Part shown: one piece after another, positions 1-64,000 of the stretch
Position numbering within the stretch: the stretch's first letter is position 1
Layout: the number at the start of each line of letters is the position of its first letter
IMG/VR virus record: IMGVR_UViG_3300042350_004191
Location: 62,001-126,000 of that record
Strand: one strand, 5' to 3'
Length of the DNA stretch: 64,000 nucleotides
Program-made: the position numbers and the translations under genes
Notes under the pieces: model-generated
What the model saw: the letters and a program-made list of their open reading frames with translations, nothing else
Database searches by the model: none
What the model was told of the DNA's origin: nothing

Positions 1-921
1 CTTGATGGTTCTTATTATTTTGATGCTCCTTGGACTAGGTGGTTTATAAATTTAGGCAACGGTCCTATATCTGGCACTAATTACGATAGTTTTTTTGAAA
101 TATATGTTTATCCGAATGAAATTAAAAAAATAAACTATAATGGAACTTCTTATTCTGTACTAGAATCATACAATTTAAGCAATTCCCAACAAATAGCTGT
201 AAAAGTTAATACACTTGAACAAAACTTAAGTTCATTGGCAGATCCTCCAAATTATATTCAACCAAGTGCTACATTAACTAATTTTAGTGGAACACCATTT
301 GAAGTTGGACAAACAGTTACACAAACATTAACTTTAGATTGGACTCAAGGAAGTGCTGGTAGTTTTACAACAGGCACATTTTCTAGAAATGGTTCGGTTA
401 TATTAACCAATACTGTTTTACCTTCAACATATAATGTTAATGAAATTACAGGAACATCCTCAATAACATATAGAAATACTGTCAATTATAATCAAGGTCC
501 TATATTGAACAATTCATTAGGATATCCCGATCCTACTGGAAGAATTGCTGCTGGTTCTAAATTTATTGAAGTATCTCATCGCGGTTATTATAAAATGTTT
601 TTTGGTAGTGTTCCAACTGGACAAATACCAGCAAACCTTAGAAATTTACCAAGTAATAAATTTGATTTAGCTGGTGCTTCTGGTTCAATAGCACCAACAG
701 AATTTGGGACGATAAGTGCAGTAAACATTGTATTTGTTTTACCAACACCAAGAGTATTAACTTCTGTAATAACAGATTCAAACGAGGATCTTACTTCAAG
801 TTTTACACTTTCACCAACATCCATAACCTTACCAAATGGATCTACATACTCCTATAATTATTACAGACTAACAACAGTTATTCCTTTGGGAATACCGTTT
901 AGAACAATTACCTACGCATGA
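1..921 (+). CDS. Virion structural protein, 5'-truncated (beta-rich, Thr/Ser-rich)
   Basis: Frame 1 reads without a stop from base 1 (LDGSYYFDAPW...) into the ORF-track protein 235..921, so the TTG at 235 is not the true start. Ends in an ATGA overlap with the next gene. Confidence 0.7.
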   Translation, partial: LDGSYYFDAPWTRWFINLGNGPISGTNYDSFFEIYVYPNEIKKINYNGTSYSVLESYNLSNSQQIAVKVNTLEQNLSSLADPPNYIQPSATLTNFSGTPFEVGQTVTQTLTLDWTQGSAGSFTTGTFSRNGSVILTNTVLPSTYNVNEITGTSSITYRNTVNYNQGPILNNSLGYPDPTGRIAAGSKFIEVSHRGYYKMFFGSVPTGQIPANLRNLPSNKFDLAGASGSIAPTEFGTISAVNIVFVLPTPRVLTSVITDSNEDLTSSFTLSPTSITLPNGSTYSYNYYRLTTVIPLGIPFRTITYA

Positions 922-1589
922 GTTATCCTTTTCCAACATTTCCATTAGTTAAAAGAGTTGGCTTAACCACAGCCGCATCTAATGTTGATGCGCGTTATGG
1001 TCCATGGTTATCTATTAATGATGCATTAACATCATTCAATGCTGGCCTTAGATCAAAAGGTTTGACTGTTGGTATATACACGCCAAATGATAACATAAAC
1101 AGTCCTGTAATAGAATACTGGTGGAAGAGTGGTATAACAGATAATGATTTAATCTTAAAACAGCCTGAAGAAACCAATCAAGGTAAGATTAAAATTTTAT
1201 CTAATAATGAATTTACATTAAGTGCCAGTTCTTTTTCTTCGTTTTTTAAATCAGTTACAAGTTCAAACGATTTTACTTTTTCAAATTTTTTATCAGGTGC
1301 TTCCATAACATTATATGTTTCTGCAAATCATGTAGGTTATTTTAGACATTATGTTCCACAAACGTCTTTTATAGGAAATGCGGGTGAAGGTAATACATTT
1401 TTTACATTTGAAAACAAAATTACAAAATTAACATTACAAAATGTTGGGGATTATTATATAGGTTTAGCTGATCCTGTTTCTTATGATGTTGTTCAAGTAA
1501 CCGCTCCTACGGGTGATAGTATACTTCTAGATGCTTATATTGGTTATCTTAAACTAGAAAATGGATACTATATACTTTTAGACCAGTAA
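918..1589 (+). CDS. Putative fibre/appendage adaptor protein
   Basis: N-terminal VDARYGPW...R.KGLTVGI...EYWW motif of the kind seen in phage fibre proteins; ends in YLKLENGYYILLDQ. Confidence 0.55.
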   Translation: MSYPFPTFPLVKRVGLTTAASNVDARYGPWLSINDALTSFNAGLRSKGLTVGIYTPNDNINSPVIEYWWKSGITDNDLILKQPEETNQGKIKILSNNEFTLSASSFSSFFKSVTSSNDFTFSNFLSGASITLYVSANHVGYFRHYVPQTSFIGNAGEGNTFFTFENKITKLTLQNVGDYYIGLADPVSYDVVQVTAPTGDSILLDAYIGYLKLENGYYILLDQ

Positions 1590-1601
1590 GTAATTAGATA
1601 T

Positions 1602-2294
1602 ATGGCTGATTTAAGAATATCGCAATTGAATCAAGTGGTAACACCCACTTTAAATGATATATTTCCTGTTGTAAATTCTGCGGAAACCAAAAGAATAACT
1701 TTTGGTAATATTAATAATTCATTGCCAACTACCACCTTTGTCAGGGCCAATTCTGGTATATGGAACAAAACTTTAGATTCAGCAAGAATGGAAATAAACG
1801 GAAATGTAGGTATAGGAAATACGCTTAATAATGTTGAATATATTGTTAATTGGAACAGTTTAACTTATCAAACTAATAGTGGTGTAATCGAAGCCGACAT
1901 AACAAATGATAATATGATCATAAAAGAAACTGGTAACTATTTGGTAAGTGCCAGATATTCCAGCTATGACCTAACAGATGATACCGACAGCTTAAGAATA
2001 AGAATAAGGGGAGCATTTAATTCTCCTATAACCACAATAAGCAGTGGAATTTTATTAGAAACATTACAAGAAAGTTTTATAAACATGGATTCGGGAATAT
2101 TTGGAACAAATGTTAATGGAAGAGCATCTGTCTGTGGAACTGTTGTTTTAAGAATTACACAAGTTCCTTATTATTTGGCTGCTACCATATTACATAGAGG
2201 AGGCTCTGCTATAGGCGGAACTACTGGTTATCCTGTATTTGAAAACTCTTTAGGTTCACAGCCATATTTTACTATACAAAGATTAACATACTAA
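1602..2294 (+). CDS. Short fibre protein with C1q/BclA-CTD-like head
   Basis: Starts MADLRISQL. C-terminal domain (IKETGNYLVSARYSSYDL...GYPVFEN...QPYFTIQRL) is clearly paralogous to the end of 3753..4547. Confidence 0.6.
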   Translation: MADLRISQLNQVVTPTLNDIFPVVNSAETKRITFGNINNSLPTTTFVRANSGIWNKTLDSARMEINGNVGIGNTLNNVEYIVNWNSLTYQTNSGVIEADITNDNMIIKETGNYLVSARYSSYDLTDDTDSLRIRIRGAFNSPITTISSGILLETLQESFINMDSGIFGTNVNGRASVCGTVVLRITQVPYYLAATILHRGGSAIGGTTGYPVFENSLGSQPYFTIQRLTY

Positions 2295-2295
2295 T

Positions 2296-2505
2296 ATGAA
2301 ATACTATATTTTAATAAATCCGTTTACATTTAAACCTATACAGTTTTCAACTTTTATAGACGAAGACTTTACCGTTGCGAATATACCTGAAGAAATTACT
2401 AGCAATACTGTAATTGAAAGTAAAAAAGCTTTATGTATCGAAAGTGAGTATGATCCTACTTTAATGGAAAAAACTTACGACCCTGAAACAGGAACATTTA
2501 ATTAA
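2296..2505 (+). CDS. Small putative fibre chaperone/accessory protein
   Basis: 69 aa, ends EYDPTLMEKTYDPETGTFN; paralogue of 43647..43856; both follow a C1q-like fibre gene. Confidence 0.5.
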   Translation: MKYYILINPFTFKPIQFSTFIDEDFTVANIPEEITSNTVIESKKALCIESEYDPTLMEKTYDPETGTFN

Positions 2506-2507
2506 AA

Positions 2508-3740
2508 ATGGCACTAGATTTCGAGATTTATGGCAAAACAATTCAGTCCAAAGACATTCGATATGAAAATGTCAATCTTTTGGAATCTGAAGATTTTGGA
2601 AATTTCGTAGATGTCAGTCAGTTTGATACATTAAGTGCTGATTTAAAAACGAATTATTTTCCAACTTCTGGTGGTAGATTAATTGGCGATTTAATAGTAA
2701 CAGGTAATTTAAGTTTATCTGGTAATTTTAATCATAGACTTAATAGAATAGATATTACAACACCAATAATAAACCTAGAATCAAATAGAATTTATAATGT
2801 TGATACGACAGTTAATTCAATAACCGGACTATTACCACAAAATCCTATAATAGGAGATGAAATAGAATTTTTAGATACCAGAGGAAAATGGGACACGAAT
2901 CCTTTTTATGTAAGAAGTGGAAATCTAAGAATAGAAAAACTTAGTTCAGAAGATTTAATATGTGAAATAAAATATGGAAACTTTAAATTGAATTATGTTG
3001 ATCCTTTGAATTATGGTTGGAAAATTACCACATTCACAAACACAGTCACATCTGGGTATACAACTACAGGTTCACAACTTATACCAGCCCCGTCTGATCC
3101 TTTTGCTAGTTTTGTTAATTTATTATTGCGTATGGAGGGATCTAACGGATCAACGACTTTTGCAGATTCTACTACAGCTAATAGAGTCATAACTACAAAC
3201 GGGTCTGCACAAATTAGCACAGCAGAAAAAAGATTTGGTGATAGTTCAGCACTATTTAATGGTACAAATTCATTTTTATCGACAAATATCCCTGCTTTTT
3301 TTAGTAATGATTTTACGATTGAAGGTTGGATTTATCCTTTAGTTGATCCTGTAGTCGCAACACCTATTTTTGCTAGTGGAACTTCTGACATACAAGGTAA
3401 TTTTATAGTATATATTGAAAATAATCGTTTAAAATTTTACGCAAGTAATCAGGTTGTATTTAATGGTGGTATTTCACCATTAATATTTAATAACCAATGG
3501 ACATATATAGCAGTCGTTAAAGAGTTTAGTTTATATAATTTTTATGTAAACAATGCATTTATAGGATCTGTAAATGGAATCTTTAATCATCTAAATAGTA
3601 CTTTTAAAGTTGGTGATGGTTATGGTGGAATAAGATTTTTTAATGGCTATATAGACGAAGTAAGAGTGACTAGAGCCGTGGCTAGATACTCTATTTCTAA
3701 TAACACTTTTCCTACTTTGATTCGCTTTCCTTATCCATAA
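2508..3740 (+). CDS. Virion protein with C-terminal LamG/ConA-like domain
   Basis: LLLRMEGSNGSTTFADS...DFTIEGWIYP...WTYIAVV...FNGYIDEVRVTRAVARY is a typical phage LamG domain. The middle module (YNVDTT..ITGLLP.NP.IGD...GWKI) is shared with 48213..49682 and 49689..50927. Confidence 0.75.
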   Translation: MALDFEIYGKTIQSKDIRYENVNLLESEDFGNFVDVSQFDTLSADLKTNYFPTSGGRLIGDLIVTGNLSLSGNFNHRLNRIDITTPIINLESNRIYNVDTTVNSITGLLPQNPIIGDEIEFLDTRGKWDTNPFYVRSGNLRIEKLSSEDLICEIKYGNFKLNYVDPLNYGWKITTFTNTVTSGYTTTGSQLIPAPSDPFASFVNLLLRMEGSNGSTTFADSTTANRVITTNGSAQISTAEKRFGDSSALFNGTNSFLSTNIPAFFSNDFTIEGWIYPLVDPVVATPIFASGTSDIQGNFIVYIENNRLKFYASNQVVFNGGISPLIFNNQWTYIAVVKEFSLYNFYVNNAFIGSVNGIFNHLNSTFKVGDGYGGIRFFNGYIDEVRVTRAVARYSISNNTFPTLIRFPYP

Positions 3741-3752
3741 AATTTTTTATAT

Positions 3753-4547
3753 ATGATTAATTTACGGGATTATTATTATACAACGCAATTCATGGGTGCA
3801 ACGGCTAATAGAGTCGGTGTAGCTGGTTTTGTTCCTACTGCTTATCCACAAGATGCATTAAAATTTTTAAGAGGAGATGGTACATGGCAAAATGCTGGTG
3901 GTGGTTCTACAGGAGCTACAGGTATAACTGGTGCTACAGGTCCGATTGGTGCTACGGGATTAACTGGTATGGGAGCTACTGGACAAACAGGAATAACTGG
4001 TCCAACAGGTCCAGCGGGTAGTGATGATCCTTATTTTGGATTAAGAATAAATGGAAATTTTGGACTAACAAACACTACAAACGGTATTGAATCTATAATT
4101 CAATGGAACAGTAGTTATATGAATAATTCGGTTAATGCTGTATTTGGCAGTATTAATACTAGAAATTTCGAGATATATCAAAGCGGTTTATATAACATAG
4201 AAGTTCGATATGCATCTTATAACTTAGTAGATGCTGGTGATTTTTTGAGAATACGTTTGTATGGAAGCACTAGTGTAATAACTAATGCTAATTTAAATAC
4301 AGCAACTTTGTTACACACACTAGATCATGGGTTTGTTGATACCACAGGACCTGGTGAATCTTTTAAACAGGGATCTGTTACCTTAACTCTTGGACCAGCT
4401 ATCGGTGGCCCTTATTATATAGTGGCAACATGTTTACATGGTGGAGCTAACGGTGGTAATGGAAATCAAGGATATCCAGTATTTGATAATGTTTGGGGAA
4501 ATCAACCTTATATGATTGTAAGAAGAGTGTCAGGTCCTTCTATTTAA
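3753..4547 (+). CDS. Short collagen-like fibre with C1q/BclA-CTD-like head
   Basis: GFVP...KFLRGDGTW motif, short G-X-T run ([16 protein letters not shown]), head domain paralogous to 1602..2294. Confidence 0.7.
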   Translation: MINLRDYYYTTQFMGATANRVGVAGFVPTAYPQDALKFLRGDGTWQNAGGGSTGATGITGATGPIGATGLTGMGATGQTGITGPTGPAGSDDPYFGLRINGNFGLTNTTNGIESIIQWNSSYMNNSVNAVFGSINTRNFEIYQSGLYNIEVRYASYNLVDAGDFLRIRLYGSTSVITNANLNTATLLHTLDHGFVDTTGPGESFKQGSVTLTLGPAIGGPYYIVATCLHGGANGGNGNQGYPVFDNVWGNQPYMIVRRVSGPSI

Positions 4548-4558
4548 CAAAATTAAAA

Positions 4559-4566
4559 GATAAATA
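4559..4566 (+). promoter_or_regulatory. T4-type late promoter (GATAAATA)
   Basis: Matches the TATAAATA late consensus at 7 of 8 positions; 7 nt before the gp13 ATG. Confidence 0.55.
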
Positions 4567-4573
4567 ATATACA

Positions 4574-5458
4574 ATGAATCCTGTTTTACCAAATCTATTT
4601 CATGGAAGCACAACTTTTAATTCTAAAATAAAAAGTTATGACCATTTAGCTCAAAGAGTTCGTAGAGCATTAGGAGAACCACTCGTAGAAGTCGAGGTTA
4701 GTAGTGAACAAATGTATGAAAATATAGATATTGCTTGTGAATATTTTACAAAATTCGGAGGTACTACTGAGGAATATCTAGTTTTTAGATCCGACCTTTA
4801 TGAACCAGGTATTGGTTTACGGATGGACAAGCTCTTTAGCGTTACACCTGAAATGTATAATGCTAACAGAAAAGACGAAACTACAAATGCTTCTTTAAGT
4901 GCTTCATATGATTTTGATATGGACGAATATCGTAAGGTCGTGGATGTGTTTTCTTTTGCTGAAGGTAACAATTCGGGGGTCAACACACTTTTTACAATCG
5001 AACATACAATTGCACAACAAGCATATTTTGGACATCTTCTAGGAAACGTAGGATATGATCTAATAACATGGCACGCTCTTAAAGAATGGTTAGATACAAG
5101 AGACAAACTTTTGGCACTCAGACCATATTTTAGATTTTCACCCGAATCACAATATTTAAAATTAATTCCTGAACCATCCAAACAACAAGTGTATTATGGA
5201 TTAATTGGTTGTCATGTCCAAAAACCAATCCGTGACATAGTAAGTCAATTGTGGGTTTATCGTTATACTTTAGCATTGGCTAAAATAACATTAGGTCATG
5301 TCAGAGGAAAATATGCTGGTACAAATTTATTTGGTAATCAAACAGTCAATTATACTGATATGATGAGTCAGGGTCTTGCTGAAAAAGAGAAGTTAGAACA
5401 AGAAATAACCACTGACCTTATTGATCGTGAGCCAATAACCGCATTTTTTGTTGGATGA
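4574..5458 (+). CDS. gp13: Neck protein, T4 gp13-like
   Basis: RALGEPLVEVEVS.EQ.YENID.A.EYF near the N-terminus and W..RY.LAL.K..LG..RGKY...FFVG at the C-terminus match gp13 signatures. Confidence 0.85.
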   Translation: MNPVLPNLFHGSTTFNSKIKSYDHLAQRVRRALGEPLVEVEVSSEQMYENIDIACEYFTKFGGTTEEYLVFRSDLYEPGIGLRMDKLFSVTPEMYNANRKDETTNASLSASYDFDMDEYRKVVDVFSFAEGNNSGVNTLFTIEHTIAQQAYFGHLLGNVGYDLITWHALKEWLDTRDKLLALRPYFRFSPESQYLKLIPEPSKQQVYYGLIGCHVQKPIRDIVSQLWVYRYTLALAKITLGHVRGKYAGTNLFGNQTVNYTDMMSQGLAEKEKLEQEITTDLIDREPITAFFVG

Positions 5459-5925
5459 TAAAACCTGTATTAGTTAAGAAAAATAAAAATTATAAACAAG
5501 GAAGATTCAATCCATTAAATCCTCACAAGTATAAAGGTACTCTTCCAATTTATTATCGTTCTAAATTAGAACTAAGTGCTATGAGAATGTTGGATAAAAA
5601 TCCTAATATTCTTACATGGGGATCTGAATCTGTTGTCATACCATACCTTTCTCCTCTAGATAATCGTATTCATAGATATTTTGTTGATCTTGTTGCGATG
5701 CTAAAAGAGTCGAATGGTAATATAAAAAAATTATTAATCGAAGTAAAACCATTTAAACAAACACAAAGACCTATGTTTAGTAATGCAAAGTCTCAAAAGA
5801 CTGTTTTATATGAAAATACACAGTATGCTATGAATATGGCAAAGTTTGATGCAGCCAAACAATGGTGTGCAAAAAAAAATTTTACATTTATTATACTAAC
5901 AGAGAAGGAAATTACATCAAAGTAG
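5455..5925 (+). CDS. gp4: Head completion protein, T4 gp4-like (TnsA-like nuclease fold)
   Basis: QGRFNPLNPHKYKG..IYYRS..E...WGSE..IPY.SPLDNRIHRYFVD..IEVKP..Q..N.AK..AA...C...F.ILTE. Confidence 0.9.
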   Translation: MIKPVLVKKNKNYKQGRFNPLNPHKYKGTLPIYYRSKLELSAMRMLDKNPNILTWGSESVVIPYLSPLDNRIHRYFVDLVAMLKESNGNIKKLLIEVKPFKQTQRPMFSNAKSQKTVLYENTQYAMNMAKFDAAKQWCAKKNFTFIILTEKEITSK

Positions 5926-5950
5926 TGTAAATAATATTATAACATAATAT

Positions 5951-6622
5951 ATGCAAAACCAAGCTTATCGCCTTCTTGTGGAAGAACCAACGTATGAAAT
6001 ACAATACTTGGTTGAAGAAAAGAATCGTAATTCACCTTCTAATCTTTATATTCATGGACCGTTCTTAATGGCAAATGAAGCAAACAAAAACAGACGCATA
6101 TATCCATTAGAAGAAATGGTTAAAGAAGTTGATAGATATTCTTCTGAGATGATCAAGGGTAATCGTGCTACAGGTGAATTAAACCATCCACAATCTCCTG
6201 AGATTAATCTTGAGAGAATCTGTCATATGGTGACAGAATTAAAACAAAACGGAAATATCTTTGAGGGTAAGTCAAGAATTCTTTCTACACCTATGGGTCA
6301 GATTGTTAGATCACTTATTCTCGATGGTGTTAAATTAGGCGTTTCTTCAAGAGCACTTGGTAGATTGGATGCTTCTGGTGAATATAATAAAGTTTCAGAT
6401 TTTAGATTAGTTGCTGTGGATGTTGTTGCTGATCCTTCTGTTCCTACAGCATTTGTAAATGGTATCCTTGAATCTAAACAATGGATTCTTTCCGAAAATG
6501 GCAACTTTGAACCATTATTTGATGCATTTGAGAAAAAGATAAGTAATCTTCCAAAAACAAATAAAGATCTATATTTAAAAGAACAAGTGATTGCATTCAT
6601 TAATGCACTCAAAAAAATGTAA
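5951..6622 (+). CDS. gp21: Prohead protease, T4 gp21-like
   Basis: N.NRRIYP, GELNHP, LGVSSRALG and DVVADPS motifs; TGTAAATA at 5926-5933 upstream. Confidence 0.93.
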   Translation: MQNQAYRLLVEEPTYEIQYLVEEKNRNSPSNLYIHGPFLMANEANKNRRIYPLEEMVKEVDRYSSEMIKGNRATGELNHPQSPEINLERICHMVTELKQNGNIFEGKSRILSTPMGQIVRSLILDGVKLGVSSRALGRLDASGEYNKVSDFRLVAVDVVADPSVPTAFVNGILESKQWILSENGNFEPLFDAFEKKISNLPKTNKDLYLKEQVIAFINALKKM

Positions 6623-6632
6623 ATAGTATTAT

Positions 6633-6854
6633 ATGAGAAACACAATTTCCAAATTTATCACAGCAATTTGCGAAAAGAATTATTCTTTGGCAGATTCTTT
6701 GTTAAAAGAAATTTTGACAGAAAAAATCAAAGCCAAAGTCAAGACAATAGCAGAAAAAAAAGAATATTGTTGCAACGATTGTAAACGCAAGAAAAAAAAT
6801 AATTCTTGTGGATGCAATAAAAATGATGAAACTGTATCTAGAAAGAGTAAATAG
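6633..6854 (+). CDS. Small prohead-associated protein with basic Cys-rich tail
   Basis: Lies between gp21 and gp22 with its own late motif TGTAAATA at 6618-6625; tail EYCCNDCKRKKKNNSCGC. Confidence 0.55.
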   Translation: MRNTISKFITAICEKNYSLADSLLKEILTEKIKAKVKTIAEKKEYCCNDCKRKKKNNSCGCNKNDETVSRKSK

Positions 6855-6865
6855 TTTTATAGCAT

Positions 6866-7753
6866 ATGGATATTTCATCAATTCTTAAAAACTTGGATCA
6901 AAACGTTTTAACAGAAGAAACAGCTTCAGCAATCGCAGAAGCATTTGAAACCGCTGTAAGTGAAAAAGTTACAGCCAAATTAACTTTAGAACTCGAAAGT
7001 GCTTTGTTGAATCAAGACAAAGAACACGCTGATAAATTAAAAAATTTAATCGAGGCTATTGATTTAGATCATACAAACAAACTTAAGGATGTTGTTGATG
7101 CAATCAATGAAAATCATACATTCAAATTAGAACAAATTGTTGAAATGTATAGAAAAGCATTAAATGAAAAAGCTGAAAATTTCAGCAATAAACTCATTAA
7201 TGAGATGAGCAATTATTTAGATCTTTATTTAGAAAAGAATCTTCCTACTACTCAACTCGAAGAGGCTGTTGCAAATACTTATGCAAAAGTTCAATTGGAA
7301 AGAATTAAAGGTCTTTTAAAATTTGATCCTGAAACTATCAATGAAGATGTTAAGAAAGTTCTTGAAACAGGCAATAGCCAAATCAAAGAACTTCAAGAAA
7401 AACTAAATGAATCTCATAATGCAAATAATCAACTTGCTTCTGAGATTGAAATTGCCAAGGCTGCTCTTGTCTTAGAAAAGAAAACCAGAGGGTTTTCTTC
7501 TGCTAAAAGAGAATACTTGACAAAGATCCTTTGTGATAAAACTCCTACGTATATTGAAGAAAATTTCAATTATGTAGTTGAGATGTTTGAAAAAAATGAC
7601 TCCGAAGAAAGGGAAGTTCTTGCTGAACAAGCTAAAAAGTCTTCTTTTTCCAAGGATGTGAAAGTTCCTACAGCAGTAATCAGTGAATCTGTTGTTGAGA
7701 GCAACGAGTTTAACCCAGTTACTGATTATTTAACTGAACTCAAAAGATCTTAA
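6866..7753 (+). CDS. gp22: Prohead core scaffold, T4 gp22-like
   Basis: Glu-rich coiled coil (I.EAFETAV.EKV, YLDLYLE) located between protease and major capsid gene. Confidence 0.85.
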   Translation: MDISSILKNLDQNVLTEETASAIAEAFETAVSEKVTAKLTLELESALLNQDKEHADKLKNLIEAIDLDHTNKLKDVVDAINENHTFKLEQIVEMYRKALNEKAENFSNKLINEMSNYLDLYLEKNLPTTQLEEAVANTYAKVQLERIKGLLKFDPETINEDVKKVLETGNSQIKELQEKLNESHNANNQLASEIEIAKAALVLEKKTRGFSSAKREYLTKILCDKTPTYIEENFNYVVEMFEKNDSEEREVLAEQAKKSSFSKDVKVPTAVISESVVESNEFNPVTDYLTELKRS

Positions 7754-7769
7754 TATAATTTTTAAGTTG

Positions 7770-7792
7770 TAGAAAAGAACGGTTCTTTTCTA
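7770..7792. promoter_or_regulatory. Inverted repeat/hairpin upstream of the major capsid gene
   Basis: TAGAAAAGAAC-G-GTTCTTTTCTA, perfect 11-bp arms. Confidence 0.6.
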
Positions 7793-7824
7793 GACGTTAT
7801 CCAAAATAGAAAGAAAAAGCATAT

Positions 7825-9261
7825 ATGAATTCAATCAAACCCTCAACAGGCTTCATTGACAAAGGCCGTGCTAGTACACTCTTGGAGAAATGGGCCCCGG
7901 TTCTGAACTACAGTTCAGATCGTGTTAAGCCAATCGAAGACGATCACAGTCGTCTCGCTACGGCTATCCTCATGGAAAACCAAGAACGCTGGTGCTTAGA
8001 AGAAGCTGGAAATTCCGCTGGTGTATCCGGTGGTGTTTACGGTGGTTCTGCTCCCGGTCAAACAGGTCTTTCAAACAGTGATAGTTACGCTTCAGGTGAT
8101 GCTCGCTTACCAAAGGTTTTAATCCCAATGGTTCGTCGTACATTCCCAGAGCTTATCACCAATGAAATTGTCGGTGTTCAGCCTATGGCTGGTCCAGTTG
8201 GTTTGGCATTCGCTATGCGCTACAAGTATGATACCGCAAGTCTCGGTGGTGCTGGAGTCGATGGTTATTCCAACGGCCCTCTCACTGTCGGTAATGATGG
8301 TGTTCCTCGTCAAAATGACGGTGCTGAACTCGGTTATCAAAGACTTGACACTCGCTTCACTGGTACAAGTGCTACATTCTTAAGCGGAAGCAACGATTTC
8401 AAATACGTTGCCGAAGATAAGGGTGTTGCTCAATTACTCAGTCAGTTTGAGTTAACTGGAAACATTCCTCAAGTTACACTTGAGTTCGCAAAGACTGCTG
8501 TTGAAGCTAAAACTCGTCGTTTAGCTGCTCGCTGGTCTGTTGAACTTGAGCAAGACATGAAGAACATGAACGGCCTCGATGTCGATTCTGAATTAACAAA
8601 CGCCATGAGCTATGAAATTCAGGCCGAAATTGACCGTGAAATGATCATGAGAATGGTCCAGATTGCTCTCAATGCGGGTGCTCCTAATGGATATAGTTTC
8701 TGGTACGCTGCTTCAGCCGATGCCCGTTGGCTCGGTGAACGCAATCGTGACTTCTACAGCAAGATTATTATCGAAGCCAACCGCATCGCTATTCGTAACC
8801 GCCGTGGTTCTGCCAACTTCATTGTTGCCACACCTCGCGTTTGCACAATCTTGGAGATGTTACCTGAGTTCCAGTGGATGCCCGTAAACGGCAACGTCAA
8901 CACCCAACCTACAGGCATTGCCAAGGTTGGTACTGTTGGTGGTCGTTTCACCATCTACCGTGACACACGTACAGAAGCTCAATTATTAGGTGGTGTTAGA
9001 AGCGCAAGCGATGCTATTGAGTACGCTTTATTAGGCTATAAGGGTCCTGAATATTATGATACTGGTATTGTATACTGTCCTTACATCCCTGTTATGATTC
9101 AGCGCACAATCGGTCCTAACGACTTCGCTCCTCGCGTTGGTCTTATGACTCGTTATGGTGTTGTTGATCATATCTTCGGTGCAAGCTTGTACTACCATGT
9201 CATTATCGTCAAGGGTCTTGGCACTGATAATGTTAACTCCGCTGGTCGCCTCTATCTGTAA
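7825..9261 (+). CDS. gp23: Major capsid protein, T4 gp23-like
   Basis: LLEKWAPVL, LMENQE, VGVQPMAGPVGLAFAMR, VEAKTRRL.ARWS.ELEQD, EIQAEIDRE, YCPYIP, FAPRVGLMTRYG. Confidence 0.97.
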   Translation: MNSIKPSTGFIDKGRASTLLEKWAPVLNYSSDRVKPIEDDHSRLATAILMENQERWCLEEAGNSAGVSGGVYGGSAPGQTGLSNSDSYASGDARLPKVLIPMVRRTFPELITNEIVGVQPMAGPVGLAFAMRYKYDTASLGGAGVDGYSNGPLTVGNDGVPRQNDGAELGYQRLDTRFTGTSATFLSGSNDFKYVAEDKGVAQLLSQFELTGNIPQVTLEFAKTAVEAKTRRLAARWSVELEQDMKNMNGLDVDSELTNAMSYEIQAEIDREMIMRMVQIALNAGAPNGYSFWYAASADARWLGERNRDFYSKIIIEANRIAIRNRRGSANFIVATPRVCTILEMLPEFQWMPVNGNVNTQPTGIAKVGTVGGRFTIYRDTRTEAQLLGGVRSASDAIEYALLGYKGPEYYDTGIVYCPYIPVMIQRTIGPNDFAPRVGLMTRYGVVDHIFGASLYYHVIIVKGLGTDNVNSAGRLYL

Positions 9262-9273
9262 TTTGATAGACTC

Positions 9274-9310
9274 AAAAAAACCCTGTAGGAGAAATCCTAC
9301 AGGGTTTTTT
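9274..9310. terminator. Rho-independent terminator, probably bidirectional
   Basis: A7-CCCTGTAGGA-GAAA-TCCTACAGGG-T6: 10-bp stem with a GNRA loop directly after gp23. Confidence 0.92.
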
Positions 9311-9318
9311 ATTATACC

Positions 9319-9346
9319 TTGACTTTCATAGTATTAGTGAGATAAT
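9319..9346 (+). promoter_or_regulatory. sigma70-like promoter
   Basis: TTGACT-16 nt-GATAAT with TG upstream of the -10; 10 nt before the ATG at 9357. Confidence 0.5.
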
Positions 9347-9356
9347 TAAACATCAG

Positions 9357-9590
9357 ATGAAAAAGAAAAATTACTCTAAAATCAACAATCCTAAAGGTCC
9401 TTATAAAATGGATATTGAGTATTGGGGTATGGATATAAATGTAGTAATAGATAATGATGGTCCGTTTGACTTTAAGGTTAAAATTAAATCTAAAACAAAA
9501 TTAACCCAAGACTTTATTGATCATTTGAAAGAATATCTTGAAGCCGAAGGGTTTTATGAATCTGCACAAAGACACAATTTACACTGGTAG
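9357..9590 (+). CDS. Hypothetical protein
   Basis: 77-aa ORF with its own promoter candidate, filling the intergenic space. Confidence 0.6.
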   Translation: MKKKNYSKINNPKGPYKMDIEYWGMDINVVIDNDGPFDFKVKIKSKTKLTQDFIDHLKEYLEAEGFYESAQRHNLHW

Positions 9591-9606
9591 ATGATAAGTA
9601 TAAAAT

Positions 9607-10527
9607 ATGAGTTTGTTCAAAGATTTTTATACCAAAGTTATTCAAGAAGCTAGACAATCAACGGTTCCTTCAGTAGCAGAAGACCAGCCTTCTTATAGAA
9701 GAAGTAAGATAGAAGATGAAAAAGCAATTAAAGAAGCTTTAAAAAAATTAAATCTTGAAGAATTCAAAAAATTAAAAAAAGATCCAGATAATATAGAATT
9801 AGCAAAAGACGTTTTTAATATTATAAAAGGATTGGACGAAGAAAGTTTAAATAAAACTAATCAAAGTAAGGGTGAATTGTTAGAAACATTATTAAACGTA
9901 ACCAGAACACCTTACCATGATAGTAAAAATATGGAAAGTAAAGATGGTAAAGGTGTTAATATATCAGGGTTTAGACAAGTAGCACAACAATTTTTTATTA
10001 ATAGTAACATGTCAATGAACGATCAGGTAAGATTATTTTCACAAGTATCTGATTGGCACAATCTTTACAAAAATATTCTCCAAGAAAAGGAAGGTAAAGA
10101 AACAAAAAAATTCAGAGAAAAATTTACTGAATACACCAAAAGAGACGTATCAGTAGACCCAAGAGATGTTAAAAAGGTAGAAAAATCTGAAGTGTATTAT
10201 TTTGATCGTGATCCCTCGGATCCTGATGCAAAGCCTTTTAGAACAACTATTATAATTCCACCAGATGAATCTTATTTATATGAGACTCTCGAAGAAAAAG
10301 AAAAGAATGTTCCAATTAAAAAATCATTTTGGAACGAACCAAGACCTAATAAGGCTTATGGTATAAAATTACCTCCTCCATGGCCTTTTGGTGTTTATAC
10401 ACCGAAACAATTAAGAAACAAAACTATAGAACAGATTCGGGATGCTGTTAATAGTTCTGATGCAGAGCTTGCACATAAAGCCATGTATCCACCAAACAAA
10501 CATCCTGAGATGTATACTATGAAATAG
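9607..10527 (+). CDS. Hypothetical protein, possible internal head protein
   Basis: Late motif GATAAGTA at 9593-9600; N-terminus MSLFKDFYTKVIQE-A resembles a T4 capsid-targeting propeptide. Confidence 0.55.
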   Translation: MSLFKDFYTKVIQEARQSTVPSVAEDQPSYRRSKIEDEKAIKEALKKLNLEEFKKLKKDPDNIELAKDVFNIIKGLDEESLNKTNQSKGELLETLLNVTRTPYHDSKNMESKDGKGVNISGFRQVAQQFFINSNMSMNDQVRLFSQVSDWHNLYKNILQEKEGKETKKFREKFTEYTKRDVSVDPRDVKKVEKSEVYYFDRDPSDPDAKPFRTTIIIPPDESYLYETLEEKEKNVPIKKSFWNEPRPNKAYGIKLPPPWPFGVYTPKQLRNKTIEQIRDAVNSSDAELAHKAMYPPNKHPEMYTMK

Positions 10528-10531
10528 TATA

Positions 10532-11017
10532 TTAATCTTCTTCTACAATCGTAGCTTCGATCAATTCAATTTTTTCAGGCTTTTGGGGTTTATCAAAAAG
10601 CTTTTTCATTACATCTTCTCTTGTAGCTATAGCCACAACATTTGTTGTGTTGTTTTGAAGTTTTTTAATACCATCATTTTCAAGCTTCGCCACTTCGATA
10701 TTGTTTTTATGTTGTTTGATCTGAAGATTGATTTTGTTTAAGCCATCGATGGCCTTTGTTGTTGCTCCTATGAGTTGAGCTAATGCAGAGATTTCTTTTG
10801 GATCTTGGCCTGTCATTACAGAGTCTTTTAATGTATTGATTGCCTCTAAACCAGACTGTATCACTTCTGCTGTTTTATTATAAACGAATTCATTTACATT
10901 ATCATCATTTAAAGAGTTTGAATCGGTTTCTGTTTTTTTATTTGTTCGACTGCTATTATCAACCGCATCAGCAGTTAATTGATCGATAATCGCATCGATT
11001 TCACTGGAATTGTCCAT
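10532..11017 (-). CDS. Probable terminase small subunit, T4 gp16-like
   Basis: Helical pattern IQSGLEAI..L...DPKEISALAQLI...L...NNTTNVVAIATREDVMKKL resembles gp16 (PR.YEV...LI...N.TN..F.GST.EL). Confidence 0.55.
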   Translation of the reverse strand: MDNSSEIDAIIDQLTADAVDNSSRTNKKTETDSNSLNDDNVNEFVYNKTAEVIQSGLEAINTLKDSVMTGQDPKEISALAQLIGATTKAIDGLNKINLQIKQHKNNIEVAKLENDGIKKLQNNTTNVVAIATREDVMKKLFDKPQKPEKIELIEATIVEED

Positions 11018-11079
11018 ATTGGGAGTTTACTATACTTATTCCTGTAAAGCAATTTTTCTCTTATAAAGGAGAAATTTAG

Positions 11080-11108
11080 TAGACATCTAATAAGATCTGG
11101 TATATTAT
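11080..11108 (+). promoter_or_regulatory. sigma70-like promoter
   Basis: TAGACA-17 nt-TATTAT, 8 nt before the gp44 ATG. Confidence 0.5.
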
Positions 11109-11116
11109 TAATAAAG

Positions 11117-12061
11117 ATGAATGTATCACATTATGATGATCTTTGGGTAGAAAAGTATAGACCATCGAACCTTCAAGAAATTCTTTTATCAGAAGAAATA
11201 AAAACTTACTTTGAATCTATTACAGAAGATATTCCAAACATTTTGTTTCATGGTAATGCAGGGACAGGTAAAACTACTTTAGCAAAAGTTTTGGTCAAAG
11301 ACATCTTAAAATGTCAGTATTTGTATATTAATGCAAGTGACGAAAATGGTATTGATACTATAAGAAACAAAGTAACTTCTTTTGCACAGGTTCGTTCTTT
11401 TGATGGACAAAAGAAGGTGATTATTTTAGATGAGTTTTGTGGTATGACTGTGGATGCACAGCGGATTCTGCGAAACGTGATGGAAGAGTATCATGATACT
11501 ACTAGGTTTATTCTCACAGCAAACTATCTAAGTAAAATAATAGAACCAATTAAATCTAGGTGTATTCTTGTAGAATTAAAAACTAAGTTTGAAGATATTC
11601 TAAAGAGATGTATTTCTATTTTAATTAAAGAAAAGATAGAAATTACTGATGAAGAAAAGAAAAAAATTAATGCATTTGTTTCTAGTCGTTATCCAGACAT
11701 AAGAAGGATTATAAACGATTTGCAAAGATTCTCGATAAGCGGAACGTTGCGTATTTTAGAAACAGATAAAGTATTTGATTTTTCCAGAACCCTCTATGAA
11801 AAACTTTTGAATAGTGTGTCTGTGACGGACATTAGAAGATATGTAATAGAATCTGAAACGCAATTTAATAACAATTATCAGTCTTTATTAAAGTCTTTAT
11901 TTGAAATCTTTTATGAGTCAAACTTGTCTGACAACATTAAAAAACTAAGCTTATTGGATATTGGGGAACATATGTACAAAGATAATTTTGTACTAGACCA
12001 TGAAATTAATTTTTATTGTTGTTTGTTTTCTTTGGAAAACACATTAAAAATTAAGACTTAA
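11117..12061 (+). CDS. gp44: Sliding-clamp loader ATPase subunit, T4 gp44/RFC-like
   Basis: WVEKYRP, Walker A GNAGTGKTT, INASDENGID.IR, Walker B IILDE, SRC motif, PDIRRIIN.LQ. Confidence 0.93.
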   Translation: MNVSHYDDLWVEKYRPSNLQEILLSEEIKTYFESITEDIPNILFHGNAGTGKTTLAKVLVKDILKCQYLYINASDENGIDTIRNKVTSFAQVRSFDGQKKVIILDEFCGMTVDAQRILRNVMEEYHDTTRFILTANYLSKIIEPIKSRCILVELKTKFEDILKRCISILIKEKIEITDEEKKKINAFVSSRYPDIRRIINDLQRFSISGTLRILETDKVFDFSRTLYEKLLNSVSVTDIRRYVIESETQFNNNYQSLLKSLFEIFYESNLSDNIKKLSLLDIGEHMYKDNFVLDHEINFYCCLFSLENTLKIKT

Positions 12062-12581
12062 TTTTAGTATTTTTCTTTGGTAAAGAATTGTCCTTTGGTT
12101 GCTGATTAGCTATATTGATTGGTTTAGCTTCAACTGCTCTATAATCAGTCAATGGTTTTTCGTATTTGTTAGGTACGCCTTGAACAGGGGGTAAATTAGG
12201 ACCAAAATCTAAAACTTCTATGTATTTGAAGTCTGCTGGTACATTAAATTCATTAAATTCTGTTGGGAAAGATAATGACCTAGGATCGGTCTTTACTGTT
12301 AAAGTGAGACTTAATGAGCCAGCATAGTCTGTAACGTTATAAGAATCGCCTGTGGTGTCATTAGCATCGATTTTATGAATAAAGAAGAAAATACCCTGTT
12401 TAACAAGATTTTTTAACCATTCAGTAAATACAGCATCGCCACTATATCTAGCCTTAAAATATGGGCTAGAAAAATAAGATTCTTTTATTTTTATAGGAGT
12501 ATTTTCTCTGAAAGCACCGCCATTAGCGTATTTTGCAAAAGCTCTTTCGTAGATAACATTAAATGAATTAAATTTAGTCAT
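12051..12581 (-). CDS. Hypothetical late protein
   Basis: 176-aa ORF; minus-strand GATAAATA at 12604-12611. Confidence 0.6.
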   Translation of the reverse strand: MTKFNSFNVIYERAFAKYANGGAFRENTPIKIKESYFSSPYFKARYSGDAVFTEWLKNLVKQGIFFFIHKIDANDTTGDSYNVTDYAGSLSLTLTVKTDPRSLSFPTEFNEFNVPADFKYIEVLDFGPNLPPVQGVPNKYEKPLTDYRAVEAKPINIANQQPKDNSLPKKNTKIKS

Positions 12582-12616
12582 AGGTGTATTTTTTATATAA
12601 GTATATTTATCCTGAT

Positions 12617-13117
12617 ATGGCTACAGTTCGACTAGATAATTTAATAAAACCTAAACAGGTTAATACTCAGCAAACTAAAATATCTGAAGAAACTTATGAT
12701 GGTATTACTTATACCGACCTACATTTAGACTTAACGATGGCTGTTGCCATAGGAACAGAAACGAGAAGAGGGTTCGCAAACGATATTAAAGTCGATTTTG
12801 ATGAACAAGCAATAAGAAATTCTGTATATAATTGTGTTTATACGAAACCTGGTGAAAAAGTATTAAATCCAGATTTTGGGATAAATTTAGATCAATTTTT
12901 ATTTGAACCAGCAACAAAGTCTAGAGGAGAATACATAGGCAGATATATATTATCTAAATTGTCTTCTTTGGAAAGACGAATAATTATTAATAAGATTAAA
13001 GTAACCGTCAATGAAGATATTAATACATACAATATTTTACTAATGTATGAAATTCCTTCATTAAAGAAAAATACTTCTATGGATATATTACTAGAATCTA
13101 AGTTTAACTCTAAATAA
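12617..13117 (+). CDS. gp25: Baseplate wedge protein, T4 gp25-like
   Basis: YTDLHLD...DEQAIRNSV.N...T.PGEK.LNP.FG.NL..FLFEP...ERRI. Start moved to ATG 12617, downstream of TATAAGTA at 12596-12603. Confidence 0.85.
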   Translation: MATVRLDNLIKPKQVNTQQTKISEETYDGITYTDLHLDLTMAVAIGTETRRGFANDIKVDFDEQAIRNSVYNCVYTKPGEKVLNPDFGINLDQFLFEPATKSRGEYIGRYILSKLSSLERRIIINKIKVTVNEDINTYNILLMYEIPSLKKNTSMDILLESKFNSK

Positions 13118-13126
13118 TACTAATAT

Positions 13127-14935
13127 ATGACCGAATTATATCTAGAAAAAAATTCTTACTTAAACTTTGATGCATTAAGTTTAAAGTCTTTGATTGTTGA
13201 TCGTTTAAATAAAGGTAAAGTTTTTACAGATCAAAATTATCAAGGCTCTAATTTATCTGCTATCATAGATGTTGTCAGTTTAGTTTTTGGTAATTTATTA
13301 TTTTACTTAAATAAAACTTCATCAGAGAGCATGTTTACTGAAGCACAGCTTTATGAAAACATGAATAGAATTGTAAAATTATTGAGTTATAAACCTGTCG
13401 GAAAAACCGCAGCAGTCCTACCAATAAGACTAACAGCAAAATCAGATTTAAGTCAAAACAATTATACTATTCCTAGATATAGCTATATAAACGCAAACGG
13501 AACTTATTTTTCTTTTCCTGATGATGTATCATTTTCAAAACTAACAAATGGAAACGAAAATATAAATGCATTAAATGATAAAATATTATTAAAGCAAGGA
13601 TTATACCAACAGTTTCCTATATACACTGCAATAGGTTCTGATAATGAGGTAATGTATCTGACATTAGACCAAAAAACTGAAGTAGATCATTATAGTATAG
13701 ATGTTTATGTTAAAGAAAGAAATTCTAATAAATGGGTAAAATACACTCCCGTAAACGAACTTTTTTTACATACTGCTGAAGATACTGTATACGAAGTTCG
13801 TTTCAATGAAAATAAACGATATGAAATAACTTTTGGAAATAGTATTAATGGTAAAAAATTAAATAACGGAGATGAGGTTTTAGTTTATTACCTAGCCATA
13901 GATTCTGATGGCTCGACTATCGGTGCTGGTGCAATAACACAAGCTTTTATAGTCAAGTTTAATTCACCACAATTTTCACAGGTTATTGATGACACAAATA
14001 CTTTAAACGCAAATTATTTAACAATAAACCAAGCAAGAAACGTCTTAATATCTAATGCATTCCCTTCTACAGAAAAACAAAACGAAGAAACTGTCGATCA
14101 GATTCGTTTAAATGCTCCACAAGCATTTAGATCACAATATCGTTTGGCTACAAAAGAAGATTTTGAGTCTTTTATAAGAACAAGACATTCGAATATTATT
14201 CAAGATGTTAAAATAATGAATAATAACGAATACTTGATGAAATATATGAAATATCTTTATGATATTGGTTTAAAAGATCCTCATAAGGAAACAAACTTAT
14301 TATTCAATCAGGTTAAATTTTCAAATGCTTGTAATTTTAATAACATATACTTTTGTGGAATACCTAAAACAGCAGCAATAAATCAAGCATTTTTAAATCC
14401 TCCTCAAAAAGAGATAATAATAAACAGTTTAGAAAAATGGAAAATTATAACAACCGAAGTTGTGCCATTAGACCCTGTTTATATGATATATGATTTTTAT
14501 GTACCACCAAGCGCAGGTACTCAGATTACATTAAATGATTTAGTGCCAACATTTTTAAGAGTTCATAAATCTCGAAACTCAACAATGTCTGATTCACAAA
14601 TCGTTCTTCAAATAAAAGATATTTTTAATACTGTATTTGGTCCAGAAAATACAAGGTTAGGTCAATATATAGATATTAATAAAATTACATCAACTATATT
14701 AGCAATGGACGATGTTGAAAAAATAGAAACTTATAATTCTCGTACTAGACTTTCTGTTGACGGCATTTCTTTACTTGGTTGGAATTACTATTATCCAGAT
14801 AATGATAAAAAAGTATATACACAAAACATAATGTTGGAAGATTTTAAATATCCAGTTTTTAACAACTTTGCAAATATACAATCCCAAATACAAATATACA
14901 AAGAAACAACTACACAAGATGCTACACAATTTTAA
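13127..14935 (+). CDS. gp6: Baseplate wedge protein, T4 gp6-like
   Basis: FTDQNYQGSNLS.IID, ESMF..AQ..EN...IVKLLSYKP, YEITFGN...GK, ETVDQIRLNAP..F.SQ.R..T..D; directly follows gp25. Confidence 0.9.
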   Translation: MTELYLEKNSYLNFDALSLKSLIVDRLNKGKVFTDQNYQGSNLSAIIDVVSLVFGNLLFYLNKTSSESMFTEAQLYENMNRIVKLLSYKPVGKTAAVLPIRLTAKSDLSQNNYTIPRYSYINANGTYFSFPDDVSFSKLTNGNENINALNDKILLKQGLYQQFPIYTAIGSDNEVMYLTLDQKTEVDHYSIDVYVKERNSNKWVKYTPVNELFLHTAEDTVYEVRFNENKRYEITFGNSINGKKLNNGDEVLVYYLAIDSDGSTIGAGAITQAFIVKFNSPQFSQVIDDTNTLNANYLTINQARNVLISNAFPSTEKQNEETVDQIRLNAPQAFRSQYRLATKEDFESFIRTRHSNIIQDVKIMNNNEYLMKYMKYLYDIGLKDPHKETNLLFNQVKFSNACNFNNIYFCGIPKTAAINQAFLNPPQKEIIINSLEKWKIITTEVVPLDPVYMIYDFYVPPSAGTQITLNDLVPTFLRVHKSRNSTMSDSQIVLQIKDIFNTVFGPENTRLGQYIDINKITSTILAMDDVEKIETYNSRTRLSVDGISLLGWNYYYPDNDKKVYTQNIMLEDFKYPVFNNFANIQSQIQIYKETTTQDATQF

Positions 14936-14940
14936 GATAT

Positions 14941-17900
14941 ATGATTATCCTAACATCAGACCATATTTTAAATACAGAGGGATATGTTAATACAACTGAT
15001 TTTACAGTAACTGTTGGCAATCTTCCAGCCAACACATTTATAAACTATATAGAATATATATGGGGAGATAATACAAAAAAAAGATATACACCAACAGGTG
15101 GTTCAATTTTATTTACAACACCCATAATAGAAGTTAAAAAATATAATGGAACTGGTGTTTTTAATTTAAAAGTTATAGTAAGCTATACTCGCAACAATAA
15201 AAGAGATACTTTAACAGCAAATTATAATATAAGAATAAAACCTATACCAAATGAAATATATCTTACAACTACAACCACAAGAAGTTCTGCTTCTAAACTT
15301 TATGCAAGAATTACAAGATTTAATTTCATCCCCAATCCTGAAATATTTGGACAAAATTTAGAAAATTTAAAATATGTTCAATGGGATTTAGGTAATGGTG
15401 TTTTATCAAACCGACCACGACTTATAGGAGCTACGTTCAATGAACCGGGTGTGTTTGTTGTGAGAATGTTAGCATATACAAAAGGAAACGACAAATATGT
15501 ATATGAAAGGACCTTTACAATTCAAGAATATTTAAATGATTCTATAAGATTTTCAAAAGTACCTCCTCCAACATATGCTGGACATTTAAATCGTTTTCCT
15601 TTTGAAATAGAGATTACATCACCAATAAACGAACCACATATTGTTGATTTGTATGCACAATTTTCACGGTCCTATCCCACTTTAGACAATCCAACAAAAT
15701 ATTCATTTTTAAGACCTGAATGGAGATTTTTAGATTTGAGATTGAATGTTATAAAAAGCGTTCAAACAGTAAACAATAGACCTATAAGAGTAAACGAATT
15801 TGGTGAAGAAGTTCCAGAAGGTGGTATAATTGCGGGATATAGAGGTACTGCACAGTTTTACTTTGTAGATGATTGGTTTAATCAAGATCAGGTTCTTACA
15901 AAAGAACAATATACTACTTTATGGGTTACTTTAAGAAGTAATAATATAAGAAATAATAAAACCACAGACAATATTGATGGATTACATCCCGGTCATGCAA
16001 ACAATACTGCACAAGCATGGTGTCCATATGTAACTCTTTGGAGAAAACCAGATACAATTAAATTTACAAGAAACGGTGCCAATCCTTTACCTGTTGTACA
16101 GTTTGTGGGATCAGACGTTCCTATAACATTTACCATAGGTTATAACAATCCTACTGTCCCAGATATTCACAACAGACAAGCAAGACTAACGTTAGCAGAT
16201 ACAATAGGTGGGTTTGCTCATTATGTACCACATTATGATACAAGCTTATTGTTGGATGTTAATACCAATTCATTTAATAATAATTTAAGTTCATTTTTAA
16301 AACCAAGACAACAACCTTATATTAGCTACAGAAATTCAGATAACTTGTTGTCTGGTGGTTATTATAAAACAACATATGAGAGATTGAATTCTACTACATT
16401 AACTATGTCTGCAAACATTGTTGTACCGGAACCAGACTTGAGAGCTAACAATTTCAATCCTCATATATGGTTACTGAATCCAAGTAATGCAGAAATAAAT
16501 GTGGCCCAATACATTTATACTACAAATAATATAATAAACAGTCCACAATATTTTAAAACAGATTCAATTACAAATTATAATGAATTGTTCAAAAAAGACA
16601 GAATGCCTATACCTACAGTTAGGAAAAATCCAAATATGGACACTGTATTTTTATATAAATTTACAAGTGAAAGAAAAATAAATCCACACATATCTAGTCC
16701 ATTAGATGAAAAATCTCATTTGAGCGGTTTACATACAGTAGCTGCATTAAATGCACCGACATATCATGCTTGGGTTAGTGATATAGAAAATAATAAAATT
16801 TACAGAGTAACTAGTGATGGTAGAATTTATTTAACTATAGATTTAAAAAATTTAAATTATAATTTTGGAACAGTTGAAAAGTTAATTCCATTAACAATGG
16901 TTGTTGATAAGGACTTAAATCTGTTTGTTGGGTTAGCAGGATCGAATCAAATTTTAAAATTTGATGATAGTGCTAATTTAAGAGCGGTTTTAAATTTAAA
17001 CAACGTAATCCCTATATCTTTAGATGTAGATAAAAATAACAACCTTTATATAAGTGGAATAAGAAAAAACCAAACTCAAGAAAGTATTTTATTAAAATAT
17101 AACAATTCTCTTTCAAATTTGCTTTTATCAAAAACATATTCAAATATTTTCTTAGGTAATATTTTAGTAAGCCCATTTGATACAATATTTGTAATAAATA
17201 ACGGTCATTTAGATAAAAACCTAAAAGAAGTTTATAGTATAAATTCTTTTATAGAAGAACTTAATATCAACAATTTTAATTTGATTAAAAATTATAGTTC
17301 TCAACCATTTATAAAATATATGACCTTAGATAGAGGTGGGTCTTTATATTACAATTTTTCCTTTAATAGTATATGTAAAATAAAAAGAGACGGAAGAAGC
17401 CAAGTTACTAGTTTATTGTCAGATAATTCTTCTGATAATGACAGTAGTAACAGAGTTATAGAAGGTTTGGGTTATAATATCAATGACAAGATCTACGTAA
17501 TTAATTCATTAGATAATAAAGTAACAATTTTAGATTTAAATTTAAATGTTGAGCGTTTCTTTTACATAAATCCATCAAAAATCGAATATGAACTCGACAC
17601 TTTTGGCCAAATAAAAGATCCTTTAGTCAGAATTAAATCTAAAAAAAGATCATTAAAAGCCAACGGAGATTTCACTGGTTGGTTATGGAATTATAAATTT
17701 GGAGTTAAAAATAACCGAGAAAGTTTTTCAATAACTAATAGATCTAATACTTTGTCCTTTAAACAACACAATCAGTTTAAATTTTTTGGAAAAAATGAAG
17801 TTTTTGATATTGGAAAATATATGTATGATTTTAGTTTTATGAAATCATTAAAGGAAAGTCCATTTCTTTATAATAATAAATTTTATGATACTGAAGTTCA

Positions 17901-19176
17901 GCAAGAAGTTGTTAGAAATAGTATTGAACAACTACAACCATTACAGAGGCAATTAAATACATTATTAAATAATAACGATTTTTCTAATCCAGAGCTAATA
18001 GATGCTTTACAGCGTGAAATTGATAAATTTACTGATGACCTAAGAGAAGTTGAGTTAACAACTACTAATAAAAAAGGTTTTTTTGGATCAATATTTGGAA
18101 CATTTCCATACCAACCAGACGATTTAGGCGTTTCCACCTTTTCAAAAATAGCCAATTTTACAGAAAAGACCGCAGACCCCGATACATGTGATGTTCCACA
18201 CTTATATGATATCATGAAAAAAATTGATTTTAATGATGAAAGTTATCGTATAAGATTTCCAAACGGAATAAACAGAATAATAGATTATACATCTATTTCT
18301 CCATACAAATTAATGGGTACAAAGTGTGGTTGTGGAAATGATAATTTTAAATTAAATGAGTATCAAATAGGCACTTGTTCTTTTTGTGGGCGAGAAATTA
18401 TTTCTAATAGAGGCGATGAAATTAAAAATCCCGAAGAAATAATTTATTCAGGAAATTTTGTAGTATTAAAAAATAAAACAAATGATAAATTTAGAAAAGT
18501 TCAAACAGGACCTCTTGATGGAGAAAATTCATATACTATTACAAAATTAGCTACATCTATAGGACTACCTACAGGCTGGATGGTTAATTATGCTTTTTAC
18601 AAATACCAAGAAAAACCAAACGATTTTATTGAAACTGGTTTAATAAACATTAACACATTTAATTTAAATCAAGCCAATACTATTAAAAATATAGCTTCTT
18701 ATTTTAATTTAAATAATACTTTTGTGTCTCCAGTTTCAACATATGTCTATGCTTTAACTACAAACATCAATATAGGAACTACTAATACAAATGAATGGTC
18801 GAACAATTTAAATTTATTACCAAACAGAACAATATTAAACTTTACCAGTTCTTTAAATTTAACATTATCGTCTATGTCGTATGTTTGGGAAACTTCCTCA
18901 TTTGTTAACTTTAACGATTATGAATTTTTAACTTCAAATATATTTAATATACCAAATTATAAAAAAGGATTAACATTTACAAATACAACAAGTTCAATAT
19001 CTTATAAAAGATATATCGAATTAGATAAAAAATATAGAGTCGAAAATAATATAGATTGGGATCAAACACAAACCACAGTTCCATTAATGAAATCTGAAAA
19101 TGCATGGTATGGTCAAAATGGAATTTTAGAAACTATGATAAATTTTGAATTACAGAAAGGTTTGGGTTTAATTTAA
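14941..19176 (+). CDS. Large baseplate protein (PKD-like domains, beta-propeller, gp7-position C-terminus)
   Basis: WGD and WDLGNG PKD-like motifs, propeller-like repeats (LDVDKNNNLYIS, IYVINSLDNKV), CGCG...CSFCG; follows gp6. Confidence 0.6.
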   Translation: MIILTSDHILNTEGYVNTTDFTVTVGNLPANTFINYIEYIWGDNTKKRYTPTGGSILFTTPIIEVKKYNGTGVFNLKVIVSYTRNNKRDTLTANYNIRIKPIPNEIYLTTTTTRSSASKLYARITRFNFIPNPEIFGQNLENLKYVQWDLGNGVLSNRPRLIGATFNEPGVFVVRMLAYTKGNDKYVYERTFTIQEYLNDSIRFSKVPPPTYAGHLNRFPFEIEITSPINEPHIVDLYAQFSRSYPTLDNPTKYSFLRPEWRFLDLRLNVIKSVQTVNNRPIRVNEFGEEVPEGGIIAGYRGTAQFYFVDDWFNQDQVLTKEQYTTLWVTLRSNNIRNNKTTDNIDGLHPGHANNTAQAWCPYVTLWRKPDTIKFTRNGANPLPVVQFVGSDVPITFTIGYNNPTVPDIHNRQARLTLADTIGGFAHYVPHYDTSLLLDVNTNSFNNNLSSFLKPRQQPYISYRNSDNLLSGGYYKTTYERLNSTTLTMSANIVVPEPDLRANNFNPHIWLLNPSNAEINVAQYIYTTNNIINSPQYFKTDSITNYNELFKKDRMPIPTVRKNPNMDTVFLYKFTSERKINPHISSPLDEKSHLSGLHTVAALNAPTYHAWVSDIENNKIYRVTSDGRIYLTIDLKNLNYNFGTVEKLIPLTMVVDKDLNLFVGLAGSNQILKFDDSANLRAVLNLNNVIPISLDVDKNNNLYISGIRKNQTQESILLKYNNSLSNLLLSKTYSNIFLGNILVSPFDTIFVINNGHLDKNLKEVYSINSFIEELNINNFNLIKNYSSQPFIKYMTLDRGGSLYYNFSFNSICKIKRDGRSQVTSLLSDNSSDNDSSNRVIEGLGYNINDKIYVINSLDNKVTILDLNLNVERFFYINPSKIEYELDTFGQIKDPLVRIKSKKRSLKANGDFTGWLWNYKFGVKNNRESFSITNRSNTLSFKQHNQFKFFGKNEVFDIGKYMYDFSFMKSLKESPFLYNNKFYDTEVQQEVVRNSIEQLQPLQRQLNTLLNNNDFSNPELIDALQREIDKFTDDLREVELTTTNKKGFFGSIFGTFPYQPDDLGVSTFSKIANFTEKTADPDTCDVPHLYDIMKKIDFNDESYRIRFPNGINRIIDYTSISPYKLMGTKCGCGNDNFKLNEYQIGTCSFCGREIISNRGDEIKNPEEIIYSGNFVVLKNKTNDKFRKVQTGPLDGENSYTITKLATSIGLPTGWMVNYAFYKYQEKPNDFIETGLININTFNLNQANTIKNIASYFNLNNTFVSPVSTYVYALTTNINIGTTNTNEWSNNLNLLPNRTILNFTSSLNLTLSSMSYVWETSSFVNFNDYEFLTSNIFNIPNYKKGLTFTNTTSSISYKRYIELDKKYRVENNIDWDQTQTTVPLMKSENAWYGQNGILETMINFELQKGLGLI

Positions 19177-19205
19177 GATATATCTGAATAATTATATAGA
19201 ACTAA

Positions 19206-22200
19206 ATGAACCCATATAGTGTATCGGCAATAGGCATTTGGCCCAACGAAAAATATCTGTACAAAATAGATCCTTCTATTATTGATTTCAGATATGGCGT
19301 ATTGCCTATGACTGTATTTTCTTCTCCGCAATTATCAGAAGACAATAATTTTGCTGTAATAGACTACAATAAACCGGATTTTAACAGTAATTTAATCGGA
19401 ATAAGTTCGAATGCAGGATATATCTATACTGATAGTGATGGTTTTTTTAAATCTTTCTTAACACCTAATTTGACTTTTTCATGGACTCCTTCGGCATTAA
19501 GAACCGGAAACTATGGAAATATGTTAAATGCTATTTTATTAAATACTAGTGATTGGAAATATTTCACGGTAGTTTCATACCCTTCAGAGTTATTTTTATA
19601 CCCAGTCGAAATATCTAAAATAGATAATGTGGCAAGATATGAAACAGATATAACTTCTTTATCGGTTTATACAATATCCGAGCTATTATCTACCTATTCT
19701 AATATAGAAACCATGAGTTCAGCAGGTTTAACTGCTACCGAACTTCAAACGCCGCTTATTTCGTCTATCAATTATGCTATTAGTTCTTTAAACAGTTTAG
19801 AAACAACTTTAGACATCGTATGGTATAATGCGGTTTCTTCTGGAGAAGTCACTACTAATTTTAAATTTATTAGTTCTGTAACAACAGATTTTTTTGGACA
19901 GTCTTTATCAACATTTTCTTATGTTACATTAGAGAATGTAATATGTTCTTATTATATAAACATAGATAATTTTATTGTAGATTACAATACCATAACTACA
20001 TTAGAAAATTATGTATCTAGTGTAACATTTTTAGATAAAATAACAGCAATAGATTATAAAACTTTTTTTGAAATAGCTACTTCCAGAAGTTATGCTTTAC
20101 AAACTTCTTCTATATTATTAAAACCTTACGATTTTCAATTTCTTTCCAAAAACGAGTACGCCACAACAATAAAAACTAAACACAGTGATTATTTGTCAAG
20201 AATTCCAGAAGCATTACCACTAAATGACAATAATCTCAAAACTATTTCTTATACTTTATCGGGGGCATTAGTTAATTGTAATAAAAGTTTAATAAATTTC
20301 ACAGAAACTAATAATCCTATTTATGGAAACTTTATATTAGAAGACGAAGGCGCAAATATAAGACCAGAAACAGTAAAAATTGCATATAAAATTCATTATG
20401 CAAATATGAACTCAACAAGAGAACCTAAAGAAATAACAAGTTTAGGTGATTTGTATGATGATATGTTTTTAGATTCAGATAGGTCTATCGAATCTTCTTA
20501 TATTGTTAGTAAAAATAATAATAAACTAACATTTCAATTATTACAATCAGCATTGAATTTAATCTTACCATTAGAACACCCAACAAACTGTGTATTGAGT
20601 GCTATTTTAGATTTAGACAAATGTACATTAGAATATGTAAACCAAAGATTTCCCACTTTCAATGCAATATATAATGATTTTACTCCGATATCAGGGTTTC
20701 CCGGCACTGACTTGTCTGTTCGTTACATAGCCGATAGTCCCGTTGATAACCAAAAGAAATCATTAGAAACGACTGTTTTGAACATATCCAGTAATTACGG
20801 AAATTTTTCATTAAATTCAGCAGTATCTTGTAAATCTGACAATCATGTTATTAATTGGACATTAGAATATCCACCATATTATTATAGTTTTAAAAATACA
20901 TTTGTAGACAAAAATAACAGAACATATTCAAATGTAAATTCTTTGGGCTTTTATCTATCTTCAGAAGTATTTTTTAATGAAATAATAAAACCCAACCCTA
21001 ATGATTTCACAGAAGACTATGCAAGAATAGATTTATACACAAGCGTTTATTCCGATTTTGATATTATTCAACTCCCTCTGTCACTATATGCAATTGATGA
21101 TTATATCAAATATGAATTAGTATATAGAGATCAAACTTTATTTTTAAACAACTTGTCAGCATTTTTAGTTTTACAAGAAGACAGAAGCGAAGTTTTGTCG
21201 TTTTCTTCTACTTTAATTCCTAATAGTAATTTTGTACCATATGATATAATCAATTCACCATATGTTCCTGCGGTTTCTGGTGTTTTTCTAAGACTAATTT
21301 ATAACTTAGACAATGGTGGCGCAGTATTTTCTGTTAAACCTTCTTTGTCAACAAAGATCGGTGCATTCGATGCTTTTTGGGGTACTACATTTTCAAGTGG
21401 TATAACATATAAACCAAGAAACTTTGTTAAAAATCCTCCTTTAGACACTATTGCTAAAACTATTACCAGTGCTACATTTTCTGTAGAATCTTTAACAGGT
21501 ATAGATATTTTTGGTCCAGATCTAAGGAATACAAACGTAAGATGGGATTATAAAAGTAATGGATCGAATCATTTAAAATTAATTAATAGAACCAAAGGAG
21601 ATATAGGAATTTTTACAGAAATTGTACCAAACAGTTCTTACCTTTTTAATGTGGCTAATGTCGTAGAACTAACTGGACTGAGTAATGAAACTGTAGATGT
21701 AACTTTTTATTCTGAAGAATATAATGTCAGTTCTACCAGAATAGTCTTGCCAGAATTGTTTGATTTGTATTATGAAAACAGAGTAAACATAAATTTTGAA
21801 CCTATAACCTTAAAAGAAAAAATCAAAATATTAAAATGCGATATAAGTGTGCCATTTTTCGGCAAAAATTTTAATATAACTGGCTCAGAGAGGATAAAAT
21901 GGAATTGGATATATGATAATATTACAAACCCAGATCTAGCTCCAGTAACAGCGTTTTATTTGAATAACAATAATCTAGTAACTTATGATATAGATACTAT
22001 AGGTCTAGCAACACTTAGTACATTATATTTTTATATAGACACAAACTACACAATAGTAGAAGAGTTAAATCCTTTAAGTGCTTTTGTCGAAGTCTATAGT
22101 TTAGGCGAAGTTTATTCTGGTAAAAATGTTTTTGATGTTAATTCATATCCAGATCCAACTATTTTTAGTACAGATTTTTATGTAACATATCCTAACTTTC

Positions 22201-24266
22201 CTTCATATCAATTGATCAATACAGATAGTAATATTAAATCTTTAACAAGACCACCCAACGGAACTAATATATACAACATCACTCCTTTTGAACTTAAAAC
22301 CAGAAATGTTTCAATTAGTGGAATGAATTGGAAAATTAAAAGAACAGTTTTAAATTCGTTTAGCAATACTCTTTCAACAAACGAAGAAGAATTGTCCTTA
22401 ACTCCGAATGCTTCTGGTTTTTATGATGATATTATCTTAAACAGAGATTATAATTTATACAACATAACTTCTAAAAAATATTATAATAATGAAATTTTTA
22501 CAAGTAATTCTCCATTAGTATTTTCGTCCTTACCAATTACTAATATTACTGATCTTTTAAACTTAAGTTCATATTTAATTTTACCAGATTTAATAACCAA
22601 TAATGTTTTTGTAACAAATATAACTGCTACAGAAAATATCTCACCATTAGCTACATCTATAAATTTTATAACAACATCGTATTATATAACATCGTTTGAT
22701 GTTGTAGATAGTATTGATATAGTTAAAAATTTAAACAATCTTTATACATATTCATTTTATACTTCCACCAATTTTATTAATATAAATAATCAACCTGTTG
22801 AATATACTATTTTTAATGTAAACTATTGGTTATCAGCAAATTATACTATAAAAACTGATAAACAAACTGAAATTGATGCTTTTAGTTCTTTGTACATAAA
22901 TCCCAACTTAAATAATTTTCTTTCATATAATTCAGTTATCAATCCAACTACAACAGTCGAATATGATGTTACTAAAAAAGAAATAGAAAAAAATTTATAT
23001 GCAATATATGATATTTCTTTAAATGCCGAAAGTGTTAGTATTCCTAACTGGACAAACTTATACGACTTTTCAAAGTCTGGACAGATTATTGTAGCAACCG
23101 ACACAGAATTTATTACTTTACCAAAATTAATTTTGACACCAAATTTTGTTTGGGTTCCTCAATGGAAATCACCTAATTTTTCTAAATTATCAAATAAGTT
23201 TGTCACTGTACTTTCTGGCTACAATCCCAATAACATTTTTCAGTTTTTGACAGGAAAAACTTATGGAAACAGGAAAGATAATTTTCAAGAATATAATGTG
23301 ATTGTTCAAGATGTTCAAGAATTCAAAATAAACAAATTACAAGATTCTATAACAATATTTTTAGGCGCAGGTTCTAATAATGAATTTATACAAGATCAAA
23401 TAATTGATCGACCAGAAGAATATCGTTTTACTGATAATGGAGAAAAAACTATATTAATTGAAAATTTCAGAATTCCAATAAAACCAGAAATATATAGCAC
23501 TGATGGTATGGTTGTTTATCTAACAGCATATAATAAATTTTTTCCCACTACTGGCGGTTTACAATATTATGGGTTGAATTCATTAACCGCAACAGAATTA
23601 ACACTTTTTAACTATCCTATAACAGCAAGAACTTTAAACAAAGACATAGCTTGGGATAATGAAAAACCAACTGAGTTTGAAATAGACAATTTCTTATTCG
23701 ATGCTGTATATCATAATCCAAAACTTTTTGAGTATGAAAAAGCAAAATTGTTATTCTATCCTAATATTATAAACATTAATTTGGATACTGAAAGATTGAT
23801 TCAAGTCAAACAAATTCTGGAAATAAATCCTTTAGAATCTCCTAATGAGATTGAGGTAGATAAAAGTACAGTTACATATGAATTAAAATCTGATTACTGG
23901 TCTGTTTCATCTGTTGTTCCTGCTGTATCAAATAGATACTTTGATTTGTTTAGATTAACTGTGGGGGATTCTACAATTCCATTAACTGTTTCAAACTTTG
24001 AAAGAAGTACATTATTTTTAAGTGCTACTGCAAATATAGCTACTAAAATACCTCCAATGACTTTTAATAGAACAGCCTCAAGTCAATATACAGGACCAAC
24101 CGATTTATGGAATACAGTATATCAAAAAGCAATAGGAAATGAAGAAACACCGTCTGAACAGTATAAAATCTTATTTTCAGAGGTAAATAGTCTTAGTACT
24201 TCAACCGGAACGGTCAGTACATATAATACACTTGCTATTAATGATAATTTAATTTTGACAACATGA
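19206..24266 (+). CDS. Very large beta-rich virion structural protein (1,686 aa)
   Basis: Long ORF in the baseplate operon, Asn/Ser/Thr/Ile-rich; no family recognised. Confidence 0.6.
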   Translation: MNPYSVSAIGIWPNEKYLYKIDPSIIDFRYGVLPMTVFSSPQLSEDNNFAVIDYNKPDFNSNLIGISSNAGYIYTDSDGFFKSFLTPNLTFSWTPSALRTGNYGNMLNAILLNTSDWKYFTVVSYPSELFLYPVEISKIDNVARYETDITSLSVYTISELLSTYSNIETMSSAGLTATELQTPLISSINYAISSLNSLETTLDIVWYNAVSSGEVTTNFKFISSVTTDFFGQSLSTFSYVTLENVICSYYINIDNFIVDYNTITTLENYVSSVTFLDKITAIDYKTFFEIATSRSYALQTSSILLKPYDFQFLSKNEYATTIKTKHSDYLSRIPEALPLNDNNLKTISYTLSGALVNCNKSLINFTETNNPIYGNFILEDEGANIRPETVKIAYKIHYANMNSTREPKEITSLGDLYDDMFLDSDRSIESSYIVSKNNNKLTFQLLQSALNLILPLEHPTNCVLSAILDLDKCTLEYVNQRFPTFNAIYNDFTPISGFPGTDLSVRYIADSPVDNQKKSLETTVLNISSNYGNFSLNSAVSCKSDNHVINWTLEYPPYYYSFKNTFVDKNNRTYSNVNSLGFYLSSEVFFNEIIKPNPNDFTEDYARIDLYTSVYSDFDIIQLPLSLYAIDDYIKYELVYRDQTLFLNNLSAFLVLQEDRSEVLSFSSTLIPNSNFVPYDIINSPYVPAVSGVFLRLIYNLDNGGAVFSVKPSLSTKIGAFDAFWGTTFSSGITYKPRNFVKNPPLDTIAKTITSATFSVESLTGIDIFGPDLRNTNVRWDYKSNGSNHLKLINRTKGDIGIFTEIVPNSSYLFNVANVVELTGLSNETVDVTFYSEEYNVSSTRIVLPELFDLYYENRVNINFEPITLKEKIKILKCDISVPFFGKNFNITGSERIKWNWIYDNITNPDLAPVTAFYLNNNNLVTYDIDTIGLATLSTLYFYIDTNYTIVEELNPLSAFVEVYSLGEVYSGKNVFDVNSYPDPTIFSTDFYVTYPNFPSYQLINTDSNIKSLTRPPNGTNIYNITPFELKTRNVSISGMNWKIKRTVLNSFSNTLSTNEEELSLTPNASGFYDDIILNRDYNLYNITSKKYYNNEIFTSNSPLVFSSLPITNITDLLNLSSYLILPDLITNNVFVTNITATENISPLATSINFITTSYYITSFDVVDSIDIVKNLNNLYTYSFYTSTNFININNQPVEYTIFNVNYWLSANYTIKTDKQTEIDAFSSLYINPNLNNFLSYNSVINPTTTVEYDVTKKEIEKNLYAIYDISLNAESVSIPNWTNLYDFSKSGQIIVATDTEFITLPKLILTPNFVWVPQWKSPNFSKLSNKFVTVLSGYNPNNIFQFLTGKTYGNRKDNFQEYNVIVQDVQEFKINKLQDSITIFLGAGSNNEFIQDQIIDRPEEYRFTDNGEKTILIENFRIPIKPEIYSTDGMVVYLTAYNKFFPTTGGLQYYGLNSLTATELTLFNYPITARTLNKDIAWDNEKPTEFEIDNFLFDAVYHNPKLFEYEKAKLLFYPNIININLDTERLIQVKQILEINPLESPNEIEVDKSTVTYELKSDYWSVSSVVPAVSNRYFDLFRLTVGDSTIPLTVSNFERSTLFLSATANIATKIPPMTFNRTASSQYTGPTDLWNTVYQKAIGNEETPSEQYKILFSEVNSLSTSTGTVSTYNTLAINDNLILTT

Positions 24267-27136
24267 GCGATTTTTTTCCCATACAAATTAGACACTTAGA
24301 AAGTTTATCAGAACCTATTTGTAGTTCTGATGTTTTTCCTTTACAAATAGGAAATTTAATTGATGGCTTTGAAACCAGAGCATCTAAAATGTCTGATGTT
24401 CTTAGTTATGTAAATTTACAAAATCAAAATACTAATATTTCCAATTTAAATGTTTCAAATTCTGCTGTTGTCAGTAATCTTTTATATATCGGAAACGTAA
24501 ACGAAATAAATGGTGTTAAATTTTACGTAGACGGAAATGCGATTATTAGTGGAACATTAAGTGCTCTTAGTGGTATTACATATTTCAACACAAATATTGC
24601 ACAAACTACTGCTTTGTTTTTATCAGGTGCTTCTGGTGTAGGATTGAAAGTTACGCAAGATTTTGAATTTCCGATTGCTCAATTTTATGATTCTAACAAC
24701 ATAGCTTTGCATGTTGATGGTACGTCTGAACGCGCAGGGAACGTAGGTATTAAAACTGTTGTTCCAAATGAATCTTTAACCGTTATAGGTAATATAAGCT
24801 CTACAGGTACAGTTTTTGGGGAGGGATTGAGTGCCAATACTGGTTACGTTAATTATCTTAGCTCTTACAATTTACATGTAATTGGCAGTGCTATCCTTGA
24901 CTCTGAAACGAATTCTAGCCTTACTATAGGAAATCTAGTATCGTCAAAAACAACAATATACGGTGATGTTTTTATTAACGCAGTAACTGCGGCCAGTTCT
25001 TACAATACATACATAGGAAATGTTAATTCAGATGTTTACGTTAATGGTTATCTTTTTACAAAAAATTTATCATCTGGTGGAAACATTTTTATCAATAATA
25101 TTAATGGCGAAAATTCTCAGTTTAATTTAGGAAATCCTGATGCCGTAAACAATATAACTGGAACTACTATCTTGAGTGGTAATGTTTATATAGATGGTAA
25201 CATTGTTTTAAATGGTGGTGATAATGACAATACTTTTATAAATTCTAACGGTAATAAAGGAAAAGTTTATATAGGAAATCCTGAAAATTCTTCTGAAATA
25301 AATTCTAGTTTATTAACACATAACGCAAATTTAACAAGCGAATTATTTGTTTCAAATTACACTGATTTTGATGCTTTAACCTCTAATATAGATACTTTAT
25401 ATGATGATTTTTCAATTGTTTATTTAGTATCTGCTGTCAATTTATTAAATCCCAGTATAACTAGTGTACAATACAAATACGTTGAAAATGTAGAAGGTTT
25501 AAAAATAGATTTAAATAACAAAAATATTAATTTAGGAAAATCTAATTTTGCTACAAACATAAATGGTAATGTAATAAACTCAAAAGCTGGATTACTTTTA
25601 AATTTATATACTTTATCTGGAGGTCAGGTAAAGATAGGTGATCAAAATAACACTGTAGACTTACGTGGGTTTAATTTAAGAATTAATGATTCTGGTGATG
25701 GTGTTACTAAAAATACTTACATAAACACAGAGTTAGATTCTGGTAACATAGAAATTGGAAATCCTTTAAATTTTACAGGTATTAATGGTTTTAATACACA
25801 TATCAATACTCTTTCCGCTGGTGAAACTGTTATAGGGAATGTCAGTGGAAGTGTTAAAGTATATAACCTTACTATATTAAATTCATTATCATCTTTGGTC
25901 GATACATTTAACGTTTCTAACGTAAATTCTCAAAATATTATTGTATCAAACACATCGAGTCTTAATAATACAAACATAGGTGGAACATTAAATACAACAG
26001 GCGATGCTTTATTTGTAAATCGTGTCGGTGTTGGTGTTCCTCCGCAAGAAAAGCTAACTGTATCAGGGAATATATCTGCTTCTGGTTTTGTATCTGCAAA
26101 TACATTATCTTTAAATAACATTAACCAAAACACTTTGACTGTTACTGGAAACACCTCTAGTTATGGTTCAACAACAATATACAATGAAAGTAATAATCCT
26201 GCCTTAAAAATTACACACACTGGTTCTGGTAATGTATTAGAAATTGAAGACCAAACTGAGGATACAACAATCTTTAGGATTAAAGAAGATGGTAAAATTA
26301 TTGCAGGAACCGCTGCTTTAAGTTCATTGTTTAATGAAGGTCTTTTTAATTTGGTTTCAGATAATAGAGCAATTAATACATATAAATTTGGAAATAATAA
26401 TACATCAGGTTCTTTTTATAATTATAAAACCAGAGGCAATAATGAAAATGAACATGTAATTTTAAATGCTGGTGATTTTACATCAGTTTGGGAAGCTCAT
26501 GTTTCCAATGGTTTAACATATATAGCAAATTCCAGAATAGATGCACGAATCGATCCAAATTATCAAACAACAGCATCATCGATGCCGTCCAGAATTAATT
26601 TTTATACAACCTCACCCAATACAACAAGTAGAGATATAAAGTTTTTGATAGATAGCACCGGAAATGTTGGTATAGGAACAAACGTACAAACAGTAACAGC
26701 CGCTCCTAATGAAAAATTGACTGTTGTTGGTAATATTTCTGCTACAGGTAAAGTTTATTCTGATAACGGAAATTCAGATATATGGAATCAACCAAGCATA
26801 AATTTAGTATTACCTATAACACAAGATGCACAGGTTATATCATCTGGTGATGGTGTTTTTACATTATATTCACCACAAACCTTCAGATTAACCAAAGCCA
26901 AGGTAAGTCTAAATATTCCATCAGAGAATACAGTAACAGCCACATTAAGTTCTATTACAAACAACCAATCTATAACAACCTTAACTTTACCAGCAAATAC
27001 TGGTTTTGTTGCAACAGATTCAAATTTATCTTATTTAATAAACGAAGATGACAGAATTACTTTGAATATAAACAGTGTCGGAACCGGATTTAACGGGGCT
27101 GGTTTAAAGATATATTTAACAGGTCGGTACGTATAA
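24263..27136 (+). CDS. Tail fibre-like protein
   Basis: Three copies of [GN]xVG[IV]...P.E[SK]LTV.GNIS[SA].G plus INxxG-type beta repeats; ATGA-coupled to the upstream gene. Confidence 0.7.
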   Translation: MSDFFPIQIRHLESLSEPICSSDVFPLQIGNLIDGFETRASKMSDVLSYVNLQNQNTNISNLNVSNSAVVSNLLYIGNVNEINGVKFYVDGNAIISGTLSALSGITYFNTNIAQTTALFLSGASGVGLKVTQDFEFPIAQFYDSNNIALHVDGTSERAGNVGIKTVVPNESLTVIGNISSTGTVFGEGLSANTGYVNYLSSYNLHVIGSAILDSETNSSLTIGNLVSSKTTIYGDVFINAVTAASSYNTYIGNVNSDVYVNGYLFTKNLSSGGNIFINNINGENSQFNLGNPDAVNNITGTTILSGNVYIDGNIVLNGGDNDNTFINSNGNKGKVYIGNPENSSEINSSLLTHNANLTSELFVSNYTDFDALTSNIDTLYDDFSIVYLVSAVNLLNPSITSVQYKYVENVEGLKIDLNNKNINLGKSNFATNINGNVINSKAGLLLNLYTLSGGQVKIGDQNNTVDLRGFNLRINDSGDGVTKNTYINTELDSGNIEIGNPLNFTGINGFNTHINTLSAGETVIGNVSGSVKVYNLTILNSLSSLVDTFNVSNVNSQNIIVSNTSSLNNTNIGGTLNTTGDALFVNRVGVGVPPQEKLTVSGNISASGFVSANTLSLNNINQNTLTVTGNTSSYGSTTIYNESNNPALKITHTGSGNVLEIEDQTEDTTIFRIKEDGKIIAGTAALSSLFNEGLFNLVSDNRAINTYKFGNNNTSGSFYNYKTRGNNENEHVILNAGDFTSVWEAHVSNGLTYIANSRIDARIDPNYQTTASSMPSRINFYTTSPNTTSRDIKFLIDSTGNVGIGTNVQTVTAAPNEKLTVVGNISATGKVYSDNGNSDIWNQPSINLVLPITQDAQVISSGDGVFTLYSPQTFRLTKAKVSLNIPSENTVTATLSSITNNQSITTLTLPANTGFVATDSNLSYLINEDDRITLNINSVGTGFNGAGLKIYLTGRYV

Positions 27137-27182
27137 ACTTTATTGTTATACAAGTAATTCTTTATAATTATTATAAAGAACA

Positions 27183-29279
27183 ATGGCTACATTAATAACC
27201 AGTTCAGAATCACCAGAACCTAGATTATATATTTCTAGCTATTATGCCATTTTAGGTCAGTCAATTTTTTTCAAATTTGAAACTCCTAAACTTTTTAGAC
27301 AAAACATAATAAAAATTGTTTTAGATACTGGTGAAGAAAACCTATCTGAATCTGAAACTTCTAGATTAACATTAGACTTAGATCCTAACACTCCTATATT
27401 AGATAATTTAACTTACACTTATAAATCTACAGGGAAATATTTTATAAATTACACTGTAACATACCAATCTACAGTTAATAACAAAATTACAACTCAAACT
27501 TTCTTTATAGAAAATCCTATAACCGTTTTAAGAAATTGGCCGAGATTTAGACAACAAGATATAAGAATATTAGGAGAAAACATTCTTCGATTACCTTATA
27601 CTTTCGAACAAATACAGATAAATCCAAATGAATTTGGAACTAGCGGAGTTTATAATGCTTCATTAAGAAGACTGCACGAATGCTTGGAATATTTAAAATC
27701 AAATACTAGCATTTTAAATTCTAAAACTCCTTCTCTGTACTATGGTTGGTTTGGTTTAAATTCACTCGTAACATCAAATGGGTTTAGATGGCATACTCCA
27801 GATTATTTATCTGAATATTATAATAATGTTACCACTGGTTCTCATGGGTTTTCTGATATAAAAGACGTAGCAGAAACTAATAGTTTAATTTTTGTTTTAA
27901 ACAATAAAGATTTATCTATATATGTAAATTCTGAAAGACCTAGTAAATTATTTTTTAGAAACCAAGACGAACTATTAGAGACGTTAACTGACATAACTTC
28001 TTTCGATGTTACTACAGATGGAAGGCGAATGTTTATATTGGACGGTATTCAAAATAAAGTTTATAGGATAGATATAGATTTTGATGCAAATAATAGCATA
28101 TATCAAAGCTACAATCCAATCTTATCACTGACACATAACGTTGGTTCATATGGTGATGAAAGCGATCCTTTTACATTCAATAGTCCTACAAAAGTTTTAT
28201 GTATAAATGGTCTTGTTTATGTATTAGATTTTAATAACAAATGTATTAAAGTATATACTGAAAGATTAGAATGGGTTTATACTTATAATCCACCACAATT
28301 CCAAAATGATCAACCTATATCATTAGCTGTACAAAAAGACACTAATTTTGTTTATGTATTGACCAAAACAAAAGTATATGTTTTACCAAATCGTGTTAAT
28401 AGAGTAAATTCTACTTTTGATATAACAAATTTATCGAATTTGGAGCCTAAGACTATATTTTTTGATGAAGCTGGAGAGTTTTTTTATATTGTAACAAAAG
28501 AAAATGTATTTAAATACACCGCATTAGGTTTATACATGGATGTTTTAGACTTACCAAAAGGTTTTAATAATGAAAATTTAGAATTTATAACAGGAAAATC
28601 TGGAGTTAATAGAAACATTCTTTTAACAACTAAAACAGCAATCATAAAATGTCAAGAAGTAACAGAAATACTAACAACTGGACAAGGTTTAGATGTTGAT
28701 TATTGGTCTTTAAATCAAATTTTAATACAACCTGAAGAATTATCACAAGATTTTGTTATCAACAGAGCAATGTCTAGATTATGTTATAATTTAGTTAACT
28801 TTAGAAATTCTTTAGAGTCTAAACTAACTCTTTCAAGCGAATCAACAATAGCTGGTATCATAGAATATTTTAGACTATATCCTCTAAAAGCAGAATTAAG
28901 ACCAAAATTAGGCAATGACGTAGAAAGTAATAATGTAGCAGTTGGTGTAAATGAACTACACGTTCCTAGTGTTGTAAACCGCGAATTTAAAAAAATATAC
29001 GATGCTCTTTTGGTTATTAAGACTTTTTTGGATATAGAACCAGTACAAACTGAAAGTGAAATAGGTAGAAGTTTGAGTAGATGTCCTAATCTGTTTTGTT
29101 GGTCTTGGAAGGCTATGTCAACTTATGATGTTAAAAAGCCTATAATAAGGACATGTAATATCAATCCAATTACTTTTAGAGAATTGCAAGGCAAATTTTC
29201 AAATACAGATTATGTTCAGACAAAAACATGGGTCGAGGCTAGTAGTGAATGTTGTTACAATGTAAGAACCCCGATATAA
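27183..29279 (+). CDS. NHL/beta-propeller virion protein
   Basis: GSYG...FNSPTKV...VYVLDFNNKCIKVY NHL-like repeats, PKD-like N-terminus, Cys-containing C-terminus. Confidence 0.7.
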   Translation: MATLITSSESPEPRLYISSYYAILGQSIFFKFETPKLFRQNIIKIVLDTGEENLSESETSRLTLDLDPNTPILDNLTYTYKSTGKYFINYTVTYQSTVNNKITTQTFFIENPITVLRNWPRFRQQDIRILGENILRLPYTFEQIQINPNEFGTSGVYNASLRRLHECLEYLKSNTSILNSKTPSLYYGWFGLNSLVTSNGFRWHTPDYLSEYYNNVTTGSHGFSDIKDVAETNSLIFVLNNKDLSIYVNSERPSKLFFRNQDELLETLTDITSFDVTTDGRRMFILDGIQNKVYRIDIDFDANNSIYQSYNPILSLTHNVGSYGDESDPFTFNSPTKVLCINGLVYVLDFNNKCIKVYTERLEWVYTYNPPQFQNDQPISLAVQKDTNFVYVLTKTKVYVLPNRVNRVNSTFDITNLSNLEPKTIFFDEAGEFFYIVTKENVFKYTALGLYMDVLDLPKGFNNENLEFITGKSGVNRNILLTTKTAIIKCQEVTEILTTGQGLDVDYWSLNQILIQPEELSQDFVINRAMSRLCYNLVNFRNSLESKLTLSSESTIAGIIEYFRLYPLKAELRPKLGNDVESNNVAVGVNELHVPSVVNREFKKIYDALLVIKTFLDIEPVQTESEIGRSLSRCPNLFCWSWKAMSTYDVKKPIIRTCNINPITFRELQGKFSNTDYVQTKTWVEASSECCYNVRTPI

Positions 29280-29282
29280 TAT

Positions 29283-29894
29283 ATGGATATTCAACTATAC
29301 GAAACTACATTTAATTTAATAAGTTCAAGCAAAATTATCAACATAGATCAGTTTGCTCCAATGAGGCTTACTATAGATCCTTTTAATGCTCTGCCATCAG
29401 AAAGTTCTACACAATTTGATTTCCAGTCAAAAATTTATAAAATCGTATATGATTGGGGTGATGGGCAAGTAGAAACTGTAAAAATAAAACCACCAACTTT
29501 TAATGCTCCAGTGACTATAAATTATCCTGTTTCCAAGGACTCTGGAGATCCCAGACGAGTAACAAAACAGCATATATACACGTTAGACAACGAATTTAAA
29601 AAAGTGTTTTTATTATCTGTTAAGATATACATGTTTGGTATAAAAAATCCGATAGAATATAGAGCTATAATCAGATTAAGTGCTCCACAATTAGACGGAA
29701 CTATAAAAGGGTTTTTCAAAAATATGCATTTAATAGACGCTAAAATGTATGGTACAGACAACAAGATTTTATATATTTTTGAAGGAAAAGAACCGTCTTG
29801 GATTATGCCTGTTTTAGTAGATTGGAGAGTAAGAAGAAACGATGATACTGTAGATGAAGGAGAAGACTTTTTTACATATCAACTAAATATCTAA
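29283..29894 (+). CDS. PKD-like virion protein
   Basis: IYKIVYDWGDG...KQHIY motif; inside the structural operon. Confidence 0.55.
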   Translation: MDIQLYETTFNLISSSKIINIDQFAPMRLTIDPFNALPSESSTQFDFQSKIYKIVYDWGDGQVETVKIKPPTFNAPVTINYPVSKDSGDPRRVTKQHIYTLDNEFKKVFLLSVKIYMFGIKNPIEYRAIIRLSAPQLDGTIKGFFKNMHLIDAKMYGTDNKILYIFEGKEPSWIMPVLVDWRVRRNDDTVDEGEDFFTYQLNI

Positions 29895-29897
29895 ATT

Positions 29898-30857
29898 ATG
29901 GGAAAATATTTTACATTAACATTTTACGAAAAAAATCTCCAACCGGGTGAACTCTGGATCAGAACTCCGAATAATACAGTATTACCAGCACACGAAGCAT
30001 TGAAAAATGTCTTTTTGAAGTATAAAGATGTAGATCCTGATATAACAGGAGAACCGGGTTATCAGTCTTTTTATGATCAATTAAATACAGGAACAAATTA
30101 TTTAAGATTTGACATAATGGAAGATGTTATTTTTGTGGAAACATCGAGAGGTTGTATTTTTGATCAAATTGTTTATGAAAATAATATTATATATCCAAAA
30201 ACACAGGATAATAATTTTATGACTTCTTATAAAACTAAAAGGTTTGGGTTTCCTAGTTATTGGTTTGATGAGCATGAAAAAAAAATATATATAGCATCAA
30301 ACACTATTTCAGATTGGGCTGGTTCAGAATCATGGCAAGAGAATTATTCTGGAATTACAACAAAATATATGATAGAAGAATTTGATCTAGAAACTTCTAT
30401 TTTAGATTTAAAATGTCATTTTGATTTGGATATAAGATATGCAATTACAGAAGTTTATAAAGATTTACCAATAGTCGAACCTGTAAAATTATCTTATAAT
30501 AATGATACCAAAACATTTAATTTGTCTCATATTTGTAGAGGTCCAAAAAAACAATTTGGATTAATTAGTATTAACATTTCAAGAAATAAAGATTTAAAAG
30601 TAAAACAAGTAAATGCATTTTTACCATTACAGCCAAACATAGATTCCCCATATACTATGCCAGAATTCCCAGATCAACCACCCTTGTCTATACCAGTTAT
30701 ACCCCAAACTACTATTATCCCAACAGCAAGTCCTCCTACCCCTGTATCCACACCCATAACCACCCAAACACCCACAGTTATAACCAATCCACCAAAACAG
30801 GTACAAACACAGCCTACCACAAATATATCTGTAAGTGTTAAGCCAACAAAACCCTGA
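29898..30857 (+). CDS. Hypothetical structural protein with Pro/Thr-rich tail
   Basis: C-terminal low-complexity PTASPPTPVSTPITTQTPT; ACTAAATA at 29882-29889. Confidence 0.6.
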   Translation: MGKYFTLTFYEKNLQPGELWIRTPNNTVLPAHEALKNVFLKYKDVDPDITGEPGYQSFYDQLNTGTNYLRFDIMEDVIFVETSRGCIFDQIVYENNIIYPKTQDNNFMTSYKTKRFGFPSYWFDEHEKKIYIASNTISDWAGSESWQENYSGITTKYMIEEFDLETSILDLKCHFDLDIRYAITEVYKDLPIVEPVKLSYNNDTKTFNLSHICRGPKKQFGLISINISRNKDLKVKQVNAFLPLQPNIDSPYTMPEFPDQPPLSIPVIPQTTIIPTASPPTPVSTPITTQTPTVITNPPKQVQTQPTTNISVSVKPTKP

Positions 30858-30898
30858 ATTTCTTATATTTAAAAATAAGTAATATAAGAATATTTTAA

Positions 30899-33800
30899 AT
30901 GATTACTGTTTTTAATACAGCTTCTGCTTTTTTTTGGTATCCTGTGAAATTTAATTTTCAAGGAGGACAGGTGGAATCTTTGCATAGAAAGTACACCTTT
31001 AATAATGGTATGGTATTCAATGGTCATAACTTTTTATATCAAGCTATGGACTATGCAGATAATAATGATCAAACCATGTTTTTAACTGACATGTTATCAG
31101 CCAGTGAGCTTTTTACTATTAAAAGTAGACCACAAGAACAAAAGAATCTAATACAGATTATATCTACAATGACAGACTTTGAAGGATATATAGTAAAATA
31201 CGAAATTGAGAATATTCCAAATTTAACAAAAAAGAACAAATTAAAAAAAACAAACAGAACAACGCTATCAGATATAGATACTTTAAAATTTACGATAGAT
31301 GACACTGATGAAAATTATATTTTTATAGAAAATGATCAAGGACACGTTTTGACATGTGATTCTACGGGAGAAAATCAAACATATTTTACAACAAAAATAC
31401 AACCATACAACGATAAACAAAGATTTGAGTATTTTTTATCAGATAATGGTCAAATTAGCTTTTTCTTAGCAAATACGAATACAACTCTCGCATTAACAGT
31501 CTCGCCTTCTACAAGCAGTGTAATTTTAACTTCGGTAAACTTAAGTAATCAAATTTTTAGATTACCCAATCGTTTAATTTTTAATTTAAATTGTTATAAT
31601 AAAATTAACACACAACCAGATTATATTCCAAATAGTAAAATAGTAGAATATGAAAATAAACCAATAGACCCTATAGAAACTTTAAAAAAAGATGAAAATG
31701 TATTTAAAAACCAATATACACAAAATTATCTTTTCATGTTTCCTCCCAAAGCACCGAGAATTTTTGATGAAGAAGCTATTTTTGATGGTGAATTTTTAGG
31801 ATTAAAAAATTATCAAAATGCTGATTATGATTATGCTAAAGGTCCTTTTTTCATAGAAGATAATCCATATTTAAGAAGAATTTATTGGCAATTACACACA
31901 GGAACAAATCAAGAAGGTGGTTATGATAATATATATTTAAGCTATACTTCAAATAGTACTAAACTATTATTACAGCCTGATAGAGAAACGGAATTTCAAT
32001 TTTCACCAGTTTCTACTAGAATACCATTAACTGCGTCTAATTTAGTAGAATCCGGTGCTATTGCTGGAGAGCATCCCCTCACATCGGATAGAATATATGG
32101 TTTGGCTCAAAATTATAAAAACTCTTTACCAGCAACCTCACAGCCTGTCTCGTTTTTCCGAGAAACTGGTACTTGGTTGTGTTCTTGGTTAAAAGGAACG
32201 CAAAATGGTTCTAAAGTTTGGTATGATCGATATTATAATTCAGCTTATTATACTGCTGATGTAGCATTATCTTCACAATATTTAAATTACACTGATCGTT
32301 TAGACCCAACAAGACCTTATGTTTACGATGTTCCTACTACGCTAGTGTTAGAACCCGGTGCACGTTATAAATATTTCAGACAAGGCATACGAAGCTCGCA
32401 ACAGTTTTTACAATATCTAGATTTTACAAGCGAAACTAATTTAGGATCGAAGATTTTACACATAAATTCTTGGAATAATCCAAACGCAATTGATGTATCT
32501 CCATATAAAAATGACGGTATAATAATAAACCGAGGTATACAAAGAGACAGAAATTATCATGAATTTTATGGAAATGGACATATAATTTTTCCAGCAAAAT
32601 CAGATTTGTTAGAGACACAAAGAATAACGGTTTCTATGTGGTTATATGTAAAAGATTGGTCAGATATCGATGGTTGGCAAATATTCGGAAATTATTATAA
32701 TGGTGGTTGGGGTTTAATGAATGATGGTGGTCAAATAGCACCCTTATTAACTTTAACAGAAAACATAGACAAAAGAAGCTATACATTAAATTATAGACAA
32801 GGGTTGACAGATTCTTTTAGTTTATCATCATTTAAAAATTCATCTTTTGATTTTATAGTTAGATTACAAGATTATAACTATTGGTTAGTGGATACTTTTA
32901 ATATGAAAGTCTATAAGTTTGATAATAATGGAAAACTTATAGTAGATGATAGAAACCATCTAAGAGGTAGAATGGCTGGCGTAACTCAGGTAGAACTAGA
33001 TAGTAATTTTAACTTATATATTTATAATGGAAATCAAGGACAATTATTAGTACTAAATCAACTGGGGCAACTAGTTTCTTTCCAAGAAGGTTTACCTTAT
33101 GATAGAATAGATATCCGTTCCGATAATAAACTTGTATTGTGTGAATCAAATATCGGAATAATTGATAATGATGATAATTTATGGGAAATTGTCGGTGAAA
33201 GTTTATATAAACTAACAAATTACAACCAAAGTTTAAAACAATATACAAATAAAAATATAAAAGCGACTGTAGGTAAATGTCAAAACATTGCATGTGATAG
33301 TGAAAATAATCTTTGGTTTGTAACAAAGGATAATTTTTTAATTAAGTTTAATACTAAAACTGAAAGATTTGAATATAACAAAAAATTATTGGACGATGCT
33401 GTTGATTATTGTGATCCAAATCAACCACAATATTCTACAATAGGTATACTCAGAACACCTGCTCCTGATTTTTATAATGATTGCCCAGAACTAAAGAAAA
33501 AATTGTATGATATTATTACGGTTGTTGATAATGTTAATTTTAAAATTTATTATTTCCAAACAACAGGTCAATTAATTAAAAGAATAGATTTAAGGTCATA
33601 TATTTTAAATGAAGATGTAAGATTTAATGATAACTGGAAATTTAAATCATATGGTGATTTTACAGGATTTAATTTTATAAGAAAATTTGGAAAATCTACA
33701 AACAAAACAATTAGTTGGAAAATAGCTATAGCAGATCCACTTTTAACAGATTTTAGATATTTAACCTTAAGTTATAATGTTTCTTCTTTACCTAATGGTT

Positions 33801-34348
33801 GGCATAATTTTACTATGTCTTTCAATAATAGCCAAGGACCGTTTGGTGGAAATGCACAGGGTAGATTTGAGTATTATTTAGACTCGATTAAAGTTGGTAG
33901 TGTCGGTACACCTAAAGATTATAATATATTTTATGATTATACTTCACCTTTATTATTAGGAGCAACAACAATAAAAAATACAAGCTTAAATGATTTAGTT
34001 AAAATAGAAGACAATTATAAATTTATCGGAAGAGCTTCTGATCTTAGGATTTATAATAAATCTTTGAATTCTAGTGAAATAGAACAATTATACTTTGCAA
34101 ACCAATATTCTTTAAATAGAGGACCTTTAAATTGGAATATAATAATAGGAGAAAGAGATTACATAGAAAAAATAAACCACTTTTTCAAATACAAATTACC
34201 GGGTAGTAAAACTAATTACTATAACATAAATATACATAACTTTAATGTATCAAGGGAAATTAAAAATATCATAGAAAAAGCTATTAGAGATAATATCTAT
34301 AAAATTTCACCATATAACACGTATTTAAATAGAATTAATTGGATATGA
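30899..34348 (+). CDS. Large virion protein with LamG-like and beta-propeller domains
   Basis: ITVSMWLYVKDW and GWHNFTMSF...YYLD...F.GR.SDLRIYNKSL...EI LamG halves flank propeller repeats (IACDSENNLWF). Confidence 0.7.
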   Translation: MITVFNTASAFFWYPVKFNFQGGQVESLHRKYTFNNGMVFNGHNFLYQAMDYADNNDQTMFLTDMLSASELFTIKSRPQEQKNLIQIISTMTDFEGYIVKYEIENIPNLTKKNKLKKTNRTTLSDIDTLKFTIDDTDENYIFIENDQGHVLTCDSTGENQTYFTTKIQPYNDKQRFEYFLSDNGQISFFLANTNTTLALTVSPSTSSVILTSVNLSNQIFRLPNRLIFNLNCYNKINTQPDYIPNSKIVEYENKPIDPIETLKKDENVFKNQYTQNYLFMFPPKAPRIFDEEAIFDGEFLGLKNYQNADYDYAKGPFFIEDNPYLRRIYWQLHTGTNQEGGYDNIYLSYTSNSTKLLLQPDRETEFQFSPVSTRIPLTASNLVESGAIAGEHPLTSDRIYGLAQNYKNSLPATSQPVSFFRETGTWLCSWLKGTQNGSKVWYDRYYNSAYYTADVALSSQYLNYTDRLDPTRPYVYDVPTTLVLEPGARYKYFRQGIRSSQQFLQYLDFTSETNLGSKILHINSWNNPNAIDVSPYKNDGIIINRGIQRDRNYHEFYGNGHIIFPAKSDLLETQRITVSMWLYVKDWSDIDGWQIFGNYYNGGWGLMNDGGQIAPLLTLTENIDKRSYTLNYRQGLTDSFSLSSFKNSSFDFIVRLQDYNYWLVDTFNMKVYKFDNNGKLIVDDRNHLRGRMAGVTQVELDSNFNLYIYNGNQGQLLVLNQLGQLVSFQEGLPYDRIDIRSDNKLVLCESNIGIIDNDDNLWEIVGESLYKLTNYNQSLKQYTNKNIKATVGKCQNIACDSENNLWFVTKDNFLIKFNTKTERFEYNKKLLDDAVDYCDPNQPQYSTIGILRTPAPDFYNDCPELKKKLYDIITVVDNVNFKIYYFQTTGQLIKRIDLRSYILNEDVRFNDNWKFKSYGDFTGFNFIRKFGKSTNKTISWKIAIADPLLTDFRYLTLSYNVSSLPNGWHNFTMSFNNSQGPFGGNAQGRFEYYLDSIKVGSVGTPKDYNIFYDYTSPLLLGATTIKNTSLNDLVKIEDNYKFIGRASDLRIYNKSLNSSEIEQLYFANQYSLNRGPLNWNIIIGERDYIEKINHFFKYKLPGSKTNYYNINIHNFNVSREIKNIIEKAIRDNIYKISPYNTYLNRINWI

Positions 34349-35232
34349 GCAACTTCGACTTATTAAACAGACAATGTGATGATGTTATTTTAATATCAGA
34401 TAACTTTTGTCTTGATAAATCTTTTGAAATACTCGTAAAAAATTTTGAGTTTTTTGAAGACAAATTAAATTCAATTAATAAACAAGATGACAGAGTTGCT
34501 ATATTAAAAGATAGATACGATAAAAATAAACAAAAATATTATAAGCTTATAACTTTTGTAAACCAATTCAGCGCAAGTTTAGAAAACGTACATACAGTTT
34601 TTAACAGACAAAGGGATATATGGCAAACAAAAAACACACCTTTAGAAATTATTTATAATGAAATTATACCTATAACAAGGTGGGGGTTTTTTAATACAAG
34701 TAATGGAGAAATTACTAGAAACAACAACATTATTGCCTCTATAAAAAAACAAATAATAGATTGGGTTAATCAAACTTTTATAGAAGAACAATATGGTATA
34801 TATGAAAATCTTAAAGTAAAAATTTATTTAAGTGCTGACATTACCGACACATTTACCTTTAATGGCAGATATGACGAAACTTGTGATGCTGGTGGTGGTT
34901 CTAAAACTGTATGCTGTAATCCGTGTGGGGATCCTGGTAGACCCTCCAGAGGATGTAATAGAATGGGTGTTATATATGTTGATGGTAGAAGGTTTCAAGG
35001 TCCCGGTGGTTGTGGTAATTTAGGATCTTGGTGTCCAGCAGCAGTACACGATACTACTTGTGCTACAGGCACATGTAAGGGTTGGGGTGGAGGATATAGC
35101 CCCAATGCATGGAAATCTCATCGTTTAAAGGTTTCGAGGACTATACAATATAATGATAGATATTTAATAGGACATGATACTTTAAATCTAATAATGGATA
35201 AAACAAATTTTCTTTGGAAAGAAAATATTTAA
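34345..35232 (+). CDS. Coiled-coil virion protein with 9-Cys insert (paralogue family member 1)
   Basis: ATG at 34345 overlaps the upstream stop (ATGA); aligns by eye with 35236..36114 and 36975..38441. Confidence 0.65.
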   Translation: MSNFDLLNRQCDDVILISDNFCLDKSFEILVKNFEFFEDKLNSINKQDDRVAILKDRYDKNKQKYYKLITFVNQFSASLENVHTVFNRQRDIWQTKNTPLEIIYNEIIPITRWGFFNTSNGEITRNNNIIASIKKQIIDWVNQTFIEEQYGIYENLKVKIYLSADITDTFTFNGRYDETCDAGGGSKTVCCNPCGDPGRPSRGCNRMGVIYVDGRRFQGPGGCGNLGSWCPAAVHDTTCATGTCKGWGGGYSPNAWKSHRLKVSRTIQYNDRYLIGHDTLNLIMDKTNFLWKENI

Positions 35233-35235
35233 AAT

Positions 35236-36114
35236 ATGAAAAATATATCATTAAATCTTCCAAACGCATCTGATAATATCGGTGATTCTATTAATAAATT
35301 AAATAACATTTTTAATAATCTAAAAGGTTATATTGATGATTTAAATGATGTAAAAGGTGTATCTGAAAATTTTCAAGATTCTGTGAATGTCTGGTTAGGT
35401 GAATTACAATATAGCCTAGACTTCATGAATAAGAATAATAAGAAATATTTAAATCTTTTTGAAGAAGTTTTAAATAAAACAGATCTGTTGGTTAAACCTT
35501 TAATATTATTCTATCCTACAAAAATAAGGTCTGATGTTGCGGCATATGACAGATTATATACACAAAATCTCATTCATGATTGGATCAGTAAATACTATCC
35601 AATAAAAACACCAAATATAGAAAAGCCTAACTATGTTGAAGGTCAAAAGGCTGTAATTTATTTTTTAAGAAATGAAGAAATAAAAGCAGAAAGAAATGAA
35701 AATCAAAGTGATTTGATTCAATGTTTTACACAAGATAGACCCTTATATGTTGCCTGTGTTACGAGAAGAACTGGACAGGTCTGTGTACCAGGTTGTGGTT
35801 GTGTAGGATGTGCTGGACAAACATATTGTTCAAATTCGGCTTTTTTAGATTGTTATTTTCCTGATGGGGGTATTAGGAGAAATACTGTTTTAAGATATTT
35901 GGCATTATATATGAAATATACATATGAAGATTTTTCTGAAAAAAGATTCGATATTGTAAGATTTATAGTTGATGAGTGTGAATGGAAAATTGATAATACC
36001 CCTATAATTAGTACACCTAAAACTCCACCAAAAAATATAGAAAACGGTATTGAGACTTTTGTTGTAAAAGATCAAATACAAACTTTTACGAAAGATGATA
36101 TAGATCCGTTTTAA
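35236..36114 (+). CDS. Coiled-coil virion protein with 8-Cys insert (paralogue family member 2)
   Basis: DNIGDSINKLNNIFNNL N-terminus, PLILFYP, DWI.K.YP, Cys-rich insert. Confidence 0.65.
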   Translation: MKNISLNLPNASDNIGDSINKLNNIFNNLKGYIDDLNDVKGVSENFQDSVNVWLGELQYSLDFMNKNNKKYLNLFEEVLNKTDLLVKPLILFYPTKIRSDVAAYDRLYTQNLIHDWISKYYPIKTPNIEKPNYVEGQKAVIYFLRNEEIKAERNENQSDLIQCFTQDRPLYVACVTRRTGQVCVPGCGCVGCAGQTYCSNSAFLDCYFPDGGIRRNTVLRYLALYMKYTYEDFSEKRFDIVRFIVDECEWKIDNTPIISTPKTPPKNIENGIETFVVKDQIQTFTKDDIDPF

Positions 36115-36140
36115 AACAATTAAAAAGATAAATAATTAAT

Positions 36141-36962
36141 ATGCCTGTAAATTTTAACAATTTTTCTGACGGTGGTAGTAATATAGCACTTAATTCTTTT
36201 TTTGTTGGTTTTGATAGTACTCAAACGGGTGGTGAAAAAAAGTGGTCTTGGATCAATTTAAGAAGAGCAATAAGAGCACTTGTAGCTTCTTCTACTTATG
36301 TAGGAGTTGAAACAGTTATAGGTTGTACACAGACAGGTCTTGGTTACTTTAGTAAGGACACTCTAGCAATAGGTGCTTATAATCCAACACCAAGTGATTC
36401 GCGTTATTTGGCAGATTTTAACTGGCAAAAACAAAACGGAACTCAAGAAGTTCAAAGAATGGAAGCTACTGCTATAGCCACCTATAAGCCTTGGCAAAGT
36501 TTCTTCCCCTATAAACCAGAAAGTGGTTTAGCTGGTATAGATTTTCCCAATTACGCGATTAGTTCAACTAAAATGCAAGTACAACAAGGCACCATGGATA
36601 GCAGTACTAGCAATGAAAACATGAGATATACTCTTTATGTGGATTGGCAAAGAAGAAGAGCTTTTATAACTGGTATGTATATGTTGGCTAGTGGTAGTTA
36701 TAATACTGCGGTGTTTAATAGGGGTTGGACTTTTAATAATGATACAGGACCACAATCAATTCAAACAGATGGGTTTGGTGGAAATGTTTTAGGAGAAAGA
36801 AATATTATTAATGCTTATTATGCTAGTGGAGGTCAGGGTCCTTACATAGTTCATGTTAATAATGGAGGTATACATGCATTGCCTGTTTGGAATTTTGCTC
36901 CCGCTTTTAATGAAACAAGCAATGTTTCTATTTTTATAGAAAATACATATCTAGGTTCATAA
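36141..36962 (+). CDS. Putative fibre tip/receptor-binding protein
   Basis: N-terminal MPVNFNNF...FFVGFD...GEKK module; GATAAATA at 36127-36134. Confidence 0.5.
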   Translation: MPVNFNNFSDGGSNIALNSFFVGFDSTQTGGEKKWSWINLRRAIRALVASSTYVGVETVIGCTQTGLGYFSKDTLAIGAYNPTPSDSRYLADFNWQKQNGTQEVQRMEATAIATYKPWQSFFPYKPESGLAGIDFPNYAISSTKMQVQQGTMDSSTSNENMRYTLYVDWQRRRAFITGMYMLASGSYNTAVFNRGWTFNNDTGPQSIQTDGFGGNVLGERNIINAYYASGGQGPYIVHVNNGGIHALPVWNFAPAFNETSNVSIFIENTYLGS

Positions 36963-36974
36963 AAAATTTTTCCA

Positions 36975-38441
36975 ATGGAAGATAATTTATTAAGTTTAGA
37001 ATTAGATGATAATGTAGGTGATGGATTAGCAAAAATAAACTATAACCTTCTAAATATCAATCAAGAATGTTGTACGATAGATTCTTTTTATAAAGAAAAT
37101 ACTAGGTTTCTAAATGATTTAGAAAACTTAATGGACAGAATAGATGTGCTTTTACCTGATGTAAATTATGACTTTTTAGAAAAATTAGAAGCTACTGTAC
37201 AGGTTTTGAGTGGTTATTGGAATAATTTAGAAATGTCTGTACAGTACCCATTCAACCCTATTAATGGATATGTCAGTTCTATTGTTGCTGCTGGAGAATT
37301 AGGTTCTCTTGTTTCACGCACTACACAAAATGAACAGATTGATTTAATTGCTGATACATTGGTTAAACAGGGAGTTTATTCGTCAAGGTTTGAAGCTAAA
37401 GAAGGATTCGATGATTTAGATATGGTTATAGTTTTTCGAGACGATAATGGAAATTTTACTTATTGGCAGTATCTTTATAAAAGTCTTATTTTAAATTTTA
37501 CTGTAGATAATCAAAATAATTTATACTATAACGAAAGATTGGTAGACATATATAGATTACCTTATTTTAGTGTAATTGCACCTAGAAATATAGATCTTTC
37601 AATTCAGGGAACAACTGTGGATTTTAATGATAAAGTTATTTATGTTGGGAATAACATAATACAGGCCAGTAGAGAGACTTTAAATAATTCATTTATTCAA
37701 TATACAACAGTAACAAGAAGACAATTATCTCAAACAGAAGAAACCTTGGATGTGACAACGTACACTCCTACAATAAAAAATTTAAGTGAAATAATTCCAG
37801 TTAATAATCCAACATATAAAGCAAAAATTAAAAAATTTAATGATGATGTATTAGAAAGTGTATTACAAAATCCTTTATTGAACACTATATCTTTAAGGTT
37901 TTTAAATAAATCTTATGCACCGAATAAATTTACGGATGGAAACATAATTAATGTAGTATTTTTCTTATATAATACAATAGGTTTGAATACTTCAAAAGCA
38001 AACATAGCAACGTCTTATTATGGTTTAGATGTTACTACTCCGAGAAATAATGCTAAAGTTAGGACTTTTCAAAATGAAATAACCGAAGTCGCACCATCGT
38101 CAAATACAACATTTTCTGTAAATTTTTCAAAAACCGATGTTTATGTTGAAAGAATTGTTCTTGTAAAATATAAAAAAGTTTCTAAAGTAGAATTTATAAC
38201 AAACGAAAGTACGGGAAAAGTTACCCCTAGAACTATACACTATTGGGAATTTGTTAATGCAAACATAGGTCCCAAATATAGAAAAGGTAACAGAACCAAA
38301 GTTAATGTAGATAATGCTCCTGTTTATGTAAGAAGAGCACCTACAGTATCTGAAATTAAGTTATTCCCAACTCAAATCATAACCCAAACTGGGGATATCC
38401 TAAATGATAGAAAAGGAAATACTTTCTTAATAGAAACTTGA
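36975..38441 (+). CDS. Coiled-coil virion protein (paralogue family member 3)
   Basis: DDNVGDGLAKINYNLLNI, SVQYP, FLNKSYAP..F.DG.IINVVFFL; ends IITQTGDILNDRKGNTFLIET. Confidence 0.65.
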   Translation: MEDNLLSLELDDNVGDGLAKINYNLLNINQECCTIDSFYKENTRFLNDLENLMDRIDVLLPDVNYDFLEKLEATVQVLSGYWNNLEMSVQYPFNPINGYVSSIVAAGELGSLVSRTTQNEQIDLIADTLVKQGVYSSRFEAKEGFDDLDMVIVFRDDNGNFTYWQYLYKSLILNFTVDNQNNLYYNERLVDIYRLPYFSVIAPRNIDLSIQGTTVDFNDKVIYVGNNIIQASRETLNNSFIQYTTVTRRQLSQTEETLDVTTYTPTIKNLSEIIPVNNPTYKAKIKKFNDDVLESVLQNPLLNTISLRFLNKSYAPNKFTDGNIINVVFFLYNTIGLNTSKANIATSYYGLDVTTPRNNAKVRTFQNEITEVAPSSNTTFSVNFSKTDVYVERIVLVKYKKVSKVEFITNESTGKVTPRTIHYWEFVNANIGPKYRKGNRTKVNVDNAPVYVRRAPTVSEIKLFPTQIITQTGDILNDRKGNTFLIET

Positions 38442-38456
38442 TTTTTGGTTTCTTTA

Positions 38457-38464
38457 TATAAATA
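38457..38464 (+). promoter_or_regulatory. Perfect T4 late promoter TATAAATA
   Basis: Exact consensus, only 5 nt before the ATG at 38470. Confidence 0.7.
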
Positions 38465-38469
38465 TTTTT

Positions 38470-39066
38470 ATGGCTAATGTAACTTTTAATGACCTTCCTA
38501 ACAGAACAACCGTAGGAAATAATGATTTTTTTGTCATTAATAGTTCTGACAGAACTGTTTTGCCCGAAGGTAAAGTAGGATTTAATGTATTAAAAAATGC
38601 AATACAAAGTAATACATTAACATCAAATTATTTTAGAAGTACTACTAATAATGTACAAGTAAAAACTGCTGCTACAGGTGATAATTTAATTACTATCAAT
38701 GATTCAGGAAGATTATTCACTTTTCCTAAAAGAAATAGTAATGCATATGGAATATTTCAGTTAAGTTGTAAAAGAACAGGGCCTGTTGCGTTAACAAATG
38801 TATTAGCATTTTTTAATCTAAAATGGTATAATAGAAGTACACAAACAACTAATGCGGTTGGCTTACTTGGTAGTTTAGATCCATTAAGTTTACCTATAAA
38901 TAACGGTTCAGGTTCACCCTCTAGCTCCACTATTCACAATACATTTTTAAGTATTCCTGTTGGTGACGGTATAGGATATATGCAATTAGAAGTAAGTTTT
39001 TCTTTAAATTTACCAAATGCAAGGGCTGTAGTCGAAACTAGCAGTTGGTTATTTCAAACAACATAA
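38470..39066 (+). CDS. Short fibre/tip protein
   Basis: MANVTFNDLP...NDFFVIN...EGKV N-terminal module; followed by a tail-fibre chaperone. Confidence 0.55.
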   Translation: MANVTFNDLPNRTTVGNNDFFVINSSDRTVLPEGKVGFNVLKNAIQSNTLTSNYFRSTTNNVQVKTAATGDNLITINDSGRLFTFPKRNSNAYGIFQLSCKRTGPVALTNVLAFFNLKWYNRSTQTTNAVGLLGSLDPLSLPINNGSGSPSSSTIHNTFLSIPVGDGIGYMQLEVSFSLNLPNARAVVETSSWLFQTT

Positions 39067-39071
39067 ATATT

Positions 39072-39290
39072 ATGGCAAATCTATCATGGGCAAGCGTACA
39101 AGAAGCAAGAAATTATTTGCTTAAGCAATCTGATTGGACACAATTATTAGACGTTCCTTTATCAGAAGAAGAAAAAGAAAAGTGGGTTACATATAGACAA
39201 GAACTCCGTGATATTACCAAAACTTTCAGAGCACCGGAGCAGGTTATTTGGCCTGTACCACCAGACCTACAAAGTCTAAATGAATCCTAA
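39072..39290 (+). CDS. Phage tail fibre assembly chaperone
   Basis: RNYLLKQSDWTQLLDVPL...W..YRQELRDIT...WPVPP is the classic tail-assembly-chaperone motif; start moved to ATG 39072. Confidence 0.88.
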   Translation: MANLSWASVQEARNYLLKQSDWTQLLDVPLSEEEKEKWVTYRQELRDITKTFRAPEQVIWPVPPDLQSLNES

Positions 39291-39744
39291 TCCATTTTTA
39301 CAATATAGACATGCTTTAGGTTTAGGCGATCTTGTAGCATGTACTTTACATTCTAAATATTTAAATCCAATAACAACATTTGTAACTGGAAAAGATGGAA
39401 TGTGCATGGCTTGTGATGCTAGAAGACAAGCATTAAATATTTTATTTCCAATACCAATGTGGAAATTATTTTTTGATTCTAAAGAAGAACAAGAAAAGAG
39501 TATTCAAAAATATATAGTGTATGAAGATGTTCCTAAAGAAAAGCCATCAGAAGAAATAATAAATAACATTAAACAAAATGAAGTACAAAAACAAATCACA
39601 GAAGAGTTTATTGAAGAACCTATAATAGAAAAAATTAAAAATGTGCCTAATAACGAAGAAATAGAAGACTATAGGTTCTTAAATTCTTCAGATGTTCATC
39701 TAGATAATTATATAGTAAGAACTACCGTTTATAGAAAAATATGA
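39280..39744 (+). CDS. Hypothetical protein with GLGD...CxxC..RRQALN motif
   Basis: GLGDLVACTLH...CMACDARRQALN, a possible metal-binding motif. Confidence 0.6.
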   Translation: MNPNPFLQYRHALGLGDLVACTLHSKYLNPITTFVTGKDGMCMACDARRQALNILFPIPMWKLFFDSKEEQEKSIQKYIVYEDVPKEKPSEEIINNIKQNEVQKQITEEFIEEPIIEKIKNVPNNEEIEDYRFLNSSDVHLDNYIVRTTVYRKI

Positions 39745-40211
39745 ATATACAGCCAAATACATTTATAACCCAACCTATGACAAGTACATTAGATGGTACG
39801 CGAAAATTTGGTTTATTTTTAAATAAAATTTTAGCTGGTATAAAGATGTTTCATTGGTATTCTTTAAATTACAATTTTCATACTGTAACAGATGATTTAC
39901 ATAAAGGTTTATCAAAACTAGTTGATACATTAATCGAGGAGCTTATTGAAGTAGTCCGGTCACAAAACATACCTTTTGAATTGAATTTACCAGAAATTCA
40001 AAATTTTGAAAACTGTCAAACATACCAACCAGAACTCCAAAGTTTTTCATCAAAATATAATGAAATTTCTTATGCGCTTTTACAAGTATTAAACTCCCCA
40101 GAATTTACGGATTTTACTCAAAAAAGTATATCGGGTATTAATAATGTAAAAGAAGAAATTGTATCTCTCTTAAACAAAACATCTTATCTTTTAAATCAAA
40201 TTAGAGAATAA
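39741..40211 (+). CDS. Ferritin/Dps-like four-helix protein (DUF5856-like)
   Basis: IKMFHW.....FH...DDL...L..LVD.LIE...INNVKEEI...LNKTSYLL. Confidence 0.7.
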   Translation: MNIQPNTFITQPMTSTLDGTRKFGLFLNKILAGIKMFHWYSLNYNFHTVTDDLHKGLSKLVDTLIEELIEVVRSQNIPFELNLPEIQNFENCQTYQPELQSFSSKYNEISYALLQVLNSPEFTDFTQKSISGINNVKEEIVSLLNKTSYLLNQIRE

Positions 40212-40212
40212 T

Positions 40213-40240
40213 TTGATTTAAAATCTTTTAGAGATATAAT
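40213..40240 (+). promoter_or_regulatory. sigma70-like promoter of the glycosylation operon
   Basis: TTGATT-16 nt-TATAAT, 6 nt before the ATG at 40247. Confidence 0.6.
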
Positions 40241-40246
40241 AGATAG

Positions 40247-41140
40247 ATGGAAAAAGTAGCCATAATACGTCCCGGTGCAATTGGAGATGTATTAATGTCT
40301 TTTAATTTTTTAAAACAATTAAAAGAAAAATACGAAGTTCATTATTTCTGTCATTCGTCCATCCATTCAGTATTAAAAAGCTTTGTAAAAAATAACAACT
40401 TACTGGATCATTTTTATATATTAGAAAATTATAATTCAGAAAATTTTTTAAAAACCATAAACCTAGTAGCTTATCCCTTGCATGAAGGATATCCTCATAA
40501 AAAAATGCAAAATCATTTATTATATTATTTTGCAAAAGAAATGGATGTAAATTTTACCTTTGATGATTTTGAATTAGATTTACCACCTTTACCTAAAAAA
40601 ATAAAAAACCAAAATTATCCTCGATATATTACGTTTCAAAACAAAACAGGATGGTCTGTCTATAAAGAATGGTGGGGTTGGCAGCAGTTAGTTGATATGA
40701 TTAAAACAAATTATCCAGAAATTGAAATATATCAGATAGGTGGTCCAAATGATCCACAAATCAATAATATAGATGGTTCGTTTTGTGGTGATACTTTTGA
40801 AGATAATTTAGCAGCACAAGCATGGTCCATTGGTCATATTGGTTTAGATTCTGTATTCGAGGTAACAACAAACATCCAATGGAGAAATAAAGGAAGAAAT
40901 AAAGGAATAATACTATTTGGGTCTACCCAACATGACGCAACCGGATATCCTTTTAACACTAATATATGTTTAAATTTACCGTGTCAGCCGTGTTTTAGAG
41001 AAGATCCTAAGATAAGTCAGATGTCATTAGGGTCTTGTATAAATCCACCAAATCAAGAATATGATAATCCAAAACATGCTTGTATGATAGGAATTACGCC
41101 TGAAATGGTTTATCTAAACACCTTGAAATTGTTCAGTTAG
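40247..41140 (+). CDS. GT-B glycosyltransferase, GT9 (heptosyltransferase)-like
   Basis: RPGAIGDVLM, IYQIGG, HIGLDS, IILFGST, CQPCF...C...CM..ITPEMV. Confidence 0.82.
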   Translation: MEKVAIIRPGAIGDVLMSFNFLKQLKEKYEVHYFCHSSIHSVLKSFVKNNNLLDHFYILENYNSENFLKTINLVAYPLHEGYPHKKMQNHLLYYFAKEMDVNFTFDDFELDLPPLPKKIKNQNYPRYITFQNKTGWSVYKEWWGWQQLVDMIKTNYPEIEIYQIGGPNDPQINNIDGSFCGDTFEDNLAAQAWSIGHIGLDSVFEVTTNIQWRNKGRNKGIILFGSTQHDATGYPFNTNICLNLPCQPCFREDPKISQMSLGSCINPPNQEYDNPKHACMIGITPEMVYLNTLKLFS

Positions 41141-41151
41141 TATATTAGTAT
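41123..41151 (+). promoter_or_regulatory. sigma70-like promoter
   Basis: TTGAAA-17 nt-TAGTAT, 5 nt before the ATG at 41157. Confidence 0.45.
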
Positions 41152-41156
41152 ATAGT

Positions 41157-41786
41157 ATGAATATTAATAACTATCATGTTGATGACTTTGGGGTTATTCA
41201 TCAAAAAAAAATTTACCCAATAACATATGATAAAAAATATGTAAAGGAACGATACGACACTTATGGTGAAAAAGTTCGTCAAATGTCTTTTTTGCGTCTG
41301 GGTTATTTGTTAGGTGCTATAAATAAAACTCCTAAATCAATACTTGATGTTGGTTATGGAAATGGTGATTTTTTAAAAACTTGTGCATCTATCATCCCCG
41401 AATGCTTTGGAAATGATGTTACAGGTTATCCTTTACCTGAAAATATTAAGTTTATTGAAAATATTTTTGAAAACTATTATGAAGTAATATCTTTTTTTGA
41501 TGTTTTGGAACATTTTGAAAATATCAACATCATTCAACATTTAAAATGTGACTATATCATTATATCCGTTCCTTGGTGTTACGATTATGAAAATAAAGAA
41601 TGGTTTTTAAATTGGAAACATTTAAGACCAAATGAACATCTTCATCATTTTAACGAAAAATCTCTTATTAAGTTTTTTGAACATAATTCATTTCAATGTG
41701 TTTGTTATAGCAATGTTGAAGATGCTATTAGGAAAGATCCTAACAATAAAAAAAATATTTTAACTGCTGTCTTTAAAAAGATATAG
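41157..41786 (+). CDS. Class I SAM-dependent methyltransferase
   Basis: SILDVGYGNGDFL, FFDVLEHF, IISVP, EHLHHF..KSL. Confidence 0.88.
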   Translation: MNINNYHVDDFGVIHQKKIYPITYDKKYVKERYDTYGEKVRQMSFLRLGYLLGAINKTPKSILDVGYGNGDFLKTCASIIPECFGNDVTGYPLPENIKFIENIFENYYEVISFFDVLEHFENINIIQHLKCDYIIISVPWCYDYENKEWFLNWKHLRPNEHLHHFNEKSLIKFFEHNSFQCVCYSNVEDAIRKDPNNKKNILTAVFKKI

Positions 41787-41789
41787 TTT

Positions 41790-43661
41790 ATGAAAAAAGT
41801 AGGGACTGTATTATTAATAACTCGTTATGGTGGTTTGGGTGATCTCATAATGATGCTTCCGACCATCAAGGCTCTAAAAGAAAAACATAATAATTGTAAA
41901 ATAGTTCTTCGAACATACAAGGATTATGAAAATTTCATAAAAGAATCCCCATTAATTGATCAAGTAGTATTAGATGATAATGGCTATAATCTGTTTACTA
42001 CACACGAAGGAGTTTTTTCTTTAAAAGAAGATAACGCTTTTGCAAGTAAAGATCAAAAAGTCATTCATTACAATTTCCAAGGAGTTATAGAAAACCGTAA
42101 AGACGTTCATGGTGTAATTGCGTTTGCAGAACATGCTAAAGTAAATGTTGTTTTTGATGGAAGTTATGAAAAAAACCTTTTGAATTGGTATGATAGAAAT
42201 AGCGAAAGTCCGTCAATTGTGGTTCAATTAAGAAACGTGGGAGATGGGAGAGATTTAACTATAAAGGATTTACCTTACGAAGAACTTTTAAAAAATAATG
42301 CATATTTTATAGATAAAATTATACCAGATAAAGATTATTTGAACCTAATTGCAAATAGTAAAATTTTTGTTGGTACAAATTCTTCAGGTTTACCTATTGC
42401 TGCCGCAACTCATGTGCCTTGTATGTTTATTTTGTTTAATGAAGAATTTCCTCCTTCAATACGAAGTTACAATGGAGTTTATAATTATACAAATACAAAG
42501 GAACTATCCGCCGATTTATCAAAATATCTTTTAAAAGATTGTCATTACAAGAAGATTGGGTTGTCGATGATAGTTAAAAATGAATCCAGAGTCATTAAAA
42601 GATGTTTGGATAGTGTAAAACCATTGGTTGATTATGTTTGTATATCAGATACGGGTTCAACAGATAATACAATCGAAATAATTGAACAATGGTTAAAAGA
42701 AAACAGTATAAAAGGTGAAGTAAATCGAGAAAAATGGGAAAATTTTGCCTCTAATAGAAGTAAATCATTAGAAAATCTCAGAAAACATAAAGACATTGAC
42801 TATACATTGGTTATAGATGCAGATGAGATATTAAAATTTGATGATAATTTCGATTATTTTAAATTTAAAACTAGTTTAACAGCGGATTTATATAATATTA
42901 CTTGTAAATTTGGTAGTATTGAATATGCAAGGACAAATTTATTCAAAAATTCCAAAAATTTTTATTATAAATGTGTTTTACACGAATATCTGGAATGTTA
43001 TGAGCCTATTTTAAGTCGAGACACTGCAAAAGGCGTATATAATATCCCAATTCAAGATTCTGCCCGAAATACAGATGTTCAAAAATATCAAAATGATGCT
43101 AAATTATTAGAGGAAGCATTAAAAACGGAAAAAGATCCTTATTTAATTCAAAGATATACCTTTTATCTTGCTCAATCGTATAAAGATTGTGAGCAAAATG
43201 GTAAAGCGATCTATTGGTATAACAAAAGAGCCGAATTAGGTGGTTGGGATCAAGAAGTATATTGGTCTTTGTATCAGGTAGCTCGATTAAAAGAAATCAT
43301 GGGCTATCCCGAAGATGATATTGTCCAAAGTTATCTTCGTGCTTATGAAAAATGTACTTCCAGAATCGAAGCATTGCATAATGCTATTAAATTTTGCAGA
43401 ACACATGGTAGAGATCATCAAGCATATATGATTGGAAAATATGCCAAATCATTACCAGTTGATAAAACTGGACTATTTGTAGAAACTTGGATGATAGATT
43501 ATGCTTTAGATGATGAATTTTCTATTGCCTGTTATTGGTCAGGTCACTATGCAGAGGGATTAAAGGTTTCTGAAGAATTAATCAACAAAATACCAGAAGA
43601 TCAAAAACCTAGAATACAACAAAATATACAATTCTTTAAAGAAAAATTACTCGTAAAATGA
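41790..43661 (+). CDS. Fusion of GT9-like domain, GT2 glycosyltransferase and TPR repeats
   Basis: N-terminal RYGGLGDLIMMLP and FVGTNSSG; then LSMIVKNE..I.RCL.SV, DTGSTDNT, NF..NR, IDADE, LHEY; then FYLAQSYKD and related TPR helices. Confidence 0.88.
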   Translation: MKKVGTVLLITRYGGLGDLIMMLPTIKALKEKHNNCKIVLRTYKDYENFIKESPLIDQVVLDDNGYNLFTTHEGVFSLKEDNAFASKDQKVIHYNFQGVIENRKDVHGVIAFAEHAKVNVVFDGSYEKNLLNWYDRNSESPSIVVQLRNVGDGRDLTIKDLPYEELLKNNAYFIDKIIPDKDYLNLIANSKIFVGTNSSGLPIAAATHVPCMFILFNEEFPPSIRSYNGVYNYTNTKELSADLSKYLLKDCHYKKIGLSMIVKNESRVIKRCLDSVKPLVDYVCISDTGSTDNTIEIIEQWLKENSIKGEVNREKWENFASNRSKSLENLRKHKDIDYTLVIDADEILKFDDNFDYFKFKTSLTADLYNITCKFGSIEYARTNLFKNSKNFYYKCVLHEYLECYEPILSRDTAKGVYNIPIQDSARNTDVQKYQNDAKLLEEALKTEKDPYLIQRYTFYLAQSYKDCEQNGKAIYWYNKRAELGGWDQEVYWSLYQVARLKEIMGYPEDDIVQSYLRAYEKCTSRIEALHNAIKFCRTHGRDHQAYMIGKYAKSLPVDKTGLFVETWMIDYALDDEFSIACYWSGHYAEGLKVSEELINKIPEDQKPRIQQNIQFFKEKLLVK

Positions 43662-43856
43662 TTGTGATTCTAAATCATAAAACTTTCCAATGTTATCTGG
43701 AGAGTATTCGATGTCAGGTAAACATATTTCAACTACATTTGAATATGTTTTAGTTGGGTAATCAAATACTTGATAAGTTCTACCATCTTGTGGAGCATTA
43801 GAATATCTCAACAGCCTGTAGTTATCATCTTGATTAAATATACCGTAATATGTCAT
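43647..43856 (-). CDS. Small putative fibre chaperone/accessory protein
   Basis: 69 aa, EYSPDNIGKFYDLESQSF; paralogue of 2296..2505. Confidence 0.55.
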   Translation of the reverse strand: MTYYGIFNQDDNYRLLRYSNAPQDGRTYQVFDYPTKTYSNVVEICLPDIEYSPDNIGKFYDLESQSFYE

Positions 43857-43857
43857 A

Positions 43858-45925
<2,068 letters not shown>

Positions 45926-45945
45926 TAAATATTTATCATTTTTTC

Positions 45946-46284
45946 TTATAAATTATCTTTAATATAGATAACTCTATTAAGATGTTCTCCGTCTGAAAAT
46001 TTTATAAGAATTTCAGCATAGCCTTTGTCTAAATTGATACTAAAGTCTTCATAAGATTCACCTAGATTTTTTGATTCTAAATAAAGACTTTTTACTAAAT
46101 TAATGGCATCTTCGGTATGTAAATTTTCCGCTTTAATTGAGGTAAACCCTGAACTAGGATAAACTAGAGTATATCTTGAATTATCTAATTCTTCATTGTA
46201 ATTTAAATTTAATAAAGTTAAAGAATCTGTTTGTTTATCAAGATAAACATTTAAATACTGATCATATATTTCGACATTTTTCAT
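45946..46284 (-). CDS. Hypothetical protein
   Basis: ORF abuts the protease stop; likely start ATG 46284 (MKNVEIY). Confidence 0.55.
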   Translation of the reverse strand: MKNVEIYDQYLNVYLDKQTDSLTLLNLNYNEELDNSRYTLVYPSSGFTSIKAENLHTEDAINLVKSLYLESKNLGESYEDFSINLDKGYAEILIKFSDGEHLNRVIYIKDNL

Positions 46285-46286
46285 AA

Positions 46287-47510
46287 TTAAATTACTGTTA
46301 AACCAGTTTGCCAATATCTTTTATTTCCTTCGTCAACATATGGCAAATCTGATTTTCCTTCTACATACTTAACTCTTTCTTTCCCTAAATCAGTCAAAGC
46401 TGTAGTTTGTCCATCCCACGACGATAATTGTAATGTTGAACAAATATTATCGATTCTACAAGCATATGATGGACTATTATCTCCTAAATCTGAACCAGCA
46501 AAAGTTAAACCAACCACTTTCCATGCGCTTAAAGATTGGCTTTCTGGATTTATTAAAGCACAAACAGCACTTCCAGAATCTCCACCGCTACTAGCAACAG
46601 TAAATGTTCCTCTATAAGTTAAACATGATGTAAAATTTAAAATATTTCCACTAAAATTAACACCTACAGAAACTCCGACTTGAGTAGCAGTAAGAGAACA
46701 CGATTCAGAACCCCAAGGTATAGAACCTGGCCATCCCACAGGACCAGTTGTTGCACCTGATTTAAAAATTGGATTTTTATTTATGACCAAATTATCAATT
46801 TCAGAGGTAGTGGCAAATTCAAGATTTCCATAATTTAAATTTAATTGTTTAAAAGATGTAAGTGTGTTTACTCTACTTGAATTTGTTATTGCTACAACGG
46901 CTGCATCAATTGTGTTCCCACTTGCTAAAAGCGGAACATACCTTTTTAATTTCATTGTAGATTGATTTGACCAAGGGAAAGCTTGGTATACTGTTGTTTG
47001 TCTATTGCTAAAACTTGAAGACAATAAAGATGCGTCTCTTTCTGTATAAGCAGCAACGTGTGCATTTGTTAATGCAACAAGAGTATTGTCGGTGAGATCT
47101 TTACAGATAAGTCCCATAGTTCCTGTAAATGCACTGTTTCCTAAATTTAATGGATTATCTATTGATATTCTTGTTCCACCGATATATGTTGTTCGAGATG
47201 ATCTATGTAATGAAACGGGTTCAACTGAATCACTAATTTCATAGCAAGATGGGTATGCAACAGCTTGTGGTATTTGAATAACATCAGTAGTAAAAATACT
47301 ACCATCTTCTGTTGTTATTGTTGATGGTAAAATTTCATTTTGTGGAATAGATGATAATGGTTTTTTTTCTGTAACACCAAAAACTATAGAAAGTTCGTTT
47401 GTTAATTTTCCATCAACTTCTTTAAATCCATAACCAACCGAATGAACATATTCTGGAGTTTCTTGTAAAAGCTTTTGTGTAAGCTTTTCTATATTTTCAA
47501 TATTATTCAT
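46287..47510 (-). CDS. Nal1-like trypsin-fold serine protease
   Basis: Triad motifs GTMG...LTNAHV, DAAVV, KSGATTG, GGDSGSAV and VVGLTFAG; N-terminal VGYGFK..G..T....I...V..KKP...L...EILP....TDVI as in Nal1-type proteins. Confidence 0.82.
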   Translation of the reverse strand: MNNIENIEKLTQKLLQETPEYVHSVGYGFKEVDGKLTNELSIVFGVTEKKPLSSIPQNEILPSTITTEDGSIFTTDVIQIPQAVAYPSCYEISDSVEPVSLHRSSRTTYIGGTRISIDNPLNLGNSAFTGTMGLICKDLTDNTLVALTNAHVAAYTERDASLLSSSFSNRQTTVYQAFPWSNQSTMKLKRYVPLLASGNTIDAAVVAITNSSRVNTLTSFKQLNLNYGNLEFATTSEIDNLVINKNPIFKSGATTGPVGWPGSIPWGSESCSLTATQVGVSVGVNFSGNILNFTSCLTYRGTFTVASSGGDSGSAVCALINPESQSLSAWKVVGLTFAGSDLGDNSPSYACRIDNICSTLQLSSWDGQTTALTDLGKERVKYVEGKSDLPYVDEGNKRYWQTGLTVI

Positions 47511-48212
47511 ACGATACAAATGTTGTATATGTTGAAGATGGTATTGTGCTTACAGGTTCATCTATTCTATAAACTTTTATGCCATTAAAATATAAATCAT
47601 TAACAGTTGCTGGTGTTGGATCTGTTCCAGAAATATAAAATTTAAAACCTCTAATATTACTATAACCGTTACGTGTTATATCATTTTCAGTATAAGTTGT
47701 TGAATTTAAAGTTACTGAATAACTATAAGAATTTAAATTAGTTTTTTTCAAAACTATTCTTGCTACCATTGTTGGTGAATAATCTTGTCCTGTGCTTATT
47801 CCATTTATAATATAATTTCCTGCTCCTCCACCACCAACATTAAAATTAAAAACTTCTTGGGACCATTCTGTATCACTGTAAGCACTAAACCCCTTATTTC
47901 CGTTTCTAAAATTTACAGATATTGCTGCGGATAATGCATAACCTACCGACAAACTTGATGGTAAGTTTCTTTTTAAATCTATAAAACTTCCCGCTGGATT
48001 TCCATATGCCCCAAAAGATACTCCATTTGTATCTATTAAATTACCGAATGATTGCCCTATAAATGCACCAGCCGTACCGTTTGATGTAAAATCCCATGCA
48101 TTGAAACCATAACCAAAATTAGATGCTCCAATAAAAGATCCTCCATAGTTATTGGCTCTATCTTCACCAATAACAGAATTCGATCCTGCTAAAGATCCTA
48201 AAAATGTTCTCA

Positions 48213-48213
<1 letters not shown>
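47503..48213 (-). CDS. Beta-sandwich (lectin-like) hypothetical protein
   Basis: Likely start ATG 48213 (MRTFLGSL), TAATG-coupled to the upstream collagen; Gly/aromatic-rich, ends NDLYFNGIKV... Confidence 0.5.
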
Positions 48214-50933
<2,720 letters not shown>

Positions 50934-52220
50934 TTACATTATATTTATCAACAATTCACCATCAATAGTATAAAGCGGTAAACCGTTTATTGAATAAAGT
51001 GCAAGATTGTCAATATAACTAGTAGTTATTTGATTAATTTTTATTCCACTAATTCCTCTAAAAAATGTTGAATCTTTAGATTGTGGAAAAAGATTATTTA
51101 TCTTGTTTTTTATATCTTTAGTCATTCTCCCATAACCTGCTTCATTTTGTACTATAAGATCTAATGTTACTGGATAATCATATGGAAATAAATCTGTATT
51201 TAATTGAGGCAATTCAAAATAAATCAAACCAGAATCATAAGAAAATGCTGAAACAGGAACTGCATTAAATGAAGGATAAATTTGTTCCATATAGGTTCCT
51301 GAAAATGGATTAAAATACGAAACAGGTGTTGTAAAAATGTTTGGATTATCGGCACTTAAGTATAAGTTTGTTAAATTTGAAAAACTTTCACCAAAAACAG
51401 CAACACTTTTATGATCAGTTGTTTGACCAGAAAGAAAATAAAAACTTGTAGGACTTACATATCTAATCTGAGGTCTAGCTGATATGGCTGTGCTAAAAGT
51501 TTCATATTGATCTAGGTCTGTTATTAAATCGTCAGATATTAAATCTTGTTCATTGACCGGAACATAATCTGTATTGATTACATATATCTTTTTATAAGTT
51601 TCTATATAATCTGTACTCTTAAATAACCATCCTTTTATAGTAAAAGAAGTATCTGCTGTCACTCTAAACGATTGGTTTGCCCCTAAATCTGTTGGATATT
51701 GTACGTTTATATTACCAGACCATAATACTTCTGTTCTTATTTCATAATCTTTTCCATAAGACACAGGTAATTTCCAAGATATAACTATATAAGGGTCGCA
51801 ATAAGGAACAAAGTTAGATATAATTTGATCCATATCGGTCTGATATTTGGTTATAATAGTCATATTAATACCAATATTAATCGGAACAGGTTGTCTGATT
51901 CCTTTTATAAATTCTCTTTCATCACCCGCTATAGACAATGCATCAATATTAAAACCACTGTTTTTATTAAAAACTCTAGATTGATCTCTTTGAATCGAAC
52001 CGATGTTTATAGCTACGGCGGGTACAGTTAGACCACCGGGTGCTGGCTTTTTAAGCGTTTCTACAACCCTTTGTTTAGGTGCATATACAAAATTAACTTT
52101 AAATTGACTCTGTGGAATATTACTGTCTTTAGCAAATCTTTTTACTATAATATCATTGAATGCAGAGGTAAATTGCTCAATTAATGTTTGTATTTCTTTA
52201 TTATAAGTCCATTTCTTCAC
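50934..52220 (-). CDS. gp15: Tail terminator/sheath stabiliser, T4 gp15-like, with C-terminal IPT/Ig-like extension
   Basis: F...FNDI.V.R, YAPKQR, D.SR..N, PVPINI...M.I.TK...DMDQII..F.PY, FTIKGWLF; followed by PQIRYVSP...V.GESF. GTG start. Confidence 0.85.
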   Translation of the reverse strand: MKKWTYNKEIQTLIEQFTSAFNDIIVKRFAKDSNIPQSQFKVNFVYAPKQRVVETLKKPAPGGLTVPAVAINIGSIQRDQSRVFNKNSGFNIDALSIAGDEREFIKGIRQPVPINIGINMTIITKYQTDMDQIISNFVPYCDPYIVISWKLPVSYGKDYEIRTEVLWSGNINVQYPTDLGANQSFRVTADTSFTIKGWLFKSTDYIETYKKIYVINTDYVPVNEQDLISDDLITDLDQYETFSTAISARPQIRYVSPTSFYFLSGQTTDHKSVAVFGESFSNLTNLYLSADNPNIFTTPVSYFNPFSGTYMEQIYPSFNAVPVSAFSYDSGLIYFELPQLNTDLFPYDYPVTLDLIVQNEAGYGRMTKDIKNKINNLFPQSKDSTFFRGISGIKINQITTSYIDNLALYSINGLPLYTIDGELLINIM

Positions 52221-52229
52221 TTATAATAT

Positions 52230-53888
52230 TTAGTGTATTCTATTTAAAAAATGCTTTGGTAATATATCTTTATTTTCTGTAATCGCTCTAGTGGCGTTTC
52301 CATCAAGGATATAAGTTATAGAATAATCGTCTTTGGATCTAGTACATCTACCAGCCATTTGAACCAGATTATTAAGCATCGAGTATGCATATTGATTAGA
52401 GTCTGAATCAAATTTTTTCTTAATTCTTTTAGAACTTAATGGAAGATAAGGTGCTTTTACAATAATCTGAAATCTACCTAAATCGCCATCTAAGCTAATT
52501 CCCGTATCTAAAGAAGGACTGATCAATACCGTTGGATGTAATGCTCTTTTATGTTGTTCCAAAATTTCCTCGTTAGTTATACCTTCTTGTCTAAAAAGAA
52601 ACCTAGAATCATTCTTTAAATACTTGTAAAATTCCTGTGTAATTGAATTGGTGTGTGTATGGATTACACCCTTATAGTCTTTGTGTTTTTTACACAACTC
52701 TATACAAGCATTAATAATATTATCTAAATCTTTATTTTTGGAGCTATAAGATAGATTATATTTTGTGGTACAATAAATTGGTGATTTTTCAGAATTGAAT
52801 GGGGAAAGTAGTTCTATATATTCGTATTCATTTTCAGATATACCCATACTTTTAGCAAAATGTTTGTGATTACTCAATGTGGCTGACATTAACAAAACTT
52901 TATCAGCAACATTGAATATTTCTTTAAACAAGGGCCTTATATCATAAGGAACAAAGATAACTCTCTTTGCGCTTTTTTCTTCAATTAAAAAATTACATTC
53001 GTCCCAGTATTCAATAGCTTTGGACATAGAACCTTGCAATCTAGAAAGCTTATTAAGCTTCTGCATCAATTTAGAATATTGTGCATCAGCAGAAGTTATT
53101 TTTGATATTTTCAATGCCTGTTTTTTTAAATCTTTTATCTGATCAAGAACTTGATTGTATATATCAAATAACCAACTTCTAGCTTCAGTTATATTATCAG
53201 TAATTAATTTTTTATGAGCTATATCACAAGATTTTAATAAAGAATAGTTTATTTCTATAGTGAAATGACCAACAAGCTCGTCTTCGATACCATCTGCTTC
53301 ATCACAAACAAACATTTCACGTTTTTGAAGAAAAGGTCTTAGATTAAAAAAACTTCTATAGTTTAAAATAGATGTTTTAGAATATATACTTTTGTTTTTC
53401 GCTTCATAATAAGGACATATACAAGAAGAAAAACAATTAGTTTTAATCTTTTTATCAAAAATACATGGCGCATTGTCTGTTGTCTGGTTCAAATCCACCT
53501 GACACTGATAATTGTTTTTACCTTTAAAGGTATGATGTTCTGGAAACAAACTTAAATATTGATCTTGTAATGCTTTGGTCATCGTTAGTATAAAACTACC
53601 ATATTTTGGTTTGTTAATATGGTCCATGTCATATAGATAATCTCCCATGGCACTTTTCCGATAAAGTTGATAAGCAAGAATGTCCCTTTTTCTTTCTGAA
53701 TCAATTTCTGTAGTGCTTTCAGAAGCAGCTAAAGCAATATGACTCTTTCCTATGCCTGTTGGCATACAGGCAATAACGTATTTTTTTCCACTAGCCCAAA
53801 TTTGTTCTATTTTTTCAAGAGCTTCAATTTGTGATGGTCTAGGTTCATATTGTTTAGGAAAAAAATCAATTAGGTTGAAGTTTTGCAA
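52230..53888 (-). CDS. DinG/XPD-family SF2 helicase with Fe-S cysteines
   Basis: Q motif PRPSQ, MPTGIGKS, KGKNNYQC...APC...C...CPYY, DEADG, LMSATL, GISL, QMAGRCTRSKDDY. Confidence 0.9.
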   Translation of the reverse strand: MQNFNLIDFFPKQYEPRPSQIEALEKIEQIWASGKKYVIACMPTGIGKSHIALAASESTTEIDSERKRDILAYQLYRKSAMGDYLYDMDHINKPKYGSFILTMTKALQDQYLSLFPEHHTFKGKNNYQCQVDLNQTTDNAPCIFDKKIKTNCFSSCICPYYEAKNKSIYSKTSILNYRSFFNLRPFLQKREMFVCDEADGIEDELVGHFTIEINYSLLKSCDIAHKKLITDNITEARSWLFDIYNQVLDQIKDLKKQALKISKITSADAQYSKLMQKLNKLSRLQGSMSKAIEYWDECNFLIEEKSAKRVIFVPYDIRPLFKEIFNVADKVLLMSATLSNHKHFAKSMGISENEYEYIELLSPFNSEKSPIYCTTKYNLSYSSKNKDLDNIINACIELCKKHKDYKGVIHTHTNSITQEFYKYLKNDSRFLFRQEGITNEEILEQHKRALHPTVLISPSLDTGISLDGDLGRFQIIVKAPYLPLSSKRIKKKFDSDSNQYAYSMLNNLVQMAGRCTRSKDDYSITYILDGNATRAITENKDILPKHFLNRIH

Positions 53889-54138
53889 GTTCTTCCTCCT
53901 TCAATAATTGTTTAAAAATATCCAAATCTACTTGTTTTCTTAAACATAGACATGGTGTATATGTAAAATCGGTCAAAGATTTATCAATGTATCCCCTACC
54001 ATAGCACTTTTTACAGCTTTGACTGGGTTTTTTCTTTAGTGGAAACTGGCCTTGACTTAATAAGCCGACATCTTCTTTTAATACTTGAAAATATTTTCCG
54101 GTAAAAATATTATAGCAATTTATAGTTTGATCATTCAT
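53866..54138 (-). CDS. Small Zn-finger protein
   Basis: CKKCYGRG...PCLC. Confidence 0.65.
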   Translation of the reverse strand: MNDQTINCYNIFTGKYFQVLKEDVGLLSQGQFPLKKKPSQSCKKCYGRGYIDKSLTDFTYTPCLCLRKQVDLDIFKQLLKEEELAKLQPN

Positions 54139-54496
54139 TTGTTATTTCCTCTATCACTAATATAGTATCACCGAACTTATTATTCCTTTTTGATTTATTA
54201 AATGTACCTCTAAGGACTATTTCAGATTCGGGACAATATCTTGATAAAGATTTTAACCTATAATCAAAATAAATCAAGCCGTCTTCTTTATGTTCTTCGT
54301 GAGAAAATGGTATAGGCAATTCCAGTTTTTCTTTTTTATTTTTACTAGTTAAAATATGAAAAACCAAATAAAAATTTCTTTGAACAAACAATTCAATTTT
54401 ACCTTTTTTTAATATTTTATTTTTAATTTGAAAAGAAACAGTTTTCTGCAATAAAGACTTACACAGTTCTTCCAAGGCTGACGAAGTTATATTCAT
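54131..54496 (-). CDS. Hypothetical protein
   Basis: Overlap-coupled ORF within the operon. Confidence 0.65.
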   Translation of the reverse strand: MNITSSALEELCKSLLQKTVSFQIKNKILKKGKIELFVQRNFYLVFHILTSKNKKEKLELPIPFSHEEHKEDGLIYFDYRLKSLSRYCPESEIVLRGTFNKSKRNNKFGDTILVIEEITNE

Positions 54497-54873
54497 TTAT
54501 TTATAAAATTATATTTTTGTTGTTTTGTCATATTTCTTATTTTTTTATCGAAATACTCCCAAAATTTTTCTTGAGGAAACGTTGGTACGGCTGTAATAAA
54601 ATTAACACCATTAGCTGGAATCATTCTCCAGTCTTGTTTTAAAATATCAAATGCTACAACTAAACCATATTTAATAGCATCGTATGGTAAACTTCCTGTA
54701 GGTGTTGTATAATGAAATGTTGTTCTGCCTAATGCAGAACTCAACAATCTTCGATCATTTGTACATAACATACGTCTTATAGGTTTAGGATTTGGTTTTC
54801 CTCTTCTATTAAAAACTAGTTCTACTAAATGATTATTACAAAGTTGTTGTAACTCATTTCGTGTTAAAATCAT
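54493..54873 (-). CDS. SH3-like (DUF2693/WYL_2-type) protein
   Basis: VELVF.RR...R.MLCT...LVVAFDI.KQDWR pattern. Confidence 0.6.
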   Translation of the reverse strand: MILTRNELQQLCNNHLVELVFNRRGKPNPKPIRRMLCTNDRRLLSSALGRTTFHYTTPTGSLPYDAIKYGLVVAFDILKQDWRMIPANGVNFITAVPTFPQEKFWEYFDKKIRNMTKQQKYNFINK

Positions 54874-55262
54874 TATTTTTTAAATTTAACTTCACAAACA
54901 CCAAATATTCTATTTTCACTAAGAAAAACAATATTTTTGAGGTCATTTATATTTGCTGCTTGAATACCTTTGTCATTAGGGAAAACGATATGGTCGCCCA
55001 CTTTTACAGTTTTACAGTTAGGTCCTGCTAATACAACTTTTCCAACTCTCCAAACAAAGTTTACAGTATTAATTGGGACCCATATGCTTCCTCTTTTAAT
55101 CTCGGTTCCTTCTTCGTTTACATCAACATATTGTACCATTAAAATATCATCCAACACTTTAGTCAGATTCCAGCCGTCGAGTTCTAATGCATGTCCTTGA
55201 TATTGTTCTAGTTGAACTTTACCACCAATTCTATCTTCTAGGTTTTTAGGTCTTTCTATCAT
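54873..55262 (-). CDS. GroES-like co-chaperonin (gp31 analogue)
   Basis: VLDDILMV...GSIWVP...GKVVLAGP.CK.VKVGD.IVFP...FLSE.RIFG. Confidence 0.85.
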   Translation of the reverse strand: MIERPKNLEDRIGGKVQLEQYQGHALELDGWNLTKVLDDILMVQYVDVNEEGTEIKRGSIWVPINTVNFVWRVGKVVLAGPNCKTVKVGDHIVFPNDKGIQAANINDLKNIVFLSENRIFGVCEVKFKK

Positions 55263-55268
55263 ATATGT

Positions 55269-55667
55269 TTATTTAGATATTTGTTTTAATTCTTCAAGTA
55301 TCTGTTTTTGGTTTTTAATTTCTCTTTTAGAGCATTCTCTAAAGATGTGTTCTTGTATTTCGTCCTCATCCTTTGTTTTAGGTTTTTTAATTGTTTTCTT
55401 TTTTAAATATAATAATTTTTTTGTGTATTTTTGTAATAAAACATTTAAAAATTTTGTAATCAATGTTGTATTACCATATAAATCATAATTTAAATACCAT
55501 CTATTAACTGTTTGATTTATAATTTTACAATTTTCTTGATTGGACATAGATAACCATCTCAATAACATAAATGTTGATGGTTTTTCTTCAACTGAAGAAA
55601 TATCTATTTTTGTCTTTTTTAAGATAAAATTTAAAAAACAAAAGATGTCACAGGCTTGATTGTTCAT
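55269..55667 (-). CDS. Probable clamp loader small subunit, T4 gp62-like
   Basis: FMLLRWLSM...IIN..VN followed by a Lys-rich segment and SKREI resembles gp62. Confidence 0.55.
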   Translation of the reverse strand: MNNQACDIFCFLNFILKKTKIDISSVEEKPSTFMLLRWLSMSNQENCKIINQTVNRWYLNYDLYGNTTLITKFLNVLLQKYTKKLLYLKKKTIKKPKTKDEDEIQEHIFRECSKREIKNQKQILEELKQISK

Positions 55668-56188
55668 GTGGTTTTAATTGTATCAATAAACGATACATTT
55701 AACAATTCGTAAAATGTTTTTTCAATTTGTTCACTAAAAGTTTTTTTTGTTTTTTCTACCAAATTAAAAGTTTTATTATCTAGTCCCAAATATCCTAAAA
55801 CAATATTTGATTCTGTTTCTTTATTAATATTGACAGATAAAAGATTGTCTTCATTTTTTTTAACTACTAAATTAAAATCTTTTGTTATCTTTAAATCTTT
55901 AATATCAGTAATTTTTTTTAATTCTTCATATACTTTAGTTATAAAAATTTGTTTAAAAAACGAATTTCCTTTTAAATTTAAGTTAGGTATCTCCCAACAT
56001 ATATGAATTGTGTCTTCAAAAGAAGGATATTCATTTAAAAAATAAGTCGAGTCATAGCCTATGTTTAAAGGTCCATATGCTATGATAATAACTCCGTTTG
56101 GGTTATATTTTTCTTTATAGAAATCAAAACCAAACTTTTGTTTTAATAATAAACCATCATAATTTATAGGGCCGTTTGTGTGTATCAT
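55664..56188 (-). CDS. DUF366-like protein (degenerate)
   Basis: YDG..L....F......G.II..YGP...IHI.WEIP...LSVNI...LG.LGL resembles the DUF366 pattern. Confidence 0.45.
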   Translation of the reverse strand: MIHTNGPINYDGLLLKQKFGFDFYKEKYNPNGVIIIAYGPLNIGYDSTYFLNEYPSFEDTIHICWEIPNLNLKGNSFFKQIFITKVYEELKKITDIKDLKITKDFNLVVKKNEDNLLSVNINKETESNIVLGYLGLDNKTFNLVEKTKKTFSEQIEKTFYELLNVSFIDTIKTT

Positions 56189-56865
56189 AATTTTTTATAT
56201 TCTTTTTTAAAAATTTCATTACTTTTGTTCCAATTTTCTGAAATCATACTATCTCCCATGCCATGATGAACAGTATATATAGGTAATACTCCTACAGGAA
56301 CTTTATATTTGTTACATTCTAAGCAAAATGCCATATCATAATGATGAAATGCAAATTTTTCATTAAATCTAGCAGGAGTATTTTTAATTTTTTCTACGTT
56401 TACTGCTATGAATAGACCATCTATAATCAAACTTCTACTTTTTGTAGGACCAAAAACCGTTGTCCAAATATGATCATCTTTCTTATGAGACACTTCTCCT
56501 ACCATATCTTCTCTTTTTGTTGCTAGATGCCATGCCAACTTGTCTGAATTTAAATCGCAAGATTTAGTTCCAGCCAAACCAGTCACTACATAAGGAGAAT
56601 TATTTAATTTTTCATATAAAAAGATATCGTTCAATTCAACATCATCATGAACAAATAATAAAATTTTATCAGAAAACTCTTCATGGTTTATAAAAGTATT
56701 GTATACTTCTGAAAGACCTTTCTGATTGTCTTTTGCAATTCTAAAATCAAAATTTTCCACACCATGAAGATTGTGGTGCTTTTCTAGAGATTTAAATATG
56801 GGTCTTTTTTGGAACTCTTCTATTGTTTTAGATAAAGTACATATAACCGCAATAACTTGTTTCAT
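56185..56865 (-). CDS. GT-A (GT2-like) glycosyltransferase
   Basis: GLSEVYN, LFVHDDV (DxD-type), GLAG, IDGLFIAV, FHHYDM.FCL, HHG.G. Confidence 0.85.
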   Translation of the reverse strand: MKQVIAVICTLSKTIEEFQKRPIFKSLEKHHNLHGVENFDFRIAKDNQKGLSEVYNTFINHEEFSDKILLFVHDDVELNDIFLYEKLNNSPYVVTGLAGTKSCDLNSDKLAWHLATKREDMVGEVSHKKDDHIWTTVFGPTKSRSLIIDGLFIAVNVEKIKNTPARFNEKFAFHHYDMAFCLECNKYKVPVGVLPIYTVHHGMGDSMISENWNKSNEIFKKEYKKL

Positions 56866-56873
56866 CGACTACT

Positions 56874-56902
56874 ATTTTACACTACATATTTATAATTTTC
56901 AA
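56874..56902 (-). promoter_or_regulatory. sigma70 promoter with a perfect late promoter nested in its spacer
   Basis: Minus strand TTGAAA-17 nt-TAAAAT with TG; TATAAATA at 56887-56894. Confidence 0.65.
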
Positions 56903-56919
56903 GTTTTTGACTTTTTAAA

Positions 56920-56935
56920 GATAAATATAAATAAT
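56920..56935 (+). promoter_or_regulatory. Tandem late promoter GATAAATATAAATAAT
   Basis: Two overlapping TAAATA cores; identical 16-mer at 60730-60745. Confidence 0.65.
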
Positions 56936-56944
56936 ATCATTAAA

Positions 56945-57493
56945 ATGAAAAAATGTAAAAATAAGAAAGAAGTTAATAGAATTCTAAAAAGAAATATAAA
57001 ATCTGATTTATTCGAATCAGACAATATTTTTGCTAAAAGAGTGTTATTTTCTCTAATAGGCGAACAAGAAGAAGCCTCAAAAGCTATTCCAGAAATTGAT
57101 GTAAAGGCTGAACCTGAGAATTTTACTCCTGAACAGAATCAAACTGACTTTGAAAAGTCTTTAGAACCAGAAACACCACAAGATCAATTCGATGTTGAGG
57201 GTGTTTCTACTAAGGTTCACATCGAAAATATCAAAAAAATTAAAAATTTTTCTGATAAATTGGATGAATTCGCTTCTTTCTTGAATGATCCTAACAGTAC
57301 AGAGAGTTTACATAAAATTTTATCAGATAATGATAAAGCTGGCTCTTTGTTGAGAGGTATTACAAGAAAAACTTCTGATGGTATCACCAGAGTAGCTGGT
57401 GAAATCGAAAAACTTAAGGAAGTCTTAAATTCATTCATTATCTTAGCTCCTAAAAAGCTTAGAGATACTGAACAAGTTTCTGTTGGTGGTTAA
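56945..57493 (+). CDS. Hypothetical late protein
   Basis: Start moved to ATG 56945 after the late promoter; acidic linker plus helical C-terminus. Confidence 0.65.
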   Translation: MKKCKNKKEVNRILKRNIKSDLFESDNIFAKRVLFSLIGEQEEASKAIPEIDVKAEPENFTPEQNQTDFEKSLEPETPQDQFDVEGVSTKVHIENIKKIKNFSDKLDEFASFLNDPNSTESLHKILSDNDKAGSLLRGITRKTSDGITRVAGEIEKLKEVLNSFIILAPKKLRDTEQVSVGG

Positions 57494-58446
57494 TTGATAG
57501 TCGAATTGACTATAACGTTATAGTCAATTCCATTTATCCCTTCTTTAACACACCATTCGTTTAGATCCTTATATTCACACCCCACATTCCAGCGAAAAAC
57601 GGCTTCCCCTTTTAATAATAATTGCTTCATTTTTTCTTTGGCTGTTGCATCTAATTTAGGGTTGTCTAATATCCATATCTTTTTATGAAAAGGATATTTG
57701 GATAGTTGTTTCTTTTGGAGATCGGTCAAATTTAAGCCAGCAATTCCTACTCCGTTTTTTATAAACATAGAGTCTATTGGTCCCTCTGTTAAAAATATAT
57801 ATTCAAAATCAGAATCTATGTTGTTTAAATTAAAAATAGGCTTTTCACCACCGGATTTACTCAAATATTTAGGATCTGAGCCATCTAAACATCTTGTTTG
57901 GTAAAATTGTATTTTCTTTTCTACATAAAAAGGTATGCATAACCTATTTTTATGGGTAAAATCTTTCAAACTTATAAAATAATTAGAGCATTTGTTTATT
58001 GCTATGTCTAAACGCCTTTCTTTAATGTAAGAAAGGCTATTTTGTATAATTTTATTTGATTTATAGTAAGACAATTGGACAAGATCACTTAAATTTATAC
58101 TATCATACGGTAAATCTAAATTTTTTCTTTTATAATTGTTTATATTTTCTTTTTTTACAAGTATTTCTTCAGAATCTGAATCACCTAATGCTTCTTGCTT
58201 TATCTCTTCTAATGAAGAATTAGACACTTCGGCTATCCAGTATAGTGCGCTCCATGAACGAGAGCAGTTAAAACAATAAAAAGATTGAGTTTTTGGATAA
58301 AAAAATAATCTTTTCTTTTTACCTAAACTTTTACCTTCTTTACAAATAGGACAACCAGCATTATAAACACCATCTATTCTCTTATAAGAGGGATTATAGC
58401 TATAGGTATAGAACTTCTTAAGTATAAAAGAGTCTGTTAACTTCAT
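57490..58446 (-). CDS. gp61: DNA primase, T4 gp61-like
   Basis: Zn motif CPICKEG...FYCFNC, RLCIPF, QTR, PKYLS, TOPRIM EGPIDSMF, WILDN, KDLNE. Confidence 0.92.
   Translation of the reverse strand: MKLTDSFILKKFYTYSYNPSYKRIDGVYNAGCPICKEGKSLGKKKRLFFYPKTQSFYCFNCSRSWSALYWIAEVSNSSLEEIKQEALGDSDSEEILVKKENINNYKRKNLDLPYDSINLSDLVQLSYYKSNKIIQNSLSYIKERRLDIAINKCSNYFISLKDFTHKNRLCIPFYVEKKIQFYQTRCLDGSDPKYLSKSGGEKPIFNLNNIDSDFEYIFLTEGPIDSMFIKNGVGIAGLNLTDLQKKQLSKYPFHKKIWILDNPKLDATAKEKMKQLLLKGEAVFRWNVGCEYKDLNEWCVKEGINGIDYNVIVNSTIN
57503..57530. repeat. Perfect 28-bp palindrome
   Basis: GAATTGACTATAAC|GTTATAGTCAATTC. Confidence 0.9.
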
Positions 58447-58456
58447 CCTAGCTTAT

Positions 58457-58485
58457 AGGATATAGTATTTTTAACAGAAAATCAA
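58457..58485 (-). promoter_or_regulatory. sigma70-like promoter of primase
   Basis: Minus strand TTGATT-17 nt-TATCCT. Confidence 0.45.
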
Positions 58486-58487
58486 AC

Positions 58488-59363
58488 TTAATATTTGGAA
58501 GATGAGTAAAAATCTTCGTCGCTATCTCTCATAGAAGAGATTCTATCAGCAACTTCAGGGTCTTCCTCTTCAATATCGAATCCTCTTGATGGTATTTCGT
58601 CCTCATCATCAAATTCATCTTTTTCAACTTCAGCAAAAGGCTCTATTACTCCAGATGCTTTGTTAATTTCTAAATGACCGATTTCATTTTCAACTAATTC
58701 GCCTTTAGAAAGTAAATTAGATATAATTTGTTCAGCTACTTCAGGCTCTCTGCCCATTTTTCTGACCAAATATTGAACTACTTCTTCTTTAGACACAGAA
58801 TCCACACCTTGAACCATTCCTAAAACAGCATCTTCGATACTAGATCCTGTTTTTTGTGTAGGTGCTGAATCTAAATCATCCATATCAGACATTTCTGAGT
58901 TTTCATCTGGTTCCATCGTAGGTTCCACACTAGATGCTGTATGAGTTTCTTTCATTTTTTCAAAGAAACTCTTAACAATATTACTCCAACGTCTAGCTAA
59001 TGTAGACATGCCATCTTTATGTCCTTTAAATCTGGTTCTATAAACATCATTTATAATAGAACTTAATTCTGCATAAGGGATAGTTTCAATTTCATCGTTT
59101 AGTAAATTTTCAAATTTACTAACAGTTAAGCGGAGGACCGAATTAACGTCTTCGGGTGAAAGACTTCCCAAATAACTTTTGTTTGACCAATTTTTGATGA
59201 AAGGTACTACGTTATTTTTATAATAATCTGAACTTTGATCACCGATCAAATCTACAATTTTAGACAAATCAAAAGATACGTTTCCATATCTCTGTTCTTT
59301 TGAATGTGTTCCTTCTTGCAATAAAATGTTTTCTACTAAAGTATCGAATCTTAATTTTTTCAT
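58488..59363 (-). CDS. Hypothetical late protein with winged-helix-like C-terminal domain and acidic tail
   Basis: Likely start ATG 59363 (MKKLRFDTL) after GATAAATA at 59378-59385; SKEEVVQYL...VAEQIISNLLSKGELVE. Confidence 0.55.
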   Translation of the reverse strand: MKKLRFDTLVENILLQEGTHSKEQRYGNVSFDLSKIVDLIGDQSSDYYKNNVVPFIKNWSNKSYLGSLSPEDVNSVLRLTVSKFENLLNDEIETIPYAELSSIINDVYRTRFKGHKDGMSTLARRWSNIVKSFFEKMKETHTASSVEPTMEPDENSEMSDMDDLDSAPTQKTGSSIEDAVLGMVQGVDSVSKEEVVQYLVRKMGREPEVAEQIISNLLSKGELVENEIGHLEINKASGVIEPFAEVEKDEFDDEDEIPSRGFDIEEEDPEVADRISSMRDSDEDFYSSSKY

Positions 59364-59385
59364 ATAACTGTTTATATTATTTATC

Positions 59386-60018
59386 TCAAACAATTCCAGT
59401 TAATAAACTTTGATCTTCACCATACGGTTGTCCTTCTTCAGTTAGATAAAGCTGTGTCATTTTAACTCTTTCTTGTGGTGAGCCAAAAATCTCAATTACC
59501 GCTGGACAATCTTCTGCGGGGAAAACTTTTCCTTCAGACTTGTGATAAGAGGCAACAAAAGATTTAAAAATATTATCAATTTCTTCTCTATATTCAGAAT
59601 CAGTCTCACGCATCTCTTTTTCGTTAAGTTCTATAGGAGAAACTTTGGTTAAAGGTATAAAGAAAATAATATCGTATAGTTTTAAGGTTTCTCTTACAAG
59701 TGTTCTGGTTTCTTCTAAAAATTTTTCAGACACTTTCTCTTTTAAAAAGAGCCAAGATGTGTAAACCATATTATCTAATACACATCTATCAAATATTACA
59801 TTGTCTTTTTTAGAAAATTCTATAGCCTGATCCACTAAACTATTAAGAATGGCTCTTTGTGATTCTTCTGTACCATGAGAAGAATGTGGTAAATTTTGTT
59901 CTTTAATAAGAGAACGATAACATTTTTCTGGACAGTGATAGTTTTTCCAAGTCTTTAAAAAGTCTTGAATGTATGTACTTTTACCAGTACAAGATGTTCC
60001 GCATACTGCTATTTTCAT
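59386..60018 (-). CDS. P-loop nucleotide kinase-like ATPase (AAA_28/NadR-like)
   Basis: MKIAVCGTSCTGKST, VIFDRCVLD..VY, YDIIFFIP, R..D..YR..ID. Confidence 0.82.
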   Translation of the reverse strand: MKIAVCGTSCTGKSTYIQDFLKTWKNYHCPEKCYRSLIKEQNLPHSSHGTEESQRAILNSLVDQAIEFSKKDNVIFDRCVLDNMVYTSWLFLKEKVSEKFLEETRTLVRETLKLYDIIFFIPLTKVSPIELNEKEMRETDSEYREEIDNIFKSFVASYHKSEGKVFPAEDCPAVIEIFGSPQERVKMTQLYLTEEGQPYGEDQSLLTGIV

Positions 60019-60293
60019 AAATTTGTTTCCTCTTTCAAGATTTCAGGAAATGTTGATACAATCTTAGGTGTCATTTCATCTAGATATTGTATTTCTTCTT
60101 CCAAATAAGGATTGTGAATATAAACGTTTTTTGGAGAAACTTGTGGGTTTTGTTTTTTTAGTTTATATGCTAATTCAAAAATTGATTCAACGTCTTTTTT
60201 GTCCCATTCAGCACAAACATCACACCCAGACGCAAACAATAAAGCCTCTGTGAGGTATTGAGCATCTTTTTCAGAAACTTTTATGTTTACCAT
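60015..60293 (-). CDS. Hypothetical protein
   Basis: Follows a near-consensus sigma70 promoter; ATGA-type overlap with the kinase gene. Confidence 0.65.
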   Translation of the reverse strand: MVNIKVSEKDAQYLTEALLFASGCDVCAEWDKKDVESIFELAYKLKKQNPQVSPKNVYIHNPYLEEEIQYLDEMTPKIVSTFPEILKEETNL

Positions 60294-60300
60294 ATACTAG

Positions 60301-60329
60301 AGTTTAGTATATGTTACTAAGAATGTCAA
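60301..60329 (-). promoter_or_regulatory. sigma70 promoter
   Basis: Minus strand TTGACA-17 nt-TAAACT, 7 nt before the ATG at 60293. Confidence 0.75.
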
Positions 60330-60694
60330 ATATTTTTTTCAGTAGGAATAGATCTTAACAATTCTTCGATTTGTTTTTCTTTTTCTTGTAAAGTGTCAGC
60401 ATTAACACTACCAGAACTTAAATCTGAAATAATTCTATCAACATTTTCATCTTCTCGATTTAATAAAGATAATAAACGAATTATTTTTTTAACCCAATCT
60501 ACTTTAATACTATCTTCTTCTACTTCGTCTAGTGCTGATGGTTTATTGATGTTTAATTCTTGAGTAGTATCATTAGCATCACCAATATTGGTATCTGGAG
60601 TCATTTCAGGCATAACATCAACATTCTGTTGTTGATCTTGTTCAGCCAAATAATCTTTTGCAATAGTTTTGTATAAATCAGAAAATTGTCCCAT
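60326..60694 (-). CDS. Acidic hypothetical late protein
   Basis: TGTAAATA on the minus strand at 60701-60708; N-terminus MGQFSDLYKTIAKDYLAE. Confidence 0.65.
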   Translation of the reverse strand: MGQFSDLYKTIAKDYLAEQDQQQNVDVMPEMTPDTNIGDANDTTQELNINKPSALDEVEEDSIKVDWVKKIIRLLSLLNREDENVDRIISDLSSGSVNADTLQEKEKQIEELLRSIPTEKNI

Positions 60695-60729
60695 ATGATA
60701 TATTTACAACGTATATGAAATAATTTAAG

Positions 60730-60745
60730 GATAAATATAAATAAT
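60730..60745 (+). promoter_or_regulatory. Tandem late promoter GATAAATATAAATAAT
   Basis: Contains perfect TATAAATA at 60736-60743, 11 nt before the ATG at 60755. Confidence 0.7.
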
Positions 60746-60754
60746 CTATCCAAT

Positions 60755-63700
60755 ATGCAATATATAAGTACCGAAGGTTTATTAATCGATACAGTAAACA
60801 AAGAAGCAAGAATTTTAGGAGTTACTAATACTGTTAGTTCAAATTCTGTTGCTTTTTTAGGAGATAACAATAATACATCTTTTTCTAGTATATCTTTCGG
60901 CGGAACTAGTAATAGCTCTAATAACAATGCTTTAACGGTTGCTGGTTCAAACAACGTTGTGGATGGTTCTTTATCATTTGATAGTACTAGCAGTCAAATA
61001 TCTTCTGATTCAGTTGATTTTAAAAGTATAAACTTAAAATCTCAGGACGGTTCGGTTTCTTTTAAAACAAATTCTAGCAGTTTGACTGCAAGTTTAGGTA
61101 TACAAAGTTCAAACGATGCTATAAACAACAATTCTGCTGCAATTTTAAGTAGGAATAACAATATCAATAACTCTTCTGTTGCAATAAACAGCATTAATAA
61201 CACATTAAATTTAAGTTCTTTTAATGTTTTAACAACCAACAGCAATACAAGAGATAGATCTGCATTGTTTAATTCTCTTTCTACAACAGCATCTCTTTCA
61301 TCTGTTGGTATTTTAGCAAATTTTTCAAATATTCAAAATTCATCTGTTGTATTAAACTCTTTAAGCAGTAATACAAACAACAAATCTATAGAATTTTTAG
61401 GTAATAACAACACAGTTACACAAAATTCTTTAGGAATAAATTCAACAAATACTAATATAAACAACAATTCTGTTAGTATAGGGGGAACCAATAATTTTGT
61501 TTCCGTTAATTCATTAAACATCAATTCTTCAGCATCAAATATTACAAATCAATCAGAAGGATTGTTTTTAGATAGAACCACATTAGATAATAATTCTTTT
61601 AGTATTGGTGGTAGTGGAAATAACATAAGAAATTCTTCGATTGGTATCAATCCTTTAAGTTCTAACATACTTGAAAGCTCAGTAGGAATTTATACTGTAA
61701 GAAATACAGTAAACAATAAATCTTTTGCTGTAAATGCGGACACAACTACGGTCAACCTTAGTTCTTTAGGTATAAATGTATCTGAATCTAATATTAATAA
61801 TCAATCAGAAGGCATTTACTTAAACAAGACTAATGTAAACAATAATTCTATTGCTATAGGAAGTGATAGTATAAATGTTTCAGATCGTTCTTTTGTTTTA
61901 AATACAACAAATTCTAATGTATCTAGCAATTCTTATGGAGCTTTTACTAATAATACCAACCTAAACCTCAGTTCATTTGCGATTGGTGGTTTTAATAATA
62001 CGCTGGCAAACAGATCTTTCGGTATTAATTCAAATACATCCAACATATCTAGTAATTCTGTTGGGATTTATACTACAAATACAAATGTAAACCTTAGTTC
62101 ATTCGCAGTCGGTGGTCGGAATAATACTGTGGTGAATAATTCTTTTGGTTTGAATTCTTTAAATTCAAACATATCTGGTAATTCTGTAGGGATAAATGTA
62201 AATTCATCTAATTTACTATTGAGTTCATTAGGTATAAACTCTTTAAACAGTTCTATAACTTCAGGCTTTGCTCACAATTCAATTAGCGTACAATCCATAA
62301 GCTCTATAGCATTAAACACGACAAATTCTCAATTGAGCAGTTCTGTTATTGTAATAGGTAACAATAATGCAGTGAACAATTCAGTATTGTTTAATGGTAA
62401 TAACAATCTTACACAGGACAATTCGGTTGCGATTTCTTCTAATTCAAACAATCTAAGTGCAAATGCATTTTCTACATTATCAAATACTGTAACAGCAAGA
62501 AGAAATGCTACTGTTTTTAATTCTACAAACAGCGTAGTATCTTCGAATGCAATACAAATAAATGGTATTAATAACAATGTTGATAATAATAGTATTTCTA
62601 TTTTAGGAAGCACAAATACTATAACCTTAACCTCTGTTGGTATTGTTTCTGATGTTAGTAGAATCATTAACAACTCAACAAACATTAACAGTTTAAGAAA
62701 TATTGTTTCTGCAAGATCTGTTTCAATAAACACAGGTTCTACAACTTTGATAGATAAAGGAATTGCAATCGGTTCTTTAAATTCAAACGTATCTACTGGT
62801 TCTATAAGTTTTAATAGTAATAGCGTAATTTTACAATTAAGTGGTATAGATATATCTGGACGCAGTAATACTGTCCAAAATAGATCCACAAATATAAACG
62901 GAAGTAATAACACGGTCCAAAATGACAGTGCTACATTTAATACTATAAACAGTACAGCCTCTGCAAATTCACTAATCTTTGGTGGTGGCTTAAACAGATC
63001 AGTTATCAATTCACTTGTAATGAATTCAAGTGGTAGTAGAGCATCTGATGGTAGTTCTGTCATAGGTGGAAGATCTACTACCGCAAATTTAAGTTCTGCT
63101 GCAATTAATACATTCAATTCTCAAATAAATGGCATTAACTCTTTAGTTTTGGGTGGTAGTGGTCATAATTTTAGATCAGGAAATTCTGTATATTTAGGCG
63201 GTAAAGATAACGAAGCTGCTTCTACATACGGAGGAACTACCATTGGTGATAAATCTATAATTTTAGGTGGTGAAAAGGTTAGAATAGGATCTAATAGTAT
63301 TGCAGTTGGAGGACTAAACAACAATTTACAAAATGGTTCTATTACACTCGGTGGTAGTGGAAATGATACAGCATCTTTCAGTAATGTTGTTATTATAGGA
63401 AGAAACAACGTGACAGCAAACAGGGGTGACATAGTTTATCTTCCTGAAATTAATGCTTTGGGTAACTTAACAATCACAGGTAACGTATCCGCTTCTGGTA
63501 CATTTACAAATGTCAGTACTACCACAGGCACAGTTTCTTCTTTGGAATTAAATAACCTTTTATATCCTTTACATACTCTGGTTGTTAATCAAAACACACA
63601 AGCAGGAAATACTTTTGAAACTGCATTGTTTAGTTTTTACAACAACCCAAGAATGTCTGTTAACAACACTGGCGTTGCAATTAATACATTTGAAAGAACA

Positions 63701-64000
63701 ACCAATCCAAATCAAGCATTAACTGTTAAAGGTAATGTGTCTGCATCTGGAGGAATGAACCTTGAAGGAACATTAAATTTGGGTTTTGATACAAACTTGT
63801 ATCGTTCTGATACCAATGTTCTCAAAACAGATGACAATTTAAATGTTGGAATATTAGCAACAGGAAACACAGACAACGTAATAACACACAGTTCAAATAC
63901 ATTACAACAAAGAAATATAAATCCTAGAGCATGGGATACTACAGCGACTTTCTTGAGTGGTAGTCCAACAGTAAATCGTGTTGTTAAACTCACAAATACA
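60755..64000 (+). CDS. Long Asn/Ser-rich beta-solenoid fibre (14-aa YadA-head-like repeats), 3'-truncated; absent from the ORF track
   Basis: Manual translation from ATG 60755 (MQYISTEGLLIDTVNKEARILG...) stayed open to base 64000 (1,082 codons) wherever checked. Repeats such as NNSVSIGGTNNFVS; C-terminal QALTVKGNVSASG and DTNLYRSDTNVLKTDD fibre motifs. Confidence 0.85.
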   Translation, partial: MQYISTEGLLIDTVNKEARILGVTNTVSSNSVAFLGDNNNTSFSSISFGGTSNSSNNNALTVAGSNNVVDGSLSFDSTSSQISSDSVDFKSINLKSQDGSVSFKTNSSSLTASLGIQSSNDAINNNSAAILSRNNNINNSSVAINSINNTLNLSSFNVLTTNSNTRDRSALFNSLSTTASLSSVGILANFSNIQNSSVVLNSLSSNTNNKSIEFLGNNNTVTQNSLGINSTNTNINNNSVSIGGTNNFVSVNSLNINSSASNITNQSEGLFLDRTTLDNNSFSIGGSGNNIRNSSIGINPLSSNILESSVGIYTVRNTVNNKSFAVNADTTTVNLSSLGINVSESNINNQSEGIYLNKTNVNNNSIAIGSDSINVSDRSFVLNTTNSNVSSNSYGAFTNNTNLNLSSFAIGGFNNTLANRSFGINSNTSNISSNSVGIYTTNTNVNLSSFAVGGRNNTVVNNSFGLNSLNSNISGNSVGINVNSSNLLLSSLGINSLNSSITSGFAHNSISVQSISSIALNTTNSQLSSSVIVIGNNNAVNNSVLFNGNNNLTQDNSVAISSNSNNLSANAFSTLSNTVTARRNATVFNSTNSVVSSNAIQINGINNNVDNNSISILGSTNTITLTSVGIVSDVSRIINNSTNINSLRNIVSARSVSINTGSTTLIDKGIAIGSLNSNVSTGSISFNSNSVILQLSGIDISGRSNTVQNRSTNINGSNNTVQNDSATFNTINSTASANSLIFGGGLNRSVINSLVMNSSGSRASDGSSVIGGRSTTANLSSAAINTFNSQINGINSLVLGGSGHNFRSGNSVYLGGKDNEAASTYGGTTIGDKSIILGGEKVRIGSNSIAVGGLNNNLQNGSITLGGSGNDTASFSNVVIIGRNNVTANRGDIVYLPEINALGNLTITGNVSASGTFTNVSTTTGTVSSLELNNLLYPLHTLVVNQNTQAGNTFETALFSFYNNPRMSVNNTGVAINTFERTTNPNQALTVKGNVSASGGMNLEGTLNLGFDTNLYRSDTNVLKTDDNLNVGILATGNTDNVITHSSNTLQQRNINPRAWDTTATFLSGSPTVNRVVKLTNT

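What the first reader, a model, noticed from the sequence alone, without database searches (positions are those of the whole stretch)
60755..64000. Unannotated giant beta-solenoid of roughly 60 consecutive 14-residue Asn/Ser coils
The ORF track missed this gene because it has no stop in the window. About 870 aa follow a 14-aa period (NS[VFIL].[IL][GN]...N.[VIL]..) resembling YadA-head left-handed beta-roll repeats, but the run is much longer and nearly uncharged. Higher-order duplications are visible: NLSSFA[IV]GG blocks 126 nt apart (61955 and 62081) and AATCAATCAGAAGG 252 nt apart (61547 and 61799), both multiples of 42 nt. The fibre motif shared with 24263..27136 (LTV.GN[IV]SA.G) comes after the solenoid. 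Inference: a rigid trimeric adhesin-like rod of tens of nm with regular Asn/Ser/Thr ladders, perhaps binding a repetitive surface (polysaccharide, S-layer, conceivably ice) or serving as a glycosylation scaffold.
Basis: partly seen in the sequence, partly recalled or inferred. Interest (0 to 1): 0.6.

Follow-up and report, generated by a model that had tools for sequence, protein, structure and literature searches.

The report
Giant phage tail-fibre beta-roll shaft
The flagged stretch is the start of a 2,209-residue tail fibre of an uncultured lake-water jumbo phage; its first ~890 residues form about 60 stacked 14-residue coils, most likely a very long version of the beta-roll of bacterial YadA-type adhesin heads, used as a ~29-nm spacer whose length differs between related phages.

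Summary
Window 60755-64000 (+) is open throughout and continues past the window edge to a 2,209-aa protein. Residues ~27-890 have a strict 14-residue period (autocorrelation z 11-13). There are 34 coils without one indel and ~59-62 coils in all; N+S make up 40% and charged residues 7.8%. Independent lake-water assemblies reproduce the repeats.

It is a tail fibre of a 210.6-kb T4-like myovirus. It has a conserved N-terminal peptide, the solenoid, a conserved junction motif, a distal fibre, and a C-terminal Pfam Collar tip.

AlphaFold2 gives a confident beta-solenoid of 14 residues per coil. The better model (pLDDT 98) superposes on the UspA1 and YadA heads and on the ryegrass antifreeze beta-roll at 1.4-2.5 A. 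An earlier model from a thinner alignment came out as the mirror image, so handedness is not settled.

Profile searches link the repeat remotely to YadA heads. Pfam YadA_head does not match, and the Gly that is invariant in adhesin heads is mostly Asn here.

Among homologues the solenoid spans 11-67 coil-equivalents between conserved ends, which argues for a length-variable spacer. Trimerisation is inferred, not shown. Ice binding and glycosylation have no positive support. I rate it a new variant of a known kind, of moderate interest.

The parts
60736..60743 (+). TATAAATA box (T4 late-promoter consensus) 11 nt upstream of the start codon; no Shine-Dalgarno motif follows it
   Evidence: Genome-wide the box lies within 45 nt upstream of 8 of 177 long ORFs, against about 0.5 expected. 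Its promoter role is inferred.
60755..64000 (+). First 1,082 codons of the 2,209-codon tail-fibre gene; it continues to the equivalent of window position 67384 (L003:2755-9384)
   Evidence: Third-codon-position bias of natural variants.
60755..60832 (+). Conserved N-terminal peptide (residues 1-26, MQYI..EGLLIDT...), presumed virion-attachment element
   Evidence: Residues M1 Q2 Y3 I4 E7 G8 L9 L10 I11 D12 T13 are invariant in 6 homologues with different C-termini. The peptide is also present in P0012-14 and P0070. The attachment role is inferred.
60833..63433 (+). Beta-solenoid shaft: about 59-62 coils of 14 residues (residues 27-893), consensus x-[NS]-S-phi-[GAS]-phi-[NG/aromatic]-x-x-x-[SNT]-[NTS]-phi-x
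   Evidence: AlphaFold2 models have pLDDT 88 and 98, with strands recurring every 14 residues.
60833..62260 (+). Block of 34 coils in perfect register with no indel (residues 27-502)
61421..62260 (+). Region with a 42-residue (three-coil) super-repeat. Position 7 cycles through aromatic or other, then G, then N. It includes the 126-nt tandem array at 61901-62193.
63434..63499 (+). Conserved junction motif closing the solenoid (VYLPEINALGNLTITGNVSASG, residues 894-915)
   Evidence: Found in 10 of 14 family members at variable distance from the N-terminus
63500..64000 (+). Start of the distal fibre (non-solenoid), with the second copy of the fibre motif at 63719. Beyond the window lie 63-residue repeats, four more copies of the motif and the Collar tip (residues 2038-2100).

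Best explanation
The stretch encodes the proximal shaft of a 2,209-residue receptor-recognising tail fibre of an uncultured 210.6-kb T4-like myovirus from lake water.

A short conserved N-terminal peptide presumably fixes the fibre to the virion. About 60 coils of 14 residues then stack into a narrow two-sheet beta-solenoid about 28-30 nm long. [quoted passage not shown] By analogy with those heads and with other phage fibres, three chains would pack side by side, with the small residues of the inner strand (Ser3, Gly/Ala/Ser5) facing the threefold axis.

A conserved junction motif joins the shaft to a distal fibre that ends in a tail-collar domain, and that tip binds the host surface.

The solenoid works as a rigid spacer. 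Its length changes by gain and loss of whole coils, which sets how far the tip reaches.

Shown: the gene, the repeats, the solenoid prediction, the fibre identity, and the length variation.
Inferred: handedness, trimer, virion attachment, and the spacer function.
For: - Gene and repeats.
- Fibre identity: Pfam Collar at E 1.2e-08, 35.3 bits against a cut-off of 24. PHROG tail-fibre families reach E 2.8e-26 on residues 1500-2209. The tip is 36-39% identical to the side tail fibre tips of HK97 and HK106.
- Phage context: baseplate wedge, sheath stabiliser, helicase, primase and endolysin; a viral record of 210,586 bp, 99% complete.
- Solenoid: AlphaFold2 pLDDT 88.3 for residues 1-420 and 98.0 (pTM 0.89) for residues 251-390.
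- YadA-type beta-roll, by sequence: the repeat profile hits only 1p9h among 177,635 PDB sequences, at E 0.023. hhalign against adhesin head repeats gives 97.1%, E 6.6e-11, over 135 gap-free columns. YadA_head is the commonest Pfam family among distant hits, 10 of 49.
- Spacer: indels between homologues come in blocks of about 14 residues. The distance from the N-terminal peptide to the junction is 11, 33, 33, 35, 39, 41, 44, 52, 62 and 67 coil-equivalents in ten family members.
- Tip exchange: C-termini differ (Collar, Peptidase_S74, RCC1, others) while the N-terminus, the junction and the flanking genes are conserved.
- Real in nature.
Against: - Pfam YadA_head does not match the protein or its segments, even at E up to 10. 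phmmer against PDB finds no adhesin.
- The Gly that is invariant at the end of the inner strand of adhesin heads is Gly in only 8 of 45 scored coils; it is Asn in 19, with Leu, Phe and Tyr also present.
- The first AlphaFold2 model (6-row alignment) behaves as a right-handed helix. It fits TibA at 2.0 A over 182 residues and other right-handed helices at 3-5 A, but every left-handed structure at 7.7-12 A. Handedness therefore depends on the alignment used.
- The distant-hit E-values are inflated by periodicity: many hits are unrelated tandem repeats of period 7, 14 or 21. The adhesin set used for hhalign was drawn from those hits.
- The trimer prediction gave no verdict.
- There is no proteomic or imaging evidence that the protein is in the virion.
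Confidence: 0.7

Rival explanations
1. The solenoid is a single-chain right-handed beta-helix of only 14 residues per coil, a narrow relative of autotransporter passenger helices such as TibA and Ag43. It would be unrelated in fold to YadA heads, and the NS-phi-x-phi motif would be convergent.
For: The first AlphaFold2 model (pLDDT 88, above 95 for residues 220-400) superposes on TibA at 2.0 A over 182 residues. It fits Ag43b, Vag8, tailspikes and MpAFP at 3-5 A, and all left-handed structures at 7.7-12 A. Foldseek's best matches for it are Ag43 chains.
Against: The more confident model from a deeper, in-register alignment is the mirror image. All sequence-profile links go to left-handed beta-rolls. 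TibA and Ag43 coils have about 19 residues and three strands, not 14 and two.
Confidence: 0.17
2. The solenoid is itself the adhesive part. Like YadA, UspA1 or CbpF heads, its long Asn/Ser/Thr surface would bind a repetitive host polysaccharide, capsule or S-layer, giving reversible first contact before the tip engages.
For: The closest structural relatives are ligand-binding adhesin heads. The surface is polar, nearly uncharged and periodic. Many phage fibres carry more than one binding site (general knowledge).
Against: The coil number varies sixfold, and coil sequences diverge to 30-50% identity among relatives, while the ends stay conserved. A dedicated and exchangeable C-terminal receptor-binding module exists. 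No binding data exist.
Confidence: 0.15
3. The rod is an ice-binding surface related to the grass antifreeze beta-roll, or else a scaffold for N-glycosylation at its many N-x-S sites.
Against: Pfam LbR_Ice_bind does not match the protein itself, and the distant hits are inflated by periodicity. Sequons number 62 against 50.5 +/- 5.5 expected from composition, and the Ser of N-x-S is the core-conserved Ser3 of the coil, so the motif is structural. There is no evidence of a cold habitat. A shared fold shows no function.
Confidence: 0.06

Closest known systems
YadA-like head (Ylhead, Hep_Hag; Pfam PF05658) of trimeric autotransporter adhesins: YadA 1p9h, UspA1 3pr7, BpaC 7o23, BoaA 3s6l, CbpF 9gh4
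   Same: Both have a 14-residue coil and an inner strand of alternating small and large residues (S-V-A-I-G in adhesins, S-phi-[GAS]-phi-[N/G] here; PMC2373917). The second model superposes one-to-one at 1.4-2.8 A. There is a remote profile link.
   Different: There is no Pfam match. The invariant Gly is mostly Asn here. The run is about 60 uninterrupted coils. Composition is 40% Asn+Ser, not Ala/Gly-rich. It has no signal peptide, neck, stalk or membrane anchor, and instead sits at the N-terminus of a phage fibre. It has a three-coil super-repeat. Handedness and trimer are unproven.
Phage tail fibres annotated with a YadA-like domain: the pelagiphage fibre in PMC3909814, and the BFVD entries 'YadA-like protein' and 'Hep_Hag family structural protein'
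   Same: Both are phage fibres that use the adhesin-head beta-roll.
   Different: In the pelagiphage the domain is short, C-terminal and regarded as the variable binding part. Here it is the long, proximal, length-variable shaft, and it escapes the domain models.
Collar-tipped phage fibres (Pfam PF07484: HK97 and HK106 side tail fibres; PHROG 523 'tail collar fiber protein')
   Same: The C-terminal 180 residues are 36-39% identical to HK97/HK106-type tips, and the Collar domain scores above its cut-off.
   Different: Only the last 8% of the protein matches any cultured phage. No record in the phage collection holds the solenoid.
Ryegrass (Lolium perenne) ice-binding protein, a left-handed beta-roll (3ult; Pfam PF21300)
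   Same: It is a beta-roll of 14-15 residues per coil. The fit is rmsd 1.4 A over 106 residues.
   Different: It is a monomer of 8 coils with an xxNxVxG half-repeat. There is no direct Pfam match here, and no evidence of ice binding.

Membership tests
YadA-like head repeat (Pfam PF05658 YadA_head / Ylhead) | Match to the family's profile HMM | tested here: not met
   No hit for the whole protein or for six segments at E up to 10. There is only a remote link through my own repeat profile: 1p9h at E 0.023 and hhalign at 97%.
YadA-like head repeat (Pfam PF05658 YadA_head / Ylhead) | [quoted passage not shown] | tested here: met
   Among the 34 in-register coils, position 3 is Ser in 29, position 4 is F/V/L/I in 23, position 5 is G/A/S in 25, and position 6 is I/L/V/F in 30. 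The period of 14 has z 11.3.
YadA-like head repeat (Pfam PF05658 YadA_head / Ylhead) | Invariant glycine ending the inner strand (PMC2373917) | tested here: not met
   Across 45 scored coils position 7 is N 19, G 8, L 7, F 4, Y 3, S 3, Q 1. In true adhesin head segments the Gly columns are invariant.
YadA-like head repeat (Pfam PF05658 YadA_head / Ylhead) | Left-handed parallel beta-roll fold | tested here: inconclusive
   The model from the 24-row alignment fits left-handed rolls at 1.4-2.8 A. The model from the 6-row alignment fits right-handed helices at 2-5 A and left-handed ones at 7.7-12 A. No coordinates were available to measure handedness directly.
YadA-like head repeat (Pfam PF05658 YadA_head / Ylhead) | Obligate trimer of three rolls | tested here: inconclusive
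   A three-copy job on residues 167-418 scored 0.00, no verdict.
Trimeric autotransporter adhesin (whole protein) | Extended signal peptide, neck and stalk, and a C-terminal YadA_anchor beta-barrel | tested here: not met
   The only Pfam hit is Collar at the C-terminus. The N-terminus is a conserved phage-family peptide. The gene lies in a viral genome.
Phage tail fibre with tail-collar tip (Pfam PF07484) | Collar domain above the curated cut-off, tail-fibre family matches, and location in a tailed-phage genome | tested here: met
   Collar scores 35.3 bits against a cut-off of 24. PHROG tail-fibre families reach E 2.8e-26. Myovirus genes surround it.
Phage tail fibre with tail-collar tip (Pfam PF07484) | Presence in the virion and a role in adsorption | not testable with these tools
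   The phage is uncultured, so there is no proteome or host.
Grass antifreeze beta-roll (Pfam PF21300 LbR_Ice_bind) | Match to the family HMM, and ice-binding activity | tested here: not met
   No direct Pfam hit. The evidence is only fold similarity to 3ult and the family's presence among periodicity-inflated distant hits. Activity is not testable here.

The most novel reading that the evidence does not exclude
The solvent-exposed ladder of Asn, Ser and Thr along the ~29-nm rod is a working binding face in its own right, for ice or for a periodic surface glycan. That would make this lake-phage fibre the first viral counterpart of the grass antifreeze beta-roll and of adhesin heads, rather than a passive spacer.
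Probability: 0.07. Interest if true: 0.8.

Novelty: new variant of a known kind. Interest (0 to 1): 0.42.

Why it matters
Phage tail fibres set host range, and their shafts are usually built from interdigitated trimeric folds that domain libraries describe poorly. Here a small family of uncultured freshwater jumbo phages appears to use the adhesin-head beta-roll as the shaft itself. In this family:
- the shaft reaches about 60 uninterrupted coils;
- Asn takes the place of the adhesins' invariant Gly;
- the coil number ranges from about 11 to 67 between two conserved end motifs.

That gives a natural series for testing how fibre reach affects adsorption. It is also a simple, nearly uncharged, modular rod that could serve as a protein-engineering scaffold. 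It is a reminder that current Pfam models miss this repeat.

The case also shows that AlphaFold2 can return either mirror form of a short-coil solenoid with high confidence, depending on the alignment it is given.

Tried and rejected
- Trimer prediction: three copies of residues 167-418 scored 0.00, no verdict. I do not use it for or against binding.
- Direct family and PDB sequence searches of the solenoid found nothing meaningful. The only hit was a chance lectin match at E 0.34.
- PHROGs on residues 1-900 and 900-1500 found nothing.
- Alignment A2 of overlapping 140-residue windows was discarded, because MAFFT staggered the rows instead of stacking them. It was replaced by A3.
- The exhaustive profile search found 140 representatives at E <= 1e-3, but only 8 close relatives. 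The rest mix true YadA heads with unrelated tandem repeats, so I do not use their E-values as proof of homology.
- No model coordinates reach the script box, so handedness had to be read from rmsd patterns.
- Host search: there are no relatives in the species-representative bacterial and archaeal genomes, no tRNA genes in the window, and only the Collar tip matches cultured phages.
- Glycosylation idea: sequon excess is weak, about 2 sd.
- The opposite-strand ORF 62329-63117 is rejected as a shadow of the repeat. Natural variants fall on codon position 3 of the + frame.
Only table 11 was used. Read laying was given 3,501 letters.
Full report
**1. The observation**

The frame starting at window 60755 has no stop up to 64000. 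The window is positions 62001-126000 of a 210,586-bp viral record rated 99% complete. In that record the frame runs on to a stop at the equivalent of window position 67384 (L003:2755-9384), giving a protein of 2,209 residues, P0002.

Identity autocorrelation over residues 1-900 peaks only at multiples of 14: z is 11.3 at lag 14, 11.2 at 28 and 12.7 at 42. No other lag exceeds z 2.2. Printed in rows of 14, residues 27-502 are 34 coils with no indel. A position-matrix parse gives 59 coils over residues 15-859, with three small register breaks.

The consensus coil is x-[NS]-S-phi-[GAS]-phi-[N/G/aromatic]-x-x-x-[SNT]-[NTS]-phi-x. Ser plus Asn make up 40% of residues. Charged residues are 7.8%, with equal numbers of acidic and basic residues.

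A three-coil (42-residue, 126-nt) super-repeat dominates residues 200-560. The 126-nt pair has the right spacing but lies 9 nt further along than stated.

**2. It is real**

Seven sequencing runs from seven studies, almost all labelled lake water, hold at least half of the sampled words of this stretch. Contigs from two independent runs match without a difference. A strain about 5% divergent spans 2.2 kb with 106 substitutions and no gap. Of the 22 listed substitutions inside the gene, 16 fall on the third codon position of this frame. The repeats are therefore not an assembly artefact, and the frame is under coding constraint.

**3. What the protein is**

The C-terminus carries the Pfam phage tail-collar domain (residues 2038-2100, E 1.2e-08, above the cut-off). 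Residues 1500-2209 match a dozen PHROG tail-fibre families, down to E 2.8e-26. The last 180 residues are 36-39% identical to the tips of the HK97 and HK106 side tail fibres.

The surrounding genes are those of a T4-like myovirus: baseplate wedge, sheath stabiliser, helicase and primase, with an endolysin downstream. A TATAAATA box, the T4 late-promoter consensus, sits 11 nt before the start codon. Across the genome this box is enriched just upstream of long ORFs, at 8 of 177 against about 0.5 expected.

No other gene in the genome carries the repeat.

**4. The family**

A word search and an exhaustive profile search found only about a dozen close relatives among billions of proteins. All are 1,179-2,608 residues long and come from metagenomes.

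They share the N-terminal peptide MQYI..EGLLIDT, with 11 invariant residues among the first 13, and the 14-residue repeats. Most also share a junction motif, VYLPEI.A.GNLTI.GN[IV][ST]A.G, which ends the solenoid.

Their C-termini differ: Collar here, and Peptidase_S74, RCC1 or unknown modules elsewhere. Similarity to the two nearest relatives ends at residues 1282 and about 1939.

In a related 187-kb contig the flanking genes are the same. The distance from the N-terminal peptide to the junction is 11, 33, 33, 35, 39, 41, 44, 52, 62 (this protein) and 67 coil-equivalents. Gaps in the alignments come in blocks of about 14 residues.

This is the pattern of a modular fibre: a conserved attachment end, an exchangeable tip, and a shaft whose length changes by whole coils.

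No relative was found in the species-representative bacterial and archaeal genomes. No cultured phage holds the solenoid.

**5. The fold**

AlphaFold2 on residues 1-420, using six homologues, gave pLDDT 88.3, above 95 for residues 220-400, with strands recurring every 14 residues.

I then built a 24-row, in-register alignment of non-overlapping ten-coil windows (A3) and folded residues 251-390. The result had pLDDT 98.0 and pTM 0.89, and the rmsd pattern reversed:
- CbpF, BoaA, AtaA, EibD and BpaC: 1.9-2.8 A.
- Hexapeptide-repeat enzymes: about 2.0 A.
- Right-handed Ag43b, MpAFP, EtpA and Vag8: 8.5-8.7 A.

Foldseek likewise switched from Ag43 to left-handed GlmU and LpxD.

The solenoid with 14 residues per coil is therefore a robust prediction, but its handedness depends on the alignment. 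No coordinates were available to me.

I favour the left-handed form. It comes from the deeper alignment with the higher confidence, and all sequence evidence points the same way (section 6).

**6. Relation to YadA heads**

Pfam YadA_head does not match the protein or its parts.

The A3 profile has a single hit among 177,635 PDB sequences, the YadA head 1p9h. The hit is in register, at E 0.023.

Among the 49 best distant hits of the exhaustive search, taken in rank order, the commonest Pfam families are YadA_head (10) and the grass antifreeze beta-roll LbR_Ice_bind (9). These are the two known families of left-handed rolls with 14-15 residues per coil. Many other hits are unrelated tandem repeats of period 7, 14 or 21, so the E-values are inflated.

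hhalign of A3 against head segments of eight of those adhesins gives 97.1% probability and E 6.6e-11 over 135 gap-free columns. That set was chosen from hits of my own profile, which makes the test partly circular.

The inner-strand pattern of alternating small and large residues is the one that defines adhesin heads (PMC2373917). The Gly that ends the strand is invariant in adhesins but is Gly in only 8 of 45 coils here, and Asn in 19.

I therefore say that the shaft works like a YadA-type roll and is remotely similar to it, but I do not file it as a member of the Pfam family.

**7. Function**

The best reading is a rigid spacer of about 28-30 nm (59-62 coils at about 0.48 nm each) between the virion-attachment peptide and the distal fibre with its receptor-binding tip.

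Trimerisation is inferred. Collar-tipped and other phage fibres are trimers (general knowledge). The small residues conserved on one face of the inner strand are the ones that face the threefold axis in adhesin heads. The one trimer job gave no verdict.

The other readings are:
- A binding role for the rod itself is possible. The sixfold length variation and the presence of an exchangeable tip argue against it.
- The glycosylation idea has weak support. There are 62 sequons against 50.5 +/- 5.5 expected, and the Ser of N-x-S is the conserved core Ser of the coil. The phage does encode two glycosyltransferases.
- The ice idea rests only on fold likeness to the ryegrass protein and on the lake habitat.

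**8. Novelty**

Phage fibres with a YadA-like domain are on record: a pelagiphage fibre with a short C-terminal domain (PMC3909814), and viral entries named YadA-like or Hep_Hag.

What is new here:
- the beta-roll is used as the proximal shaft;
- it runs for about 60 uninterrupted coils;
- it is Asn/Ser-rich, with Asn in place of the invariant Gly;
- it has a three-coil super-repeat;
- its length varies between conserved ends;
- it escapes the current domain models.

I rate it a new variant of a known kind, of moderate interest.

Noticed in passing
window 14941-19176, 19206-24266, 27183-29279 (+): Three very large ORFs (1,411, 1,686 and 698 aa) lie next to the baseplate wedge gene with no Pfam or PHROG match at all. 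They are probably further baseplate or fibre proteins of unknown fold.
   Followed up: partly
window 24263-27136 (+): This 957-aa ORF carries three copies of the fibre motif (P.E.LTV.GNIS[AS]) and 31-54% local identity to the distal part of the giant fibre. It has no family match and is probably a second fibre built from the same distal modules.
   Followed up: partly
window 43858-45921 (-): A 687-aa collagen-like tail fibre protein with strong matches to many PHROG tail-fibre families.
   Followed up: no
window 41790-43661 (+) and 56185-56865 (-): Two glycosyltransferase genes: a beta-1,4-glycosyltransferase PHROG match and Pfam Glyco_tranf_2_5. The second is conserved upstream of the fibre gene in a related phage. 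Their targets are unknown.
   Followed up: no
whole genome (G000): The genome almost lacks Shine-Dalgarno motifs: 17 of 177 long ORFs have one, against 7% in random sequence. With 32% GC and a lake-water origin, this may point to a Bacteroidota host.
   Followed up: partly
whole genome; window 60736-60743: TATAAATA, the T4 late-promoter consensus, lies within 45 nt upstream of 8 of 177 long ORFs, against about 0.5 expected. In the window as a whole the motif is not more frequent than chance.
   Followed up: partly
models of P0002:1-420 and P0002:251-390: AlphaFold2 returned mirror-image solenoids for the same repeats with high confidence in both runs, depending on whether a 6-row or a 24-row alignment was supplied.
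   Followed up: yes
L003:10858-11568 (+), beyond the window: An endolysin (PG_binding_1 plus Peptidase_M15_4 in the relative) lies four small genes downstream of the fibre gene, in conserved order in the related contig L008.
   Followed up: no
L004 (IMG/VR contig of 55,645 bp): A second viral contig carries the first 420 residues of the fibre at 100% identity, so the same phage was assembled at least twice.
   Followed up: no
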